Shown: piece by piece, positions 1-64,000 of the stretch
How the letters are laid out: each line of letters begins with the position of its first letter
Numbering within the stretch: position 1 is the stretch's first letter
Program-made: the position numbers and the translations under genes
Source of the DNA: Squalus acanthias
Taxonomy: Eukaryota
Assembly: GCA_030390025.1 (NCBI GenBank)
Contig: CM059432.1
Coordinates: forward strand, 94,862,001-94,926,000
DNA length: 64,000 nucleotides
Direction of reading: 5' to 3'
The notes under the pieces: model-generated
Database searches by the model: none
What the model was told of the DNA's origin: nothing
What the model saw: only the letters and a program-made list of their open reading frames with translations

Positions 1-1795
1 CACCTTGGCATGGGCGGCAGCAGTCTGGGCTGGCTGGCTGAAGGGCAGCTGCAAGGGCAATGTCGGAGTGGCAGTGGTGGGAACACGAATGTTGTCATTA
101 TGAGAGAGGACAGCAGGTTCTTGCTCCACAGACCCACTACCACTTCCCCGGAGCGGCGCCTCAGCATTCCTAACAGTCTATTGGAGGACAGATGCTGGCC
201 TGCTGCAACACTCTGCAAGCCCTGTTCGAGATTGGTAAACCCAGCCATGATGGCAGCAGTCTGATCTTGCGTGGCAGCAAGCTGAGACTTCATGAGAGCA
301 GTCTGAGCTTACGCTGCAGCAATAAGACGTGGGGTTGCTTCCGCCTGTGCTGCAATGGCAGCCGTGACATCGCCCATCACATGCAGCAGCATGTCTGGAG
401 TTTTCCATCATTTCCAGCCTGGAAATCATTGGCTTCAAGCTCTGCGCAGAGCCCTGGCCAATGTTGGCGGTGTACTCCTCCATGCTCCTCGACATTGCCA
501 AGACGCGCTCTGGCAGGCTTGCCATTGCACCTAGCAATTCGGTGTGCATGCCCCTCACCCTTCTTAAGGCTGCCCCTTCGAGGTCCTCATCTGAGTCGTG
601 TGCAGCAGAACTCGCTCTCCAGGGAGCTGGCCCCTGAGCTACCCTATCCCCCTAGGCTTGCTGCAGCCCACTCCTGCCCAGTGCCTCCCCCTGTGCAGAT
701 CCCGCATCTACATTACCCTCAAAATTAAGTGCCGTGCCAGTTTTTGAGCTGGTGTCTGCGAGTGACAGATGCAGTGACGCTGCATTAGGAATGGGAAGGA
801 TTAGGAATGAGCATGCAGTTGTTGTCCCCAGGGGCTTTAACTTCGCCCATTGCCACGGCCTCGGTGACTTCCCGTCCAATGATGTTGAGCACTCTCTCCA
901 GCACTCAAGGCCTGTATTGCGGCTTGCTCCTCCCGCCTGTCTGCCGCTGTTCCCAGCGATTCTGCGCGACCTTAGCCTGCAAGAGAAAAGGAAGTGTGTG
1001 AGAGTGTGGTGTAATGTGCTTGGATGATGTGCCTGCCATAGCTAAATAGCTGTCGGTGTGTGCAAGGAATGAGTGTTGCAGCAGTGGTAAGGTTGTGAGG
1101 GTGAAGTGAAGCTATGATTGCGGTCTGAGTGGTGATGGGTAGAGATTGTTGGTAGGTAAGTGATGGGGGTGCGGTGCATTGAGCAGTGTGTGAGGCTTGT
1201 GCAGATGGTGGGAAATGACATTTCCTGAAGCCTTCACTCACCTTGACCACCTGTGTGAGGTCATTAAACTTCTTGTGGCATTGGATCAAGGACCTGGGGA
1301 CCACGCTGCTGGCTGTCACAATCAGATTTCTCCTGCCACAGCCTTGTTCACGTATGGGCCAATGACTTCCTACTGGCTTGTGGGAAGAGGACAGCCCACC
1401 TCCTCTCCACGGCCATCACCAGTGCCTCCAGAGCCGCATCTGAGAACCGTGTTGCTCTCTCCTTCTGCTGCCGCTTAGCCATCTCTTTCTAGTCAGTATT
1501 GCTTCCAAGTGGCGCTCCAAATGGAGTGATAATGAGGTGCTGTTGCGTCAAAGAACCTCCCCTTTAAGTAGTGGATAAAGCCTAGGCCAAACATGACTTG
1601 GAATTATACTGCACCCGATATTGGCCCACCTAAAGCCAATGAGCAGTGGTTTTAGCGTTGAGATCAGCACTATAATCATGTAAATGAGCACGGAGCGTGA
1701 ATTTTGGTGCTACCTAGACTACTTTGACCCGGCGCAGCTAAACAGCGCTGGGTTATGACACCACCCTTTTTCGGGCCATATCCAATTTGTAGGCC
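1..1795 (-). mobile_element. Decayed PIF/Harbinger element, Myb/SANT-gene half
   Basis: Colinear similarity to 10460-12364. Minus-strand peptide TASSVVPRSLIQCHKKFNDLTQVVK is followed by a GTGAGT donor. The terminus reads GGCCTACAAATTGGA on the - strand. Confidence 0.75.
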
Positions 1796-3233
1796 ATTGA
1801 ATTTATTCAACTCCTGGCTATGATTTTGCTTTAAGTAGTTCTGAAGTAGCTTTGCATAAACATTTGCACGGTCCCAGTGTAGAATTCCATTGTACCATTG
1901 TATCACTGCTTTACTCAAATGACATTGCAGTCTACTACTTATAATTTGAAGTTACTTAACTCAAATTCTATTCATTCAGTTTTTTTGAGCAAATAGCTCC
2001 TCTGCTGTTTGATTTTAAATTGCTTTGAATTATTGGATAATTAAAAAACATTGAAATAAAAATCTACTTTGAATTAACAGTATTGTATCCAGATAGTTCT
2101 AAATTAAACCAACTTTGTTTTAATACCCAAGCATAAAATGCTTACTAATTTTTCTTGTTTTGTTATTCAACCCATCTAGAATATTAGACTAAATAGTGTT
2201 TTAATTGTTTTTGGTTGAGTTGTGCAAGAATATGATGAGCAGCATTGCAACCATTTCAAACTGAATTTATACTCATTCTATAGAATTATGCATTTTTTTG
2301 TACTCCTCAAGGAAAGGGACATTATTTGCAAAGAATAGACCTTTTTCATTTCACGCACAGATGTAATCCAGTGTTTCCCTCAGGTCAGGTGTAGCATAAA
2401 TAGATGCAGAATAAAGCTGCCCCTACTCTGCCCCAACAGCATTGCTTAGAGTATCCCCGACAGCACCATTGTGCCAGTTTTCCATTTCCCAGATCAGCCG
2501 CCTTGTGGCTTCTGAGTTACGTTGCCAATGAATCCCACATTAATGCAATCTATGATGTGGGTCCGTGCCCAGTAGGTAATAGATTAAGACTGCTCAAACC
2601 GGTTTCAGATAGGGTCCTTACAGCTTACAGACCAAATAGACTTTCACTTTCATTGTGCCCCCAAATTTTTCCTACTGCCTTTTAAAGTTTCCTTTGCCTG
2701 TTTTAGATTCCTTATGCACACTATTTGCTAACTTGCAGAATATCTATCTACCTGTTTTGATAGCTAAACCAATTTTGCTGTACAGCTAACCCCTAGAATT
2801 TGTGCAAGAGCTGCTTTGGTTGTCTTGCCCTATGTTAAATCTATATGTTTAAAAAAAAACTGAAGTAGCATGGCTATACTGTGCTGTATGTTGGTGAATC
2901 GATTACGTTGAACTCCATGAGTGTTCCATGCGTAGCTGTTTCTTGACTGCTAACTTTTTCTGAAGATTCACTAGTATGACACATTTTATCAAGTCCCAAC
3001 TGGTTCTAGATTAAAGTGCTACATTAACCAGTTGCGTACCACATAATTCTAATGTAAGTAACGATACAATGAAAAACCACAAATACATAACTGGGTATAG
3101 TATGATTCTTATGAGGGTTATTGTACCAAACAAGATACTGATATTTTTTGTGAAGTAGAAGTTTGACCAATCCATCGCTACATCCGGGAGGTCACAGAGG
3201 CTCTGTATGCTAGGAAAGGGGTCTTCATTATCT

Positions 3234-3649
3234 TCAGAAGGTTGTGCGTTCAACTCCCACTCCAGGGACTTGAGCACATAAAGCTAGGCTGACACTCCAG
3301 CGCAGTGGTGAGGGAGTACTGCACTGTTGGAGGTGCCGTCTTTCGGATGAGAAGTTAAACCGAGGCCCCGTCTGCTCTCTCAGGTGGACGTAAAAGATCC
3401 CATGGCACTATTTCGAAGAAGAGTAGGGGAGTTATCCCCGGGGTCCTGGCCAATATTTATCCCTCAATCAACATAACAAAAACTGATTATCTGGTCATTA
3501 TCACATTGCTGTTTGTGGGAGCTTGCTGTGTGCAAATTGACTGCCGCGTTTGCCACATTACAACAGTGACTCCACTTCAAAAGTACTTCATTGACTGTAA
3601 AGCGCTTTGAGACGTCCGGTGGTCGTGAAAGGTGCTATATAAATGTAAG

Positions 3650-3650
<1 letters not shown>
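3234..3650 (+). mobile_element. tRNA-derived Deu-domain SINE (SacSINE1/AmnSINE1-like)
   Basis: Core ggaggtgccgtctttcggatgaga...aaagatcccatggcactatttcgaagaagag and tail aaggtgctatataaatgtaagtct; several related copies in the window. Confidence 0.8.
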
Positions 3651-9604
<5,954 letters not shown>

Positions 9605-9606
<2 letters not shown>

Positions 9607-10015
9607 GTACCATAACCGCAAAGGGTACTACTGACTTAAGGTGCAGTTGGTGTGCAACCACGCCCAGCACATCATGCTGGTGAATACCTGCTATCCTGGC
9701 AGCATTCATGATGCGTTCATCCTGTGCCAGTCTGCCGTGCCAGCAATCTTCCAACCACCGTGTTGAACCTGAGGGTGGCTGCTCAGCGACAAGAGCTATC
9801 CGCTCTGTACCCGGCTGATGACTTCCCTCTGCAACCCTACCACTCGTGGCCACACTGCCATGAGGAACGTCATCGAGCAGACCATCTGTGTGCTGAAGCA
9901 ACGGTTCCGCTGCCTTCACCGCTTGGGAGGAGTCCTCCAGTACTCGCTGCAACAGGTGTCCCAATTCGTGGTGCTTTGCTGCATCCTCCGTAACTTGGCC
10001 ATCATGAGGGCGTAG
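9605..10015 (+). pseudogene. PIF/Harbinger (HARBI1-like, DDE_Tnp_4) transposase C-terminal fragment with in-frame stops
   Basis: A single frame reads [16 protein letters not shown]...[11 protein letters not shown]...[11 protein letters not shown]...[16 protein letters not shown]...GGVLQY...CCILRNLA, which are typical Harbinger transposase motifs. Confidence 0.88.
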
Positions 10016-10289
10016 CCCTTGCCACCATGGGTTCCACAACCACCTTCGAAGGAAGAGGAAGGGAGGAGGAAGCCTTGCGCATCCACGTTCTGGACGGGCT
10101 GTCCGTGAGCACATCAGAATGAAACCCAGATCCCCGTTGTTCAAAACGTCCCCACCTTACCATCCCTCTGTCATAAAACATCACAGCTTCCTCTTGGCCA
10201 CAATGCTGAAATGAAAGGCACCACAAAACAAACATTCCAAACCAAATCAATCAATCAATCCAGTATTACGTAACAAAGTCAACTAATTG

Positions 10290-12364
10290 CCCTTGTGATT
10301 CCCCTTAGTGCCTGTCTAAGTGCTCCTCTGAACTGCTACCCCAGTGACTGCAGCATGGCTGGCGGAAGGCTGCTGACTTTCAGTGGGCGAGACTGCAGAT
10401 GGTCTTGCAGGACGACCTTGAGCAGCTCTGAGCCTGGAAGGCCCGGCTGCAGACTACACCACCTTGGCATAGGTAACAGCAGTCTGGGCTGGCTAGCTGA
10501 TGGATAACAGCAAGGACACTGGTGGAGTGGCAGTGGTGGGAGGGCGAATGCTCTCTTCCTGAGCAAGGACAGCAGTTTCATGCTCTACGGCGCCACTGCC
10601 ACTCCCCCGGGGCGACGCCTCAGCAATCCTAGTAATTTGTTGGAGGAAAGATTGCTGGACTGTTGTGGCATCCTGCAAGCCCCTTTCCGCACTCGTAAAC
10701 CCAGCCACGATGGCAGCAGTCTGAGTTTACGTGGGAGCAGTCTGAGTTTGCATGAAAGCAGTCTGAGCTTCCGCTGCAGCTCTCAGACGTTAGGTTGCTT
10801 CCGCTTGTGCTACAATGAAAGCTGAGACATTGGCCATCAGAACCTTCATCATGGTTGGGTTCACAAGTGTGATAATGGAGTTGCCCATCACTTCTACCCT
10901 GGAAATCATGGGCTCCAAGCTCTACGCAAAGCTGGTGTTGGACTCCTCCATGCTCTTTGACAGTGATAACAGGCTCGCCATTGCACCAAGCATTTCTGTG
11001 TGCATGCCCTTCAGCCTTCTTCTGTAGCCGCCCTATCGAAGTCCTCATCTGGGGAGCTGGCACCTGCACTACCCTTCCCCCTGCCTTGGCTGCAAGCCAC
11101 TCGTGCCCAATGACTCACCACGTGCAGATCCTGCCTCTATACTAACCTTTAAAGTATGCGCAGTCTCAGTATCTGAGCTGGTGCTTGAGCGTTTGAGATC
11201 GAGTGATGGTGTCTTCTCTTCTCCATCACTCTCCTCTTGCTCTTCCTGCACTGGCTGGCCAGGTTGGAGTTCTTGGGTATCTGAAAGGAGAAAGGCACAA
11301 GGATAGGGTTGTGGTGAGGGGAGGGGGGAGAAAGTAAGATGTGCATGCTTACATCATCAGCAGCTTGAAAGTGAGAAGAGATTGTAGAATGTGAGAAGGA
11401 GGATTAGGTGTGAGCATACCTTCCTCTTCAACGGTTTCAGACTTGCCACGGCCTCCATGACTGCTCCTCCACCTAGGTGAGGATATGCAGGCTTGCCCCT
11501 CCCCCGCTGGTTAGCTGCTGCTGCCTGCGGTTATGAGCAATGTTGCCCTGCAAAAGAGAGGGAAATGTCTGAGTGTGGTGCAATGTGTTTGGGTATTGTG
11601 CACGTCATGGTTGAATAGCTGGCAGTGTGTGCAAGGTGTGAGATGTGGGTGAGGCTTGCAGCAGTGGTAAGTGTGTGAGAGTAAGGTGAAGCTATGAATG
11701 TGAGGTATGAGTTGTGATTGATAGAGATTGTTGGGGTGCGGTGCATTGAGCAGTGTGAGGGGCTAGTGTGGCAGTTTGTGGGAGACAGCATTTGAAGATG
11801 CATTCACTGACCTTGAACCACTCGTGTGAGGTCATAAAATTTCTTTTGGCACTGCATCCAGGTCCTGGGGACAACACTGCTGGCATTGACCGCGTCGACT
11901 ATCTGCTCCTACTGCCTTTGCAGTGTGTGTCTGAAGGGCCTCCTGGCCCCCTGCGGATAGAAGACCTGTCTCCTCCTTTCCAACTCCTGCACTAAGGCCT
12001 CTAGTGCTACGTCCGAGAACCTTGGAGCCCCTTCTCTGGCCTGTTGAGTCAATATTCAGTCACACATGCCTCCACAACCAATTCCAGCAGTTGTTGCAAG
12101 CAGAATGCCCCTCACCTTTGTGGTGCAGACTGCCTTTAAGAATTGGAGGCTAGCTTTAATTGGAGCTAGCCTCTCACAAACTTGGACTCTTGTTGAGTGT
12201 TCAGCTGCTCAGCAGTGCATTCAGTGCTGGGCTGAACGCTGCAATCATTGCAATTAGCATGCAGCACAAAGGTTGTGTGCTGCTTGCATTCTTTTCAATG
12301 GGCACAGGCCGATCGCTCATCACGATCTTTGTGCCTGTTTTCGTGTCCAATCCAATATTTAGCC
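10290..12364 (-). mobile_element. Harbinger Myb/SANT DNA-binding gene remnant (spliced, convergent with the transposase) plus terminal repeat
   Basis: 12040-11812 translates AREGAPRFSDVALEALVQELERRRQVFYPQGARRPFRHTLQRQ*EQIVDAVNASSVVPRTWMQCQKKFYDLTRVVQ, followed by a GTCAGT donor. Further acceptors at ~11549 and ~11281. Terminus GGCTAAATATTGGA at 12364. Confidence 0.8.
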
Positions 12365-12519
12365 TGCAAACTTCAATGAGAAACTATGCTTAAAATACTG
12401 TTATGTTGGATCCTTTCAGGTTGTGGATTTGGGAATTTTTGTTGAAAATCAAATTTTCATCTCTAGTTTTTATTTGGGATTTATTAGTGGAGGTGACGCT
12501 GGAGACCTTTTTCATTGAT

Positions 12520-12925
12520 GCCAGCTTGGCTCAGTTGGTAGTACTCACTCCTCCGTGTCAGAAACTTGTGGGTTTCAGTGGCTCCTCTCAGGGTTTGACT
12601 TCATAATCTAGACCTGATACTCCAGTGCAGAAGAAGAGATGCCATCTGCATTGTTGGAGGTTGCAATACTTTGAGTGATAAATTTAATCAAAATCTCACC
12701 ACCCGGCGAATGTTGAAGATCCCATGGCACTATTCGAGGAAGGACCGAAGTTCTCCCTGTGTCTTGGCAAATCTCACTGTCAAGCAAGACCACAAAAAAA
12801 AAGTTAACTGGTCATTTGCCTTATTGCTGTTTGTAGGACGTTCCTGGCACAGAGTAACTATTGCATTTGGTTATTTAACAGTTACTGTACATCAAAAGTG
12901 ATTAATTATGTGAACTACTTTCAAA
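12520..12925 (+). mobile_element. Decayed Deu-domain SINE copy with tRNA-like head
   Basis: ggctcagttggta head and aagatcccatggcactattcgagga core, similar to 3234-3650. Confidence 0.7.
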
Positions 12926-12928
12926 TAC

Positions 12929-13148
12929 AAAAGCAAAATACTGTGGATGCTCGAAATCTGAAATAAAAACAAAATGCTGGAAATACTCAGCAGGTCAGGC
13001 AGCATCTGTGGAGAGAGAAACCATTGACGTTTCATGTCGGTTACCTTTCGTCAGAAAGTTCTGATGAAAGGTCATCGATCAGAAATGTTAACTGTTTCTC
13101 TCTCCACAGCTGCTACCTGACCTGCTGAGTATTTCCAGCAATTGCTTT
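12929..13148. mobile_element. Penelope-like inverted (palindromic) pLTR remnant with decayed hammerhead motif
   Basis: Arms tgctggaaatactcagcaggtcaggcagcatctgtggagagagaaac (12975-13021) and its near reverse complement (13094-13140). Centre contains agtt-CTGATGA-...-GAAAtgtt-aact. Confidence 0.7.
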
Positions 13149-13397
13149 CAAGTGTTTATTTTAAAGCATATTGATGATTTTAAGGTAGCCAAATATGACT
13201 CTCCAAAAATGGATTTAATGGAGCTATTATTTCTCAATAGTTTGTTTACTGTTCCATATAGAACTTCATTTTTCATAATGGAATTTGACTTAAAGCTGCT
13301 TTCAAGTTGGAAATGTTATTTTAGAGTTGGGACAGAACAGCGTTTATGAACTTAAATGATGACAGAAAATGAATTTTTTATTGTGTTAAACTTGCAG

Positions 13398-13505
13398 GTG
13401 AATGGTCAGTGTGCAGGACACACTGCAATGCAGGCAGCCAGCCAGAATGGACACGTGGATGTTCTGAAACTTCTTCTCAAACACAGTGTTGACTTAGAAG
13501 CTGAG
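13398..13505 (+). CDS. MIB1: MIB1 coding exon (ankyrin repeats; probably equivalent to human exon 10), 108 nt
   Basis: Acceptor ttgcag and donor GAG|gtagg. Translates [36 protein letters not shown], recognisable as vertebrate Mind bomb 1. Phase 0/0, in frame with the next exon. Confidence 0.96.
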
Positions 13506-13571
13506 GTAGGTTCTTTGGAATCTTTAAATGGTTGGCATTTATACAAAATGATTTGTTCATATTGTGTTTGA

Positions 13572-13775
13572 TGTAATAAAGACTCACTACGCACTTGGTT
13601 GAACATAAAGCAAGGCTTTAATTGACTTGTAACAAAACATGGAGGTCTAGTTAGCAGTCACTAGCTTCCTGTTTCCAGATTGTCTCTGGCCAAGGTGGGC
13701 CCACGCCCGAGTATTTATACTCCCTGGGCGGCGCCCCAGCTGGCCGCCCAGTAGTACTTCCTGAGTTACTTCTTG
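13572..13775 (-). mobile_element. Possible partial solo LTR
   Basis: TGT terminus; minus-strand TATAAATA and ATTAAA in LTR-like order; GC-richer than the flanks. No second terminus or TSD seen. Confidence 0.3.
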
Positions 13776-15731
13776 TAGAAGTTGTGATTTATGGCAGTGT
13801 TGTATTAAGCCCTAAACTTATTAGCTGCCACATTGAACTGCTGCGTGGTGCTACAGGAGGGAATAACGGCCCCTTGGTTTAAAAATTAGACATGAGCACA
13901 AAAGAATAGTGGTTGGCTGTATAAATGTCTCAAGTCAACAGGAGTCGAGAAGCAGTTGCTACTGAGTGGAGATTTTTGTACTGATTAGAAGAGTGTGGAT
14001 GGGAGCAGCAAGAAGTGGTAATGTGATAGTAAGGCTGGACTAATAGGAATATGTCAGAAAATATTGCAGTTTGGCTTGATTTAGATACCTATTTTTCTAA
14101 TTTGGGTATTTTTGGTTTGTATCTTAGTGTTATTTTGCACCTTGAACAGTAGTTCAAGACTTGGTTCTTTCCTTAGATGTCCAAAGAGTCCAGCAATCCT
14201 TCTTTGGCACAGAACTTCAGTGGTACATCTTTGGTGAATTTCTTAGTCAAGGGACTTATTGTCACTATGTTCAGACCTTCAAGTCAGCATATTATCTCTG
14301 GCATATTCTGTTTCATTGTCGAACAATGAAAAGTTGATTTATTAACTGTGACAAGGGAGAGTTCTGCATTTTATGCTGTAGAGTTTGAAATAACTAGATG
14401 TAAAATGGAAGCTGTCTTCCCCTAGCCCAATTTCAGATTGGAGGCTGGAGATGGATAGTCTGTGGGACCAGGCCAGATTATTGGATCTATATATTAGTCA
14501 GGATACGGAGGCTTGCTTTGGGTTTGTACTTAATCAAAACATAAGCAGGCCCTGGGTAAAGAAACATTGTGTGAATGAATACCTGCTCACCATTAATTCT
14601 CTGCAATTTTCCACTCCATTGTTTTGTCCATTCTGCCCCTTGTGGATTTTATTCCATAATACACTGGAGACTTCTCACTATCTTCAGTTCTGAAGTCTGT
14701 GGATTGGTCATTCACATCATCCTCATACAACTATTCATTGTGCAAGTCTATGGAAGATGTCTGTCTTCCAAAAGTCTGGTCACTTCTCAAGCTGTGTATG
14801 AAATATGTTCTGAAAAAGGTATTTTAACTCCTTGTTATCTGTTACTTTAATTTAAATAGTGTACATTTAAGTAAGTTCATATATCTGTCTTAAGTAAATC
14901 CAGATATTAATTTTGGCCTATCTACCACTCTCACATTGTTGTGCTTTTCACCTTTTGAAGAATATCATGGGCAAACCACATAATTTCCAATGGCCATATC
15001 ACAATAAAAGAAATAAAAGAGTAATTGTGTTAATCCTGGGTGCACTCAAACAGCAAGCATGAAATTACATGTTTTAGTTCATAAGAGACTTGGGCTGCCT
15101 TTTTGCGGTGAACATAAACAAGTGTTGGGAGAAAGCTCAAATGGTAACATTTGGTAGCAGCTATGGTGAGATTAATATCACTAACAAACCAAACAGGTGG
15201 TTTACATTTTTCAGTAAATCATCAGAAGCAATTACTGTGAGCACATGTTCAGAAATCTATTCTGTAGTGGGGAAACTGGAAGCCAAAACAAAACTGGAGC
15301 TGGCTAAGCAGCAAGATGAAAAGCATTCCAGCAGGAGCAGGGAAGGAATGATAAAGTCAGTGCTAAAATTAGAGGCTGAAAAAGAACTCTTTGCTGGAAA
15401 GTGCAAATTGAAGAAAAGCACCGACAATGCCAGTATAAAGCGGCGAGAGCGGGACCCGAGGGTATAAAGCGGCAAGAGTGGGACCCAGACAAGTACATGA
15501 AAAAATAACATTAAAATCGGCACAGAGCGAGAGGAGCAGTGGAACCGGAGAAATTTCAGATAAATTTAAGTATCTAATTTACTTTACACAATCTCTAATT
15601 TAACTATAAACCAATCTATCCAATTTAAATAATAAATTAAATAAGTAAACAAAAAAAGACATTAATTACAAATTAATCTGAAATCAAAAATCCATCTACT
15701 AAATATAATCTAGATCTCAGGTAATTCTATT

Positions 15732-16488
15732 GGTGCAGAAATTCTGATCCCAACGGGTGTGTACGTGCTGTGTACTCACCCGTAGGGACATCGGAATGCC
15801 GGTTTCAGGCATGCACAGCGCATGCGCTGGAAACCGGCATTTCCGATCTGTCAAGAAAGCTCTTGACAGATCATCCGCCTGCCCGGGAGCAGGGCCTCTG
15901 CGGGGGGGAGAGTTCTGTTTTTTGGAGACCCTCCGCCCGCAGAAAACACTTACAATTCTTGCGCCTGGTAAAAGAAGGCGTAAGGCCTGCTTTTACCAGG
16001 ATGAGTTGAAAAAAAGTTTAAAAAAAGAAAAATTTCCACTGATTTATCATTTAAAAATACTTTAAAGAAAGGTAAGTTTATTTTTAGCCCCGTTAAAAAC
16101 TTTAATTTTTTTCAAAAAATAAAATTTTTGTTTAAAATACTTAATTTATTGTAATTTAAAGTCATTTTAAAATTGTGATGGTTTTTTAAAAAATTTATTT
16201 AAAGTTTTACTATGTTTTGGGGGTGATCTCTTCATATATTTGACAGGTCTTCCTGTCAAATGTATGAAGGGAGATTCCCTTCTCTGATTGGCTCCCCATG
16301 GCCCACGTGATCCCAGGGACGCTGTGAACCGCCTGCGCCTCTGGGATACGTGGGCCCTGCACACCGGCAGTTTGGAGAGGCCCAGCAGTGGAACTCTGCG
16401 CCTCCCGGGAGCCCTCCGGTCGAGGCGCAGATTTTTCCAGATCACAGCCCTCCGCCCGCGGGAGGCCTGTGGTCAGAATTTCTGGGCC
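15732..16488. mobile_element. Harbinger-type MITE
   Basis: TIRs GGTGCAGAAATTCTGA / TCAGAATTTCTGGGCC with a 3-bp TSD ATT on both sides. Confidence 0.8.
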
Positions 16489-17128
16489 ATTAAATTATTA
16501 ATAAATTATGGAGGAGCAGGGTAAATTGGACAGCAGCTTTGTGATTTGCGCGTTTAACAGCATGTACGGATGCCAGAAGTTGCTGTCCGATTTACTCAAT
16601 AACGGTGAGCGCTGATGGGCTTACCGTTATTCTTACTGCAAAATCCGAGTGAAGGTCTTTAGAAAGGATAGAGAAACTGGAAGAGCAGGAGGGGTAGCCT
16701 TACTGATTAAAGATACTATTACAATATTAGTAAGTGTGGATATAGGTAAGAGAAGGCAATCAGTGGAGACTCTATGGTTAGAATTGAGGAATAAGCGAGG
16801 ACTTAAAACTGTAATGGAAGTTGTCTACAGGCGTCTTGATAGCAGCAATGAAATGGCAAAATGTATTAATTCAGAGCTTAGAGAGACTTGTAGCAAAAGC
16901 AGAGTTGTTTTCATGGGAGACTTTTATTTTCATACAAATTGGGAAGAGCAGAGTACCTCCAGTCAGAAAGGTAGTAAATTTCTTGTGTGCATTCAAGATA
17001 GTTTTCTGGAGCAATACTTTCTAGAACCAAGAAGACGGCAGGCCATACTAGATTTAGTAATGACTAATGAGCCAGACTTGTTAATAATCTTAACAGTAAA
17101 GGAACATTTATCTAACAGTGATCATAAT

Positions 17129-17246
17129 CAATGTGGCCACTCGTCGATCGCGAGGTCCCGCACAGGCCACTTACCAGCTGTTCAGCTGGAAGAGATACAA
17201 ATTTAAAGGGCCCGTGCAGGGAGAAAAAAAATTAGAGGGAACATTG
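17129..17246. mobile_element. Short hAT-type MITE
   Basis: Ends CAATGT...ACATTG with the exact 8-bp TSD atcataat (17121-17128, 17247-17254), interrupting the CR1 SDHN motif region. Confidence 0.75.
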
Positions 17247-17451
17247 ATCATAATATGATCGAATTCACTGTTGAGTTTGAGAAGGATAAACTTAACACAG
17301 TTACTAAGATTCTAGATTTTGGTTATGCTAATTTTAACAGGGTGAGACAGAGATTGAAGACAGCAAACTGGTCAAAACAGTTATTGAGTAAAACTACAGA
17401 TCAACAGTCAGAGGTGTTGAAAAAATAATTTAGCTTAATACAGTACCTGTA

Positions 17452-19271
17452 TAAGAACATAAGAACATAAGAACATAAGAAATAGGAGCAGGAGTAGGCC
17501 AATCGGCCCCTCGAGCCTGCTCCGCCATTCAATAAGATCATGGCTGATCTGATCCTAACCGCCAATCTACTATCTATCACAGAACCATCTCCTGCATCTA
17601 ACAGAATTGCACACACGAAATAGGAGCAGAATCAGGCTACACAGTCCCTGGGCCCGCTCCACTACCCACAGGGCCATGACCGATCCGAACCTAGACTCAT
17701 GTCCAAATTCCTGCCCGCTCCCCGTAACCCTTAATGCCCTTTACTTCTAGGAAACTGTCTATTTCTGTTTTAAATTTAATTAATGTTGTAGCTTCTACAG
17801 CTTTTTGTGGCAGCATATTCCATGGACCTACCACCCTCTGAGTGAAGTAGTTCCTCCTCATCTCAGTTTTGAAAGAGCAGCCCCTTATTCTAAGACTATG
17901 CCCCCTAGTTCTCGTCTCACCCGTCATCGGGAACATCCTCCCCGCATCCACCCGATCCAACCCCTTCACAATCTTATATGTTTCAATAAGATCGCCTCTC
18001 ATTCTTCTGAACTCCAATGAGTAGAGTCCCAATCTACCCAACCTCTCCTCATATGACCACCCCCTCATCCCCGGGATTAACCGAATGAACCTTTTTTGCA
18101 CTGCCTCGAGAGCAAGGATGTCTTTCCTTAAGTAAGGACACCAAAACTGTATGCAGTATTCCAGGTGCGGTCTCACCAATACCTTGTACAACTGAAGCAA
18201 TACCTCCCTATTTTTATATTCTATCCCCCTAGCAATGAAAGCCAACATTCCATTTGCCTTCTTAATCACTTGCTGCACCTGCATACTAACCTTTTGAGTT
18301 TCGTGCACCAGGACCCCCAGATCCCTTTGCACTTCAGTACTCTCCAGTTTCTTGCCATTAAGATAATAAATTGCTCTAGGATTTTTCCTGCCAAAGTGCA
18401 TCACCTCACACTTTCCAGTGTTGTATTCCATCTGCCAAATCTCTGCCCACTTACTTAGCCTGTCTATGTCCCCTTGCAGGTTTTTTATGTCCTCCTCATT
18501 CACTACTTTCCCTCCCATCTTTGTATCATCTGCAAATTTTGATATGTTACACTTGGTCCCTTCCTCCAAATCGTTAATATAGATTGTGAAGAGTTGGGGA
18601 CCCAGCACTGACCCCTGTGGAACACCACTAGTTACTGATTGCCAGTCTGAGAATGAACCATTTATCCCAACTCTTTGCTTTCTGTTAGATAGCCAATCCT
18701 CTATCCATGCCAGAATATTACCCCCAATTCCGTGATTTTTTACCTTAAGCAATAATCTTTTGTGTGGCACCTTGTCAAATGCCTTTTGGAAGTCTAAATA
18801 CACTACGTCCACTGGTTCCCCTTTATCCACTCTATATGTTACTTCCTCAAAGAACTCCAGCAAATTTGTCAAACATGACTTCCCCTTCGTAAAACCATGC
18901 TGACTTTGTCCTATTAAATTATGATTATCCAAATGTCCTGTTACTGTTTCCTTAATAATGGACTCCAAAATTTTACCTACCACAGATGTTAGGCTAACCG
19001 GTCTATAGTTACCAGCCTTCTGTCTACTGCCCTTTTTAAATAAGGGTGTTACATTAGCAGTTTTCCAGTCTGCCGGGACCTTAGCGGAATCCAGGGAGTT
19101 TTGAAAAATTATTACCAATGCATCTACAATCCCTACCGCCACTTCCTTCAAGACTCTAGGATGTAAGCCATCAGGTCCAGGTGATTTATCCGCCTTGAGT
19201 CCCATTATTTTACCGAGTACCACTTCCTTAGTGATTTTGATCGTGTTTAGCTCCTCTCCCCCTTATAGCCT
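17452..19271 (-). mobile_element. Young 5'-truncated CR1 LINE with uninterrupted RT reading frame (17697-19223, 508 aa)
   Basis: Motifs KSPGPDG, NYRPVSLTSVVGK, DFQKAFDKVPH, SGVPQGSVLGP, KFADDTK. 3' tail of tandem (aagaacat)n on the + strand. Confidence 0.95.
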
Positions 19272-19464
19272 TAAGGGGCAAGAGCTCTACTTAGCAAGTA
19301 AAACAGCCATGGTCGGCAAAAGAGGTGAGAGGTAACATAAAACGAAAAGAAAAAACATACAAAAGTGTAAGGAATAGTGAAGATCCACAGGACTGGGAAA
19401 GTTGTAAAGAACAGCAAAGGAAGAGAGAAAAGATGGTATGAGCTGCAAAAAGGGGAGTTTTGTT

Positions 19465-22400
19465 TTTTTATTTGTTCATGGGATGTGGCCATTGGTGGCA
19501 AGGCCAGCCTTTATTGCCCATCCATAATTGCTCTCGAGAACGTGGTGGTGAGCTGCCGCCTTGAACCACTGTAGTCCATGTGGTGAAGGTACTCCCACAG
19601 TGCTGTTAGGGAGGGAGTTCCAGGATTTTTGACCCAGCGCTGATGAAGAAATGGCGATATACTTCCAAGTCCGGATGGTGTGTGACTTGGAGGGGAACTT
19701 GGTGTTGATGGTGTTCCCATGCGTCTGATACCCTTGTCCTTCCAGGCGGTAGAGGTCGCAGGTTTGGGAGGTGCTGTTGAAGAAGCCTTGTTGAGTTGCT
19801 GCAGTGCATCTTAGATGCTGCCACGGTGTGCCGGTGTGGATGGGGTGCCAATCAAGCGGGCTGCGTTGTCCTGGATGGTGTCGAGCTTCTTGAATGATGT
19901 TGGAGCTGCACTCATCCAGGGCAATAGAGAGCATTCCATCACACTCCTGACTTGTGCCTTTTGTAGATGGTGGAAAGGCTTTGGGGAGTCAGGAGGTGAG
20001 ACACTCGCCGCAGAATACCCAGCCTCTGACCTGTTCTTGCAGCCATGGTATTTATGTGGCTGGTCCAGTTAAGTTTCTGGTCGATGTTGATGGTGGGGGA
20101 TTTGGCGATGGTAATACCATTGAATGCCAAGGGGCGGTGGTTGGACTCTCTCTTGTTGGAGATTGCCTGGCACTTGTGTGGTGTGAATTTTACTTGCCAC
20201 TTATCAGCCCAAGCCTGAATGTCATCCAGGTCTTGCTGCCTGCGGGCAGGGACTGCTTCATTATCTGAGGAGTTGCGACTGGAACTGAATCATCAGCGAA
20301 CATCCCCACTTCTGACCTTATGATAGAGGGGAGGTCATTGATGAAGCAGCTGAAGATGGTTGGGCCTAGGACACTGCCCTGAGGAACTCCTGCAGCACTG
20401 TCCTGGGGCTGAGATGATTGGCCTCCAACAACCACAACCATCTTCCTTTGTGCTTGGTATGACTACAGCCAGAGGAGAGTTTTCCCCCCGATTCCCATTG
20501 ACTTCAATTTTACTAGGGCTCCTTGATGCCACACTCCGTCAAATGCTGCCATGATGTCAAGGACAGTCACATCACCTCACCTTTGGAATTCAGTTCTTTT
20601 GTCCATGTTTGGATTAAGGCTGTAATGAGATCTGGAGCTGAGTGGTCCTGCCGGAACCCAAACTGGGCATTGGTGAGCAAGTTATTGGTAAGTGCCGCTT
20701 GATAGCACTGTCAACGACACCTTCTATCACTTTGCTGATGATTGAGAGTAGACTGGCAATTGGCTGGATTGGATTTGTCCTACTTTTTGTGGACAGGACA
20801 TACCTGAGCAATTTTCCACTGTCAGGTAGATGCCAGTGTTGTAGCTGTACTGGAACAGCCTGGCAAGAGGCGCGGCTAGTTCTGGTGCACAAGTCTTCAG
20901 CACTACAGCCGGGATGTTGTCGGGGCCCATAACCTTTGCTGTATCCATTGCGCTCAGTTGTTTCTTGATATCACGCGGAGTGAATCGAATTGGCTGAAGA
21001 CTGGCTTCTGTGATGGTGGTGACCTCAGGAGGAGACCGAGATGGATCATCCACTTGGCATTTCTGGTGAAGATGGATGCAAACGCTTCAGCCTTGTCTTT
21101 TGCACTTGTGTGCTGGGCTCTGCCATCATTGAGGATGGGGATGTTCATGGAGCCTTCTCTTCCCGTCGGTTGTTCAATTGTCCACTACCATTAACGACTG
21201 GATGTGGCTGGACTGCAGAGCTTTGATCTGATCGTTGGTTGTGGGATCGTTTAGCTCTGTCTATAGCATGCTGCTTCCCGTGTTTAGCATATTCTCATGT
21301 GTTGTAGCTTCCCCAGGTTGGCACTTCATTTTTAAGTACGCATTGTGCTGTTCCTGGCGTGCTCTTCTGCACTCCTCATTGAGCCAGGGTTGGTCCCCTG
21401 GCTTTATGGTAATTGTAGAGTGCTGGATATGCCTGGCCATGAGGTTACAGATTGTGGTGGAATATAATTCTGCTGCTGCTGATGGCCCACAGCACCTGAT
21501 GGATGCTCACTTTTGAGCTGCTGGATCTGTTCTGAATCTATCCCATTCAGCACGGTGGTAGTGCCACACAACACGAAGGAGAGTGTACTCCATGTGAAGA
21601 CGGGACTTCATCTCCATAAGGACTGTGCGGTGGTTACTGCTACCAATACTGTCATGCACAGTTGCATCTGCGACAGGTAAATTGGTGAGGACGAGGTCCA
21701 GTAGGTTTTTCCCTAGTTGGTTCTCTCCCCACCTGCCACAAGCCCAATCTGCCAGATGTGTCCTTCAGGACTCAGCCAGCTCGGTCAGTAGTGGTGCTAC
21801 CGAGTCACTTGGTGATGGATATTGAAGTCCCCCACCCAGAGTACGTTCTGTCCCCTTGCTACTCTCCATGCTTCTTCCAAGTGGTGTTCAACATGGAGGA
21901 GTACTGATTCATTAGCTGAGGGAGGGCGGTAGGTGGTAATCAGCAAGAGGTTTTCTTGCCCATGTTTGACCTGATGCCATGAGACTTCATGGGGTGCGGT
22001 GTCAATGTTGAGAACTCCCAAGGCCAGTTCCTCCTGACTGTATACCACTGTGCCACCACCGATGGGACAGGACATACCCAGGGATAGGGATGGAGGCGTC
22101 TGGGATGTTGGCTGAAAGGTATGATTCTGTGAGTATGACTGTCAGGTTGTTGCATTGACTGATACAAGTCCCCAAGTATTTGTGAGGAGGACTTTGCAGG
22201 GTCGATTGGGCTGGGTGTGCCTTTGTCGTGTCCGGTGCCTAGGTCGATGCCCGGTGGTCCGTACAGTTTTATTCTTCGTATACTTCTTTGTAGCGGTTTG
22301 GTACAACTGAGCGGCTTGCTCGGCCATTTCAGAGGGTAGTTAAGAGTCAACCACATTGCTGTGGGTCTGGAGTCACATATAGGCCAGACAGCAGATTTCC

Positions 22401-22585
22401 TTCCCTAAAGGACATTAGCGAACCAGATGGGTTTTTATGACAATTTTTTTAAATTCCAGGCTAATTTAATTAACTGAATTTAAATTCCACAGCTGCCGTG
22501 TTAGGATTTGAACTCATGTCTCCAGATCATTAGTCCAGGCCTCTTGATTACTAGTCCAGTAACATAACCACTATGCTACCATTCC
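19465..22585 (-). mobile_element. Near full-length decayed LINE of a second CR1-clade family (APE + RT) with tRNA-like 5' head
   Basis: Peptides LLITTYRPPS...VLWVGDFNIHH, KVMGPDNIPAVVLKTCAPELAAPL, AGVPQGSVLGPTIFSCFINDL...MFADD. A-rich 3' tail at ~19465. Confidence 0.85.
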
Positions 22586-25069
22586 AGTGAATACAAAAAG
22601 ACTTGCAAGGAAGTATAAAGATTAACACACAGTTTTTACAAGTTATATTGGAAGAAAAACGGGTAGTCAAGGGTAATGTGGACCCTTTAAAAACAGATGC
22701 AGGCAATATTGCAAATTAAAATAAGAAAATGGCAGACTTGTTGAATAATTACTTTGTGTCAGTCTTCACAGTAGAGGAAGAGGAAATTTTACCTGACATT
22801 ACATGGAAATTAATAATGAATCAAGGACTGGAACTCACTAAAGTTAACATAAGCAAGAAAACAGTATTAGAAAAAATAATAATCACTAAAGACTGACAAT
22901 CCCCAGGACCTGATGGTTTCCACTCTAGGGTTTTAAAGTAAGTAGGTGTGGAAATTACAGATGCTTTAGCCATAATCTTCCAAAGCGCACTCTATTCAGG
23001 ATCGGAAATTATAGACGCGTTAGTCTCGTGTTGGGAAGTTATTGAAATCTATAATTAAGGACAACGTGACTGAGCACTTAGTGAAATTTGAGCTGGTTAG
23101 AGTGAGCCAATATGGATTTGTAAAGGGTAGATCATGTCTAACAAACCTAACTGAATTTTTTGAGGAAGTAACTAAAGTAGTACACGGGGGAATGTCTATG
23201 GACGTAGTTTATAAGGACTTCCAGAAGTCATTCGATAAAGTTCCACATAAGAGACTGTTGGCTAAAATTAAATCCCATGGAATTGAAGGCAAATTATTGA
23301 CTTGGTTAGGTGGTAGAAGACAACAGAGTAGGGATAATGGGTACGTACTCAAATTGGATAGAAGTGGCTTGTGTCCACAAGGATCTTAGCTGGGAGCTCA
23401 ACTATTCACTATATTTATTCATGACTTCGATAACACAATAGAGAGTCATGTATCCAAGTTTGCCAATGACACACAGATTGGTGGCATAGTAAGTAGTGCG
23501 GATGGGAAGCATAAAATTACAAAGAGATACTGATAGATTAAGTGAGTGGGCAAAACTTGAGCCAACAAAGGATAGATTTGAGCATTTTAAAAATGGTGAA
23601 CAGCTAGGAACAGTGGAGGTCTATAGAGATTTAGGGGTCCATGTACACCTCACTAATATGTAGTGGTCAGGTACAAAAAATAATCAAAAAGGCGAGTGGA
23701 ATGTTGGCCTTTATTCCTAGAGGGCTAGAATATAAAGGAGGAGGAAGTTTTGCTACTCCGATACAAAGCTCGTGTTAGCCTACATCTGGACTACTGTGTA
23801 CAGTTCTGGGCACTGCACCTTAGAAAGGATATATTGGCGATGGCAGGGATGCAGCGGAGATTTACCGGAATGTTACCAGGGTTCCAAGGGTTAAATTGAG
23901 AGGAGATTACATACAGTAGGCTTGTATTCCCTGCAATATAGAAGGTTAAGTGGTGATTTGATTGAGGTTTTTAGGATTTTGAAAGGAATTGATAGGGTAG
24001 ATAGAGAGAAACTTTTCTGCTGGTGGGGAAGGGGACATAATGTTAAAATCAGAGCCAGGCCATTCAGGAGAGAAGTTAGGAAATACTGCTTCACACAAAG
24101 GGTGATAGAAGCGTGGCACACTCCCACATAAAGCAGTAGATGGTCGCTCAAATTAATTTAAAATCTGAGGTCAGTAGCTTTTTTTTGTAGCCAAGGGTAT
24201 TGAGGAATATGGAGCCAAGGTGGGTAAATGGAGTTAGGATACAGTTGATAACCATGATCTCATTGAATGACTGAACAGGCTTGAGGTGCTGAATGGTCTA
24301 GTCCTGTTCCTATGTGAGGAAACACTACACACGCAAGGTGCAAGAAAAGAAGCAGCAGCACTCGAATTGGCAGAAAGTGTCAGAATAAAAACAAAAAGGA
24401 AGACTTGTATTTACATAGCGCCTTCCATGACCTCTGGATGTCCCAAAGTGCTTTATTGGCCAAATTAATACTTTTAAAGTGTAGTCACTGTTATAATGTA
24501 GGAAGTTACTATGAGATCAGTGAATGGAGGTACATTTGATACATGCCATATATTTCTTTCGTAACCCAGCTTGATGGGGTGCCTCTTGATGGCAGAGTAC
24601 TTCATTTTTGGGAATTAAAAGTTAAGAGACCTATCCTGCCCTGTTAAATATGCCTCCTGCCAACAAATGTTGTGCTGCAGTACGACTTGAAAATGTTCAC
24701 AGTTCAGATTGTTCTTCCAGCTAAATGAGGGCAGATGTGCTCAAGAAGTAAATTATTTTCCCCCAGTTAAATCCGTCCTAGTAACATGATGAAAGTATAT
24801 TGAGGTTCAACAGTATTTGCGGGTTTCATTTAGGTTGTGTATTTGCAACACCAAAGATCAGATTGGTCCCTTTGATGACAAGACCAGACATCTGATTGGT
24901 CTTCTTGGAGGATAAGACATACCCAGTAGTTTGTCTGGAATGTGTAATTAGATCCTGCCTGTGTAATCAAGTAGTTTGCAATGTGTAATTTGAGCCATTC
25001 ATTCTGACTGCCAGGCTCCACACACAGCTCACAGTACTTCTTGAGAGCAGACAAGGCTCACCCTCGCAG

Positions 25070-25470
25070 GTTAGGACCTTCCCTACCCCCAAACAAGTTC
25101 CTGACGTGCCTCCTCCCCCCCCCCCCCCCCCCCACCAACAAGATCCTGACCACCTCCCCCCCACCCCCCCACCCCTTGAATTCCTGACACCTCTCGCACT
25201 CTCTCTCACCCCAAGTTCCTGACCTCCTCACCGCCCCCGGGTCCCCAAAGGTTTCTGACCTCCACCCTCTCCTCCCGCCACCCCATAACAAATTCCTTAC
25301 CTTTCTCCCTCCCTCTTTCCCTCCCCCCCCCGGAGTTCCTGACCGTCTCCCCCTGCCTGTTCCTGACCACCTCCACCATCCACCCACAAGTGCCCGACCT
25401 CTCTCTTCGCCCCCCCCCCCCCACCCAACAAGTTCCTGATCTTCTCTTCCCCCCCCCCCCCCCCCCCAAA
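25070..25470. repeat. Degenerate C-rich minisatellite with recurring AGTTCCTGAC core
   Basis: About ten 30-45 bp units of C runs plus ttcctgac; further C-rich units at 25735-25920 and 26348-26470. Confidence 0.7.
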
Positions 25471-25929
25471 AAAAAATGGATGGGGCTGGATGGATTATTA
25501 ATAGGCTTATTGGATATGAAATGAATAGTGACATGATTTCTGGATTTCGTTCAGTCCAATGATGTCACTTGCCGCACATGTGCCGGGCTTTCCAAGAAAT
25601 CAACCAGGTCTATGGGGAGGAGAGGGAGAATGTGGTGCGGATGGGAAGGGGTGGGGTGGAGTTGGAAGAGTGTGAATCACATAAAGGAGGAGAACGTGAT
25701 CAGTCTTCCCATCTGGATCACGTTCTCGCTCTCAACCTCCCCCTCTCTCCCCCCCCCCCCCCCCCCCCATTAGACCTGAATCAAGTTCTTCCCCCATCCC
25801 CAATGTGCTCTCTGCTCTTTTCCCCCCACCACCGAATTTCTGACTTTCTCTCCCCACTTCGAGCCCCTCTCCTCTCTTTCCCCCCCCCCCCCCCCCCCCC
25901 CGATCCCCCCTCTCTCCTTCCGTGAGGAA

Positions 25930-26348
25930 ACACGGTGGCATAGTGGTTAGCACTGGTGCCTCACAGCGCCAGGGACCCGGGTTCGAATCTGACCTCGGGT
26001 GACTGTCTGTGTGGAGTTTGCACATTCTCCCTGTGTCTGCGTGGGTTTCCTCCGGGTGCTCCGGTTTCCTCCCACAGTCCAAAAATGTGCGGGTTAGGTT
26101 GATTTGGCTATGATAAATTGACCCTTAGTGTTAGGGGGGGATTAAATATGTGGGGTTATGAGGATAGGATGGGATATGTTAGGGGGAATTAAATACGTGG
26201 GGTTACGGGGGTCGGGTGGGATATGTGTACTGTGGGGATTAAAGTAGGGACAGGGTACTGGATTTGGATGATCAGCCATGATCGTATTGAATGGTGGAGC
26301 AGGCTCGACGGGCCGAATGGCCTACTCCTGCTCCTAGATTCTATGTTT
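25930..26348 (+). mobile_element. HE1/V-SINE-type tRNA SINE with CR1-derived tail
   Basis: A box ggtggcatagtggttagc, B box ggttcgaatc, V-domain gtctgtgtggagtttgcacattctccc...gggtttcctccgggtgctccggtttcctcccaca, and 3' tail gatcagccatgatc...ggccgaatggcctactcctgctccta shared with the CR1 3' ends in this window. Confidence 0.85.
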
Positions 26349-27320
26349 CCTCCCCCCTTTCGATTACCCCCTCTCCTCCCTCCCCCTTTCGATCTCCCCC
26401 TCTCTCTTCCCCCCCCCCCTTTTGATCCTCTCCTCTCTTATTCTCTCTCTTCTCCCCCCCAACCACCAACTGATCGATTGACCTTCTCTGCATGGAGCTG
26501 AGGAAAGCGTGGTAGTGCAGGCTGCAGCTGCTGCACCATTTGGTATTGCGCATGCACGACCGGATAAAGTGCACATGCGCAGCACAAAACGGGCACGCAT
26601 GCATGGAGAGAGTCAAATTGTGTCGCAAATAATCACTGTTTAATTTATATATTTTTTTGATGATCTGAATCATTGGTTACATTTCAGCCATGCTTTGCAC
26701 TACCACTCATTAAAAACATCATTTAGCATAAGAACATAAAAACATAAATAGGAGCAGGAGTAGGCCATTTGGCCCTTTGAGCCTGCTCCGCCATTCAGTA
26801 AGATCATGGCTGATCTTCTACCTCATCTCCACTTTCATGCTCTATCCCCGTATCCCTTGATTCCCTTAATATTCAAAAATCTATCGATCTCTATCTTGAA
26901 TATACTCAAGAAGAGGCCATTTGGCCATTCTTTCCTGTGCTGAATTCATACCCTTTACATGGTTTGATTTTATGCAATCCTGTTTTCCTGCTTTCTCTAA
27001 ATACCATTTTATATTTCATTATCTCATACCTGTTTGAATACTGTGCTCAATTGAGTATTGATCATTACTCGTTGGAAAACATTCCATATCCCAATAACTA
27101 TGTGAAAAAGTTTCTTCTGGTCTTCCCCTTCTTATCTGTTTTGTGCTTTTCTTAAGATCATGGCCTTTTATTTTTGTCTCAACTATCAGTGGAAAATATC
27201 TATCTTTATCTTGTCTGCTCCTTTATACCATTTAAAACACCGTATCAAATTCCCTCGAATCTGCAGTTGATAAAATATGCCCTTATTTGTCTTTCCTCAA
27301 TTCAAGGCTCCTCAACCTTG

Positions 27321-28164
27321 GGGCAGAATTTTCACCAGCCCATGGAGGCGGGTTTGGAGGCGTGTGGGGTGGGAAAATAGCAGATTCGGGGGTCCCGAAC
27401 CCACCCCGCCCCCAACCCGCCTCCATGCCAGTTTCGCTGGAGGCGGGTACCCGACCTGTGCTGGGAGCCACCTCCCCGAGGCGGGAAGGGGATTAGTGAC
27501 AATTAACTGCCTGTTAACAGGTTGTTAACAGGCAGTTTGTTGCCTAATCCCTATTTTTAGCCCTGAAGTGTGGGCTACCCGACTGCTCCAAACCACACCG
27601 TTTTAGTGAAACGGACCGTGGGTCTGCAGGGGTTGGAGGGGTCGATATGTCCGGTGGGCAGGTGAGTGATGGGTGCATGTGTGCAGAGGTAAGTGTGTAA
27701 GGTAAGTGTAAAGTGTGGAAAAAAGTTTTACTTACCTTAACTTCCTCCTGCAGGTGTCAGCCCTTCAGGTCTCAGGAGTCAGAAATCTCACCGGCACAGG
27801 AAAGCAGAATGGCCGCTGAGTTGTCAAAAGCTGCAGTTCTGCTTTCTGTGCTGGATTGATTTCTAACTGAGTCTAAGTACAGGGACTCACGTTAGAAATC
27901 ATATTGTCAGTGTTTGACAGCTTCACAGAGCTGTCAAACGCTGAAATTTCATCTGTCAAAAGCTCTTGACAGATGAAATTTCAATGGCTGACGTCACCTG
28001 TATCCAAGGGACCCTTGATTGGCTTGCTAAGCCCGCTGGGTGGGCTTAACCAGGTCAATCAAGGGAAAATACAGTGGGTTGGCCACAAGTCGATGGAGGC
28101 GGGACTACAACCCAAAAAGTGGGAGTCCCACCTCCATCACGTCCCCATTGACAAAATCCAGCCC
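27321..28164. mobile_element. Harbinger-type MITE
   Basis: TIRs GGGCAGAATTTT / AAAATCCAGCCC, flanked by ttg and tta; internal palindromes. Confidence 0.65.
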
Positions 28165-29395
28165 TTAGTATTTTCCTGGAAAGTCTGAGTTGTCCCTTTT
28201 TCCAGGACTGTTACAACCCCCTTATCTTGAGAAACTCAAAATTACGCAGTATTCCAGATGTGACCCAACGATCATTTTTATACAGAATCATCATGACCTC
28301 TTTGCTTTTGTATTTAACCCATCTACTCTACTCACTTCAAGATTTTAATTTATCTGCACACCTGGGAGCTGTGTCTAGTGTAATGGTTCCATTCCAATCA
28401 GACTGTTTATCCATGGAACTATAACCTTGGATGGAGATTTTTTTTCTCATTTGGATTGTTCCTGGAAGGTGCTCTACAATCTCACTCTTGCTTCCCACTG
28501 TTGCTCCACTGTTAACTCTTTTCTCCAATTTATTTAGGTTAAGTCATCTTTCATTCTTCTGTAGTTTGCTCTTATCTAATCAATCAACTATTTTCCCTTT
28601 TCTGTTTTCCTTTCTCTATTTTAACATTTAAGCTAATAATATTATGATTGCTTGGCCCTAATTTTTCTTCACACTTAATGTTGCTGACATGTTACAGTTC
28701 ATTACCCAGAACCTAGTCAAGTATTACATTCTTTCTGTTGAGTATTGATTCAGAAAAGATTCTTGAATGTATTCTATAAATCCCTCTCATTTTAAGTCCC
28801 TGCCAGATGTGTTCCCTCATCTATCTTGTGGAGATGGTAATGGGGGACTTTAATTACCCAATTATTTCTACACACCGTACTGAACTTTCTGCAGATTTTA
28901 TTCAATTTCTTTCAAACAATTTGACAGTTTTTTAAGGGACATTCAGTGTTGTTGCATGCTCTTTTTCCATCCTTGCCTCAACCCATAAAGATTATTTGTT
29001 TTGTTTTTGAAATTGTATTTGATCTGTTTATGTGCCTGCATTAGTTGTTTCTGTTTGTATGACTGCATTGGTTGTGCTGAATTAATTGGAGTGTGTGGAA
29101 GAAATCAAGATGCATGTTTTTAGTGTTTCACATAACTTCCATTGATTATATTTGAATTTGTTCAGAAAAATCTTGAGTAAATTTTCATTTTGGTCATAGT
29201 GTAGTGGGAATTACTAGGTGGCTTCTGTTGCAAATGTTGAAAGATCACAGAAGAGATGAAAGCCATTAAGGATAAAATGTGCAATGGTCGAAGCAGGTAA
29301 AGTACCATGTGCCAGTGTTACAAGGCTATTTTTTTTTGCAGTATAGTACATGGCTTCTTTGCCATGCTTAAGTTATTGTTTTTTTTTCATTAAAG

Positions 29396-29593
29396 GATAA
29401 AGATGGGGACCGAGCTGTTCACCATGCATCGTTTGGGGATGAAGGAGCTGTTATTGATGTTTTACACCGAGGAGGAGCAGATCTAAATGCTCGGAATAAG
29501 CGAAGGCAGACTCCATTGCACATTGCTGTAAACAAAGGTCATTTGCAAGTTGTTAAGACTTTGCTAGATCTTGGATGCCATCCCAGTCTCCAG
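29396..29593 (+). CDS. MIB1: MIB1 coding exon (probably human exon 11 equivalent), 198 nt; not listed in the ORF track
   Basis: Poly-T tract plus taaag acceptor, donor CAG|gtaag. Translates [66 protein letters not shown], continuing the MIB1 ankyrin region. Confidence 0.97.
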
Positions 29594-30700
29594 GTAAGAA
29601 ATGGATTATATAACCTAGATATTCAAATTGAAGTGTGAAAGATTAGAGTTACTAAATTACCATTTTTGTACACCTCTTGGCATTTATTGTTAAGCTAATC
29701 AAATTCAATTTTTGATAGTTCAAAAACTTGTTAATTTTTAATAGAACTGCAAATAAAATTTATTTTAGGTAGTATTTTTTTGAACAGTGCTAAATATCTC
29801 TCAGTTCATGGCAGCTGGTTTAACAACAACATAAAAGGAAGGTTTAGTGGTATGTGATCCAAGGATAATGTCTGCAGGGAAAGAGGAAGGAAACTAAAGA
29901 ATAAAGGACATTTCATAGAAACATTTTTTTAATCCTTATGTAGGCACTTTGATTTATCCCATCGTTTTATACAGGAACAATTGCAGATATCTTAAGTTAG
30001 AACATAAGAAATAGGAGTAGGCCATTTGGCCCCTCGAGCCTGCTCCGCCATTTAATGAGATCATGGCTGATCTGATCTTGGGCTCAGCTCCATTTCCCTG
30101 CCCGCTCCCCATAACCCTTTACTTACTTTATTGTTCAAAAATCTGTCTATCTCCACCTTAAATATATTCACCATCTTTTACAATTTACAAGTACATCAGC
30201 AATAATTAACAGTATATTTTTATTTTCCATTGCTCCATTTTTCACTTCAACATAAATGAAAAATGTTGTAGAAAATCTCAGCCAGTTTTGGAAGCTTTCT
30301 TTTTTTAAAACAAACCTTCGAATTAATGAGTCTACTTTTGAGCACTGCATGCTCCTCATAATGTTCTCAAAGAAATGTTCTATGATTTGCTAATTCTAAA
30401 TTAATTATTTATTCATAGTTGACTGTTATGATTAATGTAATTTAGAATTAGCAAATTATAGAACATCTTTATGTTCAGGCTTTTATTCAAGTAGTATTTT
30501 TTGAAAGTAATTACTTAATACATTTTTGTTAAATCTATGTTTCGATCTGATGACTAGAGTATAACTCGGTCTAAATTACTATAACTCGACAAAGTATTCG
30601 TTGAAGGAATTTAAATCTTTATAGAGAATGAGGCTTATTTTAATAATTTTCTATAAGCATGTAGCTGCTAAGTCACCAGAACACCTGTACCACCCTCTAA

Positions 30701-30895
<195 letters not shown>

Positions 30896-31309
30896 TGATT
30901 ATTGGTAATTGTGGATATTCTATGCGTATCATAATTGGTGATCATGACTTTTTATGACCTGAGAATTTTAATTCTATCATGGTTATTTGTGCTGTGGTGA
31001 TTCAGTAAAGTTTTAAAATCTATAAGGATTATAGATATTTTTGTTGAATTCCATTATATTCAGCAACATACAGTGAAATTCTTTGATATATCTGGTTGAA
31101 CAAACTTATTGCATATAACTAGAATTGCATCTGTCTTTCAGCAATACCTTTCAACTTCTCCATAACAATTTGCATATATTTGAATCTTGCTTTGAATTTG
31201 TCAGGATTGAATATAAGGATTACACTGTTTGTCAAAAATTTTGCAAAGCATCAGGGTCAACTGGCTAAGTTGGTAGCACTTGTTGTGGGTTCAAATCCTG
31301 CTCTATGAC

Positions 31310-34300
31310 CCGAACAGGAGAGAGGGCTTTAGATTCGTGGGGCATTGGGACAGGTTCTGGGGGGACGTGGGACCTGTATAAGCCGGATAGGTTGCATCTC
31401 AACAGAGCCAGGACCAATATCTTCGTGGGGAAGTTTGCTAGTGCTGTTGGAGAGTTTTTAAACTAGTTTGGCAGGGGAATGGGAACCTGAAAACAGATTC
31501 AGAAGGGAGAGAAGCAAAGCTGGAAATGGAAGGCAGAAAATTAGTAAGTGCGTTTGGAAGGTAGAGGAAAAAAAGGCTAGAAAATAGACAACAAGGGAGT
31601 TTGGCAGTGCTTAATGGTATTTACTTTAGTGCAAGGAGTCTAGTGAATAAGGCAGATAAGCTGAGGGCACAGATAGACACGTGGAAGTATGATATAGCTA
31701 TTACTGAAACATGGCTTAAAGAAGGGCAGGAATTGCAGCTCAACATTCCTGGATACAGGGTTTTCAGACGAGAGAGAGAGAGAGAGATAAAAAGAAGAGG
31801 GGGTCGCAATATTGGTTAAAGAAACCGTGACAGCCATCAGAAGGGATGATATGCTAGAAGGATCATCAAATGAGGCAGTTCTGACGAAAGGTCTTCGACC
31901 TGAAACGTTAACTCTGTTTCTCTCTTCACGGATGCTACCCCGCCTGCTGAGTTTTTCCAGCGTTTTCTGTTGTTATATCAAATGAGGCCATATGGGTTGA
32001 ACTGAAGAACAAAAAGGGGCAATCACACTGCTGGTAGTGTACCATAGACCCCCCAAACAGTCAGAGGGAGATAGAAGAGCAAATATCTAGGCACATTTCT
32101 GAGAAGTGCAAAAACAATATGGCAGAAATAGGGGATTTCAACTACCCAAATATTAACTGGGATAAAATCAGTGTAAAAGGTATAGAGGGTGCCAAATTCT
32201 GAAAATGCATTCAGGAGAACTTTTTTTTAGCCAGTATGTAGCGAGCTCAACAAGAGAGGGGGGAGTTCTGGACTTAGTTTTAGGGAATGAAGCTGGGCAG
32301 GTGGAAGGGGTATCAGTGGGAGAGCATTTTGGTGGTAGTGATCATAATTCAGTTTAATGTAGTTATGGAAAAGGATAAAGATAGACCAGGAGTAATTGGG
32401 GAAAGGCCAATTTTACTAAGCTGAGATGTGATTTAGCGAAAGTGGATTGGAAACAGCTACATGAAGGTAAATCGGTGTCAGAGCAGTGGAAGGTATTCAA
32501 GGAGGAGATAGTGAGGGTTCCGTGCAAATAGGTTCCAACAAAGAAAAAGGGTGGGACTTACAAATCTCGAGCCCCCTGGATGTCGAGCAGTCTTACAGAG
32601 TAGGATAAGGCAGAAAAGGGAAGCTTGTGTCAGATACCGAGAGCTCAATACTGCAGAAAGCCTAGAGGAGTATAGGAAGTGCAGGGGTGAAATTAGGAAA
32701 GCAAAGAGAGGGCATGAAAAAATATTGGCGCATGAAAAAATATTGGCAATTGAAATCAAGAAAAACCCAAAGATGTTATATAAATACATAAAGAGCAAGA
32801 GCATAACTAAGGAAAGAGTAGGGCCTATTAGAGACCAAAAAGGTAACCTGTGTGTGGAGGCAGATGATGTGGGTATGGTTCTTAATGAATACCTTGCATC
32901 TGTCTTCACAAAAGAGGGGGATGGTGCAGACATTGTAGTTAAGGAGGCGGAGTGTGAAATATTGGATGGGATAAACAAGTGAGAGAGGAAATATTAAGAG
33001 GTTTAGCATCTTTGAAACTAGATTAATCACCAGGTCTGGATGAAATGTATCCCAGGCTGTTAAGAGAAGCAAGGGAGGAAATAGGCTTTGACCATCTTTT
33101 TCCAATCCTCCATGGCTGCAGAAGTGGTGCTGGATGACTGCTAAAGTTGTGCTGTTGTTTAAAAAGGGAGAAAGGGATAGCCCAACTAATTACTGGCCAG
33201 TTAACCTAACCTCGGTGGTGGGAAAATTATTGGAAAAATTTCTGAGGGACAGTATTAATAGTCATTGAGAAAGGCACGGATTAATCAGGGACAGTTAGCA
33301 TAGATTTGTTAAGGGAAGGTTGTGTCTGACTAACTTGATGAAATTATTTGAGGAGGTAACAAGGAGGGTAGATGAGGGTAGCGCGTTTGATGTAGTCTAC
33401 CTGGATTTTAGCAAGGTCCCACATGGCAGACTGGTCAGAAAAGTAAAAGCCTATGGCATCCAAGGGAAAGTGGTAAGTTGGATCCAAAATTGGCTCAATG
33501 GTAGGAAACAAAGGGTAATGGTCGACCGGTGTTTTTGTGACTCGAAGGCTGTTTCGAGTGGGGTCCCTTGCTTTTTGTGGCATATATCAATTAGACTTCA
33601 ATGTAGGGGGCATGATTAAAAAGTCTGCAGATGATTGGCCGTGTAGTTGATAGTGAGGAAGAAAGTTGTAGACTGCAGGAAGATATCAATGGATTGGTCA
33701 TTTGGGCAAAAAAGTGGCAAATGGAATTCAATCCAGACAAGTGTGCGGTAATGCATTTGGGGAGGGCAAACAAGGCAAAGGAATAAATCAATAAATGGTA
33801 GGATACCGAGAAGTGTAGAGGAACAGAGTGACCTTGAAGTACATGTCCACAGATCCCTGAAGGTAGCAGGATCAGTAGATAAGGCGGTTAAGAAGGCATA
33901 CGGTATAATTTCCTTTATTAGCTGAGGCATAGACTATAAGAGCAGGAAGGTTATGCTTGAACTGTATGAAACACTAGTTAGGCCACGGCTAGAGTACTGC
34001 GTACAGTTCTGGTCACCACATTACAGGAAGGGATGTGATTGCATTAGAGAGGGTACAGAGGAGATTTACGAGGATGTTGCCAGGACTGGAGAATTTTATT
34101 TGAGGAAAGATTGGATAGGCTAGGGTTGTTTTCTTTGTAATAGAGGAGGCTAAGGGGAGATTTAATTGAAGTGTATAAAATTATGAGGGGCCTAGATAAT
34201 GGATAGGAAGGACCTATTTTCCTTAGCAGAGAGGTCAATAACCAGGGGGCATAGATTTAAAGTAATTGGTAGAAGGATTCGAGGGGAGTTGGGAAATTTT

Positions 34301-34530
34301 TTCACCCGGGGGGTTGGTGAGGGCCTGGAACACTCTGACTGAAAGGGTGGTAGAGGCAGAAACCCTCACCGCATTTAAAAAGAACTTGGATATGCACTTG
34401 AAGTGCCCTGTGCCGTAACCTACAGGGCTATATACCAAGAGCTTTAAATTGAGATTAGGCTGGATAGCTCTTTTTCGGCCAGTACAGACACAATGGCTTC
34501 CTTTTATGCCGTGAATTTCTATGTTTCACA
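31310..34530 (+). mobile_element. Decayed CR1 LINE (end of ORF1, ORF2 APE/RT, 3' UTR)
   Basis: Peptides YFSARSLVNKADKL...IAITETWL, IKKNPKMLYKYIKSK...VGPIRD, CLTNLMKLFEEVT...DVVYLDFSK; frameshifted. Confidence 0.88.
31877..31976 (+). mobile_element. 100-bp Penelope-like pLTR insertion with minimal hammerhead ribozyme motif
   Basis: Flanked by the 12-bp direct repeat atcaaatgaggc (31865-31876, 31977-31988) inside a CR1; same family as the right arm of 12929-13148. Confidence 0.78.
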
Positions 34531-35189
34531 ATCTAGGATGCCAGTTCAATGCAGTACTGAGGAAATACTTTTTTTTAATGTCTTTCAAGAGCTGAAGCTC
34601 ATGGGGAAATTTTAACTTCAAAAAACGGGTGGATTGGTGTTGGGTGGGAGAGTAGAGTAAAAAAACCTGAATCGCGACCCCAACGCGCCTACAACCCGCC
34701 CAGCTCCGGTTTTAACAGAGGCGGGATGGCAGGGCGTGCAGCCAACCTGCTTCCAGGAGGCGGGTTGGCAATTTAAATATTATAATGAGGCTCTGTGCCT
34801 CATGGTGATTCACCATTTCAAATTTAACTCTGGCTGGCCAGGTTTCCCAGGCCTCGGGAATCCCCCCAGCTAAAGGGAGGCGAGGACTGCTGGATCGAGG
34901 AGGTAAGTGCTTTTCGACTTACCTGGTGGATCCAGCGTACCTGCCTCGCCAACCCGCCCCCCCCCATCCCCCCAGGCCTTCAATCCTCGGCCCCTGACCA
35001 CCCCTCTCCTTCGGCATTCTGAACACACTCACTCTCACACTCACACTCCGATTAGCTGTGCTAAGGTTCAGCTAACCTTATTGAAAAATTTATGTTTCAC
35101 AGTTCCAGGTTCAAGGAAAATGGCGAGAAATAACTGCCTGCCTTTTTTTTTATCTACCTTAAATTTGAGCACATCCAAAGCTCTACTAC

Positions 35190-35650
35190 CTGTATTCTAA
35201 CTCGCCCCGTTCATCCAACACCCCTGTGCTCACTGACATACATTGGCTCCCAGTCCCTGAATGTCTCCATTTAAAAAAATTCTCATCCTTGTGTTCAAAT
35301 CCCTCTATCGCCTCGCCCCTCATCTCTGTAACCGCCGCCAGCCCAACAACCCTCTGAGAACTCTGCGTTCCTCCAGTTCTGGCCTCTTGTGCATCCCCAG
35401 CTTCTTCCTTCACCCCACCATTGGTGGCCATGCCTTCAGCTGTCTAGGCCCTCAGCTCTGGAGTTCCCTCCCTCAACCTCGCCACCTCACCTCTCTCCTC
35501 CTCTAAGACGCTCCTTAAAACCTACCTCATTGACCAAGCTTTTGGTCACCTGTCCTAATGTTACTCTTTGGCATAGTGTCAGTTTTTCTGTCTGATTGCG
35601 CTCCTGTGAAGCACCTTGACGTTTTACTCTGTTGAAGTTGCAAGTTATTG
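35190..35650 (+). mobile_element. L2-like LINE 3' fragment
   Basis: FKKILILVFKSLYRLAPHL...RTLRSS...GGHAFSCLGPQLWSSLP, a typical L2 C-terminus. Confidence 0.75.
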
Positions 35651-36329
35651 TACCTTTGACACTGTAAAGTGTGATAGATGCAAGCTGCACACAATTTTTT
35701 GTTTGCATCAGATGATCTCTCGTGCTCATGAGTAGTCTAGGTCAGGAGCACAATTTTGACTTTATACCCCAGCCAGTCCCTTTTAAGGCCACGGCTCAGG
35801 TGCTTGCTGTGGGAAACTTGTCTATATAGTTACATTTTGAGATAAATTGAGGCTAAAAGCTCTTTATTTTCATAGATTGGCAGTTGCTTGGCTGCTCTCC
35901 TTGTGGAGAAACCAGCATATCGCAAGATGATTGTAATCAGCAGGAAATTACTGGCTTTCATTTTTTGTGATTTAAAAAAAAATCAGTTATGATTCATGGA
36001 AATAAGCTTTAAGCTTCTTGAATGCTTTAACAATATTAAATTATTCAATCTACTTTATCTCATCCTTCTCTTCAAATCTCTCTATGGCCTCGCCCCTCCC
36101 TGTCTCTATAACCTCCTCCAGCCCGACAACCCTTTGCGATACAGATTAAATGCATTCCAACCAGAAGTGGGGGGGGGGGGGGGAAGGGTACATCAAAGGC
36201 AGGGGTTCCAACAAAAAAGAGGTTAGAACAAAAATTAGATTCCTAAAAAGAACCATATGAAAATTATAGCACAAATAATACAGAAGAAATGAAGCATAAG
36301 TAGAAGATTATCAATAAAGGGGTGAGACC

Positions 36330-37100
36330 TTTTAAGGCAAAGAAGAGCATCCTATACTTGAGTGAGGGAACAATAGAGATACTTGATACTTTGTATCAGT
36401 TTTTACAGAGGGATGTGAAACTAGGATTGCAGGAGTAACTGAGTAGGATGTGGAAGAGACACTTTTGGAGAAAAATATTCCAAAGTTAATAGGACTAAAA
36501 ATAGAAACATCACAAGGCCCAGATGATATGCATTTCAGAATATTGGCGAAGTTGGGTTTTAACCATGATTTTTCACACATCCTTGGAAATGGGAATTGTG
36601 CCAAAGCACTGTAGGCTATTAAAAGTTATATTTTTTTTAAAGTGGCAAAGAATAAGCCAGGAAATTATAATCATTAGTCTTGCCTTATTGTGGTCAAACT
36701 TTGAATCTATAATACGAGATGAAGTTAGTGAACATTTAGAAGGGCATGGCTAATTAAGAATGGTCAGCATGGATTTGTCAAAGGCATGTTACTAAATTTG
36801 TAGGGGAAATCTCAGTGTGAAGGTGCAGGGATTGTTGTGTGTGTATATATGCATTTTTAAAAGGTGTTTGATAAGGTACTATGTAAAGTCTTTTTATTGG
36901 AACAGAGAGTAATGGGGGGGGGGGTCTACTAGAAGCTTTCAGAATTATGAAAGATTTTGAAGGGGGTAAATAATGGAAGATTATTTAATTGTTGGCAAAT
37001 TAGTTTCAAGAGGCATAGATTCAGTATTATCACTAGAAGAATGAGGCAGAAAGTTGGAAGAACTATTTCCCTCCGGGGATTATTTGAACGACAACAGTAA
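36330..37100 (+). mobile_element. Highly decayed CR1 ORF2 fragment
   Basis: Residual ggcccagatgatatgcat and ESIIRDEVSEHLEGHG/cagcatggatttgtcaaaggc motifs. Confidence 0.6.
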
Positions 37101-38690
37101 CATGCATCTATATAGCTCCTTGAAGGTATAAAAACATCCCAAGGCACTTCATAGAAGTGTACTCAGACAAAAATTGATACCAAGCCAAAGGAGGCAATAT
37201 TAGGAAGGGTGGCTAAACGCTTGGTCAAAGAGGTAGGTTTTAAGGGGGTTTTAAAGAAGGAGAGGGAGGCAGAGAGGTTCAGGGAGGGAATTCCAGATGG
37301 TTGCTGGCATGGCCACCAATGATGGGGCAAACGGTGTGGGGGATGTACAAGAGGCCACAGTTGGAGGACCGCAGAGTTCTCGGAGGTTTGTAGAGGTGGG
37401 GGGGATAAGGAGAGGTGAGGCCATGGAGGGATTTGAACACAAGGATCAGAATGTTATATTGGGGGACCAGGAGCCAATGTAGGTCAGCGAGCATGGGTGA
37501 TGGGTGAGCAGGACTCAGTTTTGTGTACAGGCAGCAGAGTTTTGGAAGTTTATGGAGAAATATTCGAGTCTGGAGGTGACACCGGCATGGATGATGGCTT
37601 TGGCAGTAGATGGACTGAGACAGTGGCGTGGACAGGTGATGTTATGAAAGTGGAAGTAGGCAGACTTGTGATGGAGAGGATATGGTTTTTGAAACTTAGC
37701 TCGGGGTCAAACCTGATACAGTGGTGGAGGAAGAAGATGGAATCTGTCCCTTTGGCCTTCCCAGTGTTTAACTGGAGGAAATTGGGGCTTATCCAGAATT
37801 GATGTCTGACGAGCTGGCTGACAATACACGTAGTAGGGAGATAGAGCGAGGTGGTGAACTAGTACAGGTAGGTGCAGTCGACGTACATGTGGAACCTGAC
37901 GGCGTGTCTTTGGATGACGCCGTCGAGGGGCAGCAAGTACTTGAGGAATAGGAGGTGGACAAGGATTGATCCTTGGGGTCTTTGGAGATAATGGTGTGGG
38001 GTAGGAGGAGAAGCCATTGCTGAAGATGCACTGGCTGCGATTGAATAGGTAAGTGTGGAGCCAAATGAAAGAAAGAAAGACTTGCATTTATATAGCGCTT
38101 TTCACGGCTACCGGACATCCCAATGTGCCAATGAAGTACTTTTTGACGTGTAGTCGCTGTTGTAATGTCGGAAACGTGGCAGCCAATTTGCACACAGCAA
38201 GCTCCCACAAACAGCAATGTGATAATGACCAGATAATCTGTTTTAATGATGCTGATTGAGGGGTAAATATTGGCCAGGACACCGGGGATAACTCCCCTAC
38301 TCTTCTTCGAAATAGTGCCATGGGATCTTTTACGTCCACCTGAGAGAGCAGATTGGTTTAACGTCTCATCCGAAAGACGGCACCTCCGACAGTGCAGCAC
38401 TCCCTCTGCACTGGAGTGTCAGCCTAGATTTTTGTGCTCTAGTCTCTGGAGTGCGACTTGAACCCACAACCTTCTGACTCTGAGGTGTGAGTCCTACTGT
38501 AAAGGTGAAGGCAATAGCACTCAGCTTTACAACGGAGCAGAGGCGTTGGACGAGGATATTGTGGTCAACTGTGGCGAAGGCTGCATGAGGTCAAGGGATA
38601 ATACGCCACAATCATAGAGGCTGTCATTTGTGACTTTGATTAGGGCTGTGGCAGGGGCAGGAACCTGATTGGAGAGGTTCAAACATGGAG
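37095..38690 (-). mobile_element. L2-like LINE fragments, interrupted by the SINE at 38068-38495
   Basis: LADLHWLLVPQYNILILVFKSLHGL...RTLRSS; TALIKVTND. Confidence 0.7.
38068..38495 (-). mobile_element. Deu-domain SINE
   Basis: Reverse complement of 3234-3650, with a (TTTC)n tail. Confidence 0.8.
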
Positions 38691-38889
38691 TAGTTTCTGA
38701 TTTCATAGTCATTTGAAAGACTATGAAAGCAGAGACTCTAAAAAGGAATTGGACAGGTATTTGAAAGGGAAGAATGGAAAAAGATGTGGAAAAAGGCAGG
38801 CACCTGTAATTAGAGTCGATAGTTCCAACTGAAGAGCATTGGCATAGCCAGATGGGCGAACTGGCCTCCTTTTGTGCTTTCAATTTTAT

Positions 38890-40599
38890 GGCTGCGATTT
38901 TGCCAACCGAGGTGGTGTCGGCGTCGCGGTCCCAGCCCGCTGCCTACTGCAGCCGCACTCTCCAAGTGATTTTTCGTTGATTGGACTTGTTAAGCCCGCC
39001 CTGAGAGGTTCCCGGCCAATTACTCGGAAGTGGGTCTGATGACGTCATTTAATGATGCATCATCAGCCGCTTTCCTTAAAGGGGCCATGTCCAAATTGAT
39101 CTTGACAGTTCTGTTCTACAGCATTGAGGTGCTGCAAACACTGACCAGCACTGCACAAAGGTGCACGGCTGCACCCAGGCTCTCCCATGACTCCCTCCAT
39201 ATGCTTATGGAGTGAGTCACAGCATGCAGGGAGGTTCTCTTCCCTTCCCATAGGCAGAAGAGACCTCCCCAGGAGATCAACATAGTCTAGTTGCACATTG
39301 CACAGGAGGGCACAAGCAGGGATGTCGTCAGGGGGACCAGACTGCAATGGCGCAAACCTTTCAATGATCTGAGCAGATCACGAAATGTTACTGCCAAGCC
39401 ACACTCGACCTCAGCCTGCTGTGCCACTCATCACATCCACATCACTCTGCCTTCCCTAGCCTACTCCTGCACATCTTTACTCACACCAACTTACCTTGCA
39501 CCTCCACCCATCCCTCTCTATCTACATTATCACTTCCCCATCTCACTAGCCACCCCTCACACTCACCCTCAACCTACTGCAAGCATACGAACTAACAACA
39601 CACAAGGGTAGGCACCTGGGTGGTGTAGCCAATGTTTATGTGAAGTTTCTGTTAATATGTTGTCAAGCATTGAAATCTATATTTTCAACACTTTACCTTA
39701 TTGGACAGATCTGTGCTCACCTTTGGAAGTGTCTTAGTGAGTTCCAGTGAATGTTGCGACATAACTCGCCGCCCCAACCCCCCCCCCCCCCAACCAATTG
39801 TGATGAGTGTGAAAGGAATGGCTTGGACATTGGGGGGATGCTTGATGGTGTCAACCTGGCGCATCATGTGGCAGCCAGGGTGTACTGCGTCAAGTGAAGT
39901 AAATCTGTCCATGGTGATGCCATTGCTGGCCTCCCAGGCAGCAATGTTGTCGGGTACTGATGCCCTGATGTGCAGCATCAGGTGATTGCGGAGAAGGTTG
40001 GTGATGTTGGTGCTGGGGCTGATCATAGAGGGATTAAGAGGACCAAGGTGAGATTTTTTTCAAAGGAGACGATGTTGCTGGAATAGATGGCAGCTGAAGT
40101 TGAGATTACAGAAGCGATATGTCAGTGGTGAGAGAGCTTCTTTGAAGGAGGCGACAGTGGATAGAGAGTTTACTCCAAACATTGCCAAACTGCATAAAGC
40201 TCAGAAGTGTCTTCCAAGTCCTGAAGGCTCAAGCTTCTGACATTGGAAAGTGAACAGCTGTGAAATGGTAGCTTTCATACCACTTTTGCAGCTGTCACCT
40301 GTTCACAGCAATGGGGAGACATAGAGGACCTGACGTGATCTCCGAACGACGTGAACCCCGTTAAAAAAGTGGGAAAATAGAAATAGTCTGGCAAAATAGT
40401 AGTTAACAAGCGTTTAACAAACATTTAACTGTCTTAAATGCCTCCCCCGCCGCTTGGCGTTGGGTCTGTTCTGAAATCACAGACCCGACACTTTGGAAAC
40501 TTACATGGAGGCGGGTTCCCAACCAGCTGTCAATCATTTTGATTTTGACAGCGGACCCACCTCTGAACCCGCCCTCTGAGCACCGACAAAATTGCGGTC
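38890..40599 (+). mobile_element. Non-autonomous Harbinger-type element with Myb/SANT remnant
   Basis: Imperfect TIRs GGCTGCGATTTTG / CAAAATTGCGGTC with a 3-bp TSD TAT on both sides. 39150-39390 reads AAPRLSHDSLHMLME*V...VLFP...RGTRLQWRKPFNDLSR. Confidence 0.75.
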
Positions 40600-40804
40600 T
40601 ATGATTTCAGTTACCTCAGCTAAATCGGACCAAGATATAACAAGGTAGTGAAATAGTTTATGCTTATTTATATTTTAAGGAAATCTCTATGAAACTCATT
40701 GATGTTGAGAATCAATGTACTGTATGTATTTAGAGTAAGTTGTAATCCTTCCTGGAGTTAATGTATTGAATGGATTTTTTTTTGAAGTACAGGACAAAGA
40801 TATA

Positions 40805-41520
40805 ATTTTTTTAATTTGTTTGTTATGTGGGTGTCACTGGCAAGGCCAGCATTTATTGCCCATCCCTAATTGCCCTTGAAGGTGGTGGTGAGCTGCTTTC
40901 TTGAACTGCCACAGCCTGTATAGTGAAGGTATTCCTATAGTGCTGTTAGGGAGGGAGTTCCAGGATTTTGACCCGGTGACGATGAAGGATCGGCGATATA
41001 TTTCCAATTCCGGATGGTGTGTGTGACTTGGAATGGAACTTGGAGGTGGTGGTGTTCCCATGTGCCTGCTGCCCTTGTCCTTCTACGCGGTAGAGGTCGT
41101 GGGTTTGCGAGGTGCTATTGAAGAAGCCTTGGGGAGTTGCTGCAGTGCATCTTGTAGATGGTACACACTGCAGCCACAGTTTGCCGGTGGTGGAGAGTGT
41201 GAATGTTTTAGGTGGTGGATGGGGTGCCAATCAAGCGGGCTGCTTTGTCCTGGATGGCATTGAGCTTCTTGAGTGTTGTTGGAGCTGCACTCATCCAGGC
41301 AAGTGGAGAGTATTCCATCACACTCCTGACTTGTGCCTTGTAGATGGTGGAAAGGCTTTGGGGAGTTGGGAGGTGAGTCACTCACCGCAGAATACCCAGC
41401 CTCTGACCTGCTCTTGTAGCCACAGTATTTATGTTGCTGGTCCAGTTAAGTTTCTGGTCAATGGTGACTCCCAGGATGTTGATGGTGTGGAGGATTTGGT
41501 GATGGTAATGCTGTTGAATT
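40805..41520 (-). mobile_element. 3' fragment of the second CR1-clade family
   Basis: Colinear with 19465-20120. Confidence 0.85.
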
Positions 41521-42552
41521 TGCAGTAGTAATGATATGCTACAGGATAGGCAAATGTTTCTGCACCACACAGCTTCTAATACTTGACCAGAACGCAAGAT
41601 AACATTTCTTCTTTATTTCCCCCCCCCCCCCCACGCCAATTTTCTGTCCTCTCTTGTCCTCTCGACCTGAAATCATTGAACCCTCTGTGTGGGCATGGCT
41701 GCACAGGCACCAGGTACTTTTGAGTATAAACAATACGTTTTAGCAGGCTATTCAGTCAAATAGGGCATCAGAGTGGAGCCTAATCCACATGCGCACACTT
41801 CATTAGGGACCACTGGATAGCAATAGGATGAGAACATTGGCCAATTTTTGCCTCTCGGGAGGATGGAGACCATTTGTAGCGGTGCTGCTTCTGCTCCCAA
41901 TGATAACTCAGCACGCACAAAAGGTTCATAGCTGGAACTTTTCTGGTCTGTATAGCTCTACTACTCACTGCGATAATCAACTGAACATTTGGGGAAGCCT
42001 CTGATCCTATGTTTTTTTTATGCAAATTATATCACAACATGGTACCATGACTGCTCAGTTATTAATGAAGTTTTAGTGGAGATACTTTACAATAAAAGTG
42101 ACTAATGTTGGAATAAAATGTGTTTTATAGTAGGAAAGGTCAATGGCTGGTCATGTTTTGTACTGCATTTAAATTTGATAACTAAGTAATCCACAACCAT
42201 TGACCCTATTTGTAGCAGTAAAGTGAAGTCACTCCACATCAGGTTTATATTCATGCTTTGTTTATTGCAATGCTTTTCCTTAAGCTGTTTTTTTAAAAAA
42301 AACATTGATGCTACGCATAAGTAACATTTTAAAGCAAAGCTGAATGAACTTCTATTCCCTGTGCATCCATACCAGCTGCAGTTTTTGCAGTGAAACTGGT
42401 TTTTAGCTACTGTAATTAATGATGCATAATGTGTGCACTCCATTAATTTACTCGGTTTCTATTTGTAGAATGTACTGACTTGTCATGGTTTTTTTTATAT
42501 AAACTGTTCACTGCTGGCAATAATACTATTTTTTATGGTTCTATAATGACAG

Positions 42553-44441
42553 AAACATATAGAAGATAGGAGCAGGAGTAGGCCATTCGGCCCCTCGAGC
42601 CTGTTCCGCCATTTAATGAGATCATGGCTGATCATCCAAATTCAGTACCCTGTCCCTGCTTTCTCCTCATATCCCTTGATCCCTTTAGCCTTAAGAAATA
42701 TATCTAACTCCTTCTTCAATATATTTAATGAATTGGCCTCAACTGCCTTCTGTGGTAGAGAATTCCACAGGTTCACCACTCTCTGGGTGAAGAAATTCCT
42801 CCTCATCTCAGTCCTAAATGGCTTACTCATCCTTAGACTGTGACCCCTGGTTCTGGACTCCCCCGCCATCGGGAACATCCTTCCTGCATCTAGTCTGTCT
42901 AGTCCTGTTAGAATTTTATAAGTTTCAATGAGATCCCCTCTCATTCTTCTAAACTCTAGCGAATATAAGCCTAATCGACCCAATCTCTCCTCATATGTCA
43001 TTCCTGCCATCCCAGGTATCAGTCTGGTGAATCTTCGCTGCACTCCCTCCATGGCAAGAACATCCTTCCTCAGATAAGGCGACAAAACTGCACACAATAC
43101 TCAAGGTGTGGTCTCACCAAGGCCCTGTACAACTGCAGCAAGACATCCTTGCTCCTGTACTCGAATCCTCTCGCTATGAAGGCCAACATACCATTTGCCT
43201 TCTTAACCGCCTGCTGCACCTGCATGCTTACCTTAAGCGACTGGTGCACAAGGACACCCAGGTCTCGTTGCACTTCCCCGTTTCCCAATCTATTCCCGTT
43301 CAGATAATAATCTGTCTTCCTGTTTTTGCCACCAAAGTGGATAACCTCGCATTTATCCACATTATACTGCATCTGCCTTGCATCTGCCCAATCACCCAAC
43401 CTGTCCAAATCATACTGGAGTTTCTCTGCATCCTCCTCACAACACACACTCCCACCCAGCTTTGTGTCGTCTGCAAACTTGGAGATATTACATCTAGTTC
43501 CCTCGTCTAGATCATTAATATATATTGTGAATAACTGGGGTCCTAGCACCGATCCCTGCGGTACCCCACTAGTCACTGCCTGCCACTCGGAAAAATACCC
43601 GTTTATTCCAACTCTTTGCTTCCTGTCTGCCAACCAGTTCTCTATCCAAGACAGTACCTTACCCCCAATCCCGTGTGCTTTAATTTTGCACGCTAATCTC
43701 TTATGCGGGACCTTATCGAAAGCCTTCTGAAAGTCCAAATACACCACATCCACTGGTTCTCCCTTATCTATTCTACCAGTTACATCCTCAAAAAATTCTA
43801 GTAGATTAGTCAAGCATGATTTACCTTTTGTAAATCCATGTTGACTTTGCCCGATCCTGTCACTATTTTCCAAGTGCTCTGCTATTACATCTTTTATAAT
43901 GGACTCTAGCATTTTCCCCACTACCGATGTCAGGCTTACCGGTCTATAATTCCCCGTTTTCTCTCTACCACCTTTTTTAAATAGTGGGGTTACATTAGCT
44001 ACCCTCCAATCCATGGGAACTGTGCCAGAGTCTATAGAATTTTGGAAGATGACCAGCAATGCATCTACTATTTCTAGGGCCACTTCCTTAAGTACCCTAG
44101 GATGTAGATTATCAGGCCCTGGGGATTTATCGGCCTTCAATCCCGTCAATTTCCCTAACACCATTTCCTTACAAATACTGATTTCATTCAGTTCCTCCCT
44201 CTCATTAGACCCTATGTTCCCCGACACCTCTGGGAGGTTATTTGTGTCCTCCTTTGTGAAGACAGAACCAAAGTATGTATTTAATTGGTCAGCCCTTTCT
44301 TTGTTCCCCATTATAAATTCCCCTGATTCTGACTGCAAGGGACCTACGCTTGACTTCACCAATCTTTTTCTCTTCACATATCTATAGAAGCTTTTACAGT
44401 CAGTTTTTATGTTCCCTGCAAGCTTACTCTCATACTCTATA
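42553..44441 (-). mobile_element. Young 5'-truncated CR1 LINE; RT frame broken by one frameshift near 43080
   Basis: ORFs 43070-44377 and 42642-43097 together give the same RT and C-terminus as 17697-19223; CR1 3' tail at ~42553-42640. Confidence 0.95.
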
Positions 44442-44471
44442 GTTCTGTATACACAGCAAATTGCTTATGAA

Positions 44472-45510
44472 ATTTTCAGACTGGAGGAAGGTATATAGTG
44501 ATGTTCCCCAGGGGTTGGTACTAGGACCGACTACTGCTTTTCTTGATATATATTAATGGTTTGGACTTGGGAGTACAGGGTACAATTTCAAAATTTGCAG
44601 AATACACAAAACTTGGAAGTATTGTGAACAGTGAGGAGGATAGTAATAGACTTCAAGAGGACATAGACAGGCTGATGGAATGGGTGGACACGTGGCAGAT
44701 GAAATTTAACGCAGAAAAGTGCAAAATGATACATTTTGGTAGGAAGAATGAGGAGAGGCAATATAAACTAAAGGATACAATCCTAAAGGGGGTGCAGGAG
44801 CAGGAACCTGGGGGTATATGTGCACAAATCATTGAAGGTGGTAGGGCAGGTTGTGAAAGTGGTTAAAAAAGCATGCAGGACCCTGGGCTTCATAAATAAA
44901 GGCATAAAGTACAAAAGCAAGGAAGTTATGATGAACCTTTATGAAACACTGGTTCGGCCTCAACTGGAATAGTGTGTCCAATTCTGGGCACCTCACTTTA
45001 GGAAGGATGTGAAGTCCTTAAAGAGGGTGCAGAAAAGATTTACAAGAATGGTTTCAGGGATAAGGGATGTGGATAGACTGGAGAAGCTGGGGTTGTTCTC
45101 CTTCGAGCAGAGAAGTTTGAGAGGAGATTTTTTTTTAGAGGTGTTCAAAATCATGAGGGGTCCAGACAGAGTAGATAGAGAGAAACTGTTCCCATTGGCG
45201 GATGGGTTGAGAACCAGAGGACACAGATTTAAGGTGATTGATAGAAGAACCAAAGGCGACATGAGGAATAACTTTTTTACGTAGTGAGTGGTTAGAATCT
45301 GGAATGCACTGCTTGAAAGTGTGTGGAGGCAGATTCAATTGTGGCTTTCAAAAGGGAATTGGATAAATACCCGAAGGAAAAAAATTTGCAGGGCTGCTGG
45401 GAAAGGGCGGGGGCGTGGGACTAGCTGAAGAGCTCTTGCAGAGAGCCGGCACGGGCTCGATGGGCCGATTGGCGGCCTCCTGTGCCGTAATCATTATATG
45501 ATTCTATGAA
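44472..45510 (+). mobile_element. Decayed CR1 3' fragment
   Basis: IYINGLDLG...ISKFAEYTKLG...LQEDIDRL...WQMKFNAEKC; ends ttatatgattctatga. Confidence 0.85.
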
Positions 45511-45924
45511 ATTAAGTGGTTTTTAATATATTAAAAAGTTCACATTCCATGTTACTTAAATTTACATTTTGGATGAATGACCCACCCCACTAACTAGTAA
45601 TTTAACCAGTTGAGTTGATCAATATATTTATATTCTCTCTCGCCCTTACCCCAGCTCCCATCCTCTCTCTTTTCTCTCCCTCTTGTAATATTATTGGCTG
45701 TAAAGCACTTTGGGACGTCTGGTGGTCGTGAAAGGCACTATATAAATGCAAGTCTTTTTTCTTTTTATTACTCTGCCCATTCCATCCCATATTCTAGCTC
45801 CTTTCTTTGCCTCCCTCTTGATCTATTACCGACGACTTTCCTTTTGACTCCAGAAAAAAGTATGTTACAACAATCTCCATCACTTCTCTCCTCTTGTGCT
45901 AGTTCAAGGACCATCATTAGTTGT

Positions 45925-46200
45925 CATTAATATCCAACTGATTTTCAGTATGTGTCTAGCACCATAACTCAAATGCCTCCAATTTTCTTTCTTCAGTGTT
46001 CAGGGTCCAGTTTTTACATCTGTACAGTGTTGTTGAGTGCACAAGATAATTATGTTGTGAGAGGCCATTCAGCTCATCTCTGGTTATCCATTTGGAAGAT
46101 TCCTGAAGTCTCTGCATTGCACCCTCCAATTGTTTCTTCAATGATTCCTGGGCTTTCGCCGACCCTACTCTCTATGGGAGGACATTCCAGGTGTTCATCA
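45925..46200 (-). mobile_element. RTE-clade LINE fragment
   Basis: Peptide TLYRCKNWTLNTEERKLEAFELWC resembles the RTE/BovB C-terminal Y-CE-WT...AFE-WC motif. Confidence 0.6.
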
Positions 46201-46409
46201 CTTCTTCTTGATACTGATTCTAAATTTACCTTTTACTAGTTTAAACCTGTGATCCCCTGATTTACACTCTCCCCTTAATTTAAAATAATTTACCTTTTAT
46301 GAGCTTAAACCACGGTACAGGTTTTTCTGTACCAAGTTCTGACAAGATGACCTGCATTTTACTTTGTTGCTTACAGTTGGAACTTAATACTAAACATATC
46401 ACTGACGTG

Positions 46410-47790
46410 TTTTTTTTTACTTATTCACATGTCGCTGGCAAAGCCAGCATTTATTGCCCATCCCTAATTGCCCTTGAGAAGGTGGTGGTGAGCCACCATC
46501 TTGAACCGGTGCAGTCTGTGTGGTGAAGGTACTCCCACAGTGCTGTGAGGTAGGGAGTTCCAGGATTTTGACCCAGTGACGATGAAGGAACGGCGATATA
46601 TTTCCAAGTCGGGTTGATGTGTGACTTGGACCGGAACTTGGAAGCGATGGTGTTCCCATGTGCCTGCTGCCCTTGTCCTTCTAGGTGGAAGAGGTCACGG
46701 GTTTGGGAGGTGCTGTCAAAGAAGCCTTGGCGAGTTGCTGCAGTAGATCTTGTAGATGGTACACACTGCAGCCATGTTGCACTGGTGGTGGAGGAAGTGA
46801 ATGCTTAAGGTGGTGGATGGGGTGCCAATCAAGTGGGCTGTTTTGTCCTGGATGGCATTGAGCTTCTTGAGTGTTGTTGGAGCTGCACTCATCCAGGCAA
46901 GTAGAGAGTATTCCATCATACTCCTGACTTGTGCCTTGTAGATGGTGGAAAGGCTTTGGGGAGTCGGGTGGTGAGTCACTCGCCACAGAATACCCAGCCT
47001 CTGACTTGCTCTTGTAGCCACAGTATTTATGTGGCTGGTCCAGTTAAGTTTCTGGTCAATGGCGACCCCCAGGATGTTGATGGTGGGGGATTAGACAATG
47101 GTAATGTCATTGAATGTCAAGGGGAGGTGGCTAGACTTTCTCTTGTTGGAGATGGTCATTGCCTGGTACTTCTGTGGCACGAATGTTACCTGCCACTTAT
47201 CAGCCCATGCCTGAATCTTGTACAGGTATTGCTGCATGTGGGCTCGGACTGCTTCATTATCTGAGACGTTGCAAATGGAACTGAACACTGCAATCATTAC
47301 AAACATCTCTACTTCTGATCTTAATATGGAGAGAAGGTCATTGATGAAGCAACTGAAGATGATTGAGCCTAGGACATTGCCCTGAGGAACTCCTGCAGCA
47401 CTGTCCTGGGGCTGAGATGATTGACCTCCAACAACCACCTTTCTTCGTGCAGGTATGACTCCAGGCAGTGGAGAGCTTTCTCCCGATTCCCACTGACTTA
47501 AATTTTACTGGACTCCTTGATGTCAAGGGTAGTCACTCTCACCTCTGGAATTCAGCTCTTTTGTCCATGTTTGGACCAAGGCTGTAATAAGGTCTGAAGC
47601 CGAGTGGTCCTGGCAGATCCCAAACTGGGCACTGGTGAGTAAGTGCTGCTTGATAGCATTGTTGACGACACCTACTATCACTTTGCTGAGTAGACTGATG
47701 GGGCGGTAATTGGCTGGATTGGATTTGTCCTGCTTTTTGTGGACAGGACATACCTGGGCAATTTTCCACGTTGTTGGGTAGATGCCAGAG
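46410..47790 (-). mobile_element. 5'-truncated copy of the second CR1-clade family
   Basis: Colinear with 19465-20835; AGVPQGNVLG motif. Confidence 0.87.
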
Positions 47791-47984
47791 TCTAATAGTG
47801 CATTTATACTGGTATAGAAGGGTTCACACCGAAAGCCTAAGGATTGGCGTTGCTGCCTGCACCCTCTTTAGTGTTGGTACTGGTGTTCTAAGGGCAGTGG
47901 TCATGGGAGTAACGGATTGAGATTAACATTTGTGTAATTCCCAATATTTGGCTCTGGAATTGTACTGTGTAAACCGATTCAATT

Positions 47985-49420
47985 AAAAGAACATAAGAAA
48001 AGTTAAGAGTGAAAAAAGGCTATTTGGCCCATCTATGTTTAACCTTCTAACTGCTATTATAATATCCAGGATTGTAGCTAGCAATTTGAAGTTTTAGGCA
48101 CACCAGCTGATGTCCTATCCCTGACTTGTGTTCTATTCTTTTTGGTAATGTAGTTCAACATTCTCTTGGCTTTGTTGATCGCTGTTTTATATTGGTTGGA
48201 TATGTTGAGCCCTGAATCTAGTAAAACTCCTGGATCTTTTTCAGCTTCATTCTTGGCTATTTCAACACCATTCATGGCGTACATGTTGGCCATTTTTCAT
48301 CATTCCTTGTCCCATCAGAATCTTTCCAGTCACAGCCAAAACACTTTTTCATTGCTTTTAGGTGTTATGTCTTGCATGGCATCAGTATATACCAAATTCT
48401 GTTCTCTCTTTATAGATGTCAGCCTTGGCTTGGTGACCGTTCTCGAGCCAGAAGGTCAGGAGTTTAAGCCCCACTCCACAGACGCACACATAACCTAGGC
48501 TGATAGTTCAGTGCAGTCTTTCAGATGAGCTGCTAAACGGAGACCCCATCTGCCTTCTCGGGTTGACAGATGAAAGATTGCATGGCACTATTGGAAAAAG
48601 AGCAGGGAATTTCTCCCAGTGTCCTAGCCAAAGTTTATCTCTTGACCAACATCAGTGAAACCAATTATTTGGTTGTAAATCTGTGTGCAAATTGGATGCT
48701 ATGTTTGTCGACATTACAACAGTGACTGCAATTCAAAAATACTTAATTGGCTATGAAGTGCTTTTGGATGTCCTGAAGTTGTGAAAAGTGCTGTATATAT
48801 GCAATCTCTCTTTTTTTCCTTTCTGACTAGTTCTTTACATTTGTCAGGATTAAACTTCATCTGCCATTGTTCTCCTTTTTTGACTGGCTCATCCTGTAAT
48901 TTTTGAGCTGCCTTCTCCAATTCCACTGGCCCTCCATGTTTGGTATCATCTGCAAAATTGACCAATTTGCATTGGCTTTCTGAGTCCAAATCACTTGTGC
49001 AGATTAGGAACAGCAGTGGTCCCAACACTGATTCCTGGGCCATCCCAGTCCTCCAACAAACACGGATGTAATTTCTTTAATAAGTACCTGCTGTTTTCCA
49101 CCTTCTGCCAATTTCTTATTTACCCTGAATACCCACAATTTGGGGATTAACTAATGGCCTTTTTTGTGGACCAGTGACAAATACCTTCAGGATGTCTAGA
49201 TACACCAGATCATCGGACTTAGCGCAGTTCACTTGGGATATAACTTCCTTAAGAAGTTAAGATGATTGGCCAGGCATAAATCCATATTGTTTGCTGTTAA
49301 TTAAGTTAATATTGTACAGATGATCTTCATGTGTACACCTGATAATTGATTCCATTATTTTACGTGGGATTGAACAAAGACCAACAGGGTCTGTAGTTGG
49401 TACTTTCACCTTTTGAATAT
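47985..49420 (-). mobile_element. Highly decayed CR1 fragments
   Basis: QESVLGPLLFLI...VNFADDTK...WQMKFNPDKC; agaacataagaa tail. Confidence 0.7.
48420..48812 (+). mobile_element. Decayed Deu-domain SINE nested in a CR1 fragment
   Basis: Head, core and tail similar to 3234-3650. Confidence 0.65.
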
Positions 49421-49739
49421 CTAACACTACCATCATGCTTCTAATCAACTTGATTTTGTAGTTGGTTGTATAGAAGCTTTTTTATATTGTTCAATGCTTT
49501 ATTTTTAGTTGCTATCCTCTGTTTAGCTTGTCACTTCATCCACTGCATGTATATTATGTACACGTGGCATGTACTAATTGAACCAGTCAGCCAATTTAAT
49601 GCTGACTGGAATGGGTCGTGCAAACCTTATAAACACTATTTAAGCCTGACCATATATGTAAGTTTGAAAATTGTATAAAATTTAGTGTAGCTGCCTTAAT
49701 GGGCCAAATCTTGCTGGAGCAAGGCACCGTTAGTTAGAC

Positions 49740-50040
49740 TTTTTTTTATTTGTTCCTGGGATGTGGGTATGGCTGGCAAGGCCAGCATTTATTGTCCATC
49801 CCTAATTGCCCTTGAGAAGGTGGTGGTGAGCAGCCGCCTTGAACCGTTGCAGTCCATGTGGTGAAGATACTCCCACAGTGCTGTTAGGGAGGGAGTTCCA
49901 CGATTCTGACCCAGCGACGATGAAGGAACAGTGATATATTTCCAAGTCAGGATGGTATATGACTTGGAGGTGATAGTGTTCCCATGCGCCTGCTGCCCTT
50001 GTCCTTCTAGGTGGTAGAGGTCGCGGGTTTGGGAGGTGCT
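49740..50040 (-). mobile_element. 3' fragment of the second CR1-clade family nested in a probable MITE (~49701-50665)
   Basis: Colinear with 19465-19775. Flanks begin gggccaaatcttgctgg and continue with related sequence after the insertion. Confidence 0.75.
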
Positions 50041-52147
50041 ATTTCCTGCACCCTTCAGCTCAAAACTTTTTTGCTCTAAGTTGCTGGAACTGCGAGCTGA
50101 TAATGGCTTGGTGAGGACAATGGGGCATCTGGGACCTTGGGGAACAGTCTATCTCCTTAGTCAACGAGATTTATGGATTGTAAAAGAAATAGAGGTGACG
50201 TAGGTGGAGGGTGAATTAGAGTGGGTGAATTAAAGTCAAATCAGGAACAGAAAGAGAAATAGAGTGAAAGAAAGATTGGAAAAATCTCGAAGAATTTACT
50301 ACAAGCAGGAATGAGACTCAACAGTTTAAATTGTTCCCTTTCTGGGCCGGAGAGGTTGCTTGACATCACATTAATAATGATCACGTCATTAAAAGGGTAC
50401 TTGCGCTATAAAGTACCAGCCCTAACTTTCTGCAGCGAGTTTAATTTAAGTTTTATGTGCAAATCCAGCAAGTTCTTAAAAATTAACAGTGAGCTTGAGG
50501 GCTAGCTGGTTTTTGTGCAATGCAAACGGTGGAGCGGCGTAAATTGACCAGCAAGTTAATGGCGATTCGCAACTCACGGCATATCTCTTCTTCGCCTGAA
50601 CTTGCTGGCCAATTTACGCATTAATATCGGCGTACATCGTGAACTCTCTGTTATTTTTTCTTTTTAGCTAAAATCTTGAATTAGTAGCATTCTGTTAAAA
50701 ATTAAATCACTCTCCAACTGTTTTCACTGCTACCCACTTACAATCACTACTCATCTAATTCCCTGATGTGCTTTATTCAGTTCCTATCCTGAGTAATGAA
50801 TGCACTGTTCAACTCGTGTCAGTCAGTAGCTGCAGCTGCATTGCAGATGTCTGAGAGTACCTCTATGAAGGTGACAAAAGGATGTTCAAGGGTACTGCTG
50901 TAGAACCACTAACACATTCGCTGGAATACATTTGAGTTACTATCTCTGATTCTTGATATGCTAGCTATACATTTTGTCTTTTGCATGTCTTGTACTCTGA
51001 CTGCATACGCTGTTTCAAGATTTGAAATCTGTTGAAAAGAGCAGCATTTTAAATTTAATGCTGTGTATACATTTTGGGGAGAGGGGATTATAGGAAGATT
51101 GTCCCGTTACTGTAGTATTCAATTATTTCAAATTGATCTCAAAGCAGTACAACATTTTTTATATGTAGGTGTATGTATAATTTTCCAAATCAAAGGCAGA
51201 TTTTCTAAATCAAAATGTGCAGTTCATACTGAATGCTGTATTAAATTCATGAGTATTTTAGTACTGATATTAAAATATACTTAGAACCAAATATGTAAGT
51301 TACAGACAGGTTTTTTCCTGAATCCAATGAGATTTTTTGCAAAATATGTGGTTGTGTTCATAAGGCAGTACAGCTATTGCATCAATCAAAACATTATAAC
51401 CCCAGTATATTGTTTTCAAGTTAATGACTTTTAAGATTGTACCATGCCAGCAATTTGCTTTTGATTTAAAATTTGGGGTACTGCATAAAACATGTTTCAG
51501 CTTTCCTGTGTAGTATTCCATTGTCTGATATCTAAGATTTTTGTTTTTGCTTTTGCGAATATTAAAACTGTTGTGCACCCTCTCTATACGGGTTAATGTG
51601 TCATTCAGTCACCCTCCAGGTAGAACAGCCAATATAGCTTTTTTCTGCTAGCTTTAATGCTTCAGAGGCAGTATCATGATTTATGTAATGCTCACCATCA
51701 GTGATGATAAATTCTAGTACCTTTTTAATCGTGCATTTTAAAAACTTAAAGTAGAGATTTTAGTTTCAGTCCTTTTTTCTTTAATGGAATGCAACAAAAA
51801 TGGTTGACTTGTTCACACAATGGCATTTCACGACACCAATTCAGATGAGTAACTTTTAACACTCTAGTTCATTTCAGTTAAAATACAGTACATCTATACA
51901 GTGTGTTTTATAAACAAATATACAGACAAGTACCAATTGCAGTGAAAGCAAGGGCCATAGCATTGGGTTTGGAGTCGTCTCTTGTACAAGTGGTTCGATT
52001 TGGATCTTTATATAAAAATCAAATCTTTGAAAATGATTTACATTATATAATGCATTAGCTAACCAAGGCATCTGGGTTGACATTAGTAACATACCAATGG
52101 TAATGACAGTGAGTGGATATTGTTTTCACTCCTCCTTCTAGTTGTGA

Positions 52148-52235
52148 TCAATGCATAGCTACAGCTGGTTGAAGGGGACCAAATCCATTGAACAGTTGAT
52201 TTGGTTCCATTTTACCAGCTTCAGCAAAGCATTGG
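52148..52235 (-). ncRNA. MIR133A: pre-miRNA mir-133a (positional ortholog of mir-133a-1)
   Basis: Minus strand has mature 3p UUUGGUCCCCUUCAACCAGCUG (52183-52162) and 5p AGCUGGUAAAAUGGAACCAAAU (52220-52199) in a fold-back. A CNNC motif (CAAC) lies 18 nt downstream of the 3p end. Confidence 0.98.
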
Positions 52236-55200
52236 CTGTTGAGAAGTTGGCCAAAAAAAAGCGCAAAATCTCTTCTCGAGAGGCAGCACTTGCATTGAAC
52301 TTTTTTTCTATTTGATTTTCTTTGAAAGTGTTTTCACCCGTAATTACTTGATGTTTCAATGAAAATGTAAAAATGTATGACAGCAGCTTGGTTAATAATG
52401 AACACAACATACTGAATATTCTAATTTTGTTAATTTTAAATGTTTTTATCTCATTTCTCAATCAGTAGTTTTGAATTTGTTTGTCTCTAAAAGACTTGAT
52501 TTTTTTTCCCTAAAATGTGCAATATTTGTTTTGTAATTCTACGTAGGATGATGTAAAAATGTAGACGTATTGAGCGTCACTTTTGAATTTCTTTATTTTT
52601 TTAAATTTTATTCCAAAGTGTACTTTGGTGATGAAAGTTACAATGAAGAAAATATTGAGCTCCATTGTTTGATCTGTTTTTAATCATTCTTATGATGTTC
52701 AAAATTCATGTTTGAAGAAACTATATGAAACATTGTGAGATTATTAAAATCAGATGTTCAAATCATATTTACCTACTTTTAAATTTAAGGTGGGTAGGCA
52801 GAAGAAATTAGGAAGTCTTTTACAATGCAAGAACCTGGACATTCTAGGACTTTCTGGTGCAGTAACAACAATTTGCATTTATATAGAGTTCTTTGTTTAA
52901 CTGTCTTGGAACAAAAGATGGACAACCAGCAGTGAAAGGAGGAAAGTTTAAGAGGTGTTTGAAGAGAGGGAGGTAGCAAGGCAAAGTGATTTAGAGAAGG
53001 GGCATGGTGCCTGAGATATCCACTTCCAATGTTTGAGCAAAGGTGGCAGTTATGTTGAGGTTCCATTTCCAATGGCTTCCTCAATACCATTTCAATGTCC
53101 ATATAATCCATTACACAAATCTTGTCTTAACGTAATGACACTAAAAATCTAGAAAATCTCATAACTACTGTATAATTTACACTGATGCTGTGTTACAAAG
53201 GTGAATGTTCCATTTTACAATGGTGTTTCCTGCTCTCTTCTCCCCCACCTTTAGTGGAACATTTTGCACAGTTCATCTCTATATCCTTGGCCTTAAAACT
53301 CAGCCTTACGTAAACAGATATTTTCCTTGGTGGTTTTTTGGATCACTTGTTTGACAGCATTGCCTTGTTGAAAATGTTTCAATGGATAAATAGAGATGTC
53401 ATATCCTGTGTGGATCATAATGTCTGATATCACATCTTTTGGAATCATTTCTTGTCCTGGTAAAGTGTACATATTTTTTTTTAATTCAGAGTCTGTTGGC
53501 ACACTATCACTGCCAGTTGATACAGGTGCAATGTAGCTGGAACAGCAGTGACAAAGTCAGCTGTAAATTGGTGCTATTAATATCCACTGTGGTAGTGTAC
53601 TTGGACAGCTTAGGCTGCTGTGGGTGCCTGGTTGAAGAGCAGTGTACTTTCATGCAATGGCCATATCTGGGCATGAAGAGACATTTGAACATGCAGTGTA
53701 ATACTTCATAATGTCAATGTCTGTTCACCATGTCAATCAGACATCTGAAAATCTTTGAGTTGCAATGGTGTCAGTAAATGTTCAGACTTCTGTTATATCT
53801 GTTGAATGAACTGGTCAAGCTCGTCAGGTTGAGAGATGTGACATTTTGGATACTTGATTGAAACAATGTTATTACAAGAAGTATTTGTCCCTTTTTTTTA
53901 AAAATGTGTCCGCAGTTATTCAAAAATCGTTGATTCTCCATATGCAACCTTTGTAATCCCGTGATCTTTAAAGTTCTATTTTGTAGTTCTCTGTAAATGT
54001 GTTTGGTGTTAAATACATAACAAACGATTTCTAAGCCATTTTTGACTTGAATATAGCCAGAGCACGTGACTTTGAGCACTAGAAGGTACTTTTCAGATTC
54101 TGTAAATATTTTTCAATTAAGGTGGTCTAAAATGCTCCTTGCATACAAGTCAAGTGTGAGTGCAATAGAGTACCTCAGTTTCTGGTATACTTGTAATAAA
54201 GAAAATTCAAATTTGCATTGATTTTCTGATGCGATGTAGAAACTGCTGCTAGTTTCTCAGTTAAGTATAAAGATTTTATTGACTTCAGACTAGCAGTAGA
54301 GTATTCTTAGTTGTGTTGCATTGATAAGTGAGATAAGCTCCTACAATTAATACTTTTATTTGCTTAAATCTATGAAGCTTTAGAGAATGTCAAACTTGAC
54401 ATTAAGTAAAAGAATCTGAACAGATGCAGAAATATAAATTATAAATATATCTCAGCACAAAATTCTGTACAGTTTCTAACATTTTGGAACTGTTGTGTGA
54501 AAATATAATTTAGCTTTATATTTGTATGTATATTTATGGCGTGTGCACATATTGCACACATAACCATCAGTTATAGGAACTTGAGGGATGTAATGATTTG
54601 TGTTCTTAGAATTTGCTTTTTAGAAACTTTAAATTTTGCTGACTTCTTGCTACAGTACTTGGTAGACATGTGAAATATTATTGTGCTCTTGTTTTTCACT
54701 CTTTATCCAGTGTGTTTAAGTTTTCACACTTTTTAGAGAAGTTGGCTTGTGACAAACAGCTCTATCTGTTTTTTGGCACATTCCTGTAGTGTTATGCTGT
54801 GCAGGTCAGTATGACAAACTTAGAGCAATACTTCTATGTGGATATTACTGAGGAGCATTCTTCAGTGAGTGTGCAGTCGGGTTATAAAATATTTACCAAG
54901 TTAACAGCCTCGTGTCTCTATGTTCACAGTTGGTTGTACTGTACAGTTTTTAATAAACACAGCTTGGTGTTCTGGAATGTAATTGTCGCAGTAGAAGTTT
55001 TTTTTTGTTAATCTGTGAAGCTATGAACAATCAAAGTCAGTTGGCTGGCAGACATGGCCTGGAAAAGTCTGCATTGTCAGTTCAAAAAAGGTGGTGGGGG
55101 AGGGAGGACAAAAAGCTAAATGTGCAGTTCTTTTTTGTTAATCGAGCTTAATCACTGAAACATTCAACAAGGATTAGTGAATGTTGGTAAACAACAGCTT

Positions 55201-57083
55201 TGAAAAACATGAATTGAACAATATAATGTTTTAAACCATTTAAAGAATCTTCTCCTGCTGCCACTGAACCAAATTGCTATTAAAAATGCAAATAGCACTT
55301 GATTTATTGCAGATTTTACCATTTTTAGATCTCTATTAATTTTAAGACTACGTCGAATGCTTATGCTTCTAATTAATTTTGGAGTTGCAGTTTATTTTGC
55401 AATTTTAAACTTTTCTGTGAAAATGTAAAACTGCATTTTCAGCTTCAGGAAAGGAGAAGGATGGATTGAAGGCTTGTGGAATGGATTAACTTTTGAATCC
55501 CTCAAATAGTTGAAGTTGTTAACTCAGTAACTCAATCATAAAAAAAGTTATTAACTTCATGGGAAGTTTTCAAATTTGCAGAAACTGTACAATTATTTTC
55601 CATGCAGAAGAATGTACAGGGACTTTAGGTTGTTCATTTAGTAAATATTTTGTAATCTGATTGCACACACACTTAGCCAAACTTTTGCAACATTAGTTCA
55701 ACCTTCAAAAATTAAGCTTGCAGATAGCTTGAATCTTGTATGCAGTGTAAAAGCTGAGAAAGGAGTACAGTATTCCAGACTAATATGTTAAGGCTATTTC
55801 ACCTATGGCTTTCCTCCAAACCCTCCATACTTTGTTTGCATTTTGGAAGTTTTTGGCCTTGTCCTTTTTTAATAAACTGATGAGCTCTGGAAAACTATAA
55901 ATTACTGTTTAATCTGTTAACATGCTGAATGTGCTGCAACTCTATGCAAATACTGTGACTAACATTTGAAAAACTCCCCATTTAATTAATTTTAAAATCT
56001 TATAACACTTTTGGAATATTGTACTGTGGTTTCTGTCCATCTTTCACGATTTTTAAAATAAACACAAGCATTGTGGGATTTATTATACATACTAATGGTA
56101 TAACAGTTTTTGACATGTAATGGTTTATTAAAAATAAACTAAAAGAGCTAAACTCATTATTATAGGCCCTGATTTTAATTTAACTTGCAAATCATTTCAT
56201 TTTACTCAGAGAATTACTGGCCTTCATTTTGTAATTATGTTCTGCGTCCTTTCAAATCATGTTTTTTGTGTGTGGGTGTAAAAGAAAGGAAGGTATCCTA
56301 TGTTGTATTGAACAAACAAGAAACAAAACAATTTAAGAAGCTCAAAGAACTAAAGGCACACTGTATTGATACCTTAAAAATACTCAGTTGCTGTGAATAT
56401 CCAATATATAGTTTGTTTGTCACTGTGTTACTAGAACTAGTAGTACAAGCTCTGCTTTACTCTCTTTCGCACTGTATTGAATGTTCTGTGGAATTCTAGG
56501 GTGATGGTGCTGAAATTGCATACTTTGTTTTCAGTAGCCCAATACTTGCTGTGATTTAGAATCCATTATCTGTTTTACTTGAATGTGTAGTTGCTAAATT
56601 AAGTTTGAGAGACTGCACATTGTTCTATATGCTGAACATTTTCTGTTTGATATTAAAGCTTTTTGTGCTAGAAGACATTTAATTTTTAATATTTCTGGGT
56701 CTTCGATTCTGTTGTATGATTTTTAAGAATTAAAATAAATGTGTATATCTTGTAGTAATTTTAGCAACAGTCTTCAATTACCTGCGCAATTTGTATACTT
56801 AAAATTGTACTGGGTACTCAATTAATGGACAGCTGGTTTAAAGCGTGATGCTTACATCCACATTTTCCTTTTTTTTTTAATGGCATTGGGTAAAGCAGAA
56901 GGTATTGGTCAGTGGCTTTCAACCAAGTTTGTTAACTTGTAAATTGTGTTTTGAATTCCGTAAGGGGGAAAAAAAGCATTGGAGTATATCTTGCTTACAC
57001 AACAGCTATGCAAGGGCTTGTGTGTTTTCCATTCTATGTTTTGGTCCACTTTATGTGCCCTTGTTCTTCTTGGTTGTTCATTG

Positions 57084-57166
57084 CCTACCAGAAATACATA
57101 CTTCTTTACATTCCATAGTTGTTTAAGTTCATATGGGCATATAAAGAAGTATGTGTTCCAGGCAGG
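57084..57166 (-). ncRNA. MIR1: pre-miRNA mir-1 (positional ortholog of mir-1-2)
   Basis: Minus strand has mature 3p UGGAAUGUAAAGAAGUAUGUAU (57115-57094) and 5p ACAUACUUCUUUAUAUGCCCAU (57154-57133) in a hairpin. CAAC lies 18 nt downstream of the 3p end. Upstream of mir-133a on the same strand. Confidence 0.98.
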
Positions 57167-59430
57167 GAAGACATTTGCAGATCATCTGTCTTGAATATGA
57201 ATGCTTAGAAACAATGCATCTTGTTATAAGGTTCACCTGTTTGCTGAAGCACAATAACGTCACTTTTATTGTTAACCGATATTGCAAGGAATAAAAAGCT
57301 GCACTTAACGTGGCCGAAATATTACAGAACGGAGTTACTACACTATATATGGCAAAAAAATGCAACTTGCTCCAAAGCAATTTTGTCGATTTACCTGAAA
57401 AATGCCAGGCGTAGAAGTTAAAATTTCACCAACCCAGAATCAAATGTCAGCAGCCGTAGTTCATTTTCTGTTGTCTATTTATCCAAACTTTGAGTGCCAT
57501 TTGCTGCAGAAATTAGGTTGTTCCTTTGTAATGCATTTCAAAGTTCCATTTAAACGTGGCCTGTGTTTGTGCACACAGAAGGATTTTTGATCATTATTTT
57601 TAACCTTGTTTTTTCTTCTTGAGCTCCATTGTTTGACACCATATTTTTGTTTGTTATGCAGAAAGTTAAAAGAACATCTTCTATCCTTTTAGAATTTATC
57701 TGTGGAGTAGTGCCCGTCAGAGCCTCGTTGTCTTTGATCTTTTGGTGTTAATATGAGTAACAGAATTAGTCCATCTCTGATTTGTCTTTCTGCTTCCCAT
57801 AGCCTTGATGCTGTGCTTCAACACCTCCCAATATTTCAATGCTGGTGATATTTGAAATGATCACACAGAATACGAAGCTATTATGTATGGAATTTAGGCT
57901 ACGAACAAACCATACGTCGCATGGAAATGGAATGCTTATTCAGCATTTCTTTAATATTGCACTTTCCTTGTCCACTCGCTTCTTTGGGAGCGGGGAAGGG
58001 GTGGAAGAGGCACAAATCCGTTCCAGGCTTTCCGCATCAATACATACAAATGTGAAATGAACAGCTTGCTGCTAATGAATCTTTTCCTTTTCTCAGATTC
58101 CACAAGTAAATACTGCCTTGGAGGCAAAAACGTTGTTTTCAAATAATCGTGAAGAGCATAAAAATGTAAATTAAAGTTGGTGTTCAAATATGTAGTTCAG
58201 GCATACTTGAAATTTATCAACCATTAAACTGTTAAGAGTGCTTTGCATATAGCACTGTGCTTTCAGCTGTATTATTTCCATAAATGTCTTGTGTTCTTCT
58301 GGACAATTGCGTGACATTCAGGAGATTTCACGGACTATTGAAAGGAGGGATAAGCATTGAAACTAAATTCATGCAGCGCATTATTTAAAAAAAAAAAAAG
58401 TTCAGAGGCTGAACAAATCTGAGTTGTAGTTCGTACAATAGCAGGACAGCCAAAGCACTGCAGCATAAAAAAAAATCCAGCAGGCAGTCTGCGTATTTAA
58501 AATAGGTTGTTCTTGTCGCAGCCATATCTGCTAGTTTCATGCATATAAACTCATTTTTTTTAAGCTAACTACAACAAATTATTGCTCAAAACCTAAACGC
58601 AGGCATGAACCTATGATGATCTGTCAAAAGATTACAATTACCGTTGACTTTGAGTCTCATTTTTAAAATTGTTTTAAGCGCAACCCAAATCTTACACAAT
58701 TGAATTTGCAACTTTACATTTGCACTTGAACAGGGAAGGCATTTTGCGGGACACATGCAAATAGTTAACAGCTGGCACTGACAGCACCATATTAACCTCC
58801 TCCCTATATAATGCAAAATAAGTTTGTTAGAAACATGCAGCATTTTGCAGTTAAACAAATTTGCATCCCTCCTGGTTGTCATCATTCATCCAAAACTATT
58901 TGCTGTAGTCGCTAAATCAACCCATCTTTTGCTGGGGAAGGGTACAAATCAGTTAGACACTGATTTTTAAAAAAAAATTACAGCATGGTTCTATTATTAA
59001 TGCACCTGAAATAAAATGTTTTAAAATGGGCAATTTGTACAAGCCTTAATAGCTTTCCTTTTAAAAAAAAAACTATACAGCTCTGCCTGCATTATTGGGA
59101 AACAAATACCTTTTGCTTGCCCTGCCAGAAGTTGAACACTGCAGGGTGGTTGTTCAGGTGATTAGAAGAGGCTGAGAAGCAGATAGAGATAGAGGGAGAG
59201 AGAAAGATGCTGAGAAAGGTTCGGCACTTTAGTTGGAAAGATGGATCTTCTGCCTGCTTCGACGCTGCACTGCGTCACTTCTCACTTCTGGCTTTACGTA
59301 TAGATTGAACATCTGTTAGAGACTACTATGTTTCTTCAAAGGTCAGGTCTGCTACTGAGGTCAGGGCTTCCATACACGCAAAGCTGCTGGACACATTTTA
59401 CACTCGGAAAGAAAAACTAAACTGCTCTAG

Positions 59431-59870
59431 CTTTATAGTCAGCTAAGCATTTGAAACATGCGCTACCAGGCAACCAAGCTCTCCAGTATCGCTCCCTCCC
59501 TGACCATATTTAGTCAACCATAGCAAAAAATAGCCTTTCAGCTGTCGATTGTCGATCCAAGAGCTGGGGGAGTTCTATCGTGTGCTCAGCCTATTGATTG
59601 CTTATCCTGCAGATCCCTGACAAGGCTGTGCCATTTGGCTTCTATTTTTAGTTGAGCCAAATAAAGCAGTCTCTCATGTTTCTACTAATGTTTCCTGGCT
59701 TTTCAGTGTTCCTCTGCTGCACATGGTAGAGTCTGATGCAATCTGCACTATACTTAGAAGCACTGCAGAGGATATGAATGCTAGAACCAAGGGAAAGTGT
59801 CAGCTGGGAGAAAGTGGGGGGAAAAAATCTACCACCAAGAGAACAGATTGTGTAACTTGATTTCTTATCA
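59431..59870 (-). promoter_or_regulatory. Candidate muscle promoter/enhancer of the pri-mir-1/133a transcript
   Basis: Perfect MEF2 site CTATTTTTAG (59642-59651); E-boxes CAGCTG (59539-59544, 59801-59806); GATA sites CTTATC (59601-59606, 59864-59869); one-mismatch CArG CCATATTTAG (59504-59513); minus-strand CTATAAAG TATA (59438-59431) oriented toward mir-1. Confidence 0.6.
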
Positions 59871-60102
59871 TTGTAAAGTAATAGAGCTGTGAAAAATGTG
59901 CCTAGTGCAGAGGTACTATTGCAGGGATTCTGGAAAATGCATGTTAAGTCATTTGCTTGCCACAGTAAGATTCTTTTTTTTTTAAATGTGAGGATTGTAG
60001 CATACTTAAAGCTTGTTCGTGGATTATTGCTGTTAGAAAAATTCTTGCAGCTTGCTTGTTTAAAAATTGCTTGCTATGAAAATCTACTAAGAGAAACACG
60101 AA

Positions 60103-61100
60103 GGCCTAGAAATTGGATTAGGCCCAAAAATGGGCAGTGTCAAGGGCCAGCACTATTTGCCTGCGCCTGTTGAAAGTGGTCCAGGCAGCACGCAAAATTC
60201 GTGCTGCCTGCTCATTATAATGATTGGAGTGCTGATCTCCGCACGAAGCGTGCTGCTAATTGGCTTAGCGCTCAACAGGGGAGCCAATAGCGGGTGCAGT
60301 CTAATGGCCAGTAATGTTTGGCCTAGGCACTCTGCACTACTTAAAGGGGAGGTGCTTTGTTGCAGCAGCGCCTCATTCAGTCTCACTGAAGACTTGGCTC
60401 AGCAACCAAGGGAGCGAACATGAAGATTCTCGGATGCTGTAGTGGAGACCTTGGTCGTGGCTGTTTAAAGAAGGCGGGCTGTCCTGTTCCTGCATGGTGG
60501 CAGGAAGCCATCCAAGGCCACTTGCCGAAGGCTCTGGGAGGAGATAACCAACTCCGTCACGGCCACCAGTGTGGTCCCAAGGACGTGGATCCAGTAGCGA
60601 AAAGCGTTTAATGACCTCACATGACAGGTCAAGATGAGTGAAGGCTTCAGCAAATGCCATATCCCACCATCTGCATCTTAAGCCTCACACTGCTCCATGC
60701 ACTACACCCCCATCACTCACCAACCAACAATCTCTACCTATCACCTCTCCTACCTCACAATTCACTTCACCCTCACAACTGCTGCGACACCCTCACCCAT
60801 ATCTCACATCTTGCACACACTGACAGCTATTCAACGATGGCAGGCACATCACCCAAACACATTGCTCCACACTCACTCAGACTGCTGCCATCGTTGCTGG
60901 GTTTGAGTGTCGAAAGGGGCTTGCAAGGTGTCGCAGCAGGCCAGCAATCTGTCCGCCAACAGATTGCTAGGAATGCTGAGGCACCGTCTGGGGGAGTGGT
61001 AGTGGGTCTGTGGAGCAAGAACCTGCTGTCCTCTCTCAGGGTGACCGCATTCCTACTGCCACTCTGCCATTGCCCTTGCCACTGCCTTGAGGGACACCTA
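60103..61100 (+). mobile_element. Rearranged Harbinger Myb/SANT remnant related to 1-1795 and 10290-12364
   Basis: Starts GGCCTAGAAATTGGA. 60400-60632 reads RFSDAVVETLVVAV*RRRAVLF...LWEEITNSVTATSVVPRTWIQ*RKAFNDLT. Confidence 0.75.
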
Positions 61101-61555
61101 GAGAGCCGTGGTCGCCTTAGTTTTTGGACCAAATTATCCATCTTTAAATCAAATTCTACTTCACAATTTAACAAAAAATATCCAGTTGCTTTGACTCTGT
61201 CTAATTCTCATTCTTGTCCTAAATCAATTCACCACTTTGCCCCACTCTACTTCTGCCTCCAACTCCCTCTGAAATGGTCCGATCCTTTGATTCCTATTCA
61301 TCCTTCAAATCATCATTCATCCTTCAAATCCTCATTCATCCTCTTTTTTTTTCCCCCACCCCTTCATCCTACCAATGGTGGTAGACCCTTCAATTCTACT
61401 CTCCAAAACTCTTTCCACAGACCTCTCTGCTTTTCCACCTCTCATTTCACCTTTTTAAAAACATTAACAAACACATCCCCAGACAAGCTTTCCATCTTCT
61501 CCCACATCAGAGTCCAATTTCAGTTACCATCTCTGAAGTGCCCAGGCCTTTTATA

Positions 61556-61965
61556 GAAAGAAAAATGACTTTCATTTATATAGCGCCTTTCACGACCTCA
61601 GGACATCCCAAAGCTGTTTACAGCCAACTTATTATTTTTGAAGTGTAGTCACTATTGTAATGTGGGAAAAGTGGCAGCCAATTTGTGCACAGCAAGCTCC
61701 CACAAACAGTAATGAGATAATGACCAGATAATCTATTTTAGGTGTTGGCTGAAGGATAAATATTGGCCAGGACATTGAATAGTGCCATGGCATCTTTTAC
61801 GTCCACCTGAGAGGGCAGACAGGGTCTCGGTTTAACATCTCATCCTAAAGACGGCACCTCCGACAGTGCAACACTCCCTCAGTATTGCACTGAAGTGTCA
61901 GCCTAGATTTTTTGCTCAAGTCTTTAAAGTGGGACTTGAACCCATGGCCTTGTGACTGAGCCACG
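61556..61965 (-). mobile_element. Deu-domain SINE
   Basis: Reverse-complement similarity to 3234-3650. Confidence 0.78.
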
Positions 61966-62240
61966 GCTAAGACTTTTATGTTAAAGATGCAGTAGAAATT
62001 CAGGTTATTGTGGAAAAACAAGTACAACCCTTTGATATTTTCATACAATAGACCATAGAAACCTAAATCGGTATTTATTCATAGAGATTACTTCTCTATG
62101 AATTTACTGAATATTTAATTTTCTTCAAATTTTAAAAGGATCAACTTGTGCTGTGGTCGAGTTCCAAGTATGTTTGTGGCGCTATATACAACACCCTCAG
62201 TCCATTCTTCATGAGCATGAAGCAATGAATGTCATTATTT

Positions 62241-62443
62241 TGTGAGAAGTCGCACAACACCAGGTTATAGTCCAACAGCTTTATTTGAAATCACAAGCTT
62301 TCGGAGCGCTGCTCCTTTGTCACCTGACGAAGGAGCAGCGCTCCGAAAGCTTGTGATTTCAAATAAAGCTGTTGGACTATAACCTGGTGTTGTGCGACTT
62401 CTCACATTTGTCCACCCCAGTCCAACACCGGCATCTCCACATC
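62241..62443. mobile_element. Young Penelope-like inverted pLTR insertion (166-nt near-perfect palindrome) with minimal hammerhead motif
   Basis: 82-bp arms with one mismatch and a 2-nt loop (62241-62406). Flanked by the 14-bp direct repeat atgtcattattttg (62229-62242, 62444-62457). Confidence 0.8.
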
Positions 62444-62524
62444 ATGTCATTATTTTGACATTGGTTTAGCTTTGGTGATTAGGAGACTGTCTTCTCCTAT
62501 TGTGTATGTATGTGCAATCATCAC

Positions 62525-62930
62525 AACATAAGAAATAGGAGCAGGAGTCGGCCATATGGTCTATCTAGTCAGCTCTGCCATTCAGTAAGATCATGGCTGA
62601 ACTTCTACATCAACTCCACTTTCCCGGCCTATCTTTAATGCCCAAAAATCTATTCATCTTAGCCTTGAATATACTCATCGACTGAGCATGCACAGCACTC
62701 TGGGGTAGAAAATTCCAAAGATTCAAAACCCTCTGAGTGAAGAAATTTCTCCTCATCTCAGTCCTAAATGGCCAACCCCTTATCCGGAGACTATGACCCC
62801 TAGTTCTAGACTGTCCAGCCAGGGGAAATGGCCTCTCTGCATCTACCCTGTCAAGCCCTCTCAGAATTTTATGTTTCAATGAGATCACCTCTCATTCTTC
62901 TGAAGTCCAGAGAATATAGGCCCATTCTAC
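62525..62930 (-). mobile_element. CR1 3' fragment
   Basis: KILRGLDRVDAERPFPLAGQSRTRGHSLRIRG...; tail aacataagaaataggagcaggagt. Shorter tails of the same type at ~26725-26910 and ~30000-30165. Confidence 0.85.
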
Positions 62931-62940
62931 TCCATGATGG

Positions 62941-63631
62941 GCCCAGATTTTCCTGCTGGGGCAAGATCGGCGACATACCCTGTAAATTTAACCATCCAGC
63001 ACGCTGATCTTGCTATCTTAAGTTCCTCCATGTTTTCTTGCATTTCTAATTCGAATATACCATAGTGAGGATGGCGGTGAATCAAAAGTGGTGCGGTCAT
63101 TGTTCGCAGCAATTCGACAAATATGTGAACAGGGTGGCAATATAAAGTCTTAAAACCGGCTTTTATGCGAAGCCGAAGTATGGCATTCACCAAAAGCGCT
63201 CCTCCCACCAGGCCAATCTCACCTCGGTGGAATCGGTTGGCCTGTTTCTGTTTAGACCATGTTATTAAAGTGTCATGAATTTGAGTACGGAGAGCCTGTT
63301 CTCTAGCCTAATGATTAATTGTGCAAGCAATTTTTTAAAATCAGTATCGACGATAAATGCCGTTGCTGCCATTATTTTAAGTCTAACTGTCGAGAATCCA
63401 GCAAAATTGCGATCACCATTGTTTTCAATGGGGAGGTGGGGTTATGAAAATTAGCTTCCAACTATTTTTGGCAAGGAGCAACTGTGAAGTGGCACAAAAG
63501 ACCATGGAAAGTATGGAGCGCCAAAAGGGCGGTAACTTACTCTAATTTACTCTTTCTTTTGTACTGTTCAAGGGTCCAGACGACACAGGATGCATCATTT
63601 TAATGGCAATATTCCCCAGGAAAATCTGGGC
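62941..63631. mobile_element. Harbinger-type MITE
   Basis: Perfect 15-bp TIRs GCCCAGATTTTCCTG (62941-62955) / CAGGAAAATCTGGGC (63617-63631). Confidence 0.78.
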
Positions 63632-63889
63632 TGTAGTTTGCTGTATACAGTAGTTACTGGGAGAATGTCTCCTGACCAGTTTTTCTTCTCCCTAGCCCAG
63701 GAACACTGGCTTGTTGCACTACACCCACTGCTTCCTCCATCATTTGTTATTTTGTTTGCACTTAATAAATATAATTGGAATGAAAACAAAAATATCAGAT
63801 TAAAGTGTCAATTTGGCTCAGTTGGTAGCTTTCTCATCTGAGAAGGTTGTAGGTTGAAGACTTACTCCAGGACTAGAGAACATAACATT

Positions 63890-64000
63890 CGCGCCACACA
63901 AGTGCCAAGCAATGACATCTCCAACAAGCGAGCGTCTAACCACCACCCCTTGACATTCAATGGCATTACCATCACCGAATCCCCCACTATCAATATCGGG
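63890..64000 (+). mobile_element. Internal fragment of the second CR1-clade family, running off the window
   Basis: Reverse complement of the 20095-20185 and 47085-47185 sequence. Confidence 0.7.

Follow-up and report, generated by a model that had tools for sequence, protein, structure and literature searches.

The window (the whole 64,000-nt stretch of Squalus acanthias DNA that was analysed) carries coding exons 10 to 12 of the mind bomb gene MIB1 on the plus strand, the first part of intron 12 and, inside that intron on the minus strand, a mir-1 and a mir-133 hairpin accompanied by two candidate control elements. Features were located as follows.

13398..13505, plus strand: MIB1 coding exon 10, 108 nt (alignment to protein cluster P0003, exon order)
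29396..29593, plus strand: MIB1 coding exon 11, 198 nt (66 aa, 100% identical to MIB1 cluster P0003)
30731..30882, plus strand: MIB1 coding exon 12, 152 nt, ankyrin repeats (100% to P0003 residues 558-609; Pfam Ank)
30883..64000, plus strand: MIB1 intron 12, first 33 kb of 73,860 nt (exon 13 start at extended coordinate 104743)
52156..52227, minus strand: pre-mir-133 hairpin (Rfam RF00446, fold, 3p arm 52183-52162, CNNC 18 nt past the arm)
52233..57086, no strand assigned: spacer between the hairpins, the intron's longest repeat-poor stretch (BLAST repeat estimate)
53558..53791, minus strand: intragenic conserved non-coding element, candidate enhancer (70% to the copy at the C11 cluster)
57087..57163, minus strand: pre-mir-1 hairpin (Rfam RF00103, fold, 3p arm 57115-57094, CNNC 57076-57073)
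59434..59707, minus strand: upstream conserved non-coding element, candidate promoter or enhancer (78% to the copy at the C11 cluster)

For exon mapping, 70 kb of upstream and 200 kb of downstream sequence from the same contig were added to the window. MIB1 was recovered as 21 coding exons, collinear on the plus strand and covering P0003 residues 5-1006, and the microRNA pair was placed in intron 12, with exon 13 starting 40.7 kb past the window end (extended coordinate 104743). The 152-nt exon 12 is bounded by AG/GT, and the exon 11 peptide matches elephant shark MIB1 at 98% (the P0003 representative is named from sawfish). C16 carries another mind bomb gene, more distant (37-55% identity) and presumably MIB2-like; over the full protein, the collinear exons mapped here are closer to MIB1 than to MIB2. 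The original prediction had named MIB1 as host and the intron after a 152-nt exon as the site, and had held that host exons from outside the MIB1 family would count against it. The exons match MIB1 (P0003), and the exon in question is coding exon 12 of a complete host gene.

The whole window was scanned with Rfam covariance models. The mir-1 hairpin matched RF00103 at 79.1 bits (gathering cut-off 45.6, E 3.4e-15, model positions 1-79 of 79) and the mir-133 hairpin matched RF00446 at 86.1 bits (gathering cut-off 55.5, E 8.9e-19, model positions 1-74 of 74). Minus-strand sequences were folded with their flanks and gave z -5.89 for mir-1 and z -4.76 for mir-133, with 0 of 200 shuffles equally stable in either case; in both, the guide occupies one arm of a stable hairpin. 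The hairpins are separated by 4859 nt, and full-length matches, folds and gap agree with the predicted two intact minus-strand hairpins about 4.85 kb apart. The 5' ends of the 3p arms were located at 57115 (mir-1) and 52183 (mir-133), the two positions near which 5' ends had been foreseen. In canonical microRNA genes a CNNC motif is expected 16-18 nt past the 3p arm. Here the motif starts 18 nt beyond each 3p arm, with arm ends predicted from the sequence as those of assumed 22-nt arms, and recomputation on this basis reproduced the common offset described previously. The locus is best read as the orthologue of mir-1-2/mir-133a-1, antisense in MIB1 intron 12 and with mir-1 5' of mir-133.

Rfam matches in the window numbered four, namely the two minus-strand hairpins and two weaker mirrors of them on the plus strand. 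The mirrors scored 60.7 and 58.2 bits, above the cut-offs, and the mir-1 plus strand folds at z -3.55; with the annotated antisense miR-1-2as/miR-1b of mouse (PMC3272019), they would suit a reading in which the hairpins are additionally cut out of the plus-strand MIB1 transcript before splicing, so that mirror microRNAs would arise in all tissues expressing MIB1. We consider this very unlikely. The plus-strand scores are 21-25 bits lower and involve non-standard pairs, equal plus-strand matches occur at the paralogous cluster on C11, which has no known opposite-strand host, and miR-1b is reported as not detected in cardiomyocyte sequencing (PMC3272019).

Repeats were estimated by BLAST against approximately 0.5 Mb of other DNA from the same genome, not against a full repeat library. 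By this estimate the spacer between the minus-strand hairpins (4854 nt) is free of repeated hits, whereas 47.5% of the intron has hits. Long open frames are present in the spacer, but none resembles anything among the matches listed.

Scoring of the best 65 mir-1 candidates and the best 59 mir-133 candidates gave three clusters in the genome with identical pair order, and with hairpin spacings of 4.9 kb at the MIB1 locus (C8), 11.5 kb on C11 and 17.6 kb on C2339 (the third cluster). The 3p arms are identical within each family across the three clusters (0 mismatches in 6 of 6 pairwise comparisons), and a CNNC offset of 16-18 was found in all 6 hairpins. Because its arms are identical to the others of the family, the third cluster encodes miR-1 and not miR-206, which in mammals differs from miR-1 by four bases (PMC3292888); encoding identical guides, the three clusters are likely redundant in sequence. 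A guide encoded three times might leave the MIB1-intron copy silent or decaying, redundant with the two other clusters, a suggestion to which we give almost no credence, because its Rfam matches are full-length, its stems are intact, its control elements are conserved and its spacer is poor in repeats.

Only the C8 cluster of the three sits inside MIB1. Nesting of the others in a MIB paralogue was considered and rejected, as C11 and C2339 have no MIB1-like exons among the best 46 candidates scored; likewise, the C16 mind bomb gene has no mir-1 or mir-133 match among the best 65 and 59 candidates scored. The MIB1 copies that went with the C11 and C2339 clusters were likely lost following genome duplication. 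A GATA zinc-finger gene, facing away, was found upstream of each cluster (at approximately 325 kb on C8, 390 kb on C11 and 120 kb on C2339), and those beside the C8 and C11 clusters contain a GATA-N domain. Gene features and published synteny (PMC4177693) would make the three neighbours GATA6, GATA5 and GATA4, the C8 gene being a putative GATA6 from its long N-terminus plus that synteny. The third cluster is likely the forerunner of miR-206/133b; with the GATA names provisional, this link is drawn by elimination and from PMC4177693.

Control elements were sought by matching the intron to the 30 kb that surround either of the other clusters, hairpins and repeats set aside. Comparison with C11 gave two collinear matches. 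The upstream element (78% over 274 nt) lies 2.3 kb upstream of mir-1 here, and its C11 copy lies 2.7-3.0 kb upstream of mir-1. The intragenic element (70% over 242 nt) lies 1.3 kb upstream of mir-133 here, and for its C11 copy the distance is 8.3 kb to mir-133 and 2.8 kb to mir-1. Each element had two matches genome-wide, itself and the C11 copy, in a search that skips very common words. At the third cluster, no counterpart of the upstream element was found in the surrounding 30 kb (best E 0.13; upstream cover 10.3 kb) or genome-wide, and no hit to the intragenic element was found in the surrounding 30 kb or genome-wide.

Motifs kept in both copies of the upstream element are a MEF2 consensus (59642), a MEF2-like site (59523), an E-box (59539) and a CArG-like box (59504); those kept in both copies of the intragenic element are a CArG-like box (53661), a MEF2-like site (53574) and an E-box (53558). 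The CArG boxes are one-mismatch forms, and the strict MEF2 consensus is matched by a single site. Such motifs occur by chance in the intron at about 0.3 per kb, within a range of 0.1-1 per kb, so the regulatory argument rests on conservation between paralogues. Both elements are common to the C11 cluster, in whose vicinity no MIB gene lies, so that the candidate control region follows the microRNAs rather than their host. Judged from sequence, both elements are likely muscle control regions, a promoter/enhancer in the upstream case and an enhancer in the intragenic case. In mouse, two enhancers of the miR-1/133a clusters are reported, one upstream and one intragenic, in which SRF, MEF2 and E-box sites occur (PMC3772891). 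The elements here resemble them in position and in MEF2, E-box and CArG-type content; this likeness of position and motif content makes them putative orthologues of the mouse enhancers, with predicted muscle activity. Prior description of the paralogous elements was absent by title or abstract in a literature search, and subscription papers may hold it. All that the present work adds is these two elements conserved between paralogues and the finding that the third cluster lacks them.

The intragenic element could instead hold a promoter from which mir-133 is largely made, the pair then being enhancer-sharing neighbours and not an obligatory bicistron. An independent miR-133a-1 transcript in mouse would favour this, as would the presence of a distinct conserved element 1.3 kb upstream of mir-133 and the variable spacing of the paralogues (4.9 to 17.6 kb). 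Against it, the distances of the C11 copy (8.3 kb from mir-133, 2.8 kb from mir-1) fit an enhancer better than a promoter, and the transcripts of the mouse clusters (PMC3777988) and of Ciona miR-1/miR-133 (PMC6589888) are described as bicistronic. We regard a separate mir-133 promoter as unlikely, and by analogy with mouse and Ciona the MIB1-intron pair is probably bicistronic.

Our preferred reading, to which we assign a probability of about 0.9, is that the antisense pair in MIB1 intron 12 is likely carried by one heart and skeletal-muscle primary RNA with its own promoter near 59.4-59.7 kb, independent of MIB1. Transcription, start site, factor binding and processing are modelled here on mouse (PMC3777988, PMC4684496). 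SRF, MEF2 and MyoD-type (myogenic bHLH) factors would occupy the upstream as well as the intragenic element, and a minus-strand primary RNA would start near the upstream element and span mir-1 and mir-133. Drosha, aided by the CNNC motifs, and then Dicer would free two guides, miR-1-3p and miR-133-3p, for the presumed repression of mRNAs of non-muscle and immature-muscle type. MIB1 would be an inherited landlord, the nesting being ancestral.

A functional cause for the nesting has also to be weighed, namely a Notch circuit in which MIB1 activates Delta ligands and miR-1 represses Delta or MIB1, or in which antisense transcription damps MIB1 in muscle. Published conservation of the nesting in MIB1 reaches from insects and sea urchins as far as mammals (PMC2500172, PMC11076791), and there are reports of Delta/Dll1 repression by miR-1 in fly and mouse stem cells (PMC13513748, PMC2500172). 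In the genome, one miR-1 8mer was found 2826 nt past the MIB1 stop codon, outside repeats; however, it sits beyond three AATAAA signals, and the chance of such an 8mer in 4 kb is 0.083. The miR-1 site scan covered 3 of 5 DSL loci, with the JAG-like locus followed for approximately 250 nt past its stop codon and the C1 and C3661 gene ends lying outside. The C12 gene, which we take to be DLL1-like from its C-terminal motif, has no canonical miR-1 site ahead of its first two AATAAA signals, and its 7mer-A1 lies 54 nt past the second; the second DLL-like gene has just a 6mer. Deletion of the mouse cluster is reported to leave mib1 level and splicing unchanged (PMC3777988), loss of miR-1 in adult mouse muscle is likewise reported to leave Mib1 unchanged, and two of the three clusters in the genome lie outside MIB1. 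The link between MIB1, miR-1 and Delta at which the original prediction had hinted found little support, Delta sites being sparse and Mib1 unaltered in mouse knockouts, and we doubt that such a circuit keeps the pair in place.

Returning to the pair as an autonomous muscle unit with an inherited host, we tentatively suggest, at somewhat less than even odds, that this genome keeps the ancestral vertebrate miR-1/133 control region and that the third cluster, the likely miR-206/133b forerunner, is a plain miR-1 cluster that has lost both elements. Were this so, two elements of 240-270 nt would have stayed 70-78% alike since the early vertebrate genome duplication, and regulatory divergence would have preceded the change of sequence from miR-1 to miR-206. 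A third cluster with miR-1 sequence and without the elements offers a handle on the origin of skeletal-muscle miR-206. Of modest practical value are the exact positions of the two candidate control elements for muscle, with motifs filtered by paralogue conservation.

A MIB1 intron is already known to house mir-1 and mir-133 in elephant shark, mammals, sea urchins and insects; the locus described here extends the published pattern by a further cartilaginous fish. In mammals, miR-1-2/miR-133a-1 is described as antisense in Mib1 intron 12 (PMC13513748, PMC3292888, PMC3777988). The pair here agrees with it in its microRNA families and their order, in its strand relation to the host, and in which gene and which numbered intron house it, and candidate control elements lie upstream and between the hairpins, where they would be expected; it differs in spacing (4.9 kb here versus 3.2 kb in human), within a host intron of 73.9 kb. 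The pair is also reported in a Mib1 intron of sea urchins, confirmed by RT-PCR across the intron (PMC11076791), antisense in mind bomb intron 12 of honey bee, flour beetle (as unpublished data in that source) and vertebrates (PMC2500172), and, in flatworms, as miR-1/miR-133 copies near mind bomb genes (PMC4405270). The same pair is thus linked to or nested in mib1 in these invertebrates, where, in contrast to the present genome, it is described as single copy, often far more widely spaced and without paralogous clusters. Dating of the nesting at least to the jawed-vertebrate ancestor, as originally proposed, is true as a lower limit but too young, and it is not new, nesting in sea urchins and insects having been published; with the flatworm linkage, the published cases make an older, bilaterian origin likely.

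Among these systems the elephant shark, also a cartilaginous fish, is described with miR-1-2/133a-1 intronic in Mib1 (Nachtigall et al. 2014, PMC4177693) and with an extra miR-1/133a cluster and no miR-206, the extra copy being proposed to have become miR-206/133b elsewhere in vertebrates. It shares with the present genome the Mib1-intronic position, three miR-1/133a-type clusters and the lack of miR-206. The available part of that paper (PMC4177693) describes no cis-elements. The host intron is numbered 11 there and 12 here by coding exons, which is likely a difference of annotation.

Paralogous copies of two candidate muscle control elements of the window, one upstream and one intragenic, were located at the second mir-1/mir-133 cluster of this genome:

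G000:C11:17292134-17292401 (L044), copy of the upstream element
G000:C11:17298021-17298258 (L046), copy of the intragenic element

Neither of these conserved elements was found in the 30 kb around the third cluster. The miR-1 and miR-133 guides of this cluster matched those of the first two exactly, and a GATA gene was found 120 kb from it. This cluster is likely the forerunner of miR-206/133b.

G000:C2339:3416295-3433947 (L003, L006), third mir-1/mir-133 cluster

For miR-1 target sites, a single 8mer was located 2826 nt past the MIB1 stop codon (~1056-1064 of the flanking locus L015), within a 5-kb stretch free of repeats (chance 0.083). No canonical miR-1 site was found in the likely 3' UTR (~650 nt) of a DLL1-like gene:

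G000:C12:9455001-9485000 (L059-L061), - strand, DLL1-like gene

MIB1 exon 19 was followed, 3.8 kb farther downstream, by a partial duplicate of itself, possibly a pseudo-exon (~2870-2946 of the flanking locus L014; extended window coordinate 136870-136946), which retained the splice acceptor and ~57 coding bases. MIB1 intron 9 carried a 6-kb CT-type simple repeat (window 3650-9603; period 12, 496 copies). Its length is unusual and may be either genuine or an assembly artefact.

Two transposon-like features were recorded in the window:

17700-19262, - strand, open reading frame (521 aa) encoding a Pfam RVT_1 reverse transcriptase domain
9773-10012, + strand, transposase fragment (DDE_Tnp_4)

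The former is likely a LINE copy, and the introns were filled with many fragments resembling it; the latter is probably a Harbinger-type element.
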